Part shown: positions 1-58,750 of the stretch, piece after piece
How the letters are laid out: each line of letters begins with the position of its first letter
Position numbering within the stretch: position 1 is the first letter of the stretch
Origin: a virus
Taxonomy: Duplodnaviria; Caudoviricetes
Virus record (IMG/VR): IMGVR_UViG_3300000928_002271
Coordinates: 1 to 58,750 of that record
Length of the DNA: 58,750 nt
Strand: one strand, 5' to 3'
Notes under the pieces: model-generated
The model's database searches: none
Told to the model about the DNA's origin: nothing
Seen by the model: the letters and a program-made list of their open reading frames with translations, nothing else
Made by a program: the position numbers and the translations under genes

Positions 1-321
1 ATAATCTGGATTTTGTTCCTTCTGTGATATAATATCTTTAATCCATTTTACTCTATCTCCAACTATAAGAGCATCTTTTCTACGGAACATTCCCGCACCT
101 CCTCTAGAGTTTGCCTTTAACCATTTCAAATCTTTTTCTGAACGGTCTAACAAGTCCTGGAGGTCTTTAATTTCCATGTGCCATACGATTTTCAAAAATT
201 CTGAATCGTTGGAACCACCATATTGACGGGTTATTACTTTTGCATCCATTTCATTTAAATGGCTGTTTGAGGTTAGCTTATTCTCAGCTAAGTATTTTCT
301 CAAGTCAAAATTGTCTGCCAT
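1..321 (-). CDS. Hypothetical protein, truncated at window edge; putative capsid-internal protein with MADNFDLRKYLAENKLT leader
   Basis: Not in the ORF track. Manual translation from ATG at 321 stays open to base 1 (MADNFDLRKYLAENKLTSNSHLNEMDAKV...EQNPDY). First 17 aa are identical to the neighbouring gene. Confidence 0.8.
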   Translation of the reverse strand, partial: MADNFDLRKYLAENKLTSNSHLNEMDAKVITRQYGGSNDSEFLKIVWHMEIKDLQDLLDRSEKDLKWLKANSRGGAGMFRRKDALIVGDRVKWIKDIISQKEQNPDY

Positions 322-389
322 TGTGTATGTCTTTATGTATTAAATTAATTTATTATAAATATATGAAAAAAAAAAGTGAAATCGCCAAA
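271..389. repeat. Copy 1 of an imperfect ~110-120 bp direct repeat (promoter region + 5' UTR + first 17 codons)
   Basis: Aligns with 945..1053; shared blocks include gcttattctcagctaa, aagtcaaaattgtctgccattgtgtatg and tataaatatatg(a)10..tgaaatcgccaaa. Confidence 0.9.
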
Positions 390-404
390 TTTAATTTTAA
401 AAAA

Positions 405-995
405 CTACTCGCTACCTTTAGGCTGTATAATCATATCTCCCTTGTGTGGTATAACTTCGTAATTAGATGGTAACATATTTTTTATATAGGCCATATAAAG
501 TTTAGCACGTCTTGTATCTCCTTTAAAGTTTTCGTCTGCGTGGTATTGTATGCTGGTACCCGGATGTTTTGATAGAAAATCTTTCACAATTTGAGTAACT
601 GTGGACATTATTCTTAAAGGTACCTCTTCCCAGGTTAGTCTAACTCCACCATCATCATCCCCTTCTGTTGTATTAAATTGGAATAAGTAGAGCTCTTTTC
701 CTTCGTCAGCAGCTCGTTGCGAGTGAAAAAATTCAGCAAAATACTCAGTACCCGAATCCGTTGTAAAAGTATATTCATACACAGGGGTACCCTTCCATAT
801 ACCTCCCCAATCTGTTTTTGGATGAGCTTTCCATTTAAAAGCTTTAGCGGAAGCATCTCCAATTTCATCTAAAGAATCTGCTTCTGGGTAACAGTCACAT
901 CCATCATCATACCCTTCAGGTCCTTTATATGCTGGGGTATTCTTGGTAAGCTTATTCTCAGCTAAATACTTTCTTAAGTCAAAATTGTCTGCCAT
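405..995 (-). CDS. Hypothetical protein with the same MADNFDLRKYLAENKLT leader; putative capsid-internal protein
   Basis: ORF 405..1052; the real start is most likely ATG 995, from the shared leader and the upstream promoter motif. Confidence 0.8.
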   Translation of the reverse strand: MADNFDLRKYLAENKLTKNTPAYKGPEGYDDGCDCYPEADSLDEIGDASAKAFKWKAHPKTDWGGIWKGTPVYEYTFTTDSGTEYFAEFFHSQRAADEGKELYLFQFNTTEGDDDGGVRLTWEEVPLRIMSTVTQIVKDFLSKHPGTSIQYHADENFKGDTRRAKLYMAYIKNMLPSNYEVIPHKGDMIIQPKGSE

Positions 996-1053
996 TGTGT
1001 ATGCCTCTACATATATGTTATAAATATATGAAAAAAAAAATGAAATCGCCAAA
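945..1053. repeat. Copy 2 of the promoter+leader direct repeat
   Basis: See 271..389. Confidence 0.9.
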
Positions 1054-1105
1054 CTCTATTTCTTAATTTTTAGAACGATATTTTTCTACTAAAAGTGTAT
1101 GATCT

Positions 1106-1362
1106 TTATTCGCGGTCACCATATAAACTATAACTTTTTAGAGGTTCAGGTTTAATCTCTACCTCTTTACTTCGTATAACATACAACTTACTACTTAAAG
1201 GAGCAAGTCTAAATTCAGCTTTCTCACCGGTTTTTTGAAACCATGCTTCCAAAGTTTCAGTAAGAGAATTATGTACTTTTGAATCGCCAACAAGCACCCA
1301 GCTATCACCAGGTGCTTGTCTATTTGCGATTAATTCACTAAATTCTTTAACTTCAGTCTTCA

Positions 1363-1363
<1 letters not shown>
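1106..1363 (-). CDS. Hypothetical protein (85 aa)
   Basis: Start overlaps the groEL stop by 1 nt; same strand as the operon. Confidence 0.75.
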
Positions 1364-3333
<1,970 letters not shown>

Positions 3334-3337
<4 letters not shown>

Positions 3338-3615
3338 AATTTAATAATATTTTTAATTTCTTTTGCTTTACTTTCAAAACGCTCTACAAATTCACGAAGC
3401 GAGTTATAACTTTCAGATTTAGCATCATCACGAGCAATTGCTTCTAAACAACCCCCCAATGTGCTATAATGCCCTAGAGTATTTTGATACTCATGTCCTG
3501 CTTCTGAAAATGTTGATTTTTGGGCAATGTAACAATAATCATCTAATTGGATGTAATACGGTGATAATGCCGGATCTTTAATGAATCGTAAATTTGATTT
3601 ACTCGGTTTTGCCAT
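3334..3615 (-). CDS. Hypothetical protein (93 aa)
   Basis: Follows a promoter motif and overlaps the groES start by 4 nt. Confidence 0.75.
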
Positions 3616-3638
3616 AACTATATTTATTTATGTTTCGG

Positions 3639-3670
3639 TGAATATACGAAAAAAATTGTGCTAGGACACG
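3639..3670 (-). promoter_or_regulatory. Host-type (Bacteroidota -33/-7-like) promoter for the groES/groEL operon
   Basis: Minus strand CGTG-N20-TATATTCA; same spacing as six other copies. Confidence 0.6.
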
Positions 3671-3686
3671 TTTATTTCCAGAACTT

Positions 3687-4103
3687 TTATTTAATTTTAA
3701 TAGATTTTGGTTTGGATTCCTCAGAAATTGGAATGTGTAGTTTTAACAAACCATTTTCCATCTCAGCATTGATTTTGGAAAGATTAAATTTAGGGGAAAT
3801 TTTATATCCTAAATCAAATGATTTTTTGGACAAACCATGGTAAATATACCCTGAATAATCTGTATCAGTTTCAGGTTTTTTATAACTAATTTTTAGCAAA
3901 TCCCCTTCTACACTAATTAAAACATCTTCTTTAGTTAAGCCAGTACAAGCGACTTCGAAATGTAATCCTTCGTCGTTGTAAAAGATGTTAAGTGGGTGGG
4001 GCTGTTTTGAATTTAAGGCAGGGGCAAATTGTTGCTCTGCATCAAAGAAATTCCTGAATAGGATGTCGAACGGCGAACGCTCATGAAGTGTTAATGTACT
4101 CAT
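3687..4103 (-). CDS. Small heat-shock protein (Hsp20/alpha-crystallin)
   Basis: LNIF...FEVACTGLTKEDV.ISVEGDLLKI...INAEMENGLLKLHIP...KSIKIK (IxI tail). Confidence 0.93.
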   Translation of the reverse strand: MSTLTLHERSPFDILFRNFFDAEQQFAPALNSKQPHPLNIFYNDEGLHFEVACTGLTKEDVLISVEGDLLKISYKKPETDTDYSGYIYHGLSKKSFDLGYKISPKFNLSKINAEMENGLLKLHIPISEESKPKSIKIK

Positions 4104-4118
4104 ATCATTTAAATTTGT

Positions 4119-4181
4119 GAGTGCCTAAGCTACTCGATTAATTAAAAACATAACGTTGTGCCCTAGCTACAATTTTACGTT
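4119..4181 (-). promoter_or_regulatory. Two bulged-A stem-loops in the Hsp20 5' leader
   Basis: UUGU-A-GC-UAGG-GC-ACAA (4156..4172) and GAGU-A-GC-UUAG-GC-ACUC (4119..4135): same geometry, compensatory stems. Confidence 0.55.
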
Positions 4182-4192
4182 TATTATACATA

Positions 4193-4933
4193 TTAGATAT
4201 CTTGTTTTCTTACCTGGTAGTATTCACTTTCCCAATTTTCTCCTTTAAACTCGAATTTAACCCAACCTTTAGTGTTAACTTTCATAATAGCTGATGTAGC
4301 ATCCTTATTATTATTTAGGATGGTTTTAACCATAGCTGAATTAAATGGGAGTTTAGTTCCATAGGGAACATTTGTAAGGGTAGAATTGGGAACTTGATAG
4401 TCAATTTTGTTAGTGTGATTTGATGTATCGCCAAATGACATAACTAAAACATCCTCACCATCTAAATCTCTATCGATTTTAATAATTACGTTATCACTTT
4501 CAAGTGCGCTGTGAGCTTTGATAATAGCATTGATACTATCAGCTTCTAGAACACTTACAATCTCGTAATCACCTGAATCGGTTACTTTACCTACATCTTG
4601 GATTAGGAGAAGTTCTGATAGTGAAAAGTTAACAGTATAGTTCAAATCAGCAATAGTAAGTTTAGTAAATACTTTTTGTTGTTTTTCTAGACTTATAAAT
4701 ACTTCTCCACTAGTAATTCCCAATAGTTTATTTAATTTGGATGTATCATACACCGCAATTTCGCTGTTTTCTAGCGGGAAATTAGCGTGTTTAACGCATC
4801 CAATCATGTCCTTATTGGGCGATTGGAAGTCAATAGTTAGCGCGTTATCTTCAGTAGTCCATTTAACAGACTCTACTAAACCCCCTAAATAGTATTTACC
4901 GATAACTGATTGAAGTTCACTTTTATTTATCAT
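4193..4933 (-). CDS. Putative sliding clamp / DNA polymerase processivity factor (gp45/PCNA-like)
   Basis: 246 aa, EIAVYDTSKL motif, beta-rich two-domain pattern ending SEYY; directly downstream of polB. Confidence 0.65.
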   Translation of the reverse strand: MINKSELQSVIGKYYLGGLVESVKWTTEDNALTIDFQSPNKDMIGCVKHANFPLENSEIAVYDTSKLNKLLGITSGEVFISLEKQQKVFTKLTIADLNYTVNFSLSELLLIQDVGKVTDSGDYEIVSVLEADSINAIIKAHSALESDNVIIKIDRDLDGEDVLVMSFGDTSNHTNKIDYQVPNSTLTNVPYGTKLPFNSAMVKTILNNNKDATSAIMKVNTKGWVKFEFKGENWESEYYQVRKQDI

Positions 4934-4934
4934 A

Positions 4935-5864
4935 TTAAAAACTAAAAATTAGATTTCGGTAGGGGTTGAGGTTCAAATCCCATCCTAAATCGTTATAAAA
5001 CCCTTGTAATTTACTTTCCAAAATTGTCTCAAATGATTTATTTGTATCTGCGTATTGAGCCAACAATGTACGAATTTTCTCTGGGATATCAAAGTCTAGA
5101 AATGCTAAAGCATCAATTTTGTATGGATTATCTTTTAAGTAAATCCATTTAACCTTATCACCTTGAACAATTCGAGAGTGTTGTTTGTCTAATTTCCAAA
5201 ACTTAAGTAAATCATTATACTTAATAGCTGCCTTTACAGGAGCAGGGGCACCTTGAGCTATAATGGAAAACATAGTCCCTGCTTGTGGTTTTGAAGCCAC
5301 ATACTTATCTAAAGTATTTACACGAGTAGGGTTACCTAAAATAGTAATGTCCATATCAGGTGAAAGCACTTCGGCTCTAAAGTTTTTAAGCAATTCATCA
5401 ATTTCTTTTTGAGGAGCACCTTTAATTACTTTTTGAAGAACCATTTTAAAGAAATCACTAAAGATTTTAGGGAAATTGGCTTTCATAAATTCCAATCCCT
5501 TAATATCTAAATCATCAGTTGATACACCTTCTTTTTTAGTAATCCATTGAGCATAACGTCGAGTAGCTCTAAAATAACCAGCACGAATCATACATTCAGT
5601 TTTCATCTCAAATCTATGTTCTGGGATGTTGAATGCTTCGCGAGCTAAAGTATCATATGATTTAGTAATTAAATCTTGGTACTTGAGGGCGATTTTTTCG
5701 AGTGCTTCATCTCTTTCTTCCTCACCCATTTCATCAAAATTAGGGTAGAGATGCCTAAGCAGAGGTTCAGCGTTATAATAGTTAGAGTCTGTATCAACAT
5801 AAACGCAATAGTTTGTATCGTCTTTATCAGCGATAAACCAAGGTGTACTTTCTAATTGAATCAT
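4935..5864 (-). CDS. DNA polymerase family B, C-terminal part (motif C and thumb)
   Basis: YVDTDS (motif C), RRYA, IKGLE, GDKVKWIYLK. Confidence 0.92.
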   Translation of the reverse strand: MIQLESTPWFIADKDDTNYCVYVDTDSNYYNAEPLLRHLYPNFDEMGEEERDEALEKIALKYQDLITKSYDTLAREAFNIPEHRFEMKTECMIRAGYFRATRRYAQWITKKEGVSTDDLDIKGLEFMKANFPKIFSDFFKMVLQKVIKGAPQKEIDELLKNFRAEVLSPDMDITILGNPTRVNTLDKYVASKPQAGTMFSIIAQGAPAPVKAAIKYNDLLKFWKLDKQHSRIVQGDKVKWIYLKDNPYKIDALAFLDFDIPEKIRTLLAQYADTNKSFETILESKLQGFYNDLGWDLNLNPYRNLIFSF

Positions 5865-6109
5865 TCTTCTTCGTGTTCAACTATTGCGGCTTCAATTTCA
5901 CCTTTACTATTATAAATGTTTTCAGGGACTGAAATACGGAAATTGTTTTGGAGGAGACTAAAACGTCCACCTTGGCGGAGCATTTTACGGAAGAAATTTT
6001 CTTGGGTTTCTGTCCACTTTTCTCCAAGGGCAATTACTTCATCTTTAGTAAGAATTTTACCATTACATTCTATAGTAACCCCTCTTCTAATTGCTTGTTT
6101 TGTAATCAT
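5861..6109 (-). CDS. Hypothetical protein between the two polB halves
   Basis: 82 aa; ATGA 4-nt overlaps with both neighbours. Confidence 0.75.
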   Translation of the reverse strand: MITKQAIRRGVTIECNGKILTKDEVIALGEKWTETQENFFRKMLRQGGRFSLLQNNFRISVPENIYNSKGEIEAAIVEHEEE

Positions 6110-7818
6110 AATGTGATTTCGTTATTCATTACTTTGTTCATATGACGATTTGCAAATAATGCTGATTCTTGAATGATTCGTTGTCCACTGAGTGTAATCG
6201 ATTCACTTAAAATTACATTACCATATCTAAAGCTACCAAGAGCAGTTGCACCATACAAGCTATTTAGCAAAATTTTCATTGTATGTTGCTTCAAGTGCAT
6301 TTGTTCGCCTAGTGCTTTATTACCAGCTTTATAAGCTTTTTTCATTTGATTCTTATAAATGACTCGTTCTTCGAACCATTTAGAAAGAATAGTTTTCAAT
6401 ACAGAATCAAAATTGGTTCTATACATTACTCCGTTAGCTGAAATAGCTAGTTTTTCGGATTCAATTAAGTCAATCAAATCTTTAACTGTCATGGAAGCTG
6501 ATCTGCGTTTAGCATTTTGAACTTCTAAATATTGTTCAGGGTCCATTTGCTTTAAATCATTTAGAGCATAACGACAATTAAAAATTTCTTTACCCTCAAC
6601 TACTACCTTTTCATTTGGAATCATGATTCTACCTACTAATGTCTCTTTACCAATGTTTAAAGACATAATAATTGAAGGGTATAGTGATGTCAAATCTTCA
6701 TCAAACATATATTTGAAGATACCTGCTGTAGGACAGAACAAATAACCACCTGCGTAGTTCTTTTTAGAAATAGGGTTTCTATCACGAGATGGGGGGATAA
6801 TTCCTTTAGATAAAAGATAAGCTGAGATACCACCATCGTGAACCATACTATTTTTGTAAACGTCACTATAGTTAATTTTACCTTTATGGGCTAGGTTTTT
6901 AGTTAAAGATAGATATTGGAATTTTTCATCTAATGCTTTTAAGATTTCAACGTCTCGAAAGTTGTATTGAATGAATTTTTGAATATCCTCTTCAAATAAA
7001 CGATCTAATGATCCTTCATATTCAATCTTATTTAGATTACAATATTTTTCTCCTAAAGCATCTAATTTAAAAGATGGTTCATCTCTAAAACTAAATTTTT
7101 TATGGAGTTTCATATAATCTAAAGACTCAACTCCAGCTAATTTTAACCAATCATCTTGACTCCACTTAGATATATCTTGGACTTTACCAATTTTAGATAA
7201 TCGATTAGAATCTCTTTTACCTAATACATTCGAAATACGATAGTATAGGTAAGGAATATCGAAATAATCACTATTATAACCTACTAAAATATCAGGTTGA
7301 ATTTCTTCTAAGCGTTTAATCCACAATTGAAGTAATTGCTTTTCACTACTACAAGGGATAATTTCTCGATTTTTAGCTTTAGTATGTTGTAATTGCTTTT
7401 TGTCATCTAAAATAAGAATAGCCCATTGATCCTCTTGCTTATCCCACCACGCAATTGAGGTAACAGGTTTTGGAGCGCTACGGATGTAATCTTCCGTAAG
7501 CGCTCCTCCCATTTCAATCTCAATATCAAAGAATATTTCTCGATGGGTTTTAGAAGGCGTATCATCATCTCCATATTTGTCAATTAGAAACCTTTGGTAG
7601 GGTTTCATATCGTGAAAATGTAATCGTGGGTTCTCCTTATCCCAATTAGTTGTTTTGCGTAGAGTCTCTCCGTTTAGTCCAGTGTAATCACCTTCCTTAA
7701 CTTCTTCGAATGCTGGGTATTTCCATAGTAGGGTTTTATAACCATCATCCTCCCAAAGGTGAACTTTATATTCATTCTGTTCTTTGGTTCTTTCTACAAA
7801 ACAATTTTTATAACCCAT
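6106..7818 (-). CDS. DNA polymerase family B, N-terminal part (3'-5' exonuclease, motifs A and B)
   Basis: FFDIE (ExoI), GYNSDYFDIPYL (ExoII), YNFRDV (ExoIII), YAGG, DLTSLYPS, KILLNSLYG. Confidence 0.95.
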   Translation of the reverse strand: MGYKNCFVERTKEQNEYKVHLWEDDGYKTLLWKYPAFEEVKEGDYTGLNGETLRKTTNWDKENPRLHFHDMKPYQRFLIDKYGDDDTPSKTHREIFFDIEIEMGGALTEDYIRSAPKPVTSIAWWDKQEDQWAILILDDKKQLQHTKAKNREIIPCSSEKQLLQLWIKRLEEIQPDILVGYNSDYFDIPYLYYRISNVLGKRDSNRLSKIGKVQDISKWSQDDWLKLAGVESLDYMKLHKKFSFRDEPSFKLDALGEKYCNLNKIEYEGSLDRLFEEDIQKFIQYNFRDVEILKALDEKFQYLSLTKNLAHKGKINYSDVYKNSMVHDGGISAYLLSKGIIPPSRDRNPISKKNYAGGYLFCPTAGIFKYMFDEDLTSLYPSIIMSLNIGKETLVGRIMIPNEKVVVEGKEIFNCRYALNDLKQMDPEQYLEVQNAKRRSASMTVKDLIDLIESEKLAISANGVMYRTNFDSVLKTILSKWFEERVIYKNQMKKAYKAGNKALGEQMHLKQHTMKILLNSLYGATALGSFRYGNVILSESITLSGQRIIQESALFANRHMNKVMNNEITL

Positions 7819-8435
7819 TAAAAGAACTTCTTAAGATCTGGACGGAAATAATTAATATTCTTCATTACCTTTCGGTCTCGACTACGATATACAATATACT
7901 TGTCACCAACCTGTTCCCAATGACAAGCTTCGCCTTGTTCTTTGGAACGAGTTTCAACAGTCTTTTCTGCCTCTTCTTGAGTAAAACAAGCTTTGGATAA
8001 ATTCGACGCCTGTACTTCCATATAAGCGGGCCAAATTTTATCCTTAAGGCCATGAAGCATAGCACCGTTCCCAACGGATACATAAGCAATGTCACACAAC
8101 GCATCCAAAACTTCAACGATGTTTCCTTCCTCGCAAGCTTGTTTATATTCTTCAAGCTCTTCAAGAACGAAATTGTATACGAATTCCCATTCGCCCCTAT
8201 TTTCTGGTATAACTGGCTCATAATTGTTAGGTTTGTTCATTAGAGCGTTAAATTCTTCTACTTCACTAACAAATGGGACATACTCACCATTAAACTTTTC
8301 AGCAATACGTTCTGCTGTAGCCGAAGCCCATTCAGCTTCAGGGATTAATGAAAGTTGGTCTCGGTCTTTTAATGATTGAAGTAAACCAAGACTATTTCGT
8401 AATTCGAGTTCAATAATATCTTTAAAATCACTCAT
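7818..8435 (-). CDS. MazG-like / PRA-PH-type nucleoside triphosphate pyrophosphohydrolase
   Basis: EELEEY...DALCDIAYV..G...EVQASNLSK, the all-alpha NTP-PPase pattern. Confidence 0.8.
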   Translation of the reverse strand: MSDFKDIIELELRNSLGLLQSLKDRDQLSLIPEAEWASATAERIAEKFNGEYVPFVSEVEEFNALMNKPNNYEPVIPENRGEWEFVYNFVLEELEEYKQACEEGNIVEVLDALCDIAYVSVGNGAMLHGLKDKIWPAYMEVQASNLSKACFTQEEAEKTVETRSKEQGEACHWEQVGDKYIVYRSRDRKVMKNINYFRPDLKKFF

Positions 8436-8635
8436 TATTCTAGAATTTTAAGGATTCGAGACTTATTTACACCCAAAATTTCAAATTCATTGGGCCAAGT
8501 CTCATATTCTTTATAAATCTTTGCTTCAGCTTCTGTAGCTGATTCAGCATCAATGAGAAATTGCTCAGTGTGCTTTTTAATTTTACCGCGTTCATCTTCT
8601 TGTTTAACGCTTACTTTACCAATCCAATAAGTCAT
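8435..8635 (-). CDS. DUF4494-like protein (Bacteroidota family)
   Basis: W..KV....ED.RGK.KK..EQFLIDAESATEAEAKI pattern. Confidence 0.65.
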   Translation of the reverse strand: MTYWIGKVSVKQEDERGKIKKHTEQFLIDAESATEAEAKIYKEYETWPNEFEILGVNKSRILKILE

Positions 8636-8645
8636 AACTAATATA

Positions 8646-9341
8646 TTAAATGTTGTGTCCTCCGTTGTTAATCTTCAGACTATCGAAAAATTCTTTACGT
8701 GCATTATTTGTGTCATCACGGAATGCGCCTGATGCTTTGGTAGTAACCATTGCTGCTCCTTGGTGTTTAACACCTCGACAAGATACACAATTGTGAGTTC
8801 CTACAATAGTAACAATTACACCCAAATTACCTTCAGTAATTTTATTTACTGCATTATGAATAGCTGAGGTAAGTTGTTCTTGAATAGCGCCTCGGCGACC
8901 AAACAATTCTACAATTCGGTTCAATTTAGACAAACCAATTACTTGCCCTTCTTCTCCAGCAATATAACCAATATGAACAACTCCTCCAATAGTTTGGTGG
9001 TGATGAGAACACATTGATGTAAGGGGAATATTACGTTCAATAATTACTCCATCATATCCATCTGAGGGGAATGAAGTGATAGGGGACATTGCATTATAAC
9101 GACCTGCCCACAAATCATTTACGTATGCTTTAGCTACACGGCGAGGAGTTTCCATTGAATTGGGGTCATTACGCCAATCACATTTTAGAGCATCCAAAAA
9201 TTTACCATATGCTTCTTCTGCAGCATCAATCATTGCAGCTTTTTCATCACTATTGAGGGGGAAACCAGGTGCTACACCATTAGCAAAACCCTCTTGTACC
9301 ACTTCTAATTCTTCGTGGATTTTTCTACGCTTGTTTTCCAT
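8646..9341 (-). CDS. folE: GTP cyclohydrolase I
   Basis: ETPRRVAK, SMCSHHH, GLSKLNRIV, RRGAIQEQLT, HNCVSCRGV. Confidence 0.96.
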   Translation of the reverse strand: MENKRRKIHEELEVVQEGFANGVAPGFPLNSDEKAAMIDAAEEAYGKFLDALKCDWRNDPNSMETPRRVAKAYVNDLWAGRYNAMSPITSFPSDGYDGVIIERNIPLTSMCSHHHQTIGGVVHIGYIAGEEGQVIGLSKLNRIVELFGRRGAIQEQLTSAIHNAVNKITEGNLGVIVTIVGTHNCVSCRGVKHQGAAMVTTKASGAFRDDTNNARKEFFDSLKINNGGHNI

Positions 9342-9360
9342 TTATAACTTTTTATTTTGT

Positions 9361-9392
9361 TGAATATACGAAACTATTTTACAGAGCCCAAA
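9361..9392 (-). promoter_or_regulatory. Host-type promoter upstream of folE
   Basis: TTTG-N20-TATATTCA. Confidence 0.7.
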
Positions 9393-9885
9393 TTGAAGGG
9401 TAGTTTCTTGCATAACCTTTATCATTATCCATTCCCATTCCTACAATCCATTCATCTTTAATTGTAAAACCGTGATATGACTTTTGTTCAGGGATTCGAG
9501 ATGATTCACGAGTTACTAAAGTAACAATATTAAGAGAAGCTGGGTGTTTAACTTCTAGATATTCGATTACAGCGTCCATTGTATTACCTGTATCGTAAAT
9601 ATCGTCGACAATATAAACGTGTTTTCCTTTAATTGGTGTCTCTAAGTCTTTAGTAATTTGAATATCACCTTGTTTATTTTTAGCTACATACGATTTAACG
9701 CGCATAAAATCACACTCCACGTCAATCGGCATAGCCCGCACTAAATCGCTGTAGAACGCAAAACAACCGTTAAGTAAGCCAACCATTACCACGGGTGTTT
9801 TATCACCTTTATGGTCTGCTGCTATCTGTTTACCAATAATTTTGGTTTTAATTTCAATGTCGTGTGCCTTAATTAATTCTGTCAT
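9379..9885 (-). CDS. hpt: Hypoxanthine-guanine phosphoribosyltransferase
   Basis: GLLNG, DFMRVKSY, VYIVDDIYDTGNT (PRPP loop), IVGMGMD...RNYP. Confidence 0.92.
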   Translation of the reverse strand: MTELIKAHDIEIKTKIIGKQIAADHKGDKTPVVMVGLLNGCFAFYSDLVRAMPIDVECDFMRVKSYVAKNKQGDIQITKDLETPIKGKHVYIVDDIYDTGNTMDAVIEYLEVKHPASLNIVTLVTRESSRIPEQKSYHGFTIKDEWIVGMGMDNDKGYARNYPSIWAL

Positions 9886-9887
9886 TA

Positions 9888-10502
9888 CTATCTACATTCA
9901 CATTTATAATCGTCTAATTCTTTACTTACAGGTGCTTTATTAGGAAAATAATAACACTCTCTAATATCTCCTACAAGTAATTCTTTGTAATATCCTTTTG
10001 GGATAGCAGCGTTTGTAGGAACTCGTTTAGGAATTTCATCAAATTCTACTCGAATGAATACTTGAACATCTACAAAATCAGCTAAATAACGTTCTCTATT
10101 TTCTAACTTTTTCCAAACACCTCTATTTAAAGATTGATGTTGGAGGGAGCAGTTGATGAAAGTAAAAGTTTCATAAAGCATATCTTCATTACAATTAAAT
10201 GAAGCTGCTGGAGCCATATGACCTTTATCCCATTCGTTGTTGTAATAATCATCATCATCTGATGTGTGGATGCCTCTTAAAAGATAAAAATCCATTCCAG
10301 CTCTAGATGCTTTACCATTAGGACAAGCTACTCCATAACGAATTGAAAGTGGACTTTCAAGGGGTTCGGAATACCAAATTTTAAAATAAGGGGTATTCCA
10401 TTCAACGCTGTCTCTTAAAGAGCTCTGTCCATAGGTTGTAAATGAGGATACCGAGAATACCACCCATAACAAGAAAGTAAAGTGTTGCCATTTTTTAAAC
10501 AT
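9888..10502 (-). CDS. DNA/RNA non-specific endonuclease (NucA/EndA family) with signal peptide
   Basis: WDKGHMAPAA, TF...N...Q...LNRGVWKKLE..ER, IPKGYYK; hydrophobic N-terminus ending TTYG-Q; likely start MFKKW at 10502. Confidence 0.88.
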   Translation of the reverse strand: MFKKWQHFTFLLWVVFSVSSFTTYGQSSLRDSVEWNTPYFKIWYSEPLESPLSIRYGVACPNGKASRAGMDFYLLRGIHTSDDDDYYNNEWDKGHMAPAASFNCNEDMLYETFTFINCSLQHQSLNRGVWKKLENRERYLADFVDVQVFIRVEFDEIPKRVPTNAAIPKGYYKELLVGDIRECYYFPNKAPVSKELDDYKCECR

Positions 10503-10695
10503 AATTTTTTTTACAATTTTTACAAACATGAACATAGTGAGCTAGCCCAAAATTATTTCGAGTTACCTTAAATAAAAATTTAGGATCAAACGTATTTAAG
10601 CAGTCGTGGCAAACCTCTTTTTTTTGAAGTTTGCCACGTTTTGCTAGTTTGGGGATTCCATTTTTATCAAAAAATATTTCCTCTTTTTCTTCCAT
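10495..10695 (-). CDS. Small CxxC...CxxC zinc-ribbon protein
   Basis: CHDC and CKNC; packed between neighbours with short overlaps. Confidence 0.65.
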   Translation of the reverse strand: MEEKEEIFFDKNGIPKLAKRGKLQKKEVCHDCLNTFDPKFLFKVTRNNFGLAHYVHVCKNCKKNYV

Positions 10696-11312
10696 TATTT
10701 AGTTCTCATTTCGTAATTAAAGATTTCAAAGTCTTTTTTATAAAATTCATTAATAATACGATACATATCGGGAGTATAGATTTTAGTCCAATCTCTTTCT
10801 ACGTATTCCATATTATTATGGACTTTTAATTTAGTATGGATTTTAAATTGAGCTGTTTTATTATGTTCCTCAGCAAATTTTTTCCAATCCTCATCTAAAT
10901 TTTCATATCGTAAAATACCATCTACTAAAATGAAATTTTTAACACATACAAATCTTGATTGGGGCCAAGTTAATTCGTGTTGGGTTAGTTCTTCATTTTG
11001 GTCTTCATAGAATGCTGAGCGAGATTCTAGGGCTTGGACGAATTGTTCAAAATTAAAAATCCCAAATCTACCCTCGATATCTTCAATTACACGAAGATAA
11101 TTCCAACATGAATAAGCTCTATCATACGGGTTACGACAAATAGCAAAACTTTTATATGAAGATAATAATTCTTCATCGTTGTGATTAATTTCATCCATAT
11201 AAACAGCGTGGTGGTGTCCACTATCTGTCTTGTTGGATAAAACGGCGAATGGGGCGTGCGAGGCATTTTTAGGAATGCCAGTAAAGATAATCTTGTGTTT
11301 GTGGAAAATCAT
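10695..11312 (-). CDS. Sulfotransferase family 2 protein
   Basis: IFTGIPKNAS (5'-PSB), RNPYDRAYS.W (3'-PB), RYENL..DW, YKKDFEIFNY; likely start MIFHK at 11312. Confidence 0.85.
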   Translation of the reverse strand: MIFHKHKIIFTGIPKNASHAPFAVLSNKTDSGHHHAVYMDEINHNDEELLSSYKSFAICRNPYDRAYSCWNYLRVIEDIEGRFGIFNFEQFVQALESRSAFYEDQNEELTQHELTWPQSRFVCVKNFILVDGILRYENLDEDWKKFAEEHNKTAQFKIHTKLKVHNNMEYVERDWTKIYTPDMYRIINEFYKKDFEIFNYEMRTK

Positions 11313-11325
11313 TATTGAAAAGGTT

Positions 11326-12102
11326 TTAAACTTCCCGCTTAGTATCGTAAGCAATAATATGATCGCGGCCTGTCATATTATAACCGTGTTCCGCGCACAT
11401 CTCAAAGACCAAAGGATACATTTCAATTAGTGTTTCACGAGTATCCCCAGCCGGCATGACGTAAGTTTTGTCTTTAGGGATCTCCATTTCAACTCTAAAT
11501 GCCTCAATTTCCGCCAAATTCTCATCAGTGCCATCCCAAACTGGTTTGAAATGGTAATCTGTGTGGTAATCTAGGGTTTGACGAATAGCATCTTTGTTAA
11601 TGCGGAATTTATTATGTTGCTTAATCATTTTTTCATCAGCAATAGCTCCTTGTGGTGTAACAGCTCCTACTACAGGAACACTGTTAGAGAACTTTGGGGA
11701 CAAAGAAATAAGATCAAGCGGATAATCTGTTTGTAGGAAGTGAGAGCCTTCAGTCTCAATAGTAACAATAATACCTCTTTCTTTAGCGAAATGGGTGATT
11801 TCGTTTACTAATGCGGGGTGCATTGTTGGGCTGCCCCCTGTTAACATCATCTCTTTTACGTGAGGATTCTCATCATAAATATTGATAATGTCTTGGAATG
11901 AATAACCACCTTTCTCTGGGTGGATAGAAGTATACCAACTGTCACACCAACCACCTTCGCCAAAGTAGCAACGGTGGGTACAACCAGTAGTTCTAACTGC
12001 AATCGTAGGACGTCCAAAACGAGATCCCTCACTTTGAACGCAACGGTACAATTCTACAATTGGTAAAATTTTATTATAATCTTCAATTCTCTTAAGCTGC
12101 AT
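11326..12102 (-). CDS. queE: 7-carboxy-7-deazaguanine synthase (radical SAM)
   Basis: VQSEGSRFGRPTIAVRTTGCTHRC...WCDS, LTGG.P, IETEGS, SLSPK; likely start MQLKR at 12102. Confidence 0.92.
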   Translation of the reverse strand: MQLKRIEDYNKILPIVELYRCVQSEGSRFGRPTIAVRTTGCTHRCYFGEGGWCDSWYTSIHPEKGGYSFQDIINIYDENPHVKEMMLTGGSPTMHPALVNEITHFAKERGIIVTIETEGSHFLQTDYPLDLISLSPKFSNSVPVVGAVTPQGAIADEKMIKQHNKFRINKDAIRQTLDYHTDYHFKPVWDGTDENLAEIEAFRVEMEIPKDKTYVMPAGDTRETLIEMYPLVFEMCAEHGYNMTGRDHIIAYDTKREV

Positions 12103-12550
12103 AGATTGCTGAGTTTTTGTGGTTTTCCATGAATTTAACTTTAACAACCTTTACGCGACCTTCAGTCTCAAGTTGTACAAAGTCATTTAACGTATGATAA
12201 AGATATTCAGCAAATTTTTCAGCGCCTACTGCTTCTATTACTCGCAGTTGAATAACACCTCTATCGTGCATATCACGGAAGTTATCTAGTTCAGGATCAT
12301 CTTCTGCTACAACAACAGTATGATCGAACATATATTCCATCCATTCTTTAGGTTGACGACCTTCAATAAGGTTTTTGGCACGTTTCATACCACCAAAGTC
12401 CCAAACCCAGTTGCGGTGATCTAATTCACCCTCGAATGTAACTTCAAATTCTACGTCATAACCATGAAGGTATTGACAGTGAGTAGTATTCGCTCTCCAT
12501 TGACGGAAGCAGGTACTAAACCCATCAAACTTTTTTCTTGACTTAAACAT
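12092..12550 (-). CDS. queD: 6-carboxy-5,6,7,8-tetrahydropterin synthase
   Basis: HCQYLHGY, WVWDFGG, FDHT, GAEKFAE, C-terminal E...NSA.Y. Confidence 0.92.
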   Translation of the reverse strand: MFKSRKKFDGFSTCFRQWRANTTHCQYLHGYDVEFEVTFEGELDHRNWVWDFGGMKRAKNLIEGRQPKEWMEYMFDHTVVVAEDDPELDNFRDMHDRGVIQLRVIEAVGAEKFAEYLYHTLNDFVQLETEGRVKVVKVKFMENHKNSAIYAA

Positions 12551-12800
12551 TAGCAAAGTTTTTATAATTTTCCATTAAAAACGATTTTTGTTGAATACCA
12601 ACGTGACGTGTTATTTCTTTGCCTGTATTATCAACTAAAATCACAGTGGGAACGTTACGAACCCCATATTTAATAGCCAAATCACTTTGTTCGTCTACGT
12701 TAACTTTTTCAACAATAATTTCTTGTGACACTTGCTCCATAATAGGTCCAAATGATCTACAAGGACCACACCAAGGGGCACTAAAATATAAATATCTCAT
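12543..12800 (-). CDS. Thioredoxin
   Basis: FSAPWCGPC, YGVRNVPT. Confidence 0.93.
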   Translation of the reverse strand: MRYLYFSAPWCGPCRSFGPIMEQVSQEIIVEKVNVDEQSDLAIKYGVRNVPTVILVDNTGKEITRHVGIQQKSFLMENYKNFANV

Positions 12801-13138
12801 ACTAATTCTTCTATAAATCCTAAAGTTTCACTAAATAACAACACGGCAGCTGCTAACCACATATTATATGGTAGTAATACATATCCAATAACTCGTACAG
12901 TTGATTTTAGAAAGCTAATATATCTATGCCATTTTTGATTTGGCATATGTTTAAGTTCTTTTTGTTGTTCATCCCAGTGTTCTTGGTTTTTACCACTAAA
13001 AATATCTCTGTAGAGATTGCTTCTATCACTCATTTTTTTATTTTTTAATTCATTTATTAACATAGAAGTAGGGTTGTGAGCAAGAATCATGTGATTCTGC
13101 TCACTAACCTCTCTTCCGTAAACATCTTTAACCGGCAT
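12797..13138 (-). CDS. Hypothetical membrane protein (start uncertain)
   Basis: Hydrophobic C-terminal helices; fills the gap between queC and thioredoxin. Confidence 0.6.
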   Translation of the reverse strand: MPVKDVYGREVSEQNHMILAHNPTSMLINELKNKKMSDRSNLYRDIFSGKNQEHWDEQQKELKHMPNQKWHRYISFLKSTVRVIGYVLLPYNMWLAAAVLLFSETLGFIEELV

Positions 13139-13946
13139 GACTAGCTAAAACTTTTTCAACATGAGATCGGGCTACCTCCCAACTCACTGGTCCTGTTTCG
13201 TCTTCATACTGAACTGGATCTTGTCTATCAAGGGATATAAAGGCTTCAATGCGCTCCACACTAGAAGCAGACTTATAGTCACTATTGCCACTAGGATAAG
13301 GCTTATAACTTGTGTTAGTTCGTTTATAAACTTCATCAAAATCAATTTCTAGTTCATAACAGAGGCGTTCTCCATCTTGCAAAATTGTAAATTTATCACC
13401 TTTAAGATAAGGTGTAAAATAACTTACATTTTCGGCACCCCAGTTACCTATTCTAAAAGCGTAATCATCTGCGTCTCGGAATTCTTGACGACAATCCGGA
13501 TAAATTGCATGATCACCTGCATGAATTCCCATTGCAATGTCACACATTTCACCTGTTTTATCAGCAATTGAAAGTGCTACTGCCTGAGTGATCGAAGCAA
13601 ATATTTTATTGCGGTTAGGAACAACAGTTGCTTTCATGTTTTCTTCAGCATAATGTCCTTCTGGTACCTCATCGCCACCTTCTACCAATGCTGAATTTAA
13701 TAGGTCTGTTAAACCATCTAATTTGATTACTCGGTAACGAACATCGTAACCACTAGCTTTTAAATAGTTGACTAATGATTGAGCTCGCTCTAATTCAACT
13801 CGGTGTTTTTGTCCGTAATCAAAAGACAAAGCCGTTACTGTATCAAATTCCTTGATACATTTGAGCAACAAAGTACTCGAATCCATACCACCTGAAAGTG
13901 ATACTACTGCGTGTTTTCCTTGATTAAAATCCATTTCTAACTGCAT
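13128..13946 (-). CDS. queC: 7-cyano-7-deazaguanine (preQ0) synthase, variant lacking C-terminal Zn cysteines
   Basis: SLSGGMDSST (PP-loop), FDYGQKH..E, TVVPNRN, HAGDHAIYPDCRQEF. Confidence 0.95.
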   Translation of the reverse strand: MQLEMDFNQGKHAVVSLSGGMDSSTLLLKCIKEFDTVTALSFDYGQKHRVELERAQSLVNYLKASGYDVRYRVIKLDGLTDLLNSALVEGGDEVPEGHYAEENMKATVVPNRNKIFASITQAVALSIADKTGEMCDIAMGIHAGDHAIYPDCRQEFRDADDYAFRIGNWGAENVSYFTPYLKGDKFTILQDGERLCYELEIDFDEVYKRTNTSYKPYPSGNSDYKSASSVERIEAFISLDRQDPVQYEDETGPVSWEVARSHVEKVLASHAG

Positions 13947-13978
13947 TTATATTTGCCAGGTATTTTAAGCGTATAGGC

Positions 13979-14479
13979 TTACGCTATTCCTAATTTTCTT
14001 TCTAGTCGAGCAAACTCTGGATCGATTACATCATCCCAGTAGTACTCACCTTCGAATTCGTCTTCAGATTCAGGTTCAGTTTCTAAAGTCAAGTATTGAC
14101 CAGCATCTGTAATTTTAATAACACCAATTGGATCGTATGCTTCATCCCAATAACGTGCTGTAAATATAATGTCTGGGTCAATAGTAACCAACTGTCGGTG
14201 CATTTCTTTTAGCATATCTGAAGGAGGGTACCAAGCTGATTCAAGCCCAAATTCATACGATGTTTCATCTTGGCCGTAAATATCATATTTAGTTACCCAT
14301 TTAGATCCTACTTTATCAATAAAGTTCTCAGCTTCAGCGCCAAAAACATCTACAATATGTGGAGTATCTCCTTCATTAGGATATTTCCCATCATTACAAT
14401 TTTCGTATCGTTCTACAAAATAATTGATAGCCTCAGGTGTGCCTTCAATTTTAACGTCTGTTCTACAAGTATTTGCCAT
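13979..14479 (-). CDS. Hypothetical protein, ferredoxin-like (DUF1281/YubB-like)
   Basis: MAN.C...V.I.G and ESAWYPP motifs. Confidence 0.55.
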   Translation of the reverse strand: MANTCRTDVKIEGTPEAINYFVERYENCNDGKYPNEGDTPHIVDVFGAEAENFIDKVGSKWVTKYDIYGQDETSYEFGLESAWYPPSDMLKEMHRQLVTIDPDIIFTARYWDEAYDPIGVIKITDAGQYLTLETEPESEDEFEGEYYWDDVIDPEFARLERKLGIA

Positions 14480-14688
14480 TAGTCTTCAATCCAATAATCA
14501 GTTCCACCATCTTTATCTCGTGTGAATTCAAATTCATCACACACTTCATCCATTACATCATCAGCACCATCATCGCCTGATTTGTAACGCTCGAGTTGCT
14601 CATCTGTGAGCTCTACAGCATAAAAGTTGTAGGTTGTTTCGCATCTAATTAGTTTTGCCATTTTGTTTTTAATTAAAGTTTGTGTCAA
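14479..14688 (-). CDS. Small acidic hypothetical protein (probable start MAKLIR at 14661)
   Basis: ORF track; fits operon packing. Confidence 0.6.
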   Translation of the reverse strand: MTQTLIKNKMAKLIRCETTYNFYAVELTDEQLERYKSGDDGADDVMDEVCDEFEFTRDKDGGTDYWIED

Positions 14689-15124
14689 AAAATATTGCTA
14701 GTCCATCACTTGGGAGGAATATAGTAACCATTTTATTTGTTCCATCCTCATATTCATTTACAATAATAGTGATTTTCTGCCCATCTGTTATTTGAACAGC
14801 ATCAATATCAAGAAAACGACCACCATATTTATTTTCCCCTACCTCGTAGTTGTAGATGTTCATTTCATAAAACTCACCATCAGAGATGTTATACATTTTA
14901 ATGTAACCTGTTCCATTATCATTAAAGTATGTTAACCAAACATTGGTTTCAGGGCGACGTTCATCTTTGTCGAAGAACATCCATTTTTCGTCTAAATCAC
15001 TCCATACCATTCTTTGAGTTGAGGTATGGCGGGTGATTAAAACGCTAGGTTCTTGAGCTGGCTTTTGTCCGTAAACACTAAGAGTGGTTAGGGTTATTAA
15101 AAGGCCAAATAATAGCTTTTTCAC
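14669..15124 (-). CDS. Exported hypothetical protein with Sec signal peptide
   Basis: MKKLLFGLLITLTTLSVYG-Q, then a beta-rich mature domain. Confidence 0.75.
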   Translation of the reverse strand: MKKLLFGLLITLTTLSVYGQKPAQEPSVLITRHTSTQRMVWSDLDEKWMFFDKDERRPETNVWLTYFNDNGTGYIKMYNISDGEFYEMNIYNYEVGENKYGGRFLDIDAVQITDGQKITIIVNEYEDGTNKMVTIFLPSDGLAIFFDTNFN

Positions 15125-15324
15125 TTATTAAAATATTCAGTTAAAAATTCTTTAGGATACATCATAACAGATCCTTTGTATTTAGGGTTTGAAACTTCTT
15201 TGGTTTCAAATCCAACTTTTGCTTTAGCAGCTGCTGCAGCTACTTGTTTACCTAGTTCACCACCAGCGGGACGTCCCAGGAAGTCATAAAGACTCATCAT
15301 TTCATTTTCCATATTACAAATCAT
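15121..15324 (-). CDS. Hypothetical protein
   Basis: SLYDFLGRPAG...YPKEFL; overlaps both neighbours. Confidence 0.7.
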   Translation of the reverse strand: MICNMENEMMSLYDFLGRPAGGELGKQVAAAAAKAKVGFETKEVSNPKYKGSVMMYPKEFLTEYFNK

Positions 15325-16102
15325 TTATTTCACAAAACTTACAAATGTTATTTGCTAAAATGTCGTAATCAATTTGATCACTTAACATATAAAAATAATC
15401 ATTCATATTTGCTTTTGGTTTAGCATCTAAACCAGCATTACTATAACGAATACCTTCTAACGCAGCCATTACTGGGTTAGATGTATCGATTGATTCAATA
15501 AAATTAAATCCTCTATACCAACCAAATTCTTGTGGTACAGCACAACCTAACAAATGAACACGATCATTATCGTGAATTACTTTTGTTTTGTATAGCGCTG
15601 AGATAACAGATAATCGACCAAGTGCTTTACCAAGGTCACGATTAGGGTGAGGAACAACATCGTTATAATAACTAGCCCCATATGAGAATGCGATTTTTTC
15701 ATACCCTAAATCTTTATAAGTTTGGTAGCAAGTTGCTGCTTCGTGGATTGTTTGAGCTTGAACAACTGCTACTTTAGTAACGCCTTTAGGTAGTTCAATT
15801 TGAGACCATTTACGAGCATTTACTACTGAAGCGTCTCGGTTTTCCCAAACATCAGGGACAACAAATTCATTAGGACGAAGTTGTTCAATCCAATGCATCA
15901 AACGAGCACTATCATAAGCATGACCTAACTCGTGAAGCGAGTTATCCATGATAATATAGCGTCCTTGTTTTTTAGATTCTAAAAAATATTCTAGGTATGC
16001 TGGTTCTTCATCCAGCAAGTGAGGTAAACAATAATCGTAATCATTAAAATTACGACTATCTTCGAGTAAACATAACGGTGTTTCGTGGCTAACTTTTATC
16101 AT
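15314..16102 (-). CDS. Divergent tRNA-guanine-transglycosylase-fold protein (DpdA-like)
   Basis: Ordered TIM-barrel motifs IMDNS, VPDV, AVVQ, HLLG and IDTS correspond to TGT/DpdA DSG, D, VQG, LG and D; close to que genes. Confidence 0.65.
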   Translation of the reverse strand: MIKVSHETPLCLLEDSRNFNDYDYCLPHLLDEEPAYLEYFLESKKQGRYIIMDNSLHELGHAYDSARLMHWIEQLRPNEFVVPDVWENRDASVVNARKWSQIELPKGVTKVAVVQAQTIHEAATCYQTYKDLGYEKIAFSYGASYYNDVVPHPNRDLGKALGRLSVISALYKTKVIHDNDRVHLLGCAVPQEFGWYRGFNFIESIDTSNPVMAALEGIRYSNAGLDAKPKANMNDYFYMLSDQIDYDILANNICKFCEINDL

Positions 16103-16106
16103 AACT

Positions 16107-16138
16107 TAAATATACAACCTTATTTTTTAAAGTCCAAA
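16107..16138 (-). promoter_or_regulatory. Host-type promoter giving a near-leaderless transcript of the DpdA-like gene
   Basis: TTTG-N20-TATATTTA, then 4 nt, then ATG. Confidence 0.7.
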
Positions 16139-16762
16139 TGCTTTAATAGTTTTCTCAAAAGGATTTCCTTCAATATTTTTTACTTGCTCTAACATTTCTT
16201 GAGCTAAATGTTGAACCTCACGTTGAGCATGTTCACTATTACGGAGTTGTTGGAAATGGGCAAATGAACGAAAATTAAACATTACATCCATTGTAATCTG
16301 GGAGTTGAATGTTTTGAAATAACGAGCAGATTCCTTAGCACGTTTACGTCCCAAAAATGGAGTAAAATATTCAAGTGCTTCGTGATACAGCTTATTTCCT
16401 TCTTCAGCATATTTTTCAAGTTTATTTAACCAACTATTACTCCAGTCATAAGGCAAATACATTTTATCTTCCTTAAGTTCTTTATAACGAGCTGATTCAC
16501 CATTAATTGAGACGCCAATTCGGTGTTTTAGTAGGTGAATATGAGTTGCTTGATCTACTGTTACTAAAAAGTGTAAAGACGATTTTTCAAATGGTGTATG
16601 ATGACCTTCAGTTGCGAGCATTGTAAGTAGTTTTTCTACTCGTCCCAATTTTTCCTCAGTCAAATCTCGTGAGGTTGAAGTCCAAGCTGATTGGGCATGG
16701 ATTAGATCACTACCATAATGTCCTAAAAGTTCTACTTTATTACTGGTTTTTGTTTCAAACAT
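16127..16762 (-). CDS. thyX: FAD-dependent thymidylate synthase
   Basis: GHHTPFE, HLLKHR...NGESARY, NFRSFAHF..LR...HAQREV. Confidence 0.93.
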   Translation of the reverse strand: MFETKTSNKVELLGHYGSDLIHAQSAWTSTSRDLTEEKLGRVEKLLTMLATEGHHTPFEKSSLHFLVTVDQATHIHLLKHRIGVSINGESARYKELKEDKMYLPYDWSNSWLNKLEKYAEEGNKLYHEALEYFTPFLGRKRAKESARYFKTFNSQITMDVMFNFRSFAHFQQLRNSEHAQREVQHLAQEMLEQVKNIEGNPFEKTIKAFGL

Positions 16763-16763
16763 A

Positions 16764-16928
16764 TTATTTTACGTGTTTAAGTTTTTCTTGAACTTCTTCT
16801 ATTCTTCGTTTATATTCGTCCTGTTTTTCAGTATAACCATTCAAACGAGCACGCTTATAACGCTTTTGTAATTGATGTAATTTATGACCAAGCTTAAAGC
16901 GATCCCACTTTCTTAGTATTTTCTTCAT
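16764..16928 (-). CDS. Small basic hypothetical protein (54 aa, below the ORF-track cutoff)
   Basis: Manual translation MKKILRKWDRFKLGHKLHQLQKRYKRARLNGYTEKQDEYKRRIEEVQEKLKHVK*; stop lies 1 nt before the thyX start. Confidence 0.65.
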   Translation of the reverse strand: MKKILRKWDRFKLGHKLHQLQKRYKRARLNGYTEKQDEYKRRIEEVQEKLKHVK

Positions 16929-17127
16929 TCTTATTTGTTTTATTTTTATAATCTAATTCCATCAAACGAGCTAGAGCATTATCCATAGCTGTAGGATTAC
17001 TCTGATGGATATTTTTAATATACGACATCCACTCTATAAACCCACGTTTACGATTTGCGGGGTCGACCACGTCCGCGCTTGCGGTTTTCAGCTGGAGTTG
17101 GGTATTTGAATTCATTGCAATAATCAT
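16894..17127 (-). CDS. Hypothetical protein (start probably later, e.g. MSYIK at 17028)
   Basis: ORF track; the 5' part overlaps the upstream gene. Confidence 0.45.
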   Translation of the reverse strand: MIIAMNSNTQLQLKTASADVVDPANRKRGFIEWMSYIKNIHQSNPTAMDNALARLMELDYKNKTNKNEENTKKVGSL

Positions 17128-17575
17128 AATAATCCAATAAAGTTAAGTTCCAATTACATAATTCATCAATCAACTCATCTCGAGTTATTTTAAATGCGGT
17201 AGTAAAAGCATCATAAATAGCCTCTAAACGAGCTGTTTCTTCCTTTTCGTGATCTAATAATAAACGACGATAACGAGATACATCAACAGTAGTTTTTTCG
17301 TATTGCGATTGGTAATCGTCTGTGGCTAAATTCAGCTTTTTACGCGCTTGTAACGCAGCGTTCTGCGCTTGCCAATAGTAGCATGAGAAATCAAAGTCGC
17401 CGTTTATAATGCGGTCTTTTAGAGGCGCACGTTTGCCTAGTGGAGCACCTTTTTGGGTATGGGTTCTCCACCACATAAACTTGTTGTAGTTGAGTGGTTG
17501 GAGCTTTGCAATCTCCTTCTCAATAACCTCCTCAGGTTGTGTAATAAATGAATCTAAAAAACAATTAAAAGGCAT
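17048..17575 (-). CDS. Hypothetical protein with C-terminal AT-hook-like motif
   Basis: 175 aa ending RKRGRGRPRKS. Confidence 0.75.
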   Translation of the reverse strand: MPFNCFLDSFITQPEEVIEKEIAKLQPLNYNKFMWWRTHTQKGAPLGKRAPLKDRIINGDFDFSCYYWQAQNAALQARKKLNLATDDYQSQYEKTTVDVSRYRRLLLDHEKEETARLEAIYDAFTTAFKITRDELIDELCNWNLTLLDYYDYCNEFKYPTPAENRKRGRGRPRKS

Positions 17576-17801
17576 CCTCTATTTTTCCTGGGTTTCTAAG
17601 TAACACATTACGTAAATCTTGGAGTGAACGATAATCATTAACTTCGTCTAACTCACTAGATTCTGGGTTTTCTTTTGGTTTAGGTGTATGAGATTTAAGC
17701 ATCTCAGGGCGATTTTCCCTAATCCACCGAATGTAACCTGGATCGAATTGTTGGACATCAGTCCAAAGTTGACCCTTATATTTTCCTGATCTTAGAATCA
17801 T
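17565..17801 (-). CDS. Hypothetical protein (GKYKG..W.DV...DPGYIRW, DUF3820-like)
   Basis: Motif resembles small exonuclease-associated domains. Confidence 0.6.
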   Translation of the reverse strand: MILRSGKYKGQLWTDVQQFDPGYIRWIRENRPEMLKSHTPKPKENPESSELDEVNDYRSLQDLRNVLLRNPGKIEDAF

Positions 17802-17804
17802 TTA

Positions 17805-17939
17805 TTAAAATGGTAAATTATCAATTTCTTGAGGGGTAAATGTATGAAATTCTTCTCCATTCTCCACCATTTCGGCATAAATAAGATCAAGTAATGCTTG
17901 CTCTTCTTCCCAACGATCTGCTTTAATTTCAATATCCAT
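17805..17939 (-). CDS. 44-aa acidic peptide ending IDNLPF (below the ORF-track cutoff)
   Basis: Manual translation MDIEIKADRWEEEQALLDLIYAEMVENGEEFHTFTPQEIDNLPF*; fills the gap with 3-nt spacers on both sides. Confidence 0.7.
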   Translation of the reverse strand: MDIEIKADRWEEEQALLDLIYAEMVENGEEFHTFTPQEIDNLPF

Positions 17940-17942
17940 AAC

Positions 17943-18224
17943 TTATTGATCTAATGTATTACCTAATTCAACATCTTCCCACTTGATTTTAGCAGTGATT
18001 TTATTGCCTAGCATATCAAAATCATACATCATTAATCCTTGCTTTGTAATTGAACTAACATTCATACTTTTACCAAACAAACTTAATTCACGAACTGCAG
18101 ATGATGAATATGATTCTTCACCTTTAGGAGAAAATTCAAATACTTTTTTCTTTCTCCACCCACCTAGATCAACGGTGAATTCAAATTTTTCTGTTGCTGT
18201 TTCGAAATGTTTTTTCATGTCCAT
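17943..18224 (-). CDS. Hypothetical protein
   Basis: First gene after the promoter at 18248..18279. Confidence 0.7.
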   Translation of the reverse strand: MDMKKHFETATEKFEFTVDLGGWRKKKVFEFSPKGEESYSSSAVRELSLFGKSMNVSSITKQGLMMYDFDMLGNKITAKIKWEDVELGNTLDQ

Positions 18225-18247
18225 AACCTCTATTTCTTTTTAACACC

Positions 18248-18279
18248 TAAATATACGAACGAAAGTTCGGGTAACCAAA
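18248..18279 (-). promoter_or_regulatory. Host-type promoter
   Basis: TTTG-N20-TATATTTA. Confidence 0.7.
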
Positions 18280-18282
18280 TTT

Positions 18283-19542
18283 TTAGTAATTAATTGTTAA
18301 ATCATTGTCGTTTTTTTTACTATTTAACTTATTAATTTGTTGTCTAATATTATAAAGACGTTGATTTTGATCGTAATTATTCATATGATCTAAACGTTTG
18401 ATTTGATCATATTTAGCTTCTAACCTTTGTTTTTCACTCAAAGATAAATTAGATTCTATTTCTTCATCCCAATCTATTCCTTGATCCCATTTAACATAAT
18501 CAGCTAAAAGATCTACATCAACATCATCTAAATCTTTAATTATATCTTCTTCTTCTTCAATTTCTTCAACCATAGAATTAAGAACCTCACTTAGTGCGTG
18601 GTCATCATCCCATTCATCTTCTACTTCCCATTCTTCTTCAGGGATAAAATCTGAAAACTGGTCTTCTTTATTATGTTCTATATTTAAATTCTCAGGTTCA
18701 ACCTGAGGGTTAGGATGTAAAACATCATCTTTTTTAGGGCGTAATTGAGCAAAAGCAAAGTTAGCAGCAATTACTAAAGCAATAGCTAAAGGATCAAATA
18801 CAAAAATAATTACTAAAAGTAACCAGTTAATAATTCTATCCATAGATACCCCTGTTAAATTTGAAAGGTATTTAAGAGGTCCTAATTCACCTGCTAATTC
18901 AGGATCAGTAGAAATTTCTACAATTTCAGTTTCATAACCAAATAATTGTTCATTTAAAATATCTACTTTAGAATTAAGGTCAGTTTGACGAATAATTGCT
19001 TGATCTAATTGTTTTTCTAAAGCTTTACGAGTAGCCGAAGATGTAGTAGTAACAACGTTTCCGTTTTTATCTGTGTATTGGATTACGTTATTAGAAAGTC
19101 CTGCTCTAAGGTCAGATACAGCTTTGTCAATATTTGTTTTTTCTGTATTGTATACTTCTAATTGAGATTTAATATTATCTCTTTTAGTTTCTACTAAAGT
19201 AACTTGGGCTTCTATATTACCCGCTTTACTAGCTGTTTCTTGATATGCTGCTGATAAGAAACCATAAATACCTATTGAAGTAATTAGGATTAATACTGAG
19301 GCAGCAATTGTAAGATAAATACGAAGTAGTTTATTTAATTTACTCCAATATTGGTATAATAAAGAAGCAGTAACTAATTTAGCTACCTCTAAAGAAGTAG
19401 CCATTATAATTACCGCTAATGTAGCTCCAGCAAATAGCTTGCTAAGGCCGCTAACTGAATAGAAAGCGGCCGAAGCAGAGACCGACAGGGCGGAGAGTGC
19501 TATTAATACTGGTAATAAGTAAGATTTAATTTTTTCAAACAT
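18283..19542 (-). CDS. Membrane protein: three N-terminal TM helices, coiled coil, fourth TM, acidic tail
   Basis: Hydrophobic segments, GFLS motif, GPLKYL..IIFVFDPLAI; likely start MFEKI at 19542. Confidence 0.75.
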   Translation of the reverse strand: MFEKIKSYLLPVLIALSALSVSASAAFYSVSGLSKLFAGATLAVIIMATSLEVAKLVTASLLYQYWSKLNKLLRIYLTIAASVLILITSIGIYGFLSAAYQETASKAGNIEAQVTLVETKRDNIKSQLEVYNTEKTNIDKAVSDLRAGLSNNVIQYTDKNGNVVTTTSSATRKALEKQLDQAIIRQTDLNSKVDILNEQLFGYETEIVEISTDPELAGELGPLKYLSNLTGVSMDRIINWLLLVIIFVFDPLAIALVIAANFAFAQLRPKKDDVLHPNPQVEPENLNIEHNKEDQFSDFIPEEEWEVEDEWDDDHALSEVLNSMVEEIEEEEDIIKDLDDVDVDLLADYVKWDQGIDWDEEIESNLSLSEKQRLEAKYDQIKRLDHMNNYDQNQRLYNIRQQINKLNSKKNDNDLTINY

Positions 19543-20419
19543 AGTTACTAAAATATCGTTCCCCTCTATCACATAAAATAGTGATAGCGTTTTTCATATT
19601 ATTATCTGCTAACCATTGGAATGATCCCCTAACATTAGCACCTGCTGAGATGCCTAGGAACAAACCTCGTGTCTTTGATAAATATTTAGAGTGTTCGATA
19701 GCACACTCTGTGGGAATGATAATAACCTCATCTACGAAATCCAAGTCTACTAAAAACTTGCTTCCATCTCCTATACCTTGAATACCGTGAATACCGGGGG
19801 AACCACCACTCATAACAGGTGATTCAGCAGGTTCTATAGCAATAATTTTTATATCTGGGAATATTTCTTTAAGGCGTTTACCAGCTCCCATTAAAGTTCC
19901 TCCTGTGCCTGTACCTAAAATAAAGGCATCTGGTTTGAAATTATTTTCAATACATTGTTTAACTAACTCTGCTCCTGTGGTTTTATAGTGAGCATCTACA
20001 TTCCATTGACTATGGAATTGGTTACCATTAAACCAACCATTTTCCTTACATAGACGATCTCGAGTAGCAATAGCTAAATCAAAGTTTCCAGCTTCAACTT
20101 CTACAAGTTCAGCACCATAAACTTTAAACATTTTTTTACGCTCTTCACTCATATTAGAAGGCATAACAATTACACACTTGTAACCTAAATTAGCAGCAAA
20201 CATAGCAAATGCTATACCTGTATTACCTGAAGTAGCTTCACAAATAGTATTACCAGGTTGTAATGAACCTTCTAATTCAGCTTGTTGAATAATGTAAGAA
20301 ACAGGACGATCTTTAACAGATCCACCTGGGTTCATAAATTCGGCTTTACCCCAAACTGTATATTGAGATTCGGAAATGGGTAATAATGGAGTATTACCCA
20401 CTTGAGAAATTAAATTCAT
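19535..20419 (-). CDS. cysK: Cysteine synthase (PLP-dependent O-acetylserine sulfhydrylase)
   Basis: VGNTPL, KAEFMNPGGSVKDR, EATSGNTG, GTGTGGT, IQGIG, CDRGERY. Confidence 0.93.
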   Translation of the reverse strand: MNLISQVGNTPLLPISESQYTVWGKAEFMNPGGSVKDRPVSYIIQQAELEGSLQPGNTICEATSGNTGIAFAMFAANLGYKCVIVMPSNMSEERKKMFKVYGAELVEVEAGNFDLAIATRDRLCKENGWFNGNQFHSQWNVDAHYKTTGAELVKQCIENNFKPDAFILGTGTGGTLMGAGKRLKEIFPDIKIIAIEPAESPVMSGGSPGIHGIQGIGDGSKFLVDLDFVDEVIIIPTECAIEHSKYLSKTRGLFLGISAGANVRGSFQWLADNNMKNAITILCDRGERYFSNYV

Positions 20420-20436
20420 AACTTTTTTATATTATA

Positions 20437-21054
20437 TTATTTTTTATTGTTTAGGTAATTTGTTAGTAAAGTACCTACAACTCCTACTTTTTGACGAATA
20501 TAAATCCATTCGTCTTTAGCTAATTTGTGTTCTTTATCGTAAGCAATAGCCATTACTCCAATCAAATGATTTTCTAAGCTATATAAACCTACTAAATAAA
20601 ATGATTTTGTTCCATATTCACTTGATACACCTGCTAAATCATAGGTTTCATTTCCATCAGCATAACTAGGAATAGCTAATTCTCCTTCTTTATAAAGAGT
20701 AGAAAGTGCTTTTGGGAATGCTGAGCAAGGAACGTTTTGAAATGCTTGTTGGATTCTTTGAGCTTGTGGAGCTGTTTTTTCGTAGAAAATAGAAAACTTT
20801 TGGATTGATTTACCTGTTGGATAAAAATGACCTCCATTATGGAATTGAGCTACCCATACTCTATCACAATTAAGGTAATTAAGGATAATTTCGAGCTGGG
20901 TATCTACCATCTCATTCATCTCTATTGCCTCGTGAATAGGGGTTTTTCTAGGTTTAGTTTTAAAATAATTTCTAGCCCACTCGACTGCTATTGGTCCGAA
21001 AACTGCCGTTATAAGGGCAACCAAAATAGTCGTCAACATCATTAAAAAATCCAT
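20437..21054 (-). CDS. Single-TM + GAF-like domain protein, candidate holin
   Basis: N-terminal TM, then LNCDRVWVAQFHNG...IGVMAI (GAF-like); adjacent to the endolysin. Confidence 0.55.
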   Translation of the reverse strand: MDFLMMLTTILVALITAVFGPIAVEWARNYFKTKPRKTPIHEAIEMNEMVDTQLEIILNYLNCDRVWVAQFHNGGHFYPTGKSIQKFSIFYEKTAPQAQRIQQAFQNVPCSAFPKALSTLYKEGELAIPSYADGNETYDLAGVSSEYGTKSFYLVGLYSLENHLIGVMAIAYDKEHKLAKDEWIYIRQKVGVVGTLLTNYLNNKK

Positions 21055-21063
21055 AATATGGAA

Positions 21064-21531
21064 TTAGTTATAAGGTTCGTAATAAGTTTTACCTGCTAAG
21101 TTTCTCTTAGCTTTTAGTATCTGTCCTCTTTGTTTTCCAGAGACAGAATAAGAAACGTGCACCCAATCAGGTGCCTTATCAGAGCCAAATTCCCAAATTA
21201 ATTGATCGAATGGGAGATTATCTTTAATGTAATTAAAAATTTCTGCGTTAGTTGGAGAACCTTTACCGTCCATATCGATATCTATAGCTTCACCTTTACA
21301 ATGTTGGGATTTTTTAGCCCCACCAATTGCTTTATTTAAAGCAGCACTACGATAGCCTGAGGATACCCAAATTGGGGATCCAAAATGTTCACGAATAGGT
21401 TGGAAAATATTTTCAGCAAGAGTTTTCAACGCCACCAAATGTTCTTCGGTAGGTTGATTACTAATACCTTTTCTTTTTGCTGTATTTGAATTGGTAACTT
21501 CTGTCAGTGACAAATTTTTCGAAAGCTGCAT
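21064..21531 (-). CDS. Endolysin, peptidase M15 family
   Basis: SSGYRS..LN.AIGG..KSQHCKGEAIDI and WVHVSY zinc-ligand motifs. Confidence 0.9.
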   Translation of the reverse strand: MQLSKNLSLTEVTNSNTAKRKGISNQPTEEHLVALKTLAENIFQPIREHFGSPIWVSSGYRSAALNKAIGGAKKSQHCKGEAIDIDMDGKGSPTNAEIFNYIKDNLPFDQLIWEFGSDKAPDWVHVSYSVSGKQRGQILKAKRNLAGKTYYEPYN

Positions 21532-21538
21532 ATAAAAT

Positions 21539-21769
21539 TTACTTGCTTTTAAAATGTTCTATAGTTGTAAAACCTAACCCTGCTCCTACTAAATATAACA
21601 TCCCATTAAATACATAATCTTTTAACGGAATTTCGAAAAAAATATTACAAATAAATGCGACAGCACATAAAACAAAGGCAGTGAAGGTAATAACCCTTCT
21701 AGAGCTTACACCCTCACCATCAGGATTACCCGAAAGCATTAATTTAAAAAAATGGGCGATTTTACTCAT
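21539..21769 (-). CDS. Small two-TM membrane protein, candidate holin
   Basis: SSRR followed by two hydrophobic helices; directly upstream of the endolysin. Confidence 0.6.
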   Translation of the reverse strand: MSKIAHFFKLMLSGNPDGEGVSSRRVITFTAFVLCAVAFICNIFFEIPLKDYVFNGMLYLVGAGLGFTTIEHFKSK

Positions 21770-21791
21770 AATCAGGTTTGACTATACATAT

Positions 21792-21820
21792 AAAAAAGAG
21801 GGGTAAAATATACCCCTCTT
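21792..21820 (-). terminator. Rho-independent terminator
   Basis: 10-bp stem AAGAGGGGTA/TACCCCTCTT, 5-nt loop, T-run on the minus strand. Confidence 0.8.
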
Positions 21821-21843
21821 AATTAATTATAGATAGAATTTTC

Positions 21844-22044
21844 TTATTTTTTAAAGAAATTTTTTACTAAATCCCAATTACGTGTAGCAAATACACCAAA
21901 TGCGAATCCAGCATAAACTTTGTAACCAAAGGCCCAAAGGAATAATCCAACGATTAAACCTAATACACCTTCTACTCCATTAGCTACTACCCAACCTTTA
22001 ACGATTGCATAGATTTTTTTGATAAAGTCTAATACTTTTTTCAT
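21844..22044 (-). CDS. Small membrane protein
   Basis: 66 aa hydrophobic hairpin with its own late-type promoter motif and terminator. Confidence 0.7.
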   Translation of the reverse strand: MKKVLDFIKKIYAIVKGWVVANGVEGVLGLIVGLFLWAFGYKVYAGFAFGVFATRNWDLVKNFFKK

Positions 22045-22068
22045 AATAAATTTATTTTAGTTATTAAT

Positions 22069-22077
22069 TATAAATAT
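22069..22077 (-). promoter_or_regulatory. Putative late promoter ATATTTATA
   Basis: Same motif lies 13-32 nt upstream of several structural genes. Confidence 0.6.
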
Positions 22078-22082
22078 TAGTT

Positions 22083-23792
22083 CTATCCGTCACAGCTAAT
22101 ACAATCTACAGTGCGTGAACCTAAATCACCTTTAATTACAGAATCTGTGCGGAGATAATATAGGGTTTTAATACCTAATTTATGAGCTTCCATATGTACC
22201 TGATTAATCCATTTTGGTGAATCTGTTGGGTCAAATGATAAATTTAATGATTGGGTTTGGTCAATATAACGTTGACGAATTGCTGCTTGTTGAACTAGAC
22301 CTAATTGGTTAATCTCAGGGAATGTTAAAAATACTTCTTTTTCGTCCTCAGTTAGTACATCATGGGGTAAATTAGCTACAGAGCCATTGTCTGCTAGGAT
22401 TTGGTCCCAATATTTATTTTCATTTTTACCTTTAGATTCAAGTAATCTTTCTAATTCAGGATTTTTAACAATAAATGTTCCTTTAGCACCATTAAATACA
22501 TAAACGTTTGCTGGTTGAGGTTCAATACCTGCTGAACATGAATTGATACGTGAATTAGAAACTGTAGGAGCAATTGCTAACAAGTGTGTATTACGCATAC
22601 CTGTTCCCTTACACCATAACGGTTCACCATACTCTAAAGCTAGTTTACGAGAAGCAGCTTCAGCTTGTAATTTAATTTGGCTAAAAATAGTATGTGTCCA
22701 AGCAGTAGAGGCAATTGAATTAAATGGTAAATCCTTTTGTTGAAGGAATGTGTGCCAACCCATTACACCTAAACCTAATGCTCTACCTTTTTTAGCATGT
22801 CTATGTGAACGAATCATCGAATCCTTACCATTAGTTTTCTGGATGAATTCTTCCATAATCCCATCTAAAATGTAAACCAATGTTTCTACAACATCTGTAT
22901 TTTTCCACTCATCATACTTAGCTAAGTTCAATGAAGACAAACAACAAATAAATGAGTGTTCCTCATCTGTATGAAGTGTAATCTCAGTACAGATATTAGT
23001 CATTGAAACATCTAGATTATTCATACGATATGCCAAAGGATTATCTTTATTGATATTGTCCTTAAACATTACATAGGGTTCTCCGGTTTCTACGCGGGAT
23101 TTAAGTATTTCAAGCCATAAACCCATAGCCTCGCTGTCGCGATCATTTAGGCGCTTCATAAACGCGTCATCTACAACTACACATTGATGTAGATTCAAAC
23201 ATTGTCTGTTTGGATCACCCTTAGGACGACGAATTTGTAAAAATTCTTTAATATCTGGGTGGTTAATATCTAAGTTTACTGAAGCAGCTCCTCTACGAAC
23301 TGAACCCTGGTTAGTAGCAATGATGGTTGAATCATAGATTTTAGCCCAAGGTACTACACCTTCAGATTTACCATTTCCTGTGATGTGTTCACCACGTCCT
23401 CTAATTCGGCTAAGGGATATACCCACGCCTCCCCCATAACTAGTAAGGCGCATAAGTTCTGCGTTAGTGAGTCCAATACCACGGATTGAATCCGGAGTAT
23501 CAATACCGAAACAACTAATAGGCAAACCCCGATCAGTACCAGTGTTACTGAGAACAGGAGAGGCAAGACCAATCCATCCATTCCAAATGTATTTAAAAAA
23601 TTTATTTTCTAGATCTGGGCGATTTAGACGCATCGCAACAGCGTGTGCTACTCTTTTATAAGCTTTACGAGGTGTTTCTCCAGGTAGTAAATAACCTTTT
23701 GAAATTGTAGACAAAGCTACATCATCCATGTATTCAGGAAAGTCTTTACCACGTTCCCAAGTTGTGTAATCTGCTACTAAATTATTATCCAT
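22083..23792 (-). CDS. nrdA: Ribonucleotide reductase class I alpha subunit (no ATP cone)
   Basis: ASPVLSN, PISCF, GGGVG, TNICTEI, LAIAPTVS, KTLYY, C-terminal CISCDG. Confidence 0.96.
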   Translation of the reverse strand: MDNNLVADYTTWERGKDFPEYMDDVALSTISKGYLLPGETPRKAYKRVAHAVAMRLNRPDLENKFFKYIWNGWIGLASPVLSNTGTDRGLPISCFGIDTPDSIRGIGLTNAELMRLTSYGGGVGISLSRIRGRGEHITGNGKSEGVVPWAKIYDSTIIATNQGSVRRGAASVNLDINHPDIKEFLQIRRPKGDPNRQCLNLHQCVVVDDAFMKRLNDRDSEAMGLWLEILKSRVETGEPYVMFKDNINKDNPLAYRMNNLDVSMTNICTEITLHTDEEHSFICCLSSLNLAKYDEWKNTDVVETLVYILDGIMEEFIQKTNGKDSMIRSHRHAKKGRALGLGVMGWHTFLQQKDLPFNSIASTAWTHTIFSQIKLQAEAASRKLALEYGEPLWCKGTGMRNTHLLAIAPTVSNSRINSCSAGIEPQPANVYVFNGAKGTFIVKNPELERLLESKGKNENKYWDQILADNGSVANLPHDVLTEDEKEVFLTFPEINQLGLVQQAAIRQRYIDQTQSLNLSFDPTDSPKWINQVHMEAHKLGIKTLYYLRTDSVIKGDLGSRTVDCISCDG

Positions 23793-25378
23793 TATTTATT
23801 TATTGTTAAGTCTCCTGTGTATGTTAAATATACATCTGTTGGTTCAAAATAAAGATTAGCTACATAAAAGTAAACTCCATCCGAAACATCTAATCTCCCA
23901 CCAAAATCATTTTTATAATCATTGTTATAATATACAACATTTCCCCAACGATTCAAAATTGTAAGTTCAATTTGGGTAAATAACTCACCATCTTGAATTG
24001 TAAAATAATCATTAATTCCATCCTCATTAGGTGTTATTACATTGGGAAAAATTGGAGTAGGTGTTTCAATAACGACTGGGGGGATAGGTTCACCACCATA
24101 AGGAATATCAGGTAGTTCTCCTGGGGGTGGAGGCGGTGGGCATTTGCCTACTAATATTACAATAGTATCAAACTCAGCCATAGGTAAACCACATTTATTG
24201 ATTAGCGTGTTACCATCCATTCCTTTTTTAGAATATAAATAGTATCTACCTTCTTGTAACCCATTTAAAAATTGAACTTCTAATGAGTCAGTTTCTTCGT
24301 TTACATTACAATTAGCAACAATGTTAGTAATAGGCATGGGCTGTCCATTTGGAGCTGTAATTCTAAAATCTTGTTGGTTAACTGAGTAGCAATCTAAAGC
24401 AATATGAAATTTTAATGTAACTGATGTTGCTCCACATCCAATATAGATTGCTGGGTGTGTTGTTAAAGTATCTTGGGCATACACAGCTGTATCAAATTGA
24501 ACCCCAGACATAGCTGTTAGGTTACAAATAGCTGAAATACTAACCATCATATCTCTAGAAGAGCTACCTACTTTAAACCAGTAACCCCAAGTTGAATCAT
24601 ACCTATATTCCTCAACTAAAACAGATAATACATCAATTTCTTGGTTAGTTGGGAGGAATGAAATTAAACCTGTATTAGGATTAATGTTAAAATAGGTTGA
24701 GGTAATAGGTTGTTGAGCAGTCCAACCCGCGTCAAATGGGATATCTACTTGATTTGGGTATGCGTTTTCTCTACAATTAATAAGAGAATATACTACTGAG
24801 TCACCATCAGCTTCAACAGTGCTCTGTTTCCAATTAAATGGGTTACCTACACAGAATGCTCTAACTGGTTCACTAACAAAGATTGGGGATGAATTTTGGC
24901 CTTGAGAAGCATTATCTAATAAAGCATCAAAATAAAACCCATCAGCTCCAGAACCATTTGACGTATTAATATTTGTAATCCCCCCAGGTCGGCAACAATT
25001 AGAATACCAAAATCTATAAGTACTACAATTACCAGGTAATGTTACATACCCAATATATAGATAAATTTCTAATGTTTTAGTAGAGGGTCCTGGGTTAACA
25101 CAATCAAATAAAGTTGGGGATACAATGCCTGAACCTGCTTGTAAGGTCATTGATACGTTTATATTAGAGTAGCAATTAGAGCTTACTGTAACATTTTCAG
25201 TAGCAGGCATTCCAATACCTGTAATATCACGATAAACACGTAAAATTACTTTATATTGACGAGCAACACCTGTTGAGTCACCAATATAACGATATTGGAT
25301 GTCACCCCCAGAGAGGTGACTTCCAAACATCGAAAATGCTGATAATAAAAGTAGTATTAAAAAATACTTTCGTCCCAT
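23792..25378 (-). CDS. Exported protein with gliding-motility-associated (T9SS type B) C-terminal domain
   Basis: Signal peptide, SHLSGGDIQY start, CCR and NSSP.F motifs, Pro-rich linker, C-terminal FPNVITPNEDGINDYF...ILNRWGNVVY...GVYFY...GDLTI. Confidence 0.88.
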   Translation of the reverse strand: MGRKYFLILLLLSAFSMFGSHLSGGDIQYRYIGDSTGVARQYKVILRVYRDITGIGMPATENVTVSSNCYSNINVSMTLQAGSGIVSPTLFDCVNPGPSTKTLEIYLYIGYVTLPGNCSTYRFWYSNCCRPGGITNINTSNGSGADGFYFDALLDNASQGQNSSPIFVSEPVRAFCVGNPFNWKQSTVEADGDSVVYSLINCRENAYPNQVDIPFDAGWTAQQPITSTYFNINPNTGLISFLPTNQEIDVLSVLVEEYRYDSTWGYWFKVGSSSRDMMVSISAICNLTAMSGVQFDTAVYAQDTLTTHPAIYIGCGATSVTLKFHIALDCYSVNQQDFRITAPNGQPMPITNIVANCNVNEETDSLEVQFLNGLQEGRYYLYSKKGMDGNTLINKCGLPMAEFDTIVILVGKCPPPPPPGELPDIPYGGEPIPPVVIETPTPIFPNVITPNEDGINDYFTIQDGELFTQIELTILNRWGNVVYYNNDYKNDFGGRLDVSDGVYFYVANLYFEPTDVYLTYTGDLTINK

Positions 25379-26340
25379 GTTAAATGACCTTTTGAATAAT
25401 TAGTTACGCGATTTGCAAAGAAGTCTGTATGTTGTTTACCTGCTGAGAGGTGGTCAAACCACTTCATTCTTTCTACAGCTGTTACATCAATATTGCCAAT
25501 AATTCCTTTATAACCTAAATCACCTAATTTAGTGTTAATTCGGTTTTTAATAAAGTGTTCTAAATCGTATTGATTACAACCTTCTAAATCACCTAATGAA
25601 TAACATTTACGAATAAAATCCAATTCAAGTTGAAGTGATAACAAAGCAGCTTCATTAATAGCAGCTTCTAGTTCTGGGGTTTTTAGTTCTGGGTTTTCAT
25701 TAACCAATGTTCTAAATAACCAGCAGCCTGCTTCGGAGTGCAATGATTCGTCTCTAATAGACCATTCAACAATTTGACCCACTCCCTTAAGCTTGTTTCG
25801 CATCTTGAAAGATAAGAGGACGGCGAAGGAAGAGAATAAATTAACTCCCTCGGTAAATGCCGAGAATATAGCGAGTGATTTAGCAATTTCGTGGAGATTT
25901 TTTTCGCCATTAAAACTATCCCTAACAGCAGTAAGGTTTTCAATTTTAGCCATCGTAGCCTCATCCTCCATAAATTCGGCAAAATTTTCAAGTCCAAGTG
26001 TTTCATTTAATAGTGAATATGCTTCGGCGTGGATTGTTTCAAATGCGCCAAAGGTTGTAGCCATCATAATAACTTCTGGTTTGCGGAACCACTTTGTTAC
26101 TAATCCTGACCAGTAATCATTTACAACAGTTTCAGTTTGGGCAAATCCCTTAAGAATCGAGCCAATAATATTTTTTTCGGTTTCATTCAAATTTGAATTC
26201 CAGTCTGTTAAATCCGACATCATAGGAACTTCAGTATGTAACCAGTGTGCTTGTTGCTGTTTTAACCAGTAATCTGCAGCTTCTTGATACTCGAATGGTT
26301 TATAGACGACGCGTTCCTGCAAAAGGTTTTTCTTTGCCAT
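25357..26340 (-). CDS. nrdB: Ribonucleotide reductase class I beta subunit
   Basis: FETIHAEAY, FTEGVNLFSSF, IRDESLH, TDFFA. Confidence 0.96.
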   Translation of the reverse strand: MAKKNLLQERVVYKPFEYQEAADYWLKQQQAHWLHTEVPMMSDLTDWNSNLNETEKNIIGSILKGFAQTETVVNDYWSGLVTKWFRKPEVIMMATTFGAFETIHAEAYSLLNETLGLENFAEFMEDEATMAKIENLTAVRDSFNGEKNLHEIAKSLAIFSAFTEGVNLFSSFAVLLSFKMRNKLKGVGQIVEWSIRDESLHSEAGCWLFRTLVNENPELKTPELEAAINEAALLSLQLELDFIRKCYSLGDLEGCNQYDLEHFIKNRINTKLGDLGYKGIIGNIDVTAVERMKWFDHLSAGKQHTDFFANRVTNYSKGHLTWDESIF

Positions 26341-26358
26341 TTCTTGTTAATTAGTAAA

Positions 26359-27735
26359 TTAGGAATTCATAAGATGGTTATAAATACCACCTAAATTTTT
26401 CTTCTCAGCCAAATTAAAGTTATCTGTAATTGGGCTATTGTTTGTATTTGATTCAGATGAACCTGCTAGATCTTCAAATTCAGATTCACTAACTAAATCA
26501 AATTGACCGATTGCGATATTAATGTATGCTCCATAAGTTAGTCCATCCATTCCGTATCGGTTTTTCATAATGTGGAATCTTCCAACTCCAGTTTGTTTTT
26601 CTTTTGCTCTACGACTGATTGAAGCACAGAAATCTGTAATCATCATTTTGTCATAGGAGCCCGCTGCTTTGTGTCCTTCAATGATCTCATCTTGAGCACC
26701 TTGGCGGTTAACCTGTGATGCAGACCAAATCGGAATATCTAGCTCGCGGGCCAATCCTTTTGTGCTAGTATAAATATCATCAATTTCGTCCTTACGCTCA
26801 CGATTCGTTTTCTTTGATCGAAGAAGGTCAACATAGTCAATAACAACCATATCAATTTTAGTTCCTAAATCCTCACACTTTTGAATATGGGATTCGATGG
26901 TTGATATGGTAGCTTTACCAGGAGAGAAACCTTTAATAATTAAATTTCCTGGGAGCTTAGTCATAACTTCTTCAACCTTATCCTTATGAAACATGATTTC
27001 ATTGGCAGGAATTTTAGTAAAGTAAGCATCAAAACGACGTCCTACATAATCTTCACCCAATTCTAGAGTATAGTAAACTACATTAAATCCCATTTTAACA
27101 GCATTACCTGCTAGTGCTACTAAGCTCCAAGATTTGCCACCTCCAGGACCACCAAATATAAGACCAAAATCTCCGTTTCCGAGGCCACCTTGAAGTAGGT
27201 CGTTAAATTCGGTCCAAGGAGTTGGAACAGTATTTCGATGTTCTTGTCTATAGCGAGTTTCAATGTCTTTAATGTATTCATGTCCAATATTTTTATCCAT
27301 TCCTGCTTTTAAAGCATTATCGATCAAACCACGAATTGAATCGTAATCCTCAGCCTTAAGTAAATCCACGCTATTAAGTAGTGCTTTTTTAAGTTGTTGG
27401 TTTTTACAAAACGCTGAGAATTCGGATTCAATATATTCTGAATCTGAAGATGTAATTTTATATGCTTCACGGAGTTGTTCTCTAATGGAGACTTTTAATA
27501 CATCATTAGTAACTTTTTCGTATTCAGATTTTAAAACTTCAGGAGTGGGAGTTGTATGGTAATTATCATAATACTTTAAAATATTATCAATAATCCATTT
27601 ATGTGCTTGGTTGTCAAAATATCCTGATTCTAGGATATCGTGGATGTTTGTTAGAAACTCTTTACGCTCAAGAAGTGAGTGAATCACTTTTATTTGAAAT
27701 GCGGGGCCGTATTTATTTAATTCACTTAGAGTCAT
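26359..27735 (-). CDS. Replicative helicase (DnaB/T4 gp41-like)
   Basis: GGPGGGKS, YYTLEL, VIDYVDL, WSASQVNR, KNRYG. Confidence 0.93.
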   Translation of the reverse strand: MTLSELNKYGPAFQIKVIHSLLERKEFLTNIHDILESGYFDNQAHKWIIDNILKYYDNYHTTPTPEVLKSEYEKVTNDVLKVSIREQLREAYKITSSDSEYIESEFSAFCKNQQLKKALLNSVDLLKAEDYDSIRGLIDNALKAGMDKNIGHEYIKDIETRYRQEHRNTVPTPWTEFNDLLQGGLGNGDFGLIFGGPGGGKSWSLVALAGNAVKMGFNVVYYTLELGEDYVGRRFDAYFTKIPANEIMFHKDKVEEVMTKLPGNLIIKGFSPGKATISTIESHIQKCEDLGTKIDMVVIDYVDLLRSKKTNRERKDEIDDIYTSTKGLARELDIPIWSASQVNRQGAQDEIIEGHKAAGSYDKMMITDFCASISRRAKEKQTGVGRFHIMKNRYGMDGLTYGAYINIAIGQFDLVSESEFEDLAGSSESNTNNSPITDNFNLAEKKNLGGIYNHLMNS

Positions 27736-28771
27736 CTACAAAACTATTTAATGTTCGAAACTGATTATTAACCCAGAACTCTGGGTTTTTGATTAAATGG
27801 CGTAAACCATCTTCTTGGTAGAATTTAAGGAACATTTTAGCATTTAACACGGGAGAATTTTCTTCAATTTGCTCTTCTATGTATTGCTTTTCTAAGTTAT
27901 CCATCATCGGGTTATGTAAATCCATAATTTGATAATTTTTTCTTAGGTTATCTTCTTCAAATACTACCCGTGAATATATGACATTTTCTTTATATTTCCC
28001 AGCACTAATCTCTAAAATATCATCTAAGGTAAGAACTCGCTCATTTAGTTCAGGAAATAATTTGTGTAGTTTTTTAATACCTAAACCTTTAATTCCCGGA
28101 ACTTTATCTGATGCGTCACCCATTAGCACCTTATATAAAATAAAGTTTTCAGGTAATACACCAAATTTTTCTCTTACAGTATCAGGTGTGTAATAATCCT
28201 TTTCAATAGGACGATACACACAGATTTTAGGACTAGTTAATTGAATAAAATCCTTATCGCTTGATACAATAAACGCACGTGAGTTGTCATTGTTATTTGT
28301 GATAGTCGTCGCTAAATGCGCGATAATATCGTCGGCCTCTACCTTATCGAGTGCTATGGTTTTAATCGGAAGACACTTGAGATAATCAATGAGTCTTACA
28401 ATTTGGTCTACTTTAGCATCGTGTTCGTCTCCAACATCATCAAAAATCTCCCAGTTAGTAATACGAGATTGGTGACGGCCAGCCTTGTATTCTGAAAGGA
28501 CATTTTTACGATTCATAGAAGAATTTTCTCCATCAAAAATCACATACATTGATGTTGGCTCAATGGCATTTATTAGAGTCCCCAACGAACGGACAAATCC
28601 ACCCAATCCACCTACGTGAACACCATGCTCATTTACAATATTGAGCATTGCGAAGTTCCTAAAAAATAGATTTAGACCGTCAATGAGTAGAACTCTATCA
28701 TGTGGGGAGGAAACGGTGTCATTAACCTCATCCATATTGTTGAGGAGCTCTAATAAATCTTTATGTGCCAT
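27722..28771 (-). CDS. 5'-3' exonuclease / flap endonuclease (T4 RNase H-like)
   Basis: LIDGLN, FDG, EYKAGR, EADDII, SSDKDF, GDASDKVPGIKGLG. Confidence 0.93.
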   Translation of the reverse strand: MAHKDLLELLNNMDEVNDTVSSPHDRVLLIDGLNLFFRNFAMLNIVNEHGVHVGGLGGFVRSLGTLINAIEPTSMYVIFDGENSSMNRKNVLSEYKAGRHQSRITNWEIFDDVGDEHDAKVDQIVRLIDYLKCLPIKTIALDKVEADDIIAHLATTITNNNDNSRAFIVSSDKDFIQLTSPKICVYRPIEKDYYTPDTVREKFGVLPENFILYKVLMGDASDKVPGIKGLGIKKLHKLFPELNERVLTLDDILEISAGKYKENVIYSRVVFEEDNLRKNYQIMDLHNPMMDNLEKQYIEEQIEENSPVLNAKMFLKFYQEDGLRHLIKNPEFWVNNQFRTLNSFVDDSK

Positions 28772-28775
28772 AATT

Positions 28776-29855
28776 TTATTCTGGTTCTTGCTCGTAAGTA
28801 GAAGTTATATCTACGGAATCGGTTTCTTCAATAATATCAAAGTTACCTCCACCTAAAATAGCCTTCCATTCTTCTGCGTGAGCGTCTTTATATCCTTTCA
28901 AATCCTTATCAGTATCTTCAATAAAACCATGAGGAGTCATAATAATTTTTCCTCGAGTAGTAATACCGTTGATGTGATTTTTATCAATCTGAAGGTTGGT
29001 GCGTTTAGCAAATTCTACTTGTTTACCATCTTTAATCGCTTTGATTTTAGAGGTCCCAGCGTTAGCAATATTACCAAACGTAATTACAAATGTTGCGTCA
29101 AACCACATTGCGAAACCACCTTTATTCATCAACTTAGGTTGACCCATAGGCATTTCAGGCTTAGCAGTCCAAACCTTATTAACACAAACCAATGTATTGG
29201 TGTATTTAGAAGATTCTTTACGAGACAATGTAATCAACTGATTTACACTGTTACCAAATTGGGTTGACATTGCTCCAGCATTCCACTCGTTATTGTTCTT
29301 GTTAGATTTAACAGACATTTCACAAGGTACAGAACCGATTGAGTCCCAGAAGAAACATAAATCGTAAGGCAAATTACCTTTTTTCTGCTCATCGAGCAAA
29401 TCAAGGATAAATGCTGCTACGTCTTCAATTGTGTGGATAGTTTCACGGTCAGCATAGATAAAGAAACCTTTATAATCAATCAATTCACCAGTTTCTTCGT
29501 CCCAAACTTCCTCAATTTGAAGACCCATTTGAGTAGCGTGCTCCCAATTCCATTTCATCTCAGTTACGATGAATACAGGTAGAACACCTGCCTTTTGACA
29601 AGCAACAGCTGCTTCAATAAGTGCTGTTGTTTTACCTGTATCCGAGTGACCTCTCAGCAAACAAATGTGACCGGCTGGAATGCCAGGCACAGATGTTACT
29701 GATTGGAAAGCAGGTGAAAGCGGGATCCATTGTTGGGGTTTAAATTTAACAGAGCCGGTTAGACCCTTTTTATTTTTAAAATTCCCTAGATCGAAATTAC
29801 TTTTAATTTCAGCTGATACAGCTGCGGTTAAAGATTTACTTGCTTTTCTTGCCAT
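28776..29855 (-). CDS. RecA/UvsX-like recombinase
   Basis: GIPAG...GHSDTGKTT (Walker A), FWDSIG, KGG. Confidence 0.88.
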   Translation of the reverse strand: MARKASKSLTAAVSAEIKSNFDLGNFKNKKGLTGSVKFKPQQWIPLSPAFQSVTSVPGIPAGHICLLRGHSDTGKTTALIEAAVACQKAGVLPVFIVTEMKWNWEHATQMGLQIEEVWDEETGELIDYKGFFIYADRETIHTIEDVAAFILDLLDEQKKGNLPYDLCFFWDSIGSVPCEMSVKSNKNNNEWNAGAMSTQFGNSVNQLITLSRKESSKYTNTLVCVNKVWTAKPEMPMGQPKLMNKGGFAMWFDATFVITFGNIANAGTSKIKAIKDGKQVEFAKRTNLQIDKNHINGITTRGKIIMTPHGFIEDTDKDLKGYKDAHAEEWKAILGGGNFDIIEETDSVDITSTYEQEPE

Positions 29856-29857
29856 AA

Positions 29858-30685
29858 TTAGAAGGGCAAGTCATCATCTTCACCATCAAACAAGCTATCA
29901 AACTTATCAAGTTTAGTTGCTTTTACGTTTTGAGTAGAAGTATTAAGTGAATAGTTAGTTTTTGGAGCTTCCTCAACTTCTTTTTCATCATCAATAATGT
30001 CACCTTCTTGAGCAGCATCTTCAGGAGTCAACCAAGATTCAAGAGCTTCTTTCATTTCTTCGTAAGAAACTTTCTTAAATACTTCACTAGGATTAACCTG
30101 ATTTTCCAACCACAACTCAATTTGAGAAGCATCTTCAGAGGCAGGGGTAACTTTCATAGAAGGACCTGCTGTAGTGCGGTTATACTTAGTTCCTGTCATT
30201 TCAGGACCTTCAGTCGTCAATTTAATATCACGACCTTGGTTTACGTCAGTGTAATCACCAACTTCTTCATCCATAGCCAACTGAAGGAATGTAGAATACA
30301 ATTCTTTACCGAACTGCCAGATTTTAACACCTTCATCTTCCATACCACGAACGATAACAGGAGCGAAATAACGAACTTTTGGTTCGAGTTTCTTAGCCAA
30401 TTTCCAGTTCTCAGGATTGTCAGTTTGACGAAGTTTTTTAGCAAATTCAACCAATGGATCTTTTTCACCCCAGTTAATGGGAGAGATCATTACAGGTTTA
30501 CCAATACCATAGTGGAAATACAATTCACTAAATGGAGTGGTTTTGTTAAACTTCGAAGGCATGATTCGAATAGATTCCTTACCAATGGTAGGTTTCCAGA
30601 ACAATGATTTACCATTGTTTGAGTTGTTGTTAGAGGCAGGTTTTTGCAGGGCCTCTAGTCGCTGCTTGATTACGTCTAAATCCAT
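29858..30685 (-). CDS. Single-stranded DNA-binding protein (gp32-like)
   Basis: FWKP..G...IRIMP, YFHY, GRDIKL; acidic tail ending DDDLPF. Confidence 0.85.
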   Translation of the reverse strand: MDLDVIKQRLEALQKPASNNNSNNGKSLFWKPTIGKESIRIMPSKFNKTTPFSELYFHYGIGKPVMISPINWGEKDPLVEFAKKLRQTDNPENWKLAKKLEPKVRYFAPVIVRGMEDEGVKIWQFGKELYSTFLQLAMDEEVGDYTDVNQGRDIKLTTEGPEMTGTKYNRTTAGPSMKVTPASEDASQIELWLENQVNPSEVFKKVSYEEMKEALESWLTPEDAAQEGDIIDDEKEVEEAPKTNYSLNTSTQNVKATKLDKFDSLFDGEDDDLPF

Positions 30686-30709
30686 AATATAACTAATTTT
30701 TGTTTGAAT

Positions 30710-30741
30710 TGAATATACGAAACGATTTGGGAGATTCCAAG
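30710..30741 (-). promoter_or_regulatory. Host-type promoter for the SSB-UvsX-exonuclease-helicase-nrd operon
   Basis: CTTG-N20-TATATTCA. Confidence 0.7.
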
Positions 30742-30742
30742 T

Positions 30743-32578
30743 TTATTTAAAATACATTTTATCATTTATAACTAAAATGTCTACATCTGATTGTTCAAAT
30801 AATTCCATAGCATCATAAGGTGTTTCAACAATTGGTTGACCTTTAATGTTTAATGATGTGTTCATAATAATAGGAACTCCTGTTTTACTATAAAAACGAG
30901 ACATTAAGTCATACAATCGAGGATTATCTTCTTGCTTAAGGGTTTGAACTCGAGATGAGTTATCAATGTGAGCTACCGAAGGGATTTCTTGGGGACGCTT
31001 ACAAGGTACTGTATGCAACATGAATGGAGATTCAAAGTCCATATCAAACCATTCTTCTTTATGCTCATTTAAAACAATAGGAGCAAATGGGCGATACCAC
31101 TCACGGAATTTAACTCTTGAATTAAGAATATCTTTCATTTTAGGATTACGAGCATCAGTTAAGAATGAACGATTTCCTAGAGCACGTGGACCAAATTCAC
31201 CACCACCTTGATACCAGCATACAATTTGAGATTTAGAAAGAGCACTTGCTACTTTATCTAAATCTAGATCGTGTGCTTGAAGTTTAGTTTGGGGTTGGTA
31301 ATTATAAGTAAAGCCTAAATATGCTAAATCTGAATTTGAATATTCTACACGAGGTTTTTCAAAAACATGGTGGTAAATATATAATGCAGAACCTGCTGAG
31401 ACACCATCATCACCACAAGCTGGGAACATATGCATACGTTCAAATCCAGTTTCAGTAAGGATTTTATAATTAGCATTACAATTTAAGAAAATACCACCTG
31501 CGGCACATAGATTATGACCATTGAATGGTTCGGATTCCTCAAATAATTGTTGTGAATACTCAACCAATGAACGTTCTGTAATATACTGAACATCAGCAGC
31601 ATGATTCATAACTTCTTGAGAATCAGATTCAGATTTATCATATACCTTTTGCCACTCTTTAGTATAATGATCTGAACCAGGTTCATTAGCTAAAATCTCA
31701 GGACGTTTACCCCCAATGTAAGGATATTTACCTGTGATTTGACTAAATAACCATTCTACATAAAAATGGTCTTCTTCAGGCATATTACGTTCCCAAATAG
31801 GACAAGTCCATTTTTTCCAATTATCTTGAGCTTTTTTACTAACTCTACCATATGAAGCTAGACCCATTAAAGTTCCTGCTTTTAAAGTTCCAGGACCCAA
31901 TCCAAGCCATTCTGTAGCAGTATCATAAAAATTCCCCATCATATATCCTGGGAATCTAAAGATTTGGAGTTTATTACCTTTACCTATAAAGTAAGTACTA
32001 CAATTAGCATGATCGTGCATAGACGCATCAGCTGTGAAAATAGCAGATTCTTCGAATGGTGAAGTATAGAAGGTTGAAGCAGCATGGGCTGTATGGTGAT
32101 TTACAAAATAACCCTTAATCAAACGATCATAACCTTCAATCTCAATATTTAATTCTAAATGACTTCTAAAGGTATGATTCCACGTTACAAAAGGATAGGT
32201 CATTCTATCAATTGTATAAGGCATTGTAAAACCTTTACCCTTAATAAGCTCGGGGCGGTCTGTTCCTTCAATATGATTTAGAATACGAGACGATTGATTA
32301 TAAGTCCCAAATGTATTAAATGGATAAAATAAATCCTCAGGAGAATATAGAGTAAGGAAGGGGGAAGTTCCTTTATTCCAATAACCCATTGTAATGTAAT
32401 CAATATCATCAAGAGTAATTCCTAGACATTCTAAGGTATTAATAAAAAATTCCTTAGTAAGATAAAAATCTTTCTTAACTTTTGAGTGTCGTTCTACTGA
32501 ACTAGCATAAATCAATTTTCCGTCTTTGATTACGGACAGCGAAGCATCATGCCCCGAGTGAATTCCAACTATAACCAT
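30743..32578 (-). CDS. Carbamoyltransferase (NodU/CmcH/TobZ family)
   Basis: GHDAS, VERHSK.K, HHTAHAAS, MGLASYG, AGGIFLNC.AN, GDDG, EFGPRALGNRS, KFREWYRPFAP, NTSLN. Confidence 0.93.
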   Translation of the reverse strand: MVIVGIHSGHDASLSVIKDGKLIYASSVERHSKVKKDFYLTKEFFINTLECLGITLDDIDYITMGYWNKGTSPFLTLYSPEDLFYPFNTFGTYNQSSRILNHIEGTDRPELIKGKGFTMPYTIDRMTYPFVTWNHTFRSHLELNIEIEGYDRLIKGYFVNHHTAHAASTFYTSPFEESAIFTADASMHDHANCSTYFIGKGNKLQIFRFPGYMMGNFYDTATEWLGLGPGTLKAGTLMGLASYGRVSKKAQDNWKKWTCPIWERNMPEEDHFYVEWLFSQITGKYPYIGGKRPEILANEPGSDHYTKEWQKVYDKSESDSQEVMNHAADVQYITERSLVEYSQQLFEESEPFNGHNLCAAGGIFLNCNANYKILTETGFERMHMFPACGDDGVSAGSALYIYHHVFEKPRVEYSNSDLAYLGFTYNYQPQTKLQAHDLDLDKVASALSKSQIVCWYQGGGEFGPRALGNRSFLTDARNPKMKDILNSRVKFREWYRPFAPIVLNEHKEEWFDMDFESPFMLHTVPCKRPQEIPSVAHIDNSSRVQTLKQEDNPRLYDLMSRFYSKTGVPIIMNTSLNIKGQPIVETPYDAMELFEQSDVDILVINDKMYFK

Positions 32579-32591
32579 TTACTAAAAACTT

Positions 32592-33110
32592 TTAAAGTTC
32601 GATAATTGTGTGAATCTTGGTCTTTAATTCTTTAAGCTCATTTTGTTGAGTAAGCAAAATTGTGTTTTTATAATGTTGCCAATCAATTCGATAACGAGGA
32701 TCGACTACACCACCATTTAAGCTTTTAATCAACTCATTAAGTGCGTTAATCGTATAAAGAGTGTTGGTGTCCTTTTTACGATGGACTAAAATTGTGTTTT
32801 CTGGGATAGATGATACGTTACCCTGTTCTACATTGTAGGTAACAACGTATTCATCGTTGTTTTTAATTTGAAGGACAAACATTTTGTTATACATAATTGT
32901 ATAACGAGAAGTTAAGGTTGCCACTAAGTTATCGAGTTCGTCCAAAGTTGTGAACGTACAAAAAAGCTTATTATTCAAATCTAGGGATTGTTTTGAATGT
33001 TCAAAATCGTATCCTTCATACATATGGTTAAATGTGTCCAAAATACCATCAGATAATCCCATATGAGATGTGGTTGTTTTACCACTGTTAAAAATCGTAG
33101 TTGATTCCAT
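32592..33110 (-). CDS. Hypothetical protein
   Basis: NKLFCTF...VHRKKDTNTLYTINALN; 172 aa in operon context. Confidence 0.75.
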   Translation of the reverse strand: MESTTIFNSGKTTTSHMGLSDGILDTFNHMYEGYDFEHSKQSLDLNNKLFCTFTTLDELDNLVATLTSRYTIMYNKMFVLQIKNNDEYVVTYNVEQGNVSSIPENTILVHRKKDTNTLYTINALNELIKSLNGGVVDPRYRIDWQHYKNTILLTQQNELKELKTKIHTIIEL

Positions 33111-34344
33111 GTTTTTGTTTAATTTGTAACTTTAATTTATAAAAAACCTCTTTTATTTGCTCCATAACCTCTATTTCACTCTCGTCAAAATCAAACAAAA
33201 ACGAATCGTAAGTATACAAAACTAACTTAGTTTTCTTTCCTTTCAATAACTTAAATATACGATAAAGAATTTCGATATTCAAGCTCGTTTCCATGTTTTG
33301 TAAAACATAGTTAAACAGCTTTTGTGGATTCATATTCTCCAATTTATCCTTATAAAAGATATGGTTAGAGATAGGGCACATTAGTTCACCGGTGCTGTTG
33401 AAAGTTTCCCAGTTATCCTCAATATATACACTTGTTTGTTTAAAAAATGGAAGCTCTTTATAATTTTCGAATACTCCTCCGTATAGTTGTTTAAACGTTA
33501 ATTCCTTTGCGGTTTGGTAGTCCACACCATACATGCGTGAAAAATTTTCATGTATATCACCGTTATCAAAATCGAAATCAACAAGCCGAGCAGCAAGAGT
33601 AGGGTGATAGGCGCTAATATCATACTCCAAAAAAGAGTCGTTATGTGGGATAAAGCTTTTCCTACATCCATTTTCTTTGTTGAGTGCGGCGTAATTAACC
33701 CCGTTAAACTTGTTTGATGGTCTGGTTGTAAGTGTTTTGAAATTGTATTGGGTGTAAACAACTTCGTTTTCAATTTCGTAAAAGTGTGTCTCAAATTCAT
33801 TTTTGTCAATTTTTATACCATTTCGTTCGATGGCGTTAAACACCAATGTAGCTTTGTCATTATAGAACGGGTTTACCACGGAATTAACGCGGTGCTCTAA
33901 ATCATCATATACCTGCTCGCAAACCTCATAATGCTTGGTAATTGGCACGAGTTGGTTAACAGTAGTTAATCCCGGAAAACGTTGATACAAAATAGTATGT
34001 GCGGTTGTTTGGGGAGGTATATACGGAGGAAGATGTAATGTTATATCTACAAGCTGTTTTAAAATCGTGTAGTGTAGGAACTCTTTCTTATCTCTAACAT
34101 AAATTTTATCTAACCCTTTTAACCATAAGTAAACCTCATCTTCATATAGTTTACCACATTCGCTATGAGTAAAAGGTAGAATATAGCCCTTGCTGCCAAT
34201 TATTGGACGCACGTAGAAGGCACAAATAGAATTTTGGGTTGGATGTTGAAAGGGATTATTTGGGATAATCTCTACAAATACTTCTTTAAAACCACTATTT
34301 TTTAAAACCTCGAATTGTTTACTATTTTCTATTAACCAAAACAT
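33088..34344 (-). CDS. Divergent, short family-A DNA polymerase-like protein
   Basis: TLTTRPSN (TGRLSS-like), EYDISAYHP (motif A), AKELTFKQLYG (motif B), NYVLQ, LYTYDSFLFD (motif C). Confidence 0.8.
   Translation of the reverse strand: MFWLIENSKQFEVLKNSGFKEVFVEIIPNNPFQHPTQNSICAFYVRPIIGSKGYILPFTHSECGKLYEDEVYLWLKGLDKIYVRDKKEFLHYTILKQLVDITLHLPPYIPPQTTAHTILYQRFPGLTTVNQLVPITKHYEVCEQVYDDLEHRVNSVVNPFYNDKATLVFNAIERNGIKIDKNEFETHFYEIENEVVYTQYNFKTLTTRPSNKFNGVNYAALNKENGCRKSFIPHNDSFLEYDISAYHPTLAARLVDFDFDNGDIHENFSRMYGVDYQTAKELTFKQLYGGVFENYKELPFFKQTSVYIEDNWETFNSTGELMCPISNHIFYKDKLENMNPQKLFNYVLQNMETSLNIEILYRIFKLLKGKKTKLVLYTYDSFLFDFDESEIEVMEQIKEVFYKLKLQIKQKHGINYDF
33252..33283 (-). promoter_or_regulatory. Host-type promoter inside the polA-like gene, probably for the 33110 gene and carbamoyltransferase
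   Basis: CTTG-N20-TATATTTA with the same CG before the -7 box. Confidence 0.55.
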
Positions 34345-34348
34345 TTAT

Positions 34349-34380
34349 TGAATATACGAAAACCATTTAACTAAATCAAC
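34349..34380 (-). promoter_or_regulatory. Host-type promoter giving a near-leaderless polA-like transcript
   Basis: GTTG-N20-TATATTCA, then 4 nt, then ATG; marks the structural/replication boundary. Confidence 0.7.
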
Positions 34381-34957
34381 CTTGATAGAATTGGAGATAA
34401 TCAAAATTAAGAAACACTCCTAATCCTACTATATTTTGTTTTTTTTCAGTAAATGCTATTTGTTTAGCATTTGCTTTTCTAACAAACTCTTTATCACCAC
34501 TAATAACCCAAGGTAATTGGAAACTAATATATAGGGAGCTATTAGAAGAGGCACTTAAGGTACCACTATTAACTTCTATATACAAGTTTTCATTTGATTT
34601 CCTTAAAAAGTATCTTACAAATTCCCCATTATTAATTTCTGTTTGAGTTGGGGTTGGATAGTAAGAAGTAGGTGAAAAGGGAAGGATATTAGGATTAGCT
34701 CTTGTTAAAATACTATATGCTATATTTTCTTGGTAAAATCTAGGGTCTTCTTGAAATGTTTCCTCTGGGTATGATGTATTAGAGGAAGGGATGTAAATAA
34801 GAAGAATGTTAGGACCATCATTAGGTTCTTTACCTGAATAAAGTTGGCCGCTAGATGTTTTAAAGTATGGGCCTGTATATGACAAGTTAGTGGATGAGTT
34901 AGTTAACTCTCCATTACTAAAAAATCCAGTTTGATATTGATTCTTAGGTAAATACAT
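34376..34957 (-). CDS. Hypothetical protein, probably baseplate-associated
   Basis: Last gene of the tail/baseplate operon. Confidence 0.7.
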   Translation of the reverse strand: MYLPKNQYQTGFFSNGELTNSSTNLSYTGPYFKTSSGQLYSGKEPNDGPNILLIYIPSSNTSYPEETFQEDPRFYQENIAYSILTRANPNILPFSPTSYYPTPTQTEINNGEFVRYFLRKSNENLYIEVNSGTLSASSNSSLYISFQLPWVISGDKEFVRKANAKQIAFTEKKQNIVGLGVFLNFDYLQFYQG

Positions 34958-37900
34958 TATTTAAGTAAATCTAAATTAGCGGTTCCCCACCATTCCCAAT
35001 GCCAACATTCATCTGTACCTGCTCCATCTGCTAAACGTCTAGGGTTAACCCAACCTACTGAAGGAGCGTGTTCGGCCATCCATAAATAGGTAGCGTTGTT
35101 AGCTCTAACTTGAGCATTTACTGCTGGGGAAGTGCTTCCTCCTACTGCTTGGTATAATTCGGAAATATCTATAGCTCCACCCCATCCGTGTGGGCTATTA
35201 CCTTGAGAAGCTCCTCCTGGGAGTTTGGATGTTTGGGCTTGGTATGTGTAGCTTCTATAAGTTGAAGTTATAGTAAGTGTAACTCCATCTTTAGCAGCCA
35301 TTCTAGTTAAATCTTGTAACTTTATTAAAGCTGGTTTAGCTAACCACCAAGATTTATCCCATTTAGTAGAAGGTTCTTGAACATTCCAGTTATTATATTT
35401 TAGATTAGAACTGGTTGATAGTTTAGTTGTTGAACTAACATTACCTCCTGATTGATTAACACCAACTGTTCCATTGCTAATACCCATAAATGATACATCA
35501 TTAAATTGGAGATTACCATTACTTCTACCTAAAGAAGCTAATTTTTTAGCTAATGGGGAGTTTGAGTAGGAAGATGCTCCGTTTCCTCCGGTAGCACTTT
35601 GTGTAGAGGCTGGGGCGCTTTCTATATTGGCGATTTCTAAGAGATTAGATGATGAAGTCTGTTTTAAATTAAATTCATTAGGTAGCTTAGGAACCGCTAT
35701 AGTTTCTAATTTAGTAAACCATTTATTATTTTGAATTTCGTGAGAAACTCCTTTAATAATCCACGTTAAGGTTTGTGGGTAGTAACTAGGGATAAATCTA
35801 GTATCAATAGCTAATCTATCATAAATTCTAATTCCCGATAAACCATCCATAGTAACAGAAATATTAATGGGAAGCATACCAATTTGGTTTGTTCCATATT
35901 TAGTATCTCTATTAGCATTATCTAACTCCATTTTGTATTTAATGAGTTCTTGGAGATAATCTTGTTGGAGTTTTACAAACTCCTCATATCGTTTAGTTTG
36001 GAAATTTTTAAAATAATATACATTATCTCTAACAGTAGCTGTATTAGCATTTTCTACTCCTGCTACTATTTGAGTATTAATTACATTATTAAAAACAGTT
36101 CCTTCAGCATAGCCTAACCATAAAAATTTAAGTTGACCTAAAATTCTATTAATTCGTTCTTCTGTAGTAGGAACATCTTGGGTATTATTCTTTTTTAAAG
36201 AGTCAATTTTTGCTGGGTAGTATCTGTCTACTAAACCATAATTCCATTTAGATAATCCTGTTGAGTCTTCACCTACTACTTGACCTTGGGCTTGAGCTCC
36301 AATAGCAACTGTAGTTGAAAATTCATTAGTTAATTCAGTTTTGATATTAAAATCAGTTACAAAACTACCATCAGTACCTTTTAAACCATATAAATTAATT
36401 ACGTTAGCTGTTGGGGATTCTGGGAGACCGTAAAGTGGGACTTGATCGTAAATTTGTAAAATATTATCATCCTTTAATCTAAGGGTTAACTGATTGACTC
36501 CCCCTAAACAACTGTTAGCGGTTTCACATAATTTATTAACAAAATCAAATAAGGGAAGTTTTTTAGATTTTTGATCTCTTAATTGAGTAATAGTATCTAA
36601 CAAAAATTGGTATTCAAAGTAGATATTCATAATCTTACCTACTTCAACATTTAAACTATCATTAGGGTCTGAGGTTGATTCGTCAGGGAATGAAAGAGTA
36701 CCTATAAATCTTTCGATTTGAGCATTAGTTAAATTAAAAACAGAAGCATACCTAACTTCATTCACCCAATCAGCTTCAATTGAATCGTCTCTACCATCTG
36801 TATTCTCATCAGTAAAATTAGTATCTTGTGAAGCTAAAATTTGTAAAGTAGGAACATCAAAAGGTAAACTAGCTCTAACCATTACTTTAGAAGGATCAGC
36901 TGAGATATTTACTCCTGAGTAGTAGCAATAGTTTTCATCTTTAGTATCTATGTCTACTATAGGTTCGTTATTACACTCTGGATGGTAAATTAAAAGTCTA
37001 TCTTTAATAAAATCTAAAATATCCCCAAAGCGAATATAAAAATATTTATTATTTCCAAATTGGGCAGTAGCACTAATAATTTTATTAACTGAAGTTTCTA
37101 ATCTTGTATAGTTTACTACTGGGGCTGTATCAGATGCTAAGGTTGATTGGACGTTAACAGGATTTGAAGTAACTACTCCTGTAGTAAAAGTATCTTGAGA
37201 ATTAGTTTTAGCAACTAGAGTAGTTTTAAAAACTGTAATTTTGGATTGGGTTATTTCTTGATCACTTAACCCGTCTTTAGTGGATTGAATATATTGAGTT
37301 TTTTTTTCTTCAATTGGTTGGGCAGCAATTGAAAGAAATGTAGTAAGAGCTGAGTTGTTAGTTGGTTGGACATTAGAACCACCTTCTTCGTATGATACAG
37401 GTTGGGCACCATATTGCCCATCAACTCCTAAACTTTCAATAACATCACCCCAACTAATTAAAGATAAAGTAATTTCATAGTAGCCTGCTTTGTTAAATTC
37501 CCAACTAAAGTTTTTAACTCTACCAAAAAAAGCATCATAGTTTCCGTTTGATTTTTCACGGTTTTGTTCTATGTATTTTAAAAATTTAGAAGGACAAGTT
37601 ACGTCATTTAACCCATATTTTTTAGTAAGGAAAGTTGGAATTAAACTAGGAGCAATGTAATCATTTGTGCTAACATAAACTCCATCATTATTAAAATAAA
37701 CACTATTCCCCCATTCTAAAAACATAGTATAACCAATTCTACAATAAAGGTTATCGATGATTTTAAATTGTTCTCTATTATTAGCTCTAATATTTACAGT
37801 AACTTCTCTTAATGAACCCATATTTCGGGATTTAACACTAAATGCTGTAATACCAGGCATAGCGTTAATACCCATTTGTGTTCCTCCTAATCCGTAAGCA

Positions 37901-38439
37901 GCCGGGGTAAAGTCATTAGTATTTTCTGTTATACCATAACGATATTCTCCCGCAGTAGCTTTAGTTAAATCATCAGTTGCTAAATCAATACCGATATCAT
38001 AATTAGCTTTGGAAGTTCCCCCAAATAAGACGTATTTACCTGCTATAGAATTACCTAACCAACCGCTAGGATCCCCAGGTAGTTCAAGGGCTTGAATTCG
38101 TTTTTCCCCATCATCTAACGACTTATATGTAGTTATTGTTGACGTTGTTAAAGGAGATGAACTCGTAGATCCTGGTGGTAAATCAGGTGGAGCAAAGGAA
38201 GTTCCTATAATAGATGAGACAGGGCTATCTACAATAGTTTCCTGGGGGATAAGTGTGTTTTCTATATTAACGGAAGAAGCAAGAGCTATGTAAGCTGTTT
38301 TTCCATTTTCCCAAACAATTTCTTGGTTGCTTTTATTAGTTTGTCCTAGTTTAGACTGACGAATCCCAATTTGATCATTTACATAATCTTTAAATGGGGC
38401 GCCTACTAAATTGGTCTGTCCATAATCGATTTTGGCCAT
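34957..38439 (-). CDS. Baseplate hub-like protein with C-terminal M15 (VanY-like) peptidase
   Basis: GYTMFLEWG, NYDAFFG.V.NFSW, IKGVSHEI..NKWFT (hub-like); C-terminal TSTYRS..Q, SPHGWGGAIDI, ECWHWE. Confidence 0.75.
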   Translation of the reverse strand: MAKIDYGQTNLVGAPFKDYVNDQIGIRQSKLGQTNKSNQEIVWENGKTAYIALASSVNIENTLIPQETIVDSPVSSIIGTSFAPPDLPPGSTSSSPLTTSTITTYKSLDDGEKRIQALELPGDPSGWLGNSIAGKYVLFGGTSKANYDIGIDLATDDLTKATAGEYRYGITENTNDFTPAAYGLGGTQMGINAMPGITAFSVKSRNMGSLREVTVNIRANNREQFKIIDNLYCRIGYTMFLEWGNSVYFNNDGVYVSTNDYIAPSLIPTFLTKKYGLNDVTCPSKFLKYIEQNREKSNGNYDAFFGRVKNFSWEFNKAGYYEITLSLISWGDVIESLGVDGQYGAQPVSYEEGGSNVQPTNNSALTTFLSIAAQPIEEKKTQYIQSTKDGLSDQEITQSKITVFKTTLVAKTNSQDTFTTGVVTSNPVNVQSTLASDTAPVVNYTRLETSVNKIISATAQFGNNKYFYIRFGDILDFIKDRLLIYHPECNNEPIVDIDTKDENYCYYSGVNISADPSKVMVRASLPFDVPTLQILASQDTNFTDENTDGRDDSIEADWVNEVRYASVFNLTNAQIERFIGTLSFPDESTSDPNDSLNVEVGKIMNIYFEYQFLLDTITQLRDQKSKKLPLFDFVNKLCETANSCLGGVNQLTLRLKDDNILQIYDQVPLYGLPESPTANVINLYGLKGTDGSFVTDFNIKTELTNEFSTTVAIGAQAQGQVVGEDSTGLSKWNYGLVDRYYPAKIDSLKKNNTQDVPTTEERINRILGQLKFLWLGYAEGTVFNNVINTQIVAGVENANTATVRDNVYYFKNFQTKRYEEFVKLQQDYLQELIKYKMELDNANRDTKYGTNQIGMLPINISVTMDGLSGIRIYDRLAIDTRFIPSYYPQTLTWIIKGVSHEIQNNKWFTKLETIAVPKLPNEFNLKQTSSSNLLEIANIESAPASTQSATGGNGASSYSNSPLAKKLASLGRSNGNLQFNDVSFMGISNGTVGVNQSGGNVSSTTKLSTSSNLKYNNWNVQEPSTKWDKSWWLAKPALIKLQDLTRMAAKDGVTLTITSTYRSYTYQAQTSKLPGGASQGNSPHGWGGAIDISELYQAVGGSTSPAVNAQVRANNATYLWMAEHAPSVGWVNPRRLADGAGTDECWHWEWWGTANLDLLK

Positions 38440-38445
38440 AACTTA

Positions 38446-38739
38446 TTAAATTTCACTATTTAAAGCATTTTGTATGAAAGATATATTTGCTGGGATTCTA
38501 ATTTGAACTCCAGGAGGAGGATACATAGAACCAATATATTGGGGGTTCGCAGCAGAAATGATCCACCAAAAACTAGGGTTATTAAAATACTGGTTAGCTA
38601 ATAAATCATATCTATCTTCCTTAGTTGTAATAACATACAAATCGTTATTAGACCTCGGAATCTCAGGGTACCTGTTATCTCTATAGTAACGAGTACCTTT
38701 TAGGTCTTTTAATATTAATGCTTTAGTATACCTTCCCAT
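38446..38739 (-). CDS. LysM-like baseplate protein (gp53/gpX-like)
   Basis: DRYDLLANQYFNNPSFWWIISAAN...GVQIRIP. Confidence 0.75.
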   Translation of the reverse strand: MGRYTKALILKDLKGTRYYRDNRYPEIPRSNNDLYVITTKEDRYDLLANQYFNNPSFWWIISAANPQYIGSMYPPPGVQIRIPANISFIQNALNSEI

Positions 38740-40805
38740 TATTCATTTATGTTAGTTGCGTAAGGAACTCCTTTTGAATATAGATCATTATTAGTTCCTT
38801 CATCACCATCATTTGTTAATCCCATAAATCTTTGACGGATATTGTTTTTACCATTTATACCGTCTGGGTTTAAACCTCGATCATATGCTGAACCAACTGT
38901 TTGGGGAAGGAACGTATGAATAGGCTTGAATCCAACCTGAACTTCCATTATGTGGGTAAGTTCTTTAACAGAAGGGTCTCTATAAGAAATTCCACCAACT
39001 GCTGTTCCGTCTGTACTAACAGATGGGATACCGATTTCCCAAGTTGAATCTTCTGGGAGGGTATAATTCAATGAGGTAATTACACCAGGTTGTTCATAAA
39101 AGTAACCTCCAATTGTTAATTGGTGGATGTTACCTCTCATAAACCCACTTTCACTAAAATTAGGAGCTAATGTAGATTGAAGATAGTTCAATTTTTGGTA
39201 CATTATAGAAAGCTCAGGTTTAGATTGAGCTACTACTTTAAATCCAAAAGATACATCTCTACTAAATCCGTTGTATTGGAAAAAATCTTCACCTCTACCT
39301 AAATATTTAAAAGAATCCCAGCTAGCCGCCATATTATCAGAGATAGACCCATTAAATAAAGCTCTAAAGTGAACAAATGTTTTTTTACTAGGTTCGTCAG
39401 GGTTTATAACTGCGAATCTAAATTTAACAAAATCATTTTTCTTTTTGCTAGGGGTTACTACATCTCTTTCGTACATATACATAGCGTTGATTTCATCAAC
39501 TACTTGTATTTGACCATCAATAGTAGCTCCAGTTGTATAATTAGATCTATCTAATGCTGAATTGCCAGGAGAATTAAGATTAACTCTTTTTTCATAGTTT
39601 TTAGCATCACCACCTGAATAATTAGGAGCGTCTGTTAAAGAACCATCTTTACGAGCTGCCTGGTAAGAGGCATTACCTACAGATTCAGGAGTAATTTTTT
39701 TACGGAAATCTTGGATTTGACCTGATGTTCTAAATGAGATTTGGTCAATTAATTGTTTTTGGTTAAAAGTAGCATTTCCATAAGTAGGAGAAAATGCTAC
39801 TTCTTTATCAGTTTTAGAAACATCTCCATCAATATACACATTATTAGTATATAGAGGTTTACCATCAGGACTAAATGTTCCTAAATTAACAGCTTGTAGA
39901 GTTTGAGTTGAGTACTTATTCGAAGCTGTATTTGATTTAAATAAAGGATTAGGGGTTGGTATTGAACCTATAACCCCACCAACATTAGTAAAATTAAAAT
40001 ATGGAACCGAAATAGATTTTAAATAATTACCTGGTTCGAAATTTTGTTTCTCAGTGCCATAGAATCTACTAGGATTAGTAATAACTAACGGATTTGCCAA
40101 ACCAGTGCGAGCACCTCCTGGGACTAATGAGGTAGCAAATTTAATACTAGTTCTACCTGATAAGCCTTTTTCAGCGTTAGGCCCTCCTGGATAGGAGAAC
40201 ATTGTGCCTGTAATATTGGATGGGGTGGTCTCTGAGAGGTATACTAATTTGTTATTATACGTTTCAGCAGCTGTAGCTATATAACGAGAATATGTGGGTC
40301 TACCGCCGGTATTTAAATCAAATCCCAATATATTAATATCTTGTGGAAATGGATTTATACCTTGTTTATTTCCGTGTAAACCAAAAGCATTGACTCCGGC
40401 TTGAGCTAAAGTAGAAGTAGGTAAGTAAACTCCTTCACTATTATACCCTGCTCTACGCATACCTCTAAATGTTAGAGGTGGTCCACCTGCGCTATAATCT
40501 TGCCCAGTTGCTGCTAAAACTTCTTGTTTACCTGTAAAAGCTAAACCGACTCCGGTTCCCGTAAATAAACGAGTTAATCTAGAGACATCTTTAGCTGAAC
40601 CTAAAGCCGCATATTTACCTCCTCTTAAAATAAAGTCAGGACCTCCAGTTTGCCCTAATTGTTCAATAGGCAAACCTAAGGAATCTTTATATTTAGGAGA
40701 AATAGGTTGTAAAACATTCTGGGTGTAAAGGCTAGTACCTCCACCAGGAACATCTCTCCCAAATTTTAAAGATTTAAGATTGGTCTGTAGGTTAATTAAA
40801 GGCAT
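38739..40805 (-). CDS. Baseplate / tail-tube-initiator-like structural protein
   Basis: C-terminal FRA....ISD...W...KYLGRGE..F.Y.GF.R.VSFGF tube-like domain; located between tape measure and hub. Confidence 0.6.
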   Translation of the reverse strand: MPLINLQTNLKSLKFGRDVPGGGTSLYTQNVLQPISPKYKDSLGLPIEQLGQTGGPDFILRGGKYAALGSAKDVSRLTRLFTGTGVGLAFTGKQEVLAATGQDYSAGGPPLTFRGMRRAGYNSEGVYLPTSTLAQAGVNAFGLHGNKQGINPFPQDINILGFDLNTGGRPTYSRYIATAAETYNNKLVYLSETTPSNITGTMFSYPGGPNAEKGLSGRTSIKFATSLVPGGARTGLANPLVITNPSRFYGTEKQNFEPGNYLKSISVPYFNFTNVGGVIGSIPTPNPLFKSNTASNKYSTQTLQAVNLGTFSPDGKPLYTNNVYIDGDVSKTDKEVAFSPTYGNATFNQKQLIDQISFRTSGQIQDFRKKITPESVGNASYQAARKDGSLTDAPNYSGGDAKNYEKRVNLNSPGNSALDRSNYTTGATIDGQIQVVDEINAMYMYERDVVTPSKKKNDFVKFRFAVINPDEPSKKTFVHFRALFNGSISDNMAASWDSFKYLGRGEDFFQYNGFSRDVSFGFKVVAQSKPELSIMYQKLNYLQSTLAPNFSESGFMRGNIHQLTIGGYFYEQPGVITSLNYTLPEDSTWEIGIPSVSTDGTAVGGISYRDPSVKELTHIMEVQVGFKPIHTFLPQTVGSAYDRGLNPDGINGKNNIRQRFMGLTNDGDEGTNNDLYSKGVPYATNINE

Positions 40806-40808
40806 TTA

Positions 40809-41066
40809 TTATCCTGGTAAGTTGTCAGTGTATTTTGAAGGAGTTAAACCTTGTAAATCTAAAGTAGATGGAGATGGTAAAATGTTAGCTACCCCATCTA
40901 AATATTGTTGGTATTGTGAATTTACCAAACCAGCATTTTTACCATTTAACGAATATTCGTAATGCATTTCTGATTGTTGAGTAGCTAATGGATTGATAGT
41001 TGGAGTAGCTCCATTAAAAGCTGTTAAATTCGATCCTTGTTGTGTTAATTTATCTAAAAGTCCCAT
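40809..41066 (-). CDS. Hypothetical virion-associated protein
   Basis: Follows a late-type motif; in the tail operon. Confidence 0.7.
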   Translation of the reverse strand: MGLLDKLTQQGSNLTAFNGATPTINPLATQQSEMHYEYSLNGKNAGLVNSQYQQYLDGVANILPSPSTLDLQGLTPSKYTDNLPG

Positions 41067-41080
41067 AATAATTGTTTTAT

Positions 41081-41089
41081 TATAAATAT
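41081..41089 (-). promoter_or_regulatory. Putative late promoter ATATTTATA
   Basis: 14 nt upstream of the 41066 start. Confidence 0.6.
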
Positions 41090-41095
41090 TAAAAA

Positions 41096-43390
41096 TTAAA
41101 GTTTACTATAACTAAACGCTTCAGCATATCCTACTTTTGAGGAATCCATATAGACATCTGAGTTTTTATTGGCTATTCTTTCTAATAAAGAAATCATTTT
41201 ATCATTACCACCACCTCCACCAAGATTAGTTCCAGCTACTACTGAGTCATTATTGTTTAAAGCAATGGTTCCTATTCCTTTTTTCTTAATTACGGTATCA
41301 CCATAACCACTAGGGAACATTTCTAAGTCGTCTGCAGTTGATGATTGGGCTGATGCTACTGCTGTGAGTAATGCTGCTGTAGCACCTCCAGCTAAAGCCC
41401 AACCTACGGGACCTAATCCAGCGGATCCAGACCAAATAGAGGCTACAGCTGTTCCTATAGCTTTAGTTAAGGTTATACCGCTTATAATTGCTTGTCTACC
41501 TAAAGTAACTGTTATAGCTCCTAAAATAGCATTTACAGCGTAACTATTAGATAAGATATCCGCAAAGAAACCAGCAATCATACCTAAAGGACCTTCAGCA
41601 ATAGTTGTAAAGATATCTTGCATCTTTTCTATAGCCGTATTTAAAGATTCTTGGAATGTAAGTTGTTTAAAATTAGATAATTCTTGACCTTCTAATTGAG
41701 AAGCTATTTCTTCATTGGTCATTAATTGTCTTTGTTGATTAAGAAGAAGTTCGGACATTTCTTCTCTACCTAATCCCATAGCTTCAGCAATTGCTTGTTG
41801 CTGTAATCTATTCATATTAGAATATTCAAAGAACGATACATTTTGGTTAGCAAGTTCTTGAGCTACACCTTCTAGATCGTTATTGATAGCTAATAATCTA
41901 GCTTTTTCTAAATTGATTTCTCTACCAATTAATAATTCAGCTTTTAATTCATTCTCAATTGAACTTTCAAAATTGAGTAAGGATTCAGCCATCTTATCTA
42001 CTTGGGCAAGATTACTTCCGAATTTTTTAGCCTCTAATGTAGCAGCTGTTAATTCCTTAACACTACCTCCTAATGAAACTTGAATTGATGCTGATGCTGA
42101 AGCTACTTCACTTAATGTTTGTTTAGTATCGAAAGCTTTACCATTAATAGTATTAAAAGCACCGATTTGTTTTACTAAACTTCCTAGTTGATCTTCAGTG
42201 TTATTACCTCCTAATTTAAGTAATGAGGTTAGTGATGTAGCTTGTTCAACAGAAAGACCTAATCTTTTGTTTAATGTAGTAAAGGTTTCTAAGGTTTGGC
42301 CACTATAATCTACAGCAAATCCTAGTTGTCCTGAGAATTCTGAAAAACTTTCTGCTAATTTTTTAGTAGTAAGAAAAGCATCAGCACTACTATTAGCTAT
42401 CATATGGAAATCAGCTGAAATTCCTGCTGATTCGTAACGACTTAAACCTAATTGTTTTTGTATACCCGTTACACGTGAATCTACTTCACCAATAGCTTTA
42501 CCAATTTGTCTAAATAAGAAAAGACCTAGAGTTAAGGGGTCACTTAATGTTTTTCCAATTCCTTCCCCAAGTTTTTTAGCACCAAATATAATTGCTTCTT
42601 CTTGGTTCATTATTTCCTGCCCATCCTCAACTAAGGCTTTTTGCTCAGCTACAACAGCAGCATAGGCATCTTGGGCATCTTTACCTAGTCCTGGGATTGA
42701 TCCAAAAAGATTAAGGATTTTACCAGTAACTCCTAATGAATCATTTAGTTCTTCTACTAATTCTTTTTCTTTTCCTCGTCTTGCGTTATTTGCTTCTAAT
42801 GCTATAGATTGAGCTTGAGTAATTGCTAATCTTTTACCATCAGTATCTAATAAAGAATAAGCCGTGTCTATTTCACTATCTAACTCACTATTACTATTCT
42901 CAAGAGCTGTTAATTGATCAGCTCTTAGAGCATTACCATTAGCTATCTCCTTATTAATTTCATCAATTAATACTTGATTTTCTTTTTGTTTAGCTAAGTT
43001 TTTGGCTAATTCATTGGCGGTTTCAACTACAACGCGGGCATTTTGTTTGCCTGAAGTTAAAATTTGGTTGGTTAAGCTAACTGTTAAAGTATCAGCCGCA
43101 GTAATAAGTTTTTTATTTTTAGCTATTTGCTTCTCAATATCATTAACTGTATTGAGGCCTACTCTTTGATTAACTATTTCTTTGTTAATCTTTTTATTGA
43201 GTTCTAGTAAGTTTTGGTCTTCTGTATTACGACGAGTTCGGATACCCAATTCTTCTTTAAGAGTATCTAATAATGAATTGGATAAATCTAATGAACGAGC
43301 AAGGGCTTCGGTTTGGGCTTGGTAATATCTATTACCTTCCCTAAGCCCCTCGTTACGTTCTTCTATAGATTCTCTATCGTTTAATGCCAT
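41096..43390 (-). CDS. Tail tape measure protein
   Basis: 764 aa, helical and Ala/Leu/Glu-rich, LLNFESSIENELKAELL motif, hydrophobic Gly/Ala C-terminal stretch; follows tube and chaperone genes. Confidence 0.8.
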   Translation of the reverse strand: MALNDRESIEERNEGLREGNRYYQAQTEALARSLDLSNSLLDTLKEELGIRTRRNTEDQNLLELNKKINKEIVNQRVGLNTVNDIEKQIAKNKKLITAADTLTVSLTNQILTSGKQNARVVVETANELAKNLAKQKENQVLIDEINKEIANGNALRADQLTALENSNSELDSEIDTAYSLLDTDGKRLAITQAQSIALEANNARRGKEKELVEELNDSLGVTGKILNLFGSIPGLGKDAQDAYAAVVAEQKALVEDGQEIMNQEEAIIFGAKKLGEGIGKTLSDPLTLGLFLFRQIGKAIGEVDSRVTGIQKQLGLSRYESAGISADFHMIANSSADAFLTTKKLAESFSEFSGQLGFAVDYSGQTLETFTTLNKRLGLSVEQATSLTSLLKLGGNNTEDQLGSLVKQIGAFNTINGKAFDTKQTLSEVASASASIQVSLGGSVKELTAATLEAKKFGSNLAQVDKMAESLLNFESSIENELKAELLIGREINLEKARLLAINNDLEGVAQELANQNVSFFEYSNMNRLQQQAIAEAMGLGREEMSELLLNQQRQLMTNEEIASQLEGQELSNFKQLTFQESLNTAIEKMQDIFTTIAEGPLGMIAGFFADILSNSYAVNAILGAITVTLGRQAIISGITLTKAIGTAVASIWSGSAGLGPVGWALAGGATAALLTAVASAQSSTADDLEMFPSGYGDTVIKKKGIGTIALNNNDSVVAGTNLGGGGGNDKMISLLERIANKNSDVYMDSSKVGYAEAFSYSKL

Positions 43391-43403
43391 GCTTTGGTTT
43401 TGT

Positions 43404-43412
43404 TATAAATAT
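43404..43412 (-). promoter_or_regulatory. Putative late promoter ATATTTATA
   Basis: 13 nt upstream of the tape measure start. Confidence 0.6.
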
Positions 43413-43424
43413 TGAAAAATTAAC

Positions 43425-43721
43425 TTATTTATAACTAGTTTTAGCTTGATCTTTTTTATTAATATAAGCTTGTTTAATGGTTCCGTCTGGGTTAATGACT
43501 GAGTCTTTAGATGAGGCTTTTTTAGATTGTTCAGCCTGTTCATCGTAGTAACTTTTAATTTTTTTAAAAGTAAAATTACGGAGCCAAATTGGCATATTAT
43601 ATATTTCTCCCCAAGAGTATCCTCCCTTTCCATGAAATACTATCTCATGGATTTGGGAAAATACAGTATTACGTAATGATTTAGCCGAGGTCGGAGTCAG
43701 GCCAAAAAAAGCTAATCCCAA
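43425..43721 (-). CDS. Tail/baseplate assembly chaperone, second part (T4 gp51-like); possibly made by frameshift
   Basis: EIYNMPIWLRNF motif; only a TTG start, inside the upstream gene next to a T7 run. Confidence 0.7.
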   Translation of the reverse strand: MGLAFFGLTPTSAKSLRNTVFSQIHEIVFHGKGGYSWGEIYNMPIWLRNFTFKKIKSYYDEQAEQSKKASSKDSVINPDGTIKQAYINKKDQAKTSYK

Positions 43722-44415
43722 GTGGGAGAGTCCTTTTAACTTTTGATCCGATGGGAAAAAAAGACAGATCTACGTCTGGTTGAAGGTTTGTAATATATTC
43801 TCTTAGTGCCCTGGAGTCTTGAGCCAATAGATACCCATTGACAAATTCGTTAATAGTTTTCTTTTCTCTATCTCCATTAACAGAAGTAATCATATATCTT
43901 AATCGGGTAGTTAATTCCGCTGTTCCTTCCTTATTAATCTTTTTAAGACTATTTAACTCATTTGTAATAAGTAATTCATCTTTATGGGTTAATAATTTAA
44001 CAGTAACCTCATTACCTGAGTTAGGTAAGGTGTAAGGGAATTCATTTAAACCTTTATTAAAGATTGACTCGTCAATTTGTTTATTTTCTAAAGTAGTTAA
44101 GTCTATTTCTTGTTCTACCCCAGCATAACTAAATTTATAATCTTTACCATATCCTAAAATACGAGCTGCTACAAAAACAGCATTTTTATCTCCAATAATA
44201 AGATCATCATAATTTATATCGGAAACAATTAAGGATTTCATTAACCGATCTAATACGGTTCCATCTGTAATATAATTAGCATTAGTAAGAATGTCTTCCT
44301 CTTTAGCTGTCATATATTTCATTTCTATCTTTCCAGAAGATAAGGGATTTGAATCAGGATAAACTAAACCTTTTGAAGGTAGTTCAATAGTTTCTGTTGG
44401 TAATTTAAATTCCAT
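43681..44415 (-). CDS. Tail/baseplate-hub assembly chaperone (T4 gp26-like)
   Basis: ELPSKG..Y, MTAKEEDIL, D...VFVAARI..YG, ends ISFFWP; located between tube and tape measure. Confidence 0.8.
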   Translation of the reverse strand: MEFKLPTETIELPSKGLVYPDSNPLSSGKIEMKYMTAKEEDILTNANYITDGTVLDRLMKSLIVSDINYDDLIIGDKNAVFVAARILGYGKDYKFSYAGVEQEIDLTTLENKQIDESIFNKGLNEFPYTLPNSGNEVTVKLLTHKDELLITNELNSLKKINKEGTAELTTRLRYMITSVNGDREKKTINEFVNGYLLAQDSRALREYITNLQPDVDLSFFPIGSKVKRTLPLGISFFWPDSDLG

Positions 44416-44444
44416 AAACGTATTTAATAATAACTTTGTTCGAG

Positions 44445-44453
44445 TATAAATAT
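44445..44453 (-). promoter_or_regulatory. Putative late promoter ATATTTATA
   Basis: Just downstream of a terminator, 29 nt upstream of the chaperone start. Confidence 0.6.
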
Positions 44454-44459
44454 GAATAT

Positions 44460-44490
44460 AAAAAAGAGCTTGAACGAATCCAAGCTCTCT
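44460..44490 (-). terminator. Rho-independent terminator after the tail tube gene
   Basis: GAGCTTG/CAAGCTC stem followed by TTTTTT on the minus strand. Confidence 0.8.
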
Positions 44491-44513
44491 TTACAAAAAT
44501 ATTTACTTTCTTA

Positions 44514-45002
44514 TTAGAAGTTCAAGATACAGTAATCTGGTTGAACTGTCATTGTAAGGTTTATAGCAGTGTTTTCTGTATCCCAACCATATTCACCAAA
44601 GTTAGCATCAGTGATTAAAGCACCTTTAATGATCCATTCTGATACTACGTCACCAACAGGGCCTAATACGTTGAATGTTAAGTCTTTCTTATAGAAATCA
44701 CTATAACCATCACGACCAGTTACTGATTCGTGGTGTAAACGTACCCATTCCATAACGGCTTGGGCACCAGAAGGAGTAATAGGATCAAATAATGTGAACT
44801 GAACTGTATTCCAAGTTGTTTTTCCTTTCACAAAACGTTGAACGTTGATGTGGTTAAGAGGTACTGTGCCTTGAGTTAAGGTTACGGCACCTACACCTTT
44901 TACGATATAAGCTGGGAATCCGTCCATATACATGATGAACCTGTTTGCTTGTTTTGGTTCAAACGCTGTAAAGAAAATTTCGTTGGGATCTAATACTGCC
45001 AT
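44514..45002 (-). CDS. Tail tube protein (gp19-like)
   Basis: FEPKQANRF, GKTTWN, VMEWVR, YKKD, EWIIKGA; directly after the sheath gene. Confidence 0.88.
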   Translation of the reverse strand: MAVLDPNEIFFTAFEPKQANRFIMYMDGFPAYIVKGVGAVTLTQGTVPLNHINVQRFVKGKTTWNTVQFTLFDPITPSGAQAVMEWVRLHHESVTGRDGYSDFYKKDLTFNVLGPVGDVVSEWIIKGALITDANFGEYGWDTENTAINLTMTVQPDYCILNF

Positions 45003-45022
45003 TGTTATTTATTTTATTCTAT

Positions 45023-45031
45023 TATAAATAT
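45023..45031 (-). promoter_or_regulatory. Putative late promoter ATATTTATA
   Basis: 20 nt upstream of the tube start. Confidence 0.6.
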
Positions 45032-45047
45032 TCGTTATTTAAACTTC

Positions 45048-46787
45048 TTACCCTGGGAAAGTAGCTCCTGTTGGTAATACATTAAAGTCTAGGATAATGA
45101 ATTCTGCTGTTTTAGTTGGTTGGAGATAAATAGCACCTACCATCTGATTTCTGTCGATTACGTCAGGTGTGTTATTTGAATCATCCATTACAACTTTAAA
45201 CGCATATAAACCTTGTCTTTGTTGTACAGACTCTAAATAAGGGTTTACTGCTGCTAAGAAGTTATTTCTTGTGGCGGCTGTATTTTGTTCAAATACCAAG
45301 TTTTGAGAAACTTGACCAATATATCCTTTAAGAGCAATTAATAATCTTCTAACATTTACTCTATCAAGCGCCGAAGCTTGTCTCTGTAATGTCTTTTGAC
45401 CATAAACTACAGTACCGGTTCCAGGGAATGAAGCGATTGGGTTAACGTTATTTTCGTATAAGGTATCTCTGTTAGATTGTGTTAACTTTCTTTCAGGGCG
45501 AATTACGTTGTCTAAACCTCCTCTGTTGATACCCGCTGGAGCAAACCATGGCTCGCTTACACTGTCGTTATATGCGTAAACTCCCCCGATCATTGTTGAC
45601 GCTGGTACCCAAACGTTTTGACCTGAATCAGGGTCAATTGTTTGTAACCAAGGCCAGTACATAGCGGCGTATGAAGTATTTCTTGAAGCTGCTTGAGTTG
45701 TTGTATTAACAATAGTTGCAGCGTAAGTAATAGGATCAAGTACGTAAATGCTATCACCTCTACCTTGAGTGTTATTAATTGCTGTAGTGGTTTGTGAAGC
45801 ATGAACACTATTAAATAAACCAGGAGTTAATAACACATTAAATGCGTAGTCATCTTGGTTAGCTAATAAGTTTAACATATCTGTATAATCACTACCTACA
45901 ACACCTTGTGTTACAGCGCCAGCACCTGTACCTGCTAATTCATAGTAATTACCACCAGCTGTGTAAGTTGAAATATTAGTACCAGTACCACCTGAGAAGG
46001 CACCACCGGCTGATCCTGAACCTACTGCTGGGATAAGATCCACATAAGCGGCTTTAGCATTACCTGCATTATCTAAGTAATTAGGAGTTAAGTTATTAAC
46101 TGTTTTTACTTTAATATATCTTGAAGAGTTAGGGTATGAACCTGATACTTCTAGGTAATTTTCAGTTGAGTTGTAGTTGTATGTAGTATCACCAATTACT
46201 CTAGAAACAAAGTTTGGTTGTGTTGGGTCTAATGATAAGTTATTCCAAGATTCTAAGATAACTGGGTTGTTTGTTGTGTCATCGCCTCTTCTAACTACTA
46301 ATGAAAATACACCAGATGCTGTGTTATTAGAAACAACTTGCCATCTAACGTTATCAATATTACCATTTTCTAAAGCACCACCTGTTAAGATAGTACCATT
46401 ATTATTCCAAACCGCACCTTTATCAATAGCTTCAAAAGTAACAGCCGTACTAGCGTCAATTGCTGGGATTTGGGCGTTTGAGTAACTCCAATCTGTAGCG
46501 GCTGAGCCTGAAACTACTCGAGTTACTAACATTGTGTTTCCACCGTTAGCGAAGTAGTTGTAAGCTGCGATAGAAGTAAAGTAAGAATAGACTAAGCTAC
46601 CACTTTCGAATGTGGTACCAAATCTATTTTGATAATCGCTGTATGATGTAACGAGTGTTGGTACTTCTACAGGACCTTTTACTGTAGGACCTACAAGAGC
46701 AGCACCTACTTGTACAGGTTGCTGCGTGATAAATGACTGGTCATTCTCTCTTGTTAATACACCAGGTGATACTAATGTTTCTGCCAT
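45048..46787 (-). CDS. Contractile tail sheath protein (gp18-like)
   Basis: SPGVLTREND, PWFAPAGINRG, VNPI, GQKTLQ, RVNVRRL, FEQN, PTKTAEFI. Confidence 0.96.
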   Translation of the reverse strand: MAETLVSPGVLTRENDQSFITQQPVQVGAALVGPTVKGPVEVPTLVTSYSDYQNRFGTTFESGSLVYSYFTSIAAYNYFANGGNTMLVTRVVSGSAATDWSYSNAQIPAIDASTAVTFEAIDKGAVWNNNGTILTGGALENGNIDNVRWQVVSNNTASGVFSLVVRRGDDTTNNPVILESWNNLSLDPTQPNFVSRVIGDTTYNYNSTENYLEVSGSYPNSSRYIKVKTVNNLTPNYLDNAGNAKAAYVDLIPAVGSGSAGGAFSGGTGTNISTYTAGGNYYELAGTGAGAVTQGVVGSDYTDMLNLLANQDDYAFNVLLTPGLFNSVHASQTTTAINNTQGRGDSIYVLDPITYAATIVNTTTQAASRNTSYAAMYWPWLQTIDPDSGQNVWVPASTMIGGVYAYNDSVSEPWFAPAGINRGGLDNVIRPERKLTQSNRDTLYENNVNPIASFPGTGTVVYGQKTLQRQASALDRVNVRRLLIALKGYIGQVSQNLVFEQNTAATRNNFLAAVNPYLESVQQRQGLYAFKVVMDDSNNTPDVIDRNQMVGAIYLQPTKTAEFIILDFNVLPTGATFPG

Positions 46788-46809
46788 TGTGTTGGAATTA
46801 TTATTTTAT

Positions 46810-46818
46810 TATAAATAT
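46810..46818 (-). promoter_or_regulatory. Putative late promoter ATATTTATA
   Basis: 22 nt upstream of the sheath start. Confidence 0.6.
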
Positions 46819-46836
46819 TCAAGAGAGAATTAAAAA

Positions 46837-47088
46837 TTAATTGTTTTTAATAAACTCTCCAGATGTTATATCAATTGTACCTTCACCATATTTGTCTTGT
46901 AGTGTTTTTCCAAATTCACTACTTTCGGTTTGGAGTACAGTAATATTAGTTTTTAATTTTTCTTTTTGTAGATTAAGAGATTGAATTTGATATTCTAATT
47001 GACCGAATTGAGTTATTAAACTAGTTTCGTTTTCTTGAATACTTTTTAACCTTTCAAGCTCTTCTTTTGCCAAAAACACTTGTTCCAT
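46837..47088 (-). CDS. Small coiled-coil protein
   Basis: Heptad pattern ending KYGEGTIDITSGEF. Confidence 0.75.
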   Translation of the reverse strand: MEQVFLAKEELERLKSIQENETSLITQFGQLEYQIQSLNLQKEKLKTNITVLQTESSEFGKTLQDKYGEGTIDITSGEFIKNN

Positions 47089-47104
47089 GATGATAAATAT
47101 TATA

Positions 47105-49426
47105 TTATTTTTTACTATTTAAGATGGGTTTAATTTTTTGAAATACTTGCCCCGGGGTAATAGACTTTTGACAGATGTGTTGTTTATCTGTACCCTTCCA
47201 AATTGGGCACCAATCCCAATCACCAGCATCAAACATAAAGTTAGGATTAGTCCAACAAGGAATACAAGCTCCCTCGTTCATAATACGAGTTACTTTAGAA
47301 GTAAATTCGTGGTTTTTATCAGCAAACCCATTAATCATTACTGTGTGTTTACCTAGTCCCCAGTTAAACCAAGATAAACCAGAGCCTAAACCAATAAATA
47401 AATCAGCGTGTAATAAGTAATTCGCTACTGTTGAGAAGGGTTGATTCCATGAATTTATGGTTCCTTGGATAAACAACTCGTTTTTAGTTAAACTAACTAC
47501 CTGATAGCCAGATTGGTTAAGTAATTTTACTAAAGTTTTCCAATAATTGATATTCCATTCTTTACAACCAGCGGTAGCATTAGGACCGATAACAACATAT
47601 TTACCTTTAATCAAACGATTTCCTTTAGAAAAATTTAAACCGTGGTTTACTTCTTTAAATTCCAAACCTAGGATATCAGTAGCAGTTTGTTGTAATGGGA
47701 TTACGTTTACTTGGTTGGGGTATTTATCAAAACAGCTCCATTTATTATCATCACCCTTAAACCAACCTACACGGTATACTGCTGCGCACGAGGTTGATTG
47801 CCCAGGTTCCATAAATTCAATATCTTTATAGGCTTCTAAACCTTTAAACCAATCATTATGGAATGTAGACATAATTACTTTACAATTATGTTTTTTAGCA
47901 AACTCTACAGCGTATGGAGTCCACGCTACAGTATCACCTAATGATTTAGATTCTAAAGTAATCAATACTCGTTGTCCCTCTAAATTAAGTTTATCTACAA
48001 CTTCACCATTTACTTTAATAATCCAGTCTGTATAGTATTTTCTGGAACAAGTAGTCCACATATTATTACTGATAGTTGTGCTATAGATTACTTTATCTGT
48101 TTTAGCATCAATAAATTCAATAAAATATGTTTCTACATTGTCACCTTTAATAAAAACTTTAGGTCCCTCTAGGTATGAAATCTCAATACGATTTGGTTTA
48201 GAAGTAGGTTTATAGGTTTCCATAAAGTTTTGGACAGTTTCCATACCAATTTCAGCTACTCTATCCCAATTAAAATCACGATGGATCAATTTAGCTTCTT
48301 CAATAGCACGTTTTTTATGGTCGGTATAATTTTCGTATGCATCGCGCATTACACGAGCTAAATCCTCAAAATCAGGCTCATAGTAATTACCAGGAATATG
48401 ATTGTCTTTAAGGTTAATACCAAAATTAAAGTAGTTGTTACCGTTGGTTGGTTTTTCACCTAATACTTTTACAGGTAAACCTTTACCCTCAGCAAATTCC
48501 ATTTGAGCACAGCATGCTGAATAGATAGATGGGGTGCCACAAGCCATAGCTTCAATTAATGGTAAATTCCATCCCTCGGCTCTAGCACAAGATAGAAACA
48601 CATGACCATTTTTCATGTATGTAATATAATCTTCTCTAGAAGGGAAGTTTTTAATTTTGATACGTGAATCAATTAAACCATAGTTTTTTAATCTATCTTC
48701 TGTAGTAGTAAAGCCATCTAAATCTTTACCCCATGGATTATCAATTGAAACAATTAAATCAACTGGTTCATTAGATTTAAATTCTTTAAGGAAGGTTTCA
48801 ATAATTTCCTTAGTAGATTTTCTATAATCCCAACGTCCAAATAAAACAAATTTAAAACGTCCGTCTACATAATCTAGTACTGTTTGGGGATCTTCAGGAT
48901 AAAACGTATTTACATCTACACCTTCGGGTACTACTTTTACTTGATCAGGATCTGCGCCCTGTTTAATAGTACACTCACGTTGCCACTTACTAGGAACCCA
49001 AATTTGATCGTATTCTAGTAATTGGTTAAAAAATTCAGTAGGTTGTTCAGTTGACTCCCAAACATTATACCCAATTTTAGGACCAATATACCCATCATAA
49101 AAGAAATGGTGGTTGGTTTCTTCTAAAACAATGTTAACATCGTGTTTAAAATCCTCACCATGATTCTGGTAGATTCTATGGTCAGTTCTTGTTCTATCAG
49201 AATTCCAGAGGGTTTGCTCGTGGAGCAACTTTTTATCAATATCTAAGATATAGGGGTTACCTTCGTGTGGTTCATCACTAGGCCAATTCCATTCTTTACC
49301 AATAGTAAAATTCCTAACCTTAACATCAGTATGTTTAGATAGGTGACGGAAAAAATCTCTAGTGTGATTAGCATAACCAGTGGTTCCTACATAAGAACCG
49401 TGAGCATAAATTTTGGGTTTTTTCAT
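47105..49426 (-). CDS. Fusion: GT4 glycosyltransferase + Aah/TibC-like protein O-heptosyltransferase
   Basis: N-half: RAEGWNLPLIEAMACGTP. C-half (from ~aa 410): SKSLGDTVAW, FIGLGSGLSW, CIPCW...FD..DWDWCP.WKGT..QHICQKSITP. Confidence 0.85.
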   Translation of the reverse strand: MKKPKIYAHGSYVGTTGYANHTRDFFRHLSKHTDVKVRNFTIGKEWNWPSDEPHEGNPYILDIDKKLLHEQTLWNSDRTRTDHRIYQNHGEDFKHDVNIVLEETNHHFFYDGYIGPKIGYNVWESTEQPTEFFNQLLEYDQIWVPSKWQRECTIKQGADPDQVKVVPEGVDVNTFYPEDPQTVLDYVDGRFKFVLFGRWDYRKSTKEIIETFLKEFKSNEPVDLIVSIDNPWGKDLDGFTTTEDRLKNYGLIDSRIKIKNFPSREDYITYMKNGHVFLSCARAEGWNLPLIEAMACGTPSIYSACCAQMEFAEGKGLPVKVLGEKPTNGNNYFNFGINLKDNHIPGNYYEPDFEDLARVMRDAYENYTDHKKRAIEEAKLIHRDFNWDRVAEIGMETVQNFMETYKPTSKPNRIEISYLEGPKVFIKGDNVETYFIEFIDAKTDKVIYSTTISNNMWTTCSRKYYTDWIIKVNGEVVDKLNLEGQRVLITLESKSLGDTVAWTPYAVEFAKKHNCKVIMSTFHNDWFKGLEAYKDIEFMEPGQSTSCAAVYRVGWFKGDDNKWSCFDKYPNQVNVIPLQQTATDILGLEFKEVNHGLNFSKGNRLIKGKYVVIGPNATAGCKEWNINYWKTLVKLLNQSGYQVVSLTKNELFIQGTINSWNQPFSTVANYLLHADLFIGLGSGLSWFNWGLGKHTVMINGFADKNHEFTSKVTRIMNEGACIPCWTNPNFMFDAGDWDWCPIWKGTDKQHICQKSITPGQVFQKIKPILNSKK

Positions 49427-49427
49427 A

Positions 49428-50177
49428 TTATCTCATTATTTCACAACCACCATCTATACCACGGGTTCCATTAAATCCGTGCCAAATGGGTTTGAGGGGT
49501 ACTTGATTATTTCTTAGATGTTGGGCTATTAATGTTTCGTTTATAAACATATCAGTATAAAACTGATAGTATTCAGGGTCCACAAATATAATACGGAGCA
49601 TGTGGGTAAACACGTTACAGTAAATTTTCATTAAATCATATCCACCAACTGCGAATGTATCATTTAGCTGATCGGCCATTTTCCAATGTGGTGGGTATTC
49701 AAAATAATGAATGTAGTTTGGGTCATATTTAGTAACGTCTTCTAATAAGGGGCAATTATTAGCTACTCGGTGGGTAAATAATAAATCGTATCGAGTTTTA
49801 ATAACTAAATCATACTTAATACCTGTTGCCTCCATTAAATCCCAAGAGCGTTTTAATGATAACCACATACTCATTTGGGAATTAAGGCGTTGATTGTTTG
49901 GACCTTTTAAATCAGCAGCATCAAATTTAATAGCAGGTTCAAATAAATAATCTTTAGGTTGATACCAATCAACTAAATTCTGATATAAATTATTCTCTAC
50001 ATTATAAACCTTCTGTAATTTACCTTCATTAAAGAAATCATATTTGTGGAATACTTTATCTTCCCAAGCGTGTAAATACACATCGACATCATATCTATCT
50101 AAAAACCATTTTTTTAGGTCTTTAAATCCATTTCTATACCTACGTGGTTGACCACTAACTAATATTGCTATTTTCAT
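49428..50177 (-). CDS. Putative glycosyltransferase-like protein (SGQPR family), paralog 1
   Basis: MKIAILVSGQPR, DVYLHAW, YDLVIKTRYDL, NDTFA. Confidence 0.55.
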   Translation of the reverse strand: MKIAILVSGQPRRYRNGFKDLKKWFLDRYDVDVYLHAWEDKVFHKYDFFNEGKLQKVYNVENNLYQNLVDWYQPKDYLFEPAIKFDAADLKGPNNQRLNSQMSMWLSLKRSWDLMEATGIKYDLVIKTRYDLLFTHRVANNCPLLEDVTKYDPNYIHYFEYPPHWKMADQLNDTFAVGGYDLMKIYCNVFTHMLRIIFVDPEYYQFYTDMFINETLIAQHLRNNQVPLKPIWHGFNGTRGIDGGCEIMR

Positions 50178-50938
50178 CGTAATATGTTAGCTGTAAAATA
50201 TTCTGTTAGACTTTTTACGTAATTTATTTCTACTTCATTAGAAACTAAGTGGTATTTTAATACTGTTTCTGGGTGGATTGGGTCAGGGTTTTCAGATATG
50301 ACTGTATCTAACCACGCTTTATACGCATCATTCATGTAAATATAGGATATCGCATACGTGAAATAATCAGCATAAATACCCGCAATTTCAGGCGAACTAA
50401 CGGCAAATAAATCATCAACCTCGGAGTGTCTTGTTGTGTGGCCTTCAGGTGTTAATGGATATTCAAATACATTAAGTTTATTAGGGTCTAATAAAGATAA
50501 ATCTTTTAGAAATAGACATTCGGGTGAAATATAATCAGTAAATTCTAGATCAAATCTAGTTCTAATAATTAAATCATATTCAATTCCAGAGTTTCTAACT
50601 AAATTATAACAAGCATGGATTGAATAAGAAGCACTTAATAAACTATTTAATTTATAATTTAAGGGCGTTCCTTTAATATTAGTTGTATCAAATGGAATAG
50701 GTTTTTGAAAAAAATAATCCTTAGGTTTAAATAGATCTAATATTTTAGAATAGTCATCGTCTTCAAATTCATATGTTCTAGCCTGAGCGAATTTATGACC
50801 TGCTTCCATAGCAGAGTCATCTTTCCAAGTATGAATGTAAATATCACAATCATACTTAGAAAGAAACCATTTTTTTAATTCGGCAAACCCTTGTTTGTAA
50901 TTACGAGGTTGACCACTAATACAAACTGCTATTTTCAT
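50174..50938 (-). CDS. Putative glycosyltransferase-like protein (SGQPR family), paralog 2
   Basis: MKIAVCISGQPR, DIYIHTW, YDLIIRTRFDL, DDLFA. Confidence 0.55.
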   Translation of the reverse strand: MKIAVCISGQPRNYKQGFAELKKWFLSKYDCDIYIHTWKDDSAMEAGHKFAQARTYEFEDDDYSKILDLFKPKDYFFQKPIPFDTTNIKGTPLNYKLNSLLSASYSIHACYNLVRNSGIEYDLIIRTRFDLEFTDYISPECLFLKDLSLLDPNKLNVFEYPLTPEGHTTRHSEVDDLFAVSSPEIAGIYADYFTYAISYIYMNDAYKAWLDTVISENPDPIHPETVLKYHLVSNEVEINYVKSLTEYFTANILR

Positions 50939-51552
50939 TATCTATAGTGACCTCCTCCTAACCATAATACAAATGATTTACGAGTACCTTTAGTAACTGG
51001 GGTGACTCTATGCATCATAAATGATGGGAAAATTACTACATTACCTTTACCTCGTGGTGCTGTATATGGGTATTGACCACCTGTCCAAATTTGTAAATCA
51101 CCACCTTCGTATTCATCGGGGCTTGAGAGTTGGACTGTAATAGAGATTTTACGGAATTTCATAAAACCATCTGCTCCAATATCCATGTGCCAATCATAGT
51201 GACCTTTGTTTGATCCATAATATTCTGTGTATTGAATATTTTCGGGCATGTTGTGGATATCAAATTGAAACATTTCAGAGTTAGCTGTCATAGCCATTTC
51301 TCCTAATTTGTCATAAATCCATTTAGTTTCGGGAGAAAACGGCATCCATTTAATTTGTGAATTACGCGCTTCTAAACCCTCGCCTTGATCTTGACCACCA
51401 GCCTCTGTAATACCAGGTTGGAAAGGAACATCAAGTACTTGTTGTTCAATTAATTCTAATTCTTCAGGTGTGAAACCTTCACCAAACCAATAATAGTTGG
51501 TTTGATTGACATACTTGTCAAATGGTAATGGAAATGAATAGGTTGAATCCAT
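50938..51552 (-). CDS. 2OG-Fe(II) dioxygenase (P4Hc/PKHD-type)
   Basis: WHMD...RKISITVQLS..EYEGGDL...FPSFMMHRVTPVTKGTRKS (HxD...H...R). Confidence 0.92.
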   Translation of the reverse strand: MDSTYSFPLPFDKYVNQTNYYWFGEGFTPEELELIEQQVLDVPFQPGITEAGGQDQGEGLEARNSQIKWMPFSPETKWIYDKLGEMAMTANSEMFQFDIHNMPENIQYTEYYGSNKGHYDWHMDIGADGFMKFRKISITVQLSSPDEYEGGDLQIWTGGQYPYTAPRGKGNVVIFPSFMMHRVTPVTKGTRKSFVLWLGGGHYR

Positions 51553-51555
51553 AAT

Positions 51556-53931
51556 TTATTTTTTGGTAAATGAAACTAATATGTAACGTGTGCCTTCTTC
51601 TACTGGTCTACCCCCGTGGAGGTGAGTAATAGTACCTGGGTGAGACATAACGTTACCAATTTTACGTGGTTGAACTGTTGTTTTATATTTGGGTAAATAG
51701 GTACCTCCACCTTTAAAATCATTATTTAATCTTACGTTCAATGTAATAACAGAATCGTCGTGATGCAAGTCTAAACTACCCTGATTTACAGTATCATATT
51801 TAGCGATAAAATTTTCACTGCCTAGAGTTTTCCAGGTATCACCTGTAAGTTCCCAATACCAAATCCAAATTGGATATACAAATTCCTCTAATACTCTTTG
51901 GTAAATATGTTGTACACCTAAACTTTCCATTGTTTGGTCAGTTGTAGGATAAAATTCATGGCGATCAGTTACCCAAGTATTATTTTCAGCTAATTCGATA
52001 ATTTCATTACAGAATTTTTCAGTAAATAATGGGAATTCAATTACGTTAGGAGCAATTTCATCTACCATCAAACGTGATTGACCTTTGCGAATAAAAGGAT
52101 TAATGTATTTATCACACCATTCTTCCCAATTTTGAATTTGCATAATTTCAGGCAAATCACTTAATACAGTAGGTTCAGGTCTAACATAAAATGTAGTACC
52201 TGGGCTGGCTTTTTGTTCGTAATAATTAACAATGGGAGCGGCTGCTTTTAATCGAGTTTTACCACTATATTCACCTAAAATTTCCTGACGATGAGTCATT
52301 CCATAGGTAATAGGTAAAAATTCATCAATAGCAAACATAGCTCCTTTAAATTGTTCAAGATATTCCTCTACTAAAATTTGAATACCTTTTTTAGATAAAA
52401 TATAAGCATGAGCATTGTATGAATAATCAGGTTCAACCCAACCTAAAACACCTTCGATAGGTTGTTCTAAATCTGCTTTGAGAGCACTACGACCTAAATA
52501 AATTAGATCATAACCCATATCTAATAGTTGTTGAACCTGGTCCCAGGGTACTTGGATTTCTTCGTGGAAATCATCCTCAAAAATAATAGCTACTTCGTGG
52601 TCTTTAGCATATGAATCTACCCAAGCATCTACGTGAGAGAGTGAACAACCTAATTCACCATCCATTACATCACGAGACCACCATTCATTAGGAGTATTAA
52701 ATTTCCAACGTGGATGTTTTTTAACACCAAATTTTTCTAAAATTTCGGGGAATTCAGGTGATTTAGCATTAAATCCAGGTTTAATCCAGTATGGGGTATT
52801 AGGTTCTGGGAGATTGACGTTTGTGCATTTTTCCTGTAATTCAGGCGTTTCATTTGTGCTTAGAACGTAGAAATAATCAATTTTCATATTTAACTTTGTT
52901 ATTAATGGTAACCATTTGTCTTTTGTAACAATTCTCCAATCATTATAATGTATATAGGATTTAACTAAATTCCAATTTATATTTTCATAAATATTACGAG
53001 TATTAAACCCATGTAATGTTTCTTTTAACCCTCCCCATTCCCACGTTATTGGTTGAACCTTATGCCCTAACATTTCTAGGGCAGTGATACAGAATGTTTC
53101 TTCATAATCACTAGGGTAATACCAATATGAACTACTTGCCATTAGTGGGTATAGTTCTTGTTGGGGTAATGTACCAACAAATTCTACACCATCCAAACTA
53201 TCTACCCATTCTTTAAAATAAAGATTATAATATTCTAACCCATATGCTGGAGTAGCTATTTTTAAAGTAGCGTCAGGAGTATTTTTTACAATAGAAGGCC
53301 ATTCCTCCAATAAACGTTGTAACCCACGTTCAGCGTGGGAGGTGTAGATGTATTGATTATCGTTTTTTATATTATGTTTTTGGTTACCTGGGAATAGTTT
53401 TCCTTGTTTTATTTTGGGGGTAGGCCAAACATCTATAAAATTGGATTTTTCAACACCATTTCCAATAACAATAGTTTTACCTAACGCTTCGGGGAATTGT
53501 TCTATAAATTTATTTTGATGCCAATAGGTTAAACATACTATATGAGATAATTTAGGATGTTTTAATAATTCTCTATGGTTTTTTAATTCAGTACCTCTCC
53601 ACCAAGTAAAATAATCAGTGTTATGAACCCAAAATATAGAGTTTTTGTAATTAAAATCCTCAAATTCCTTTAAATAATGAATATATGATGTAGCTATAAT
53701 AGTGTCTACTGAATCAGTCTCATTTTTGAATGTTTGAGTGGTTCTGTATTTGACTTTATCGTAATCACCTTCGATTACATCGCCTACTACCCATACCTCG
53801 TTTCCGGGATACGATACCAAATATTTGGAGAGATACAGAACACATTGTTCTGTACCTCCCAAACCAGTTGAATTTATAAATGTTGGGTTCCAAGGTTTAT
53901 TTTGATATCCCGTGTATAAAACTATTTTCAT
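51556..53931 (-). CDS. Tri-domain enzyme: GT4-like + GT25 (COLGALT-like) + PLOD-like lysyl hydroxylase
   Basis: aa 1-345: GLGGTE, ETFCITALE. aa 349-580: GELGCSLSH, FEDD, DLIYLGR, DYSYNAHAY, IDEFLP. aa 600-791: FPLFTEKFC, YPTTD, NFIAKY, HHDDSVITLNV, GGGT, HPGTITHLHGG, GTRYILVSF. Confidence 0.88.
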   Translation of the reverse strand: MKIVLYTGYQNKPWNPTFINSTGLGGTEQCVLYLSKYLVSYPGNEVWVVGDVIEGDYDKVKYRTTQTFKNETDSVDTIIATSYIHYLKEFEDFNYKNSIFWVHNTDYFTWWRGTELKNHRELLKHPKLSHIVCLTYWHQNKFIEQFPEALGKTIVIGNGVEKSNFIDVWPTPKIKQGKLFPGNQKHNIKNDNQYIYTSHAERGLQRLLEEWPSIVKNTPDATLKIATPAYGLEYYNLYFKEWVDSLDGVEFVGTLPQQELYPLMASSSYWYYPSDYEETFCITALEMLGHKVQPITWEWGGLKETLHGFNTRNIYENINWNLVKSYIHYNDWRIVTKDKWLPLITKLNMKIDYFYVLSTNETPELQEKCTNVNLPEPNTPYWIKPGFNAKSPEFPEILEKFGVKKHPRWKFNTPNEWWSRDVMDGELGCSLSHVDAWVDSYAKDHEVAIIFEDDFHEEIQVPWDQVQQLLDMGYDLIYLGRSALKADLEQPIEGVLGWVEPDYSYNAHAYILSKKGIQILVEEYLEQFKGAMFAIDEFLPITYGMTHRQEILGEYSGKTRLKAAAPIVNYYEQKASPGTTFYVRPEPTVLSDLPEIMQIQNWEEWCDKYINPFIRKGQSRLMVDEIAPNVIEFPLFTEKFCNEIIELAENNTWVTDRHEFYPTTDQTMESLGVQHIYQRVLEEFVYPIWIWYWELTGDTWKTLGSENFIAKYDTVNQGSLDLHHDDSVITLNVRLNNDFKGGGTYLPKYKTTVQPRKIGNVMSHPGTITHLHGGRPVEEGTRYILVSFTKK

Positions 53932-53957
53932 TAAAATTAAAACCTATTTTCGTTTTT

Positions 53958-56900
53958 TTACATTCTTACTGCATCAATTAAATATCCTGAATCGAATGAT
54001 AATAACCAAGTGGGTTGTCTAGTTCCTAGGTTTAAATCATAGTCTCCAGATATACCAATATCTACGTTTTGACCTCCAGGTGCACCTTTTGGACCGATTG
54101 GACCTTGTGGACCGATTGGACCGATTGGACCTCTTGCTCCAATACCTGCAGCTGGGCCGATTGGACCAATAGCACCAATTGGGCCTTGTGGTCCTGGTAA
54201 ACCGCTACTACGGAACCAATATGCTGTATTAGTATAGCTAATTGTTCCAGGGGGGGGATTTTGGATACAATAGTAGATATTAGGGTATGGTAATTCAGCA
54301 ACTTTAACACCATCTCCTACGTAAAATGATTCGTTAATATCCCAAATACTCAAATTTGGGGAATTATATGCTAAACCACCAGCACCTTTAGGACCTATTG
54401 GACCGATTGCTCCGATTCCGGCATTATTACCTCTTGGACCACGAGGACCGATAGCACCAATTCCGGCATTTGGACCTGCAGCACCTTGTGGACCTCTTGG
54501 ACCAATGTTACCAATACCAGCATTGTCACCTTGAGGACCGATTGGACCAATGGGGCCTTTAGCTCCGATTCCAGGAGTAACACCTACAGGACCTCTTGGA
54601 CCAATGGGGCCTTTAGCTCCGATTCCAGGAGTAACACCTACAGGACCTCTTGGACCAATTGGACCGATAGCTCCAATGCCAGCATCTGTACCTCTTGGAC
54701 CAATTGCACCTCTTGGACCAATAGCACCTTGTGCACCGATTGGACCAATAGAGCCAATAGGACCTTGAGGTCCAATAGCTCCAATTCCAGGAGTTACACC
54801 AACCGGACCTCTTGGACCAATAGCACCAATAGCTCCAATTCCAGGAGTTACACCTACTGGACCACGAGGACCAATAGCACCAATTCCGGCATTAGCACCT
54901 TGAGGACCTCTTGGACCAATGGGGCCTTTAGCTCCGATTCCAGGAGTAACACCTACAGGACCTCTTGGACCAATTGGACCTCTTGCTCCAATACCAGCGG
55001 AATCACCTACTGGACCACGAGGACCAATAGCACCAATTCCAGGAGTGACACCTTGAGGACCTCTTGGACCAATAGCACCAATAGCTCCAATTCCAGGAGT
55101 TACACCAACCGGACCTCTTGGACCAATTGGACCTCTTGCTCCAATTCCAGGAGTTACACCAACCGGACCTCTTGGACCAATTGGACCTCTTGCTCCAATA
55201 CCAGCGTTATCACCTAATGGACCACGAGGACCAATAGCACCAATTCCGGCATTAGCACCTTGAGGACCTCTTGGACCAATAGTACCAATAGCTCCAATTC
55301 CAGGAGTTACACCAACCGGACCTCTTGGACCAATTGGACCTCTTGCTCCAATACCAGCGTTATCACCTAATGGACCACGAGCACCAATTGGACCTCTAGC
55401 TCCAATACCTGGGGTGACACCTACAGGACCACGGGGACCAATAGCACCAATTCCGGCATCTGTACCTCTTGGACCAATTGGACCAATAGCTCCAATTCCA
55501 GGAGTGACACCAACCGGACCTCTTGGACCAATATTACCAATGTTACCAATTGGACCTCTATTTCCTATATTACCAATGTTACCAATTGGACCTCTTGGAC
55601 CAATAGCTCCAATTCCAGGAGTTACACCAACCGGACCGCGAGCACCAATTGGACCAATAGCTCCAATACCCGGGGTGACACCTACAGGACCTCTTGGGCC
55701 AATGTTACCAATGTTACCAATTGGACCTCTTGGACCAATTGCACCAATAACACCTTGAACTCCTTGTGGGCCGATAGCTCCAATACCTGGAGTAACACCT
55801 ACGGGACCACGGGGACCAATATTACCAATGTTTCCGATTGGGCCTCTATTTCCAATATTACCAATATTACCTTGAACACCTTGTGGACCAATAGCTCCAA
55901 TTCCGGGAGTTACACCTACAGGACCTCTTGGGCCGATGTTACCGATAGCTCCAATTGCACCTGAGGGGCCGATTGGACCACGAGGACCAATAGCTCCAAT
56001 TCCAGGAGTTACACCAACCGGACCGCGAGCACCAATTGGACCAATAGCTCCAATTGCACCTGAGGGGCCGATTGGACCACGAGGACCGATAGCACCAATT
56101 CCAGGAGTGACACCTACAGGACCACGAGGACCGATAGCACCAATTGGACCTTGAACACCTTGAGGTCCGATTGGACCCTGTTGTGTTGGACCTAATGGAC
56201 CGATTGGACCAATAGCTCCAATAGCTCCTTGATCACCTGTAACTGTACCACGTGGACCAATATCACCTCCTGGACCTAGAGGGCCGATGGGACCTTGTTG
56301 GGTAGGACCAATTGGACCAATAGCTCCAATAGCTCCCTGGTCACCAGTAGTAGTACCACGTGGTCCTATATTACCTATATTTCCTTGTGGACCGATTGGG
56401 CCCTGTTGAGTAGGACCAATTGGGCCAATAGCTCCAATTGCACCTTGGTCTCCTACAGCTGTACCGCGAGGACCAATGTTACCTATATTTCCTTGTGGAC
56501 CGATTGGGCCCTGTTGAGTAGGACCAATTGGGCCAATAGCTCCAATTGCACCTTGGTCTCCAACTTCTGTACCACGTGGTCCAATATTACCAATGTTACC
56601 AATGTTTCCAATTGGACCCTGTTGAGTAGGACCAATTGGGCCAATTGCACCAATAGGGCCTTGGTCTCCTACAGCTGTACCGCGAGGACCAATGTTACCT
56701 ATATTTCCTTGTGGGCCGATTGGACCCTGTTGAGTAGGACCAATTGGGCCAATAGCTCCAATTGCACCTTGGTCTCCTACAGCTGTACCGCGAGGACCAA
56801 TGGGACCTTGAACACCTTGAGGTCCGATAGGACCTTGTTGTGTTGGACCAATTGGACCGATTGGGCCGATTGCACCAACAGGACCTTGGTCTCCTGTAGC

Positions 56901-57758
56901 TGTACCACGTGGGCCAATATTACCTTGTGGGCCTAATGGACCTAATGGACCTTGTTGTGTTGGGCCTAGTGGACCGATTGGACCAATAGCACCAATAGCT
57001 CCTTGATCACCAACTTCTGTACCACGTGGTCCAATTGCTCCTATTACACCTGGATTGCCAATTAGGCCGATTGGGCCTATTGCACCAATAGGACCTTGAT
57101 CTCCGGTAGCTGTGCCTCGTGGACCAATTGCTCCGATAGCACCAATAGGACCAATTGGACCTTGTTGTGTTGGACCTAATGGACCAATTGGACCGATAGC
57201 ACCGACTGGGCCTTGGTCTCCTACAGCTGTACCGCGGGGACCAATTGCTCCAATAGGACCTTGTAGGCCAATTGGACCAATTGCTCCAATTGCACCATTT
57301 GGACCTTGATCTCCTACAGCTGTACCGCGTGGACCAATTGTACCAATATTACCTTGTGGACCTAATGTACCAATTGGACCTATAGCACCGACTGGGCCTT
57401 GGTCTCCTACAGCTGTACCGCGGGGACCAATTGCTCCAATAGGACCTTGTGGGCCTGTTAAATTAATAGCTCCCCCACCATTACCTACAATAACTAATTG
57501 TTTAGTATTAGTGTCATAGTAAATATCACCAGCAAGAGCATCACTAGGAATAGCGCTTCTAACTGGGAGATTTAATAACGCTCCATCTGGAATAGAAACT
57601 CTACTGCGGGTAGGATCTAAAGATAATAGAGTCGTACCTGAGGTATCAGTTATAGATACCCCAGTTGACGATTCATATGTGAGTTTGATGTTACCAACTC
57701 CATCTTCAATAAAATCTAAACTCCCTGAGTTGGGAATTATCTGGACATTTTTAGCCAT
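53958..57758 (-). CDS. Collagen-like tail fibre protein 1 (1266 aa)
   Basis: About 1030 aa of interrupted Gly-X-Y repeats ([12 protein letters not shown]) between a ~100-aa N-terminal domain and a C-terminal region with a W...GD.V...Y.C module. Confidence 0.88.
54080..57455. repeat. Coding tandem repeats (9-bp-based ggaccaatt/ggacctctt units) of collagen fibre 1
   Basis: Hierarchical degenerate repeats with synonymous variation. Confidence 0.9.
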
Positions 57759-57781
57759 ATCTTAATATTACCCTACTATTA

Positions 57782-58750
57782 TTAGTTTACTGTGGTTAAA
57801 ACACCGTTATTAAAGAATAATACAGGTCCTTCACCTACGTTAGTTGTTATACCAGCAGGAGCTGCATTTCCTTTTGGACCGATAGGACCGATTGAACCTC
57901 TAGGACCAATAGGACCTTGTGGACCGATTGGAGATGAACCACCTGGGCCTATATTACCTTGTGGGCCGATAGGACCTTGTTGTCCATTGTTACCAACAGC
58001 ACCTACAGGACCGATTGGACCGATAGGACCGATTGGTGAACTACCTCCTGGACCTTGTGGTCCGATAGGACCGATTGGAGATGAACCACCAGGACCGATT
58101 GAACCTTTAGGACCGATAGGACCGATTGGAGATGTACCTGCTGTTCCTTTTGGACCAATTGAGCCGATAGGACCTTGGGGAGATATAGGACCGATTGGAG
58201 ATGAACCTGCTGTTCCTTTTGGACCAATTGAGCCGATAGGACCAATTGGAGATGAACCTGCTGTTCCTTTAGGACCAATATTACCCTGAGGACCGATTGG
58301 AGATGAACCACCAGGACCAATTGGACCTTGTGGTCCGATAGGACCAATTGGGGAATTACCTTGTGGACCAATAGGACCAATTGCACCTTGGGGACCAATT
58401 GGTGAGCTACCTGCTGTTCCTTTTGGACCGATAGGACCAATAGGACCGATTGGTGAACTACCTCCTGGACCTTGTGGTCCGATAGGACCGATTGGAGATG
58501 AACCTGCTGTTCCTTTAGGACCAATATTACCAATAGGACCGATTGGAGATGAACCTGCTGTTCCTTTTGGACCGATAGGACCTTGTGGACCGATTGGAGA
58601 TGAACCTGTTGTTCCTTTTGGACCAATAGGACCGATTGGAGAGGAACCTTGAGTACCTTTTGGACCGATAGGACCAATAGGACCGATTGGAGAGGAACCT
58701 TGAGTACCTTTTGGACCGATAGAACCAATAGGACCGATTGGAGATGAACC
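57782..58750 (-). CDS. Collagen-like fibre protein 2, 5'-truncated by the window
   Basis: Not in the ORF track. Minus frame from 58750 reads [23 protein letters not shown]...GPKGNAAPAGITTNVGEGPVLFFNNGVLTTVN, stop TAA at 57782..57784. Confidence 0.88.
   Translation of the reverse strand, partial: GSSPIGPIGSIGPKGTQGSSPIGPIGPIGPKGTQGSSPIGPIGPKGTTGSSPIGPQGPIGPKGTAGSSPIGPIGNIGPKGTAGSSPIGPIGPQGPGGSSPIGPIGPIGPKGTAGSSPIGPQGAIGPIGPQGNSPIGPIGPQGPIGPGGSSPIGPQGNIGPKGTAGSSPIGPIGSIGPKGTAGSSPIGPISPQGPIGSIGPKGTAGTSPIGPIGPKGSIGPGGSSPIGPIGPQGPGGSSPIGPIGPIGPVGAVGNNGQQGPIGPQGNIGPGGSSPIGPQGPIGPRGSIGPIGPKGNAAPAGITTNVGEGPVLFFNNGVLTTVN

Follow-up and report, generated by a model that had tools for sequence, protein, structure and literature searches.

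A candidate cassette for maturing collagen-like fibres in the tail module of an uncultured phage

The minus-strand block at positions 47105-58750 of an uncultured tailed phage joins collagen-like fibre genes to oxygenases and glycosyltransferases, raising the question of what these enzymes modify. The first-pass annotation of the window (the whole 58,750-nt stretch of DNA analysed) had proposed that the phage builds hydroxylated, glycosylated collagen fibres. All seven genes that it had placed next to the tail sheath were found where it had put them, on the minus strand (Table 1), and domain and homology searches confirmed all its domain calls (GT4/GT25/PLOD-like, 2OG-Fe(II) oxygenase, GT4/heptosyltransferase-like). 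The cassette genes are densely packed, with intergenic gaps or overlaps of -4 to +26 nt, and the neighbouring tail sheath places them in a tail/fibre module. The 83-aa ORF in between keeps its position in related loci, and family searches (Pfam domains, phrog) assigned it to no family. The two nearest cultured relatives have Flavobacterium and the cyanobacterium Microcystis as hosts, and the first suggestion of a Bacteroidota host drawn by a glycan bait is conjectural. Sequence, fold and comparative genomics establish the identities of the genes and domains and the retention of their catalytic residues. The block is probably a late-gene cassette by which the phage makes and chemically matures collagen-like fibres in the infected cell. 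This reading of the genes draws on homology with kept catalytic residues, on adjacency to collagen genes and on enzyme content that covaries with fibre chemistry, although three details of the original proposal need revision or support.

Table 1. Features of the fibre/enzyme block and its flank
Feature	Position	Strand	Description
Collagen-like fibre gene 2	57782..58750	-	322 aa visible; PF01391 E 2.1e-13
Collagen-like fibre gene 1	53958..57758	-	1266 aa; PF01391 E 3.7e-65
GT4-GT25-LH fusion gene	51556-53931	-	791 aa
GT4 (GT-B) domain, residues ~1-345 of 791-aa fusion	52897..53931	-	PF13692/PF00534
GT25 domain, residues ~346-590 of 791-aa fusion	52162..52896	-	PF01755, 32.1 bits vs cut-off 24
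PLOD-type lysyl hydroxylase (LH) domain, residues ~594-791 of 791-aa fusion	51559..52152	-	LH3 match
Stand-alone 2OG-Fe(II) oxygenase	50938..51552	-	204 aa; P4H/PKHD superfamily; PF13640 E 9.5e-15, phrog_61
SGQPR protein B	50174..50938	-	254 aa; starts MKIAVCISGQPR; phrog_13607
SGQPR protein A	49428..50177	-	249 aa; starts MKIAILVSGQPR; paralogue of SGQPR protein B, 37% identity
GT4-TibC-like fusion gene	47105-49426	-	773 aa
GT4 domain, residues ~1-400 of 773-aa fusion	48227..49426	-	PF00534 E 1.3e-9; phrog_2170 E 8.7e-30
TibC/Aah-type (BAHT) O-glycosyltransferase domain, residues ~410-773 of 773-aa fusion	47108..48199	-	TibC PDB 4rap E 2.3e-41
Conserved ORF	46837..47088	-	83 aa; between cassette and tail sheath
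Tail sheath	45048..46787	-	PF04984/PF17482, phrog_23 E 1.3e-77

The collagen periodicity of the two fibres in the window is far beyond chance by PF01391. Fibre gene 2, whose 5' part is lost at the contig end, is made of GPI, GPK and GPQ triplets with GSSPIG interruptions. Fibre gene 1 has a globular N-terminal part of about 100 aa (31-41% identity with its counterparts in the collagen ORFs of related loci), a lengthy G-x-y region with interruptions and a short C-terminal stretch in which no Peptidase_S74 domain was found; related fibres carry such fibre-chaperone domains at their C-termini, which mark them as virion fibres. The Ser/Thr helix interruptions occur as first described (GSSPIG 14 times, in fibre gene 2, GVTPG 17, GPTQQG 9 and GTAVG 6). 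The claim that Lys sits in G-x-K-G holds for the partial fibre (11 of 11 residues) but only in part for the 1266-aa fibre, in which Lys is scarce and 5 of 9 residues comply, and G-K-x-G occurs in neither. Arg obeys the same Y-position rule (52 of 58 in G-x-R-G). Triple-helix stability alone also predicts basic residues at the Y position, a point against the fibre-modification reading. Y-position Pro is nearly missing (G-x-P-G 3 and 0 times), and no (GSS)n fibre lies within the window.

Searches with the LH domain of the 791-aa fusion recovered human LH3 (E 1.4e-23) and Mimivirus L230 (E 8.9e-21), and P4H only at E 0.04; in the model of the fusion (pLDDT 84) the domain aligns with L230 at TMt 0.82-0.84, rmsd 2.6-3.6 A and 28-30% identity. 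Residues H723/D725/H772/R782 are kept in 12 of 14 homologues, and a degenerate triad occurs in 1 of 14. The similarity of the GT25 domain to COLGALT1 (E 5e-14) includes an aligned FEDD motif, and its catalytic residues E452 and D454 are kept in 14/14 and 13/14 homologues, respectively. The modelled GT4 domain finds, by Foldseek, GT-B matches that are retaining enzymes, such as the alpha-1,2-glucosyltransferase Tll1591 (TMt 0.67). Combinations of 2OG oxygenases and glycosyltransferases are common in phage DNA modification, and it is conceivable, albeit highly improbable, that these enzymes hydroxylate and glycosylate bases of the phage DNA, as in T-even or J-base-like systems. Such a role would suit the weak phrog_2297 'DNA endonuclease' (E 3.6e-10) and 'glucosyltransferase' matches of the fusion and the tblastn matches of its GT4 part labelled 'beta4glucosyltransferase' in three phage records; however, the oxygenase domain is of the PLOD and not the TET/JBP type, the genes lie in a structural module, packed closely with the fibre genes on one strand, the TibC-type family consists of protein Ser-glycosyltransferases, and the way enzyme content varies with fibre chemistry would go unexplained.

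The TibC-like domain of the 773-aa fusion passes the NCBIfam Aah/TibC equivalog TIGR04414 (230.7 bits against a cut-off of 200) but reaches only 21.6 bits on the LPS heptosyltransferase I model (cut-off 185). D498 and four iron-finger Cys, which align with TibC D110 and Cys339/342/358/370, are kept in 9/9 homologues, and the alignment takes in the N-terminal barrel, starting at TibC residue 20. This family assignment bears on the idea that the glycosyltransferases remodel glycans of the host surface, either LPS or capsule, with a block on superinfection as one possible purpose and the collagen genes as mere neighbours in a host-recognition region. LPS synthesis is the classic role of GT4, GT25 (which Pfam names 'LPS biosynthesis protein') and GT9-like domains, JGI labels the homologues 'glycosyltransferase involved in cell wall biosynthesis', and the same interpretation was given to glycosyltransferases in the pelagimyophage host-recognition cluster (PMC7029224). 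We nevertheless regard it as quite unlikely, since the glycosyltransferases are fused to a PLOD-type LH domain with an intact Fe/2OG site, for which LPS synthesis has no use, the GT9-like domain belongs with the protein-modifying Aah/TibC enzymes (iron finger, N-terminal barrel) and not with the WaaC type, and the residue chemistry of the fibres covaries with enzyme content. As for the remaining enzymes, the 204-aa oxygenase matches PKHD-type hydroxylases (E 2e-8), and a 2OG oxygenase is present in the locus for 44 of 47 collagens with X-position Pro versus 11 of 32 other collagens. The SGQPR proteins are modelled as a GT-A-like glycosyltransferase fold: the AF2 model of protein B (pLDDT 91.8) has Foldseek matches to GT6/GT8/LH3-GT type enzymes (E 4e-6, TM ~0.42-0.46), and a protein atlas gave a DUF7796 lead for it.

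Co-occurrence of the enzymes with collagen genes across phage genomes, which the first-pass annotation had put forward as a check, was borne out in a survey of 61 loci on viral contigs, each with a GT25/LH relative. Specifically, collagen ORFs with G-x-K-G lie directly upstream of the relative in 47/47 evaluable loci (those with at least 1 kb upstream) and, by cluster at 90% identity, in 19/19 evaluable clusters, while none of 19 loci with GT4-only relatives has a collagen ORF. The adjacency spans five architectures: GT4-GT25-LH, GT4 split from GT25-LH, GT4-LH, GT25-LH, and a form whose neighbour is the portal gene, not the sheath. The 63 distinct collagen ORFs beside LH relatives hold 2422 G-x-K-G versus 11 G-K-x-G in 11040 triplets, and 81 collagen-like ORFs without LH in the locus, gathered by a haphazard pattern scan, hold 212 versus 74 in 4505. 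Moreover, among loci anchored on GT4-TibC, 24/24 with the LH module have G-x-K-G collagens and 9/9 without it have none (0/33 discordant), raw counts that are not independent because the anchored sets are related phages. The state of the LH module changes at least six times on the GT4-TibC tree, and the phylogenetically independent contrasts for the LH/Lys link number only 3-4, all concordant (sign test p = 0.25). Comparative genomics places these enzymes as travelling with collagen-like fibre genes of matching residue chemistry.

Other loci bear on whether the fibre-sheath junction is an insertion hot spot, a hypervariable island of auxiliary genes. In that case the enzymes would modify other proteins of the phage or host, or the LH-like domain would have some substrate other than collagen. 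What relatives carry at this junction varies: a methyltransferase insert, a 2OG gene with five unknown ORFs, or nothing. On contig L088, where a GT4 relative is also encoded, an LH-like ORF (E 1e-34) stands by itself within an island of small genes, and 18.8 kb of sequence contains no collagen ORF; in an unanchored sample, 26 of 27 Lys-bearing phage collagens have no nearby LH, several of them with at least 3 kb of downstream DNA. Against this explanation, which we consider unlikely, the enzyme-collagen pairing is seen again in the different genomic context beside the portal gene and in the GT25-LH form on an unrelated contig (L189), LH and G-x-K-G are never discordant in the anchored loci, and X-position Lys is almost excluded from LH-linked fibres. 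Lys itself is scarce in some of the latter, a complete relative having two fibres with 4 G-x-K-G each.

The substrate and sugar first proposed for the TibC-like enzyme, namely Ser in the helix interruptions and heptose, call for revision or lack support. The likeliest substrate is a separate (GSS/GTS)n fibre class, encoded further upstream in relatives. In LH-less relatives, such fibres lie directly upstream of GT4-TibC, and the cultured Microcystis phage Mel-JY01, of this LH-less type, has the same pair of (GSS/GTS)n fibre and GT4-TibC. Fifteen (GSS/GTS)n ORFs contain 0 G-x-K-G in 2819 triplets, with 40% Ser+Thr, and TibC shares the locus with 17 of 19 S-type ORFs. For one evaluable (GSS)n fibre (L202), the 7.8 kb of downstream sequence lacks TibC. 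Heptose is not supported; searches of the window and of one complete relative gave no gmhA.

In the favoured fibre-maturation reading, the PLOD-type C-terminal domain would hydroxylate Y-position Lys of G-x-K-G on unfolded fibre chains with Fe2+, 2-oxoglutarate and O2, and the GT25 domain would add a hexose to the new hydroxylysine, like COLGALT1 and the N-terminal domain of L230. The N-terminal GT4 domain of the 791-aa fusion, possibly together with both GT-A-like SGQPR proteins, may extend the glycan, and the stand-alone P4H-superfamily oxygenase may hydroxylate X-position Pro of G-P-x. Lastly, the GT4-TibC-like fusion would O-glycosylate Ser/Thr, its main substrate probably being a (GSS/GTS)n fibre that is encoded just upstream in relatives and would here lie beyond the contig end. 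Speculatively, the fibres could gain triple-helix stability, hydration and/or protease shielding. The gene content suggests that bacterial viruses, too, chemically mature their fibres, and searches of a library of open-access papers turned up no description of such a phage system.

Several known systems share parts of this set. BclA-type spore proteins of Bacillus and Clostridioides are likewise prokaryotic collagen-like filaments, with O-linked glycans in the collagen-like region (PMC8968730), but they are cellular, lack hydroxylysine and depend on other enzymes, none of PLOD, GT25 or TibC type being reported in the available part of that source. Bacterial operons of a 2OG-dioxygenase and a sulfotransferase with collagen-like or tail-collar proteins were predicted by Iyer, Abhiman, de Souza and Aravind (2010; PMC2938197); they too set a dioxygenase beside a glycine-rich collagen-like protein for predicted hydroxylation and then further modification, although, as far as the available part of that paper goes, without the PLOD/GT25/TibC set and outside a phage fibre module. 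TibC and Aah (BAHT family) share with the phage domain the equivalog cut-off, the catalytic Asp, the four iron-finger Cys and the N-terminal barrel, and they target Ser of highly repetitive proteins, as is predicted for the phage enzyme; in the phage, however, the domain follows a GT4 domain in the same chain, there is no autotransporter, the enzyme is predicted to act on a collagen-like (GSS/GTS)n fibre, and gmhA was not found.

Animal LH3 (PLOD3) and COLGALT1 supply both catalytic modules of the phage fusion, in which the Fe/2OG triad, the Arg and the FEDD motif are kept, and Lys at the Y position of triplets is likewise shared. The animal enzymes form a two-protein complex (PDB 8zgc is listed as such) in the ER, whereas the phage has one fused chain in a cytoplasmic setting, a GT-B GT4 domain replaces the GT-A glucosyltransferase domain of LH3, and the phage fibres are nearly devoid of Y-position Pro. 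The closest precedent is Mimivirus L230, a bifunctional lysyl hydroxylase/glucosyltransferase from a virus with collagen-like proteins such as L71 and R240, in which a viral PLOD-type hydroxylase is fused to a GLT25D1-like glycosyltransferase and modifies the G-x-K-G sites of viral collagen-like proteins (PMC9614988). The activity of L230 was demonstrated in vitro and its host is an amoeba, whereas the phage activity is predicted and the host is a bacterium. Moreover, the phage fusion has an extra N-terminal GT4 domain, its gene directly adjoins the presumed substrate genes in a tail-fibre module, and the phage set adds a P4H-like oxygenase, two GT-A-like proteins and a TibC-like enzyme.

All genes of the window, which is estimated to be 36% complete, lie on the minus strand, and neighbouring genes of the cassette overlap by up to 4 nt or lie up to 26 nt apart, so that it looks like a single transcription unit. 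Scans of 43500-58750 for promoter and terminator consensus sequences gave no signal (47 and 12 sites vs 48.3 and 11.9 expected), and no tRNA genes were found in the window. The G+C content climbs from ~33% to ~49% across 54-58 kb owing to the Gly/Pro codon content of the collagen-like genes. Three ORFs in this region (54486-55217, plus strand; 56295-56936, plus strand; 58003-58728, minus strand), rich in Ser/Thr/Asn/Trp or in Val/Leu/Gln, were rejected as genes, being antisense or out-of-frame by-products of the collagen triplet repeats. The window also codes for a DNA polymerase, a ribonucleotide reductase, a DnaB-like helicase, a phage-encoded GroEL-like chaperonin (1363-2985, minus strand; phrog_5725, E 4.6e-159) and a Nol-like O-carbamoyltransferase (30743-32578, minus strand; phrog_1601, E 9e-120), which may modify a sugar or a nucleotide and is directly followed downstream by large ORFs with no PHROG match.

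Genes of the putative fibre-modification cassette and the adjoining sheath gene
Feature	Coordinates	Strand	Product and remarks
Collagen-like gene, cut by contig end	57782-58750	-	322 aa visible (partial fibre)
Collagen-like gene	53958-57758	-	1266 aa (long fibre)
GT4-GT25-LH fusion gene	51556-53931	-	791 aa
2OG oxygenase gene	50938-51552	-	204 aa
SGQPR gene	50174-50938	-	254 aa; product begins MKIA..SGQPR
SGQPR gene, paralogue of 50174-50938	49428-50177	-	249 aa; product begins MKIA..SGQPR
GT4-TibC fusion gene	47105-49426	-	773 aa
Conserved ORF	46837-47088	-	83 aa
Tail sheath gene	45048-46787	-	followed by tube and baseplate hub

Megablast of 44000-54000 against cultured phages returned no match, and the nearest cultured relatives of the sheath protein belong to Flavobacterium phage vB_FspM_immuto (52% identity) and Microcystis phage Mel-JY01 (51.5%). 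In immuto, tail-fibre genes occupy the place of the cassette, and neither a collagen match nor a relative of the 791-aa fusion was found in that phage. With nothing close at the DNA level among cultured phages, a Bacteroidota host is only one possibility.

Both collagen-like products match Pfam Collagen PF01391 (E 3.7e-65 for the long fibre, E 2.1e-13 for the partial fibre), and by their long G-x-y periodicity, which covers 308 and 65 triplets, respectively, in runs of at least 4, they are collagen-repeat proteins with a predicted triple helix. The first-pass annotation had placed the repeat lysines in G-X-K-G, and this is borne out by 11/11 Lys of the partial fibre and 5/9 of the long fibre, the remainder lying outside the repeats, with no occurrence of G-K-x-G in either protein. 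Arginine of the long fibre is likewise found in Y (52/58 within G-x-R-G), which points to a general Y-position preference for basic residues in these fibres; as collagens with Lys and no lysyl hydroxylase (LH) nearby are also common, Y-position Lys was downgraded as strong evidence by itself. Proline sits almost only in X (G-P-x-G 148 in the long and 48 in the partial fibre; G-x-P-G 3 and 0), so that the classic prolyl-4-hydroxylase site, X-Pro-Gly, is nearly absent. The Ser/Thr-bearing helix interruptions reported earlier recur as GSSPIG (14 copies), GVTPG (17), GPTQQG (9) and GTAVG (6).

The 791-aa fusion joins three domains. Residues ~1-345 are a GT4 glycosyltransferase (PF13692/PF00534), whose best Foldseek matches are retaining GT-B enzymes, with an alpha-1,2-glucosyltransferase first. 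Residues ~416-553 resemble human procollagen galactosyltransferase COLGALT1 in its catalytic domain (E 5e-14) and score 32.1 bits with Pfam GT25 PF01755, against a gathering score of 24; their FEDD is aligned to the FEDD of COLGALT1, with E452 kept in 14/14 and D454 in 13/14 homologues, and the putative DXD motif of Mimivirus L230 is E106-D107-D108 in a passage of PMC9614988. COLGALT1 accounts for 4/4 of the PDB matches, among which no bacterial LPS GT25 serves as comparator, and the domain is tentatively read as collagen-type rather than LPS-type, mainly because it is fused to an LH domain. This PLOD-type LH domain (residues 594-789) resembles lysyl hydroxylases more closely than it does other peptidyl hydroxylases, by both sequence and fold: it matches human LH3 at E 1.4e-23 and the L230 hydroxylase domain at E 8.9e-21, prolyl 4-hydroxylases reaching only E 0.04. 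Moreover, the AlphaFold model of the fusion (pLDDT 84) retrieves LH3 as best Foldseek match (E 2.6e-23), COLGALT1 (E 9e-16) and L230 (TMt 0.82-0.84, rmsd 2.6-3.6 A).

With the His-x-Asp...His iron ligands and the Arg that binds 2OG, the LH domain qualifies as a 2OG-Fe(II) double-stranded beta-helix: H723/D725/H772/R782 of the fusion are aligned to HHD...H...R of LH3, in which the counterparts are residues 667/669/719/729, and are kept in 12/14 diverse homologues, one of the others being truncated and one substituted. The L230 equivalents are H825/D827/H877/R887, as stated in a part of PMC9614988. The substituted homologue, which is full-length, carries Ser/Tyr/Tyr/Gln at the D725, H770, H772 and R782 positions, so its hydroxylase domain is probably inactive yet retained in the fusion. 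Homologues of the fusion form 276 protein clusters in a large protein collection, and the best 120 of these are 43-100% identical to it, most of them full-length and some covering 63-88%, with no informative name among these 120; a protein identical to the fusion is encoded on a contig of 63,112 bp. The NCBI copy is named "hypothetical protein [bacterium]", and the automatic names in UniProt include [quoted passage not shown], so that the gene family is already visible in databases. When 185,579 prokaryote genomes were searched with patterns derived from the GT4 part of the fusion alignment, four matches were obtained, all of them GT4-only.

The 773-aa protein comprises ~400 N-terminal GT4 residues and a region (410-765) that matches TibC at E 2.3e-41. 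The NCBIfam equivalog TIGR04414 for Aah/TibC O-heptosyltransferases scores 230.7 bits against a cut-off of 200 and covers 365/374 profile positions, versus 21.6 bits, against 185, for the LPS heptosyltransferase I model. C721/C724/C740/C752 and D498 are invariant in 9/9 homologues and align with Cys339/342/358/370 and D110 of TibC, and the alignment begins at TibC residue 20, within the barrel. Portions of PMC4358343 describe the four Cys as an iron finger, D110 as the residue mutated in the ligand-complex structure and residues 1-97 as the N-terminal beta-barrel. In contrast to BAHT enzymes, with their autotransporter beta-helix substrate, the genes upstream in the window and in the mapped relatives code for collagen-like fibres and enzymes; a BAHT-like action on a different substrate is predicted. 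"Heptose" is here a family name only, because no gmhA for ADP-heptose synthesis occurs in the window or in a complete 170-kb relative, and a sub-threshold cytidylyltransferase-like ORF was the only hit of the search for this pathway.

Among the accessory genes, the 204-aa oxygenase belongs to PF13640 (E 9.5e-15), and among solved structures PKHD-type hydroxylases come nearest to it (E 2e-8), prolyl 4-hydroxylase following only at E 0.006. The two SGQPR proteins match no Pfam or NCBIfam family, and no DxD motif was identified in them. A model of the 254-aa protein (pLDDT 91.8) retrieves GT6, GT8/glycogenin and the LH3 glycosyltransferase domain (Foldseek E 4e-6, probability 1.00), at a TM of just 0.38-0.46, for which reason their resemblance to retaining GT-A glycosyltransferases is not proven and they are graded as candidate GT-A-like proteins only. 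The number of SGQPR paralogues varies among related loci, with four in L019 (3673-6663), three in L021 (7736-10000) and one in L027, L030 being also listed.

The co-encoding of fibres and enzymes that the first-pass annotation had proposed to check across phage genomes is seen well outside the window. An IMG/VR scan with the alignment of the 14 fusion homologues yielded 80 loci, 61 of them with a relative containing GT25 and/or LH, and 47 of the 61 were evaluable, their first enzyme gene being preceded by at least 1 kb of DNA. Collagen ORFs lie upstream in 47/47 of these, all with G-x-K-G, as raw counts from sets of related phages that are not independent events; at 90% identity, the 19 evaluable clusters (of 28) are likewise all paired with a G-x-K-G collagen. 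Even among the 14 loci whose upstream DNA is shorter, 5 retain the end of a collagen ORF, and no collagen ORF was found at the loci matched through the GT4 domain only (0/19). The architectures fall into several types: type A, like the window, with GT4-GT25-LH beside the sheath; type B, a GT4-GT25-LH at 35-37% identity in another lineage, with the order portal, collagen, Laminin_G_3 and DUF6445 proteins; type C, with separate GT4 and GT25-LH genes; and type D, a GT4-LH without GT25. An independent pattern scan added L189, in which a GT25-LH without GT4 lies two genes after a Lys-rich collagen. The enzyme-collagen pairing thus outlasts changes in architecture and genomic context. An exception to LH-collagen pairing is L088, from the GT4-only set, where a small-gene island contains an unfused LH-like ORF of 203 aa (4842-5453; E 1e-34) and an unfused GT4 relative (9995-10990), and where 18.8 kb of sequence include no collagen-like ORF. 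This locus and the variability of the junctions would fit an insertion hot spot whose enzymes act on another substrate, a reading that does not account for the recurrence of the pairing in other contexts and that we consider unlikely. Conversely, in an unanchored sample of phage collagens 26/27 Lys-bearing (K-type) ORFs showed no LH nearby, several of which have at least 3 kb of downstream DNA; therefore LH implies collagen, and collagen does not imply LH.

Peptidase_S74 fibre-chaperone domains form the C-termini of one (GSS)n fibre, one type-A fibre and one type-B fibre among the relatives, which marks these proteins as virion fibres. The long fibre of the window is without such a domain, and outside their collagen regions the N- and C-terminal portions of the window's fibres have no significant similarity to the immuto tail-fibre region (best E 0.19), so that the label "tail fibre" rests on position and on S74 in relatives.

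Individual loci differ in gene content. In L145, a close relative (sheath E 2e-228), the region 4529-9143 (minus strand) upstream of the sheath holds only short collagen-like stretches of 18-20 triplets, which contain no G-x-K-G, and the modification enzymes are all missing from it. In L239 (3654-9999), a collagen gene free of Lys is separated from GT4-TibC by the 2OG oxygenase and five ORFs of ~195-556 aa, the latter without a match to the enzymes of the window; the same gene run occurs in L229 and L236 without a visible collagen gene, and a similar set with a second stand-alone TibC-like ORF in L277, a 233-kb contig. In L013 (12998-14559), GT4-TibC and the 83-aa ORF are separated by an insert coding for a Methyltransf_24 protein (PF13578, E 2.4e-8) and for a 305-aa product that belongs to no known family; comparably sized ORFs occupy this position in L036 (14655-16270), the PF13578 match being from the L013 ORF only.

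Fibre chemistry tracks enzyme content on three counts, namely lysine, module swaps and proline. First, the collagen ORFs that neighbour LH relatives (63 distinct ones) contain 2422 G-x-K-G and 11 G-K-x-G in 11040 triplets. The control was IMG/VR collagen-like coding DNA sampled by a composition-neutral pattern (at least 118 stretches, the first 80 used), in which 81 ORFs without LH in the stretch have 212 G-x-K-G vs 74 G-K-x-G in 4505 triplets; an acidic X with Lys in Y is also favoured by triple-helix stability alone. Second, GT4-TibC has 384 viral-contig relatives, and many of the best 80 that were kept lack LH, 2OG and SGQPR genes and have a collagen-like gene directly upstream. The fibres at these LH-less loci are of the (GSS/GTS)n type, with no G-x-K-G in the 2819 triplets of 15 distinct ORFs and a Ser+Thr content of 40%. 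Of the 33 loci in which both features are readable, 24 combine the LH module with G-x-K-G collagens, 9 lack both and none is discordant. The tree built from 77 GT4-TibC sequences requires at least 6 changes of module state, and the independent contrasts with readable fibres are all concordant, although only 3-4 in number (sign test p = 0.25). A TibC is present in the locus for 17/19 (GSS/GTS)n ORFs, and of the three evaluable fibres of this type in the unanchored sample two have a GT4(-TibC) and one, L202, does not. At LH-bearing loci with enough upstream DNA, the fibre lying furthest upstream is also (GSS/GTS)n, so a similar gene probably lies just beyond the end of the window. Third, where Pro fills at least 20% of the X positions of a collagen ORF, a PF13640 oxygenase shares the locus in 44/47 cases, vs 11/32 for the other ORFs. 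Glycosyltransferases in the host-recognition cluster of pelagimyophages are read, in a part of PMC7029224, as remodelling the host surface; were the same true here, the collagen genes would be mere neighbours, and the PLOD domain, the protein-type TibC domain and the covariation would all be left unexplained, which makes such a role quite improbable.

A cultured example of the (GSS/GTS)n fibres is provided by Mel-JY01 (PP395634.1), where an open frame of at least 1016 aa (2-3052, plus strand) codes for a (GTS/GSS)n collagen-like fibre of 181 triplets, mostly GTS and GSS, with no G-x-K-G. The frame starts at the first bases of the record, hence the gene may wrap the ends of the linear record. 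The next genes encode a Ser-rich structural protein and a GT4-...-TibC-like protein of 1226 aa, the latter carrying the annotation "methyltransferase FkbM". The record leaves the fibre frame unannotated; what it lists are two antisense ORFs on the minus strand (1-651, 739-2298) and a C-terminal fragment of 177 aa.

The best explanation, and in our judgement a likely one, is a phage cassette that modifies its own collagen-like fibres, the evidence consisting of domain identities, conserved active sites, gene order, co-occurrence and covariation, from which we infer the modification steps. The fibre chains would be modified late in infection, ahead of trimerisation. Specifically, the LH domain would form 5-hydroxylysine at G-x-K-G of the predicted collagen chains, the GT25 domain would add a sugar onto hydroxylysine, and the GT4 domain, perhaps with the SGQPR proteins, would extend the glycan. 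GT25 enzymes invert and GT4 enzymes retain in the CAZy classification, which would allow a disaccharide with a beta followed by an alpha linkage, as in animal Glc-Gal-Hyl. The 204-aa oxygenase would hydroxylate X-position Pro, and GT4-TibC would glycosylate Ser/Thr of (GSS/GTS)n fibres and perhaps also of the GSSP/GVTP interruptions. A precedent for O-glycans that stabilise Pro-poor triple helices is reportedly the galactosyl-threonine of vent-worm cuticle collagen. Modification of phage DNA by the same enzymes is highly improbable. More broadly, and with less than even confidence, it can be proposed that phages run a complete cytoplasmic collagen maturation, in which a three-domain enzyme, equivalent to a fused LH3/COLGALT1, converts Lys to Hyl plus glycan, a TibC-type dense O-glycosylation turns (Gly-Ser-Ser)n into glycan-stabilised triple-helical fibres without hydroxyproline, and fibres and matching enzymes are swapped as units among abundant aquatic phages.

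Should the cassette act as proposed, tailed phages would enzymatically mature kilodalton-scale collagen fibres, in a system that would be widespread, judging by the 276 fusion clusters and 384 GT4-TibC relatives. It would supply compact, cytoplasm-active enzymes for hydroxylated, glycosylated recombinant collagens made in bacteria, bear on the origin of PLOD and COLGALT enzymes, and offer glycosyltransferases in phage host-recognition regions an alternative to LPS remodelling; Mel-JY01 is the cultured entry point to the TibC/(GTS)n half of the prediction.

To our knowledge, hydroxylysine glycosylation of collagen is regarded as an animal trait with a single viral outlier, and glycosylation of mycobacteriophage virions is said to be in print. 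Searches of open-access main texts returned no paper on a phage PLOD/GT25 enzyme or its linkage to fibre genes, nor on a TibC-type enzyme paired with (GSS)n fibres in a phage. The sections of a 2022 review of prokaryotic collagens that concern phages dismiss theirs as ~18-residue motifs, mostly unmodified, and name BclA as a bacterial collagen-like protein carrying glycans (PMC8968730), and viral use of prolyl hydroxylases has been called "cryptic" (PMC9301287). In bacteria, dioxygenases were predicted to modify co-encoded collagen-like proteins, according to a portion of Iyer et al. 2010 (PMC2938197). The closest precedent for the system described here is L230 of Mimivirus.

What the first reader, a model, noticed from the sequence alone, without database searches (positions are those of the whole stretch)
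51556..53931. One polypeptide combining PLOD-like lysyl hydroxylase, COLGALT-like GT25 and a GT4 domain
Seen: the C-terminal domain follows the PLOD catalytic domain motif by motif (FPL...C, PT.D, NF..Y, HHD.S..TLNV.LN, GGG, HPG..TH.H.G, GTRYI.VSF). The middle domain matches COLGALT-type GT25 (GELGC.LSH, FEDD, DLIY.GR, DYSY...AY, DEFLP). An internal MKIDYFYV at aa 349 looks like a fusion seam. Inference: an assembly line that hydroxylates Lys, adds a first sugar and then a second, paralleling animal Glc-Gal-hydroxylysine; relevant to the origin of collagen-modifying enzymes and to recombinant collagen production.
Basis: partly seen in the sequence, partly recalled or inferred. Interest (0 to 1): 0.85.

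Follow-up and report, generated by a model that had tools for sequence, protein, structure and literature searches.

The report
Phage enzyme that hydroxylates and glycosylates collagen-like fibres
A marine bacteriophage encodes one protein joining a collagen-type lysine hydroxylase to two sugar-adding domains, right beside its collagen-like tail-fibre genes, which suggests that phages decorate their fibres much as animals and giant viruses decorate collagen.

Summary
ORF 51556-53931 (-) encodes a 791-aa protein with three domains. The first is a GT-B/Glycos_transf_1 domain with an invariant EX7E motif. The second is a GT25 domain that matches only human COLGALT1 in the PDB (E 5e-14). The third is a PLOD-type lysyl hydroxylase domain (LH3 E 1.4e-23; mimivirus L230 TM 0.85). 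Catalytic residues of all three domains are invariant in 39 orthologs.

The window is a fragment of a marine myovirus. The gene lies 26 nt downstream of a 1266-aa collagen-like gene and heads a tight cassette: a 2OG oxygenase, two DUF7796 paralogs and a GT-B+GT9 protein. Among three-domain relatives in IMG/VR, 12 of 13 groups with enough flank have collagen-like genes directly upstream. Lysine in those genes sits in the Y position of G-X-Y 1399 times and in X 30 times. Cultured phages CRP-6 and S-CAM9 carry unannotated GT25-LH proteins beside collagen-like tail fibres.

The most likely function is hydroxylation of G-X-K-G lysines in the phage's own fibres, followed by Hyl-O-glycosylation. The role of the GT-B domain and the donor sugars are inferred.

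The closest known enzyme is mimivirus L230, whose type already fuses GT25, PLOD-GT and LH. This is therefore a new variant, and my searches found no paper describing it in phages.

The parts
51556..53931 (-). 791-aa three-domain ORF (GT-B + GT25 + PLOD-type lysyl hydroxylase), stop codon included
   Evidence: ORF, translation. Full-length orthologs of 61-83% identity occur in 11 IMG/VR loci. Of the 120 listed database clusters, 112 cover 100% of the query.
52897..53931 (-). aa 1-345: GT-B glycosyltransferase domain (Glycos_transf_1 / GT4-like), EX7E motif at E278...E286
   Evidence: Pfam hits. The AF2 model has pLDDT 89.6. Foldseek matches PimA, MshA, glycogen synthase and the alpha-1,2-glucosyltransferase tll1591 at E 1e-11 to 1e-12. 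E278, E286 and R202 are each conserved in 39 of 39 orthologs.
52177..52887 (-). aa 349-585: GT25 (COLGALT-like GT-A) domain, starting at the internal Met of the fusion seam
   Evidence: COLGALT1 E 5e-14. Foldseek match to 9u7h: 241 columns, rmsd 4.2, 22% identity. E452, D454, C429, H433 and D536 are 39/39; E537 is 35 E and 4 D; Y505 is 35/39.
51559..52149 (-). aa 595-791: PLOD-type Fe(II)/2OG lysyl hydroxylase domain
   Evidence: LH3 E 1.4e-23 and L230 E 8.9e-21. Foldseek match to 6ax6: TM 0.85, rmsd 2.1, 30% identity. H723, D725, H772 and R782 are each 39/39.
53958..57758 (-). 1266-aa collagen-like protein, the likely substrate and a probable tail fibre
   Evidence: Pfam Collagen E 3.7e-65. 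It has 320 G-X-Y triplets, with 5 Lys in Y (GAKG x3, GPKG x2) and none in X; Pro is in X 159 times and in Y 3 times. PHROG tail-fibre families match through the repeats.
57782..58750 (-). second collagen-like gene, 5' end cut by the window edge
   Evidence: 85 triplets; 11 of its 11 Lys are in Y.
50938..51552 (-). 204-aa 2OG-Fe(II) oxygenase (PKHD/PiuC- and P4H-like), 3 nt downstream of the fusion gene
   Evidence: Pfam 2OG-FeII_Oxy_3 E 9.5e-15. PDB PKHD-type hydroxylases E 2e-8 and prolyl 4-hydroxylase E 0.006. phrog_61 match.
50174..50938 (-). 254-aa DUF7796 protein, paralog A
   Evidence: phrog_13607. The Atlas clusters carry DUF7796 on 11-30% of members. A weak GT-A-like fold hint comes from a low-confidence model.
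49428..50177 (-). 249-aa DUF7796 protein, paralog B
   Evidence: 39% identical to paralog A; phrog_13607.
47105..49426 (-). 773-aa protein with a GT-B (Glycos_transf_1) domain and a GT9 (heptosyltransferase-like) domain
   Evidence: Pfam hits. The gene is present at the same place in L006 and L008.
45048..46787 (-). tail sheath gene (context: the cassette sits in the tail module)
   Evidence: phrog_23 E 1.3e-77. The tail tube gene is at 44514-45002.

Best explanation
This is a phage-encoded enzyme that modifies the collagen-like tail fibres encoded just upstream.

Inferred steps:
1. The C-terminal PLOD-type domain uses Fe(II), 2-oxoglutarate and O2 to hydroxylate lysines in the Y position of G-X-K-G in the phage's own collagen-like fibre proteins.
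2. The GT25 domain, an inverting GT-A related to COLGALT1, transfers a hexose from a UDP-sugar onto the new 5-hydroxyl. Its acceptor pocket keeps the COLGALT1 catalytic base and the glutamate that anchors the hydroxylysine amine.
3. The N-terminal GT-B (GT4-like) domain, from a family recalled to be retaining, adds a further sugar. The most economical reading is that it extends the Hyl-linked hexose.
4. The downstream 2OG oxygenase, the two DUF7796 proteins and the GT-B+GT9 protein probably add further modifications.

Shown here: the domain identities, the conservation of catalytic residues, the conserved gene neighbourhood and the placement of Lys in Y.

Inferred: every enzymatic step, the donor sugars and the linkage.
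For: Domains. LH3 E 1.4e-23 and L230 E 8.9e-21, against P4H at E 0.038. COLGALT1 E 5e-14 is the only significant PDB family for the middle domain. AF2 model pLDDT 89.6. Foldseek gives L230 TM 0.85, COLGALT1 and GT4-type GT-B enzymes.

Catalytic residues in 39 orthologs of 28-85% identity. Each of these is 39/39: H723, D725 and H772 (Fe triad); R782; E452 and D454; D536 (equivalent to the COLGALT1 base D522); E278 and E286. E537 (equivalent to E523, the Hyl amine anchor) is 35 E and 4 D. The COLGALT1 residue roles come from PMC12987934, sections 10-11.

Specificity of the GT25 pocket. The D-E pair and the [YF]SY motif are shared by LH-linked and L230-type GT25 domains. They are absent from 10 of the 12 sampled stand-alone bacterial GT25 proteins.

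Context. The gene starts 26 nt after a 1266-aa collagen-like gene. Collagen-like genes lie upstream in 10 of 11 related loci; the eleventh has only 251 nt upstream.

Wider survey. In 79 IMG/VR loci, grouped into 48 groups at 95% LH identity, 12 of 13 three-domain groups with at least 3 kb upstream have a same-strand collagen-like ORF upstream. No collagen-like ORF lies downstream or on the other strand. Over 9169 triplets, Lys is in Y 1399 times and in X 30 times. Some lineages have about 30% G-X-K triplets, for example 186 of 603.

Independent lineages. Roseobacter phage CRP-6 gp58 has GT25 (E 9e-19) plus LH (E 4e-30), two genes after the collagen-like tail fibre gp60, which has 99 triplets with 26 Lys in Y and 0 in X. 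Synechococcus phage S-CAM9 gp218 has GT25 (E 4e-33) plus LH (E 2e-29) near a tail fibre with 59 triplets and 22 Lys in Y in the 1038 aa examined.

Precedent. L230 hydroxylates and glucosylates mimivirus collagen (PMC9614988, passages).
Against: No biochemical or proteomic data exist.

The collagen-like protein directly upstream in this window has only 5 Lys in 320 triplets, against 52 Arg in Y.

Two COLGALT1 acceptor-cleft residues are replaced. W495 becomes N506 (35 of 39 orthologs); W495A abolishes human activity. K470 becomes S482 or N.

In two-domain GT25-LH viral relatives, 11 of 17 groups with at least 3 kb upstream have no collagen-like ORF in the flank. One three-domain group (L129) has none in 8.2 kb.

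All 27 bacterial genome loci with an LH relative lack a collagen-like ORF within 8 kb. The neighbours checked in L022 and L023 are housekeeping genes.

GT25 and GT9 are classically LPS families.

The AF2 pTM is only 0.61, so the arrangement of the domains is not known.
Confidence: 0.65

Rival explanations
1. LH and GT25 act on the collagen-like fibres and make a monosaccharide-hydroxylysine, as mimivirus L230 does. The GT-B domain works on a different acceptor, such as Ser/Thr of the fibre or a separate glycan built with the downstream GT-B+GT9 and DUF7796 proteins. On this reading there is no Hyl-linked disaccharide.
For: GT4-LH fusions without GT25 exist: P0005 and P0023, and bacterial loci L022, L029, L030 and L031. 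The same GT-B domain occurs in 1000-2300-aa multi-glycosyltransferase proteins without LH. Three or more further putative sugar-handling genes follow in the cassette. L230 was shown to add only one Glc.
Against: GT-B, GT25 and LH are kept as one polypeptide in 25 of the 153 proteins examined and in 112 of the 120 listed clusters. This pattern argues for sequential action on one substrate. The animal pathway adds a second sugar with a retaining enzyme; that stereochemistry is recalled, not tested here.
Confidence: 0.22
2. The protein does not act on the collagen-like proteins. It modifies a host or phage glycoconjugate, such as LPS or capsule, or another protein, and its closeness to the fibre genes only reflects placement in the structural module.
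For: GT25, GT4 and GT9 are typical LPS and cell-wall families, and database names for the orthologs read 'glycosyltransferase involved in cell wall biosynthesis'. Bacterial LH relatives have no collagen neighbours. In GT25-LH viral groups, 11 of 17 lack a collagen-like ORF in the flank.
Against: The collagen-like genes lie upstream on the same strand in 12 of 13 three-domain groups, and the association recurs in two unrelated cultured phages. Lys is almost confined to Y (1399 against 30). The residues that hold the hydroxylysine amine and activate its hydroxyl in COLGALT1 are conserved. The LH domain groups with PLOD enzymes and not with small-molecule oxygenases.
Confidence: 0.08
3. One or more domains are catalytically dead and serve only as a scaffold or binding module, like the non-catalytic N-terminal domain of COLGALT1 or the accessory domain of LH3.
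For: Animal enzymes of this pathway contain such dead GT-like domains (PMC12987934, sections read). In the GT25 domain, W495 and K470 of the COLGALT1 cleft are replaced.
Against: The metal, donor and base residues of all three domains are invariant across 39 orthologs down to 28% identity.
Confidence: 0.05

Closest known systems
Mimivirus L230 and L230-type giant-virus proteins (bifunctional collagen lysyl hydroxylase / glucosyltransferase)
   Same: Both are virus-encoded single polypeptides that join a GT25 (COLGALT-like) domain to a PLOD-type LH domain, and both viruses also encode collagen-like proteins with Lys in Y. The LH domains superpose at TM 0.85, rmsd 2.1, 30% identity. L230 activity on viral collagen is experimentally known (PMC9614988, passages).
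   Different: L230-type proteins (P0095, P0134 and P0147 were scanned) have the order GT25, then PLOD GT-A domain, then accessory region, then LH, at about 870-940 aa. The phage protein has a GT-B domain at the N-terminus, no PF25342 GT_PLOD domain, no accessory domain, and the order GT-B, GT25, LH. Its host is a bacteriophage and not a giant virus. The eight L230-type LH domains form their own clade (99*), separate from the query.
Human LH3/PLOD3 plus COLGALT1 (GLT25D1), the 'KOGG' complex
   Same: The same three chemical steps are proposed: Lys 5-hydroxylation, Hyl-O-glycosylation by a GT25, then a second sugar. The Fe triad, the 2OG arginine, the UDP/Mn D-D motif, the catalytic base D522 and E523 are conserved. 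The human enzymes associate non-covalently (PMC11897130, abstract). Here the functions are covalently fused.
   Different: Sequence similarity is low: 86 bits to LH3 and 55 bits to COLGALT1. The second GT is a GT-B and not the GT-A of LH3. There is no COLGALT1 N-terminal domain. W495 and K470 are not conserved. The protein has no ER context and acts on a phage fibre.
Stand-alone bacterial GT25 glycosyltransferases (LPS/LOS type)
   Same: Pfam PF01755 membership, and the shared G-E-x-G-C...H and E-D-D motifs.
   Different: Seven of the 12 sampled bacterial GT25 proteins lie across a 98* branch from all LH-linked and L230-type GT25 domains. Ten of the 12 lack the D-E pair and the [YF]SY motif.
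Collagen-like tail-fibre proteins of phages
   Same: The upstream genes match PHROG tail-fibre and 'collagen like minor tail' families through their G-X-Y repeats.
   Different: My literature searches found no report that such phage fibres are hydroxylated or glycosylated on lysine.

Membership tests
PLOD-type lysyl hydroxylase catalytic domain (procollagen-lysine 5-dioxygenase) | Specific sequence similarity to the LH domain, beyond that to generic 2OG oxygenases | tested here: met
   LH3 E 1.4e-23 and L230 E 8.9e-21, against the best non-PLOD family (P4H) at E 0.038.
PLOD-type lysyl hydroxylase catalytic domain (procollagen-lysine 5-dioxygenase) | His-x-Asp...His Fe(II) triad and the 2OG-binding Arg in a double-stranded beta-helix | tested here: met
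   H723, D725, H772 and R782 align to the LH3 HHD...H...GTRY motifs and are 39/39 in orthologs. The fold matches 6ax6 at TM 0.85. The LH3 residue numbers themselves are recalled.
PLOD-type lysyl hydroxylase catalytic domain (procollagen-lysine 5-dioxygenase) | Hydroxylates Lys in X-Lys-Gly of collagen | not testable with these tools
   Only indirect support: collagen-like genes lie upstream, and Lys is in Y 1399 times against 30 in X.
Animal PLOD / LH3 full-length architecture | N-terminal PLOD GT-A domain (PF25342) and accessory domain before LH | tested here: not met
   The query has no PF25342 hit at E <= 0.01. P0061, P0062 and P0075 do have it.
GT25 / COLGALT-type hydroxylysine glycosyltransferase | Pfam PF01755 above the gathering score, GT-A fold | tested here: met
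   32.1 bits against a cut-off of 24, but only profile positions 59-96 match. Foldseek aligns 241 columns to COLGALT1 9u7h.
GT25 / COLGALT-type hydroxylysine glycosyltransferase | UDP-ribose and Mn2+ ligands D436/D437, catalytic base D522, Hyl amine anchor E523 | tested here: met
   E452-D453-D454: D454 is 39/39, and position 453 is D or E in 36 of 39. D536 is 39/39. E537 is 35 E and 4 D. Residue roles come from PMC12987934.
GT25 / COLGALT-type hydroxylysine glycosyltransferase | Acceptor-cleft 'YW' motif (Y494, W495) and K470 | tested here: not met
   Y505 is kept (35/39), but W495 is replaced by N506 (35/39) and K470 by S482 or N. L230-type proteins keep YW and K.
GT25 / COLGALT-type hydroxylysine glycosyltransferase | Non-catalytic N-terminal GT2-like domain of COLGALT1 | tested here: not met
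   The query matches only the C-terminal catalytic domain of COLGALT1 (chain residues 370-507).
GT4-type retaining GT-B glycosyltransferase | GT-B fold, Glycos_transf_1 profile, EX7E motif | tested here: met
   Pfam 29.2 and 32.1 bits, both over their cut-offs. E278 and E286 are 39/39. Foldseek matches PimA, MshA and glycogen synthase. Sequence search of the PDB found nothing.
GT4-type retaining GT-B glycosyltransferase | CAZy family assignment and retaining stereochemistry | not tested
   No CAZy tool was available. 'GT4' is an inference from the Pfam family and the structural neighbours.
Mimivirus L230-type enzyme | GT25 + PLOD-GT + LH in that order, about 900 aa | tested here: not met
   The domain order and content differ. 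The query lies outside the L230-type clade in both trees.

The most novel reading that the evidence does not exclude
Glycosylated hydroxylysine on collagen triple helices, regarded as a trait of animals and a few giant viruses, may be a widespread modification of bacteriophage tail fibres in the sea. It would be made by modular enzymes that shuffle LH, GT25 and GT-B domains. The three-domain form would build a Hyl-linked disaccharide on the fibre by an inverting-then-retaining route analogous to animal Glc-Gal-Hyl, using a non-homologous second transferase. The animal COLGALT/PLOD pair could then descend from this phage and bacterial pool.
Probability: 0.35. Interest if true: 0.8.

Novelty: new variant of a known kind. 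Interest (0 to 1): 0.66.

Why it matters
If the prediction holds, collagen-type lysine hydroxylation and O-glycosylation extend to viruses of bacteria, and they would be common there. IMG/VR holds 281 stretches encoding an LH relative. The protein library holds 185 representatives at E <= 1e-30.

The finding assigns a concrete function to genes now labelled 'hypothetical' or 'cell wall glycosyltransferase'. It also suggests that sugar coats on collagen-like tail fibres may matter for host recognition or fibre stability.

It supplies compact, cytosolic, single-chain enzymes that may be useful for making modified recombinant collagen in bacteria. Mimivirus enzymes are, by recall, already used for this purpose.

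The question is directly testable because two cultured phages, CRP-6 and S-CAM9, carry the GT25-LH core next to Lys-rich collagen-like fibres.

Tried and rejected
Calls that gave nothing usable:
- The 13-sequence LH alignment A2 was too divergent for the genome scan. A narrower alignment, A3, was used instead.
- The second homologous-protein search, restricted to the LH region, returned only close relatives and no named animal PLOD. I therefore could not build trees with named animal PLOD or COLGALT sequences.
- Sequence search of the PDB with the GT-B domain alone gave only chance hits at E >= 0.22.
- The PF01755 search of the control genomes gave no usable loci.
- The GT-B domain and the downstream 773-aa GT-B protein show no detectable similarity (E 1.9).
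- Promoter-like and terminator-like sites are not above shuffles: 36 against 39.0 +/- 6.2, and 10 against 10.3 +/- 3.1.
- The DUF7796 model has pLDDT 63.2, and its GT-A-like Foldseek hits have TM about 0.35-0.45 and E >= 4.7e-4. This is a lead only.
- No full-length relative was found in the 50,697 phage records; the best match covers 39% of the query. That tool may leave out records very near the window.
- Parts of the cassette without RNA-library contigs support no conclusion.

Readings rejected:
- Assembly or frameshift artefact. The fusion is conserved across 112 full-length clusters.
- Generic P4H-like oxygenase.
- Typical LPS GT25.
Full report
OBSERVATION.

The ORF at 51556-53931 is real. 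It lies on the minus strand and encodes 791 aa.

The C-terminal part (aa 594-789) aligns with the catalytic domain of human LH3/PLOD3 at E 1.4e-23 and with the mimivirus L230 LH domain at E 8.9e-21. The next family in the PDB, prolyl 4-hydroxylase, scores only E 0.038.

The middle part matches only COLGALT1 among solved structures (E 5e-14). It also passes the Pfam GT25 cut-off (32.1 bits against 24), although only over profile positions 59-96.

The N-terminal part passes Glycos_transf_1 and Glyco_trans_1_4. It has no sequence match in the PDB.

An AlphaFold2 model built on 39 orthologs has mean pLDDT 89.6 and pTM 0.61. Foldseek then finds three things:
- the LH domain on mimivirus L230 (6ax6: TM 0.85, rmsd 2.1 A, 30% identity);
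- the middle domain on COLGALT1 (9u7h: 241 columns, rmsd 4.2);
- the N-terminal domain on GT-B enzymes of the retaining GT4 type (PimA, MshA, glycogen synthase, the alpha-1,2-glucosyltransferase tll1591).

The internal MKIDYFYV (aa 349-356) is a true seam. Six representative proteins begin exactly at query residue 349, and stand-alone GT-B relatives end near residue 344.

ARE THE DOMAINS LIKELY ACTIVE?

I aligned 39 full-length orthologs of 28-85% identity (alignment A1). The following residues are invariant:
- LH domain: the Fe(II) triad H723, D725 and H772, and R782.
- GT25 domain: G425, G428, C429, H433, E452, D454, H508 and D536.
- GT-B domain: R202 and the EX7E pair E278/E286.

I mapped COLGALT1 residues from the 2026 cryo-EM paper (PMC12987934, sections 10 and 11), using the +29 offset of chain 9u7h:
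- D436/D437 (UDP ribose and Mn2+) correspond to D453/D454.
- The catalytic base D522 corresponds to D536.
- E523, which anchors the hydroxylysine amine, corresponds to E537 (35 E and 4 D).
- Y494 corresponds to Y505 (35 of 39).

Two cleft residues are not kept. W495 is N506 in 35 of 39 orthologs, and K470 is S or N.

The D-E pair and the [YF]SY motif are shared by all LH-linked and L230-type GT25 domains. They are missing in 10 of 12 stand-alone bacterial GT25 proteins that I pulled from 81 genomes of one bacterial class plus one other genome.

WHAT THE WINDOW IS.

G000 is an IMG/VR virus record estimated 36% complete. All long ORFs are on one strand. They include tail sheath, tail tube, baseplate hub, family-B DNA polymerase, DnaB helicase, RNR, GroEL and a carbamoyltransferase.

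The nearest cultured phages are Flavobacterium phage vB_FspM_immuto (tail sheath 52% identity) and Microcystis phage Mel-JY01. Neither has the fusion at E <= 1e-5.

Near-identical DNA occurs in marine and riverine metagenome runs, with word shares of 0.66-1.00.

CONTEXT AND LIKELY SUBSTRATE.

The fusion gene starts 26 nt after a 1266-aa collagen-like gene (Pfam Collagen E 3.7e-65). That gene has 320 G-X-Y triplets. A second collagen-like gene runs off the window's end.

Downstream, with gaps of 3 nt or less or with overlaps, follow four genes:
- a 204-aa 2OG oxygenase, PKHD/PiuC- and P4H-like;
- two DUF7796 paralogs;
- a GT-B+GT9 protein of 773 aa.

The tail sheath gene comes next.

The same order is kept in related contigs. 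Ten of 11 related loci have collagen-like genes directly upstream, and the eleventh has only 251 nt of upstream sequence.

A wider scan of IMG/VR with an LH alignment found 281 stretches encoding a relative. I examined the 79 loci returned, which form 48 groups at 95% LH identity. Among groups with at least 3 kb upstream:
- 12 of 13 three-domain groups have a same-strand collagen-like ORF upstream;
- 6 of 17 GT25-LH groups do;
- 3 of 4 LH-only groups do.

No collagen-like ORF lay downstream or on the other strand in any locus.

Across these collagen-like ORFs (9169 triplets), lysine is in the Y position 1399 times and in X 30 times. That accounts for 80% of all their lysines. In some lineages nearly a third of triplets are G-X-K, for example 186 of 603 in L116. 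Y-position Lys followed by Gly is the site used by animal LH and COLGALT1 (PMC12987934, section 11).

INDEPENDENT LINEAGES.

Two cultured, unrelated phages repeat the association.

Roseobacter podophage CRP-6 gp58 (589 aa, annotated 'hypothetical protein') carries a GT25 domain (E 9e-19) and an LH domain (E 4e-30). It sits two genes after gp60, a 'putative tail fiber protein' with 99 G-X-Y triplets, 26 Lys in Y and none in X.

T4-like cyanophage S-CAM9 gp218 (613 aa, 'hypothetical') carries GT25 (E 4e-33) and LH (E 2e-29). It lies downstream of a tail fibre whose visible 1038 aa hold 59 triplets with 22 Lys in Y, and two further 2OG oxygenases lie in between.

The paper that described CRP-6 contains no occurrence of 'collagen' in the search listing.

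DISTRIBUTION AND MODULARITY.

The exhaustive representative search found 4901 proteins at E <= 1e-3 and 185 at E <= 1e-30.

The counts are:
- 25 GT-B-GT25-LH;
- 30 GT25-LH, of which eight are long L230-type;
- 2 GT-B-LH;
- 21 with LH as the only typed domain;
- 51 GT-B alone;
- 14 GT-B-GT25 without LH, found in giant multi-GT proteins;
- 10 others.

Some short forms may be gene fragments.

In the 90% cluster database, 112 of the 120 listed hits cover the whole query at 43-100% identity. They sit on contigs of up to 178 kb. Their only names are 'glycosyltransferase involved in cell wall biosynthesis', 'GR25 family...' or 'hypothetical protein [bacterium]'.

BFVD holds one uncultured Caudovirales protein auto-named 'procollagen-lysine 5-dioxygenase' (rank 37). 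Automatic annotation has therefore noticed the LH domain at least once.

COMPARISON WITH THE KNOWN.

Mimivirus L230 is the closest characterised enzyme. It hydroxylates lysine in viral collagen and adds glucose. Its N-terminal domain resembles GLT25D1 (PMC9614988, passages).

The L230-type representatives I examined (P0095, P0134, P0147) are GT25, then PLOD GT-A domain, then LH by Pfam. P0147 also matches the COLGALT1 catalytic domain (E 3e-47) and the whole of LH3 (E 1e-106). A single chain with LH, a GT25 and a second GT is therefore not new in itself.

What differs here is fourfold: a non-homologous GT-B domain in place of the PLOD GT-A domain, no accessory domain, a different domain order, and a bacteriophage host.

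In humans, LH3 and COLGALT1 form a non-covalent complex (PMC11897130, abstract). The phage protein fuses those functions covalently.

TREES.

Both trees are quick IQ-TREE runs. They are unrooted and contain no named animal sequences.

In the LH tree (76 rows), the eight L230-type domains form one clade (99*) and the PLOD-GT+LH proteins form another. The three-domain label needs at least five changes across starred branches, so domains were gained or lost repeatedly, or some rows are fragments.

In the GT25 tree (81 rows), all LH-linked and L230-type domains lie on one side of a 98* branch, away from 7 of 12 bacterial stand-alone GT25 proteins. Two of the remaining five (L041 and L046) carry the D-E and YSYN motifs, and three (L041, L046, L047) fall within the LH-linked group.

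That criterion is not met. The trees cannot say who gave the genes to whom.

EVIDENCE AGAINST, AND LIMITS.

- There is no biochemistry.
- The collagen directly upstream in this window is Lys-poor: 5 Lys in Y against 52 Arg in Y.
- W495 and K470 of the COLGALT1 cleft are replaced.
- Eleven of 17 GT25-LH viral groups and one three-domain group show no collagen-like ORF in the available flank.
- All 27 bacterial genome loci with an LH relative lack a collagen-like ORF within 8 kb. These loci come from Thiothrix, Leucothrix, Aliishimia and others, and include GT-B-LH and GT25-LH forms. The two neighbourhoods I examined are housekeeping genes.
- Donor sugars, linkage and the acceptor of the GT-B domain are inferred only.

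EXPRESSION HINT.

Contigs at least 99% alike to the cassette occur in three metatranscriptome libraries from three studies: X13 with 13 of 13 laid contigs, X16 with 6 of 6, and X19 with 3 of 4. Some lie inside the fusion gene, for example 52728-52943 and 51558-51779. A fourth library, X20, holds only a 90-99% relative. DNA can contaminate such libraries, so this is weak support for transcription.

LITERATURE.

I ran six full-text searches:
- lysyl hydroxylase + bacteriophage + collagen-like;
- phage / lysyl hydroxylase / GT25;
- collagen-like + phage + hydroxylysine;
- cyanophage + collagen + hydroxylase + tail fiber;
- PLOD + bacteriophage + glycosyltransferase + collagen-like;
- CRP-6 / RCA phages / collagen.

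None found a paper describing a phage lysyl hydroxylase or a phage LH-GT fusion.

Iyer et al. 2010 (PMC2938197, passages) predicted that bacterial dioxygenases modify collagen-like proteins, but through other families (beta-hydroxylases with sulfotransferases).

A Baltic virome paper calls the role of viral P4H-like genes 'cryptic' (PMC9301287, passages).

Subscription journals and supplements were not searchable.

VERDICT.

The functional reading is well supported by comparative context but remains unproven. This is a new architectural variant of the L230/PLOD-COLGALT kind. It is widespread in marine phages and is directly testable in cultured phages.

Noticed in passing
window 53958-57758 and 50938-51552: In the collagen-like protein, Pro sits in the X position 159 times and in Y only 3 times. 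A canonical collagen prolyl 4-hydroxylase, which acts on Y-position Pro, would find almost no substrate. The adjacent 204-aa 2OG oxygenase is closer to PKHD/PiuC-type hydroxylases (E 2e-8) than to P4H (E 0.006). Its target is open; X-position Pro, Arg or Asn are possibilities.
   Followed up: partly
window 49428-50938: Two tandem DUF7796 paralogs (39% identical, phrog_13607) are conserved in the cassette. A low-confidence model (pLDDT 63) weakly resembles GT-A nucleotide-sugar enzymes such as GT6, glycogenin and the LH3 GT domain, with TM about 0.35-0.45.
   Followed up: partly
L056 (MK613348.1, Roseobacter phage CRP-6) 2952-6564; L057 (NC_031922.1, Synechococcus phage S-CAM9) 1-6483: Two cultured phages carry unannotated GT25-LH proteins (gp58, gp218) next to collagen-like tail-fibre genes rich in Y-position Lys. 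S-PRM1 and the S-8S5x cyanophages gave similar LH hits but were not examined.
   Followed up: partly
L116, L118-L121, L124, L127, L128, L130: Distant three-domain lineages (LH 44-47% identical) sit behind giant collagen-like ORFs of 1182-1907 aa, in which 108-186 triplets are G-X-K. Lys is in X at most once per protein.
   Followed up: no
P0272 (723 aa): A close relative by the LH and GT25 trees has a DUF1501 domain (E 1.6e-31) in place of the GT-B domain, in front of GT25-LH. This may be a different third activity or a chimeric contig.
   Followed up: no
L013-L039 (bacterial genome contigs): PLOD-type LH domains occur as orphan genes in bacterial chromosomes (Thiothrix fructosivorans, Leucothrix, Aquificaceae MAG). 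They occur as GT-B-LH fusions in Aliishimia, Granulosicoccaceae and Chromatiales. None has a collagen-like neighbour, and their substrates are unknown.
   Followed up: partly
window 54001-58000: GC content jumps to 0.48-0.49 over the collagen-like genes, against 0.31-0.37 elsewhere. The Gly/Pro-rich repeats also create long shadow ORFs on the opposite strand. I read this as a compositional effect of G-X-Y coding and not as foreign DNA.
   Followed up: no
window 1363-2985 and 30743-32578: The phage encodes a GroEL-type chaperonin (phrog_5725, E 5e-159) and a Nol-like carbamoyltransferase (phrog_1601, E 9e-120).
   Followed up: no
L014 (Flavobacteriaceae MAG contig, 9755 bases): Here a GT25-LH gene (463 aa) is followed by a separate GT-B gene (383 aa) of the same family. 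This is the split arrangement, in a different order.
   Followed up: no
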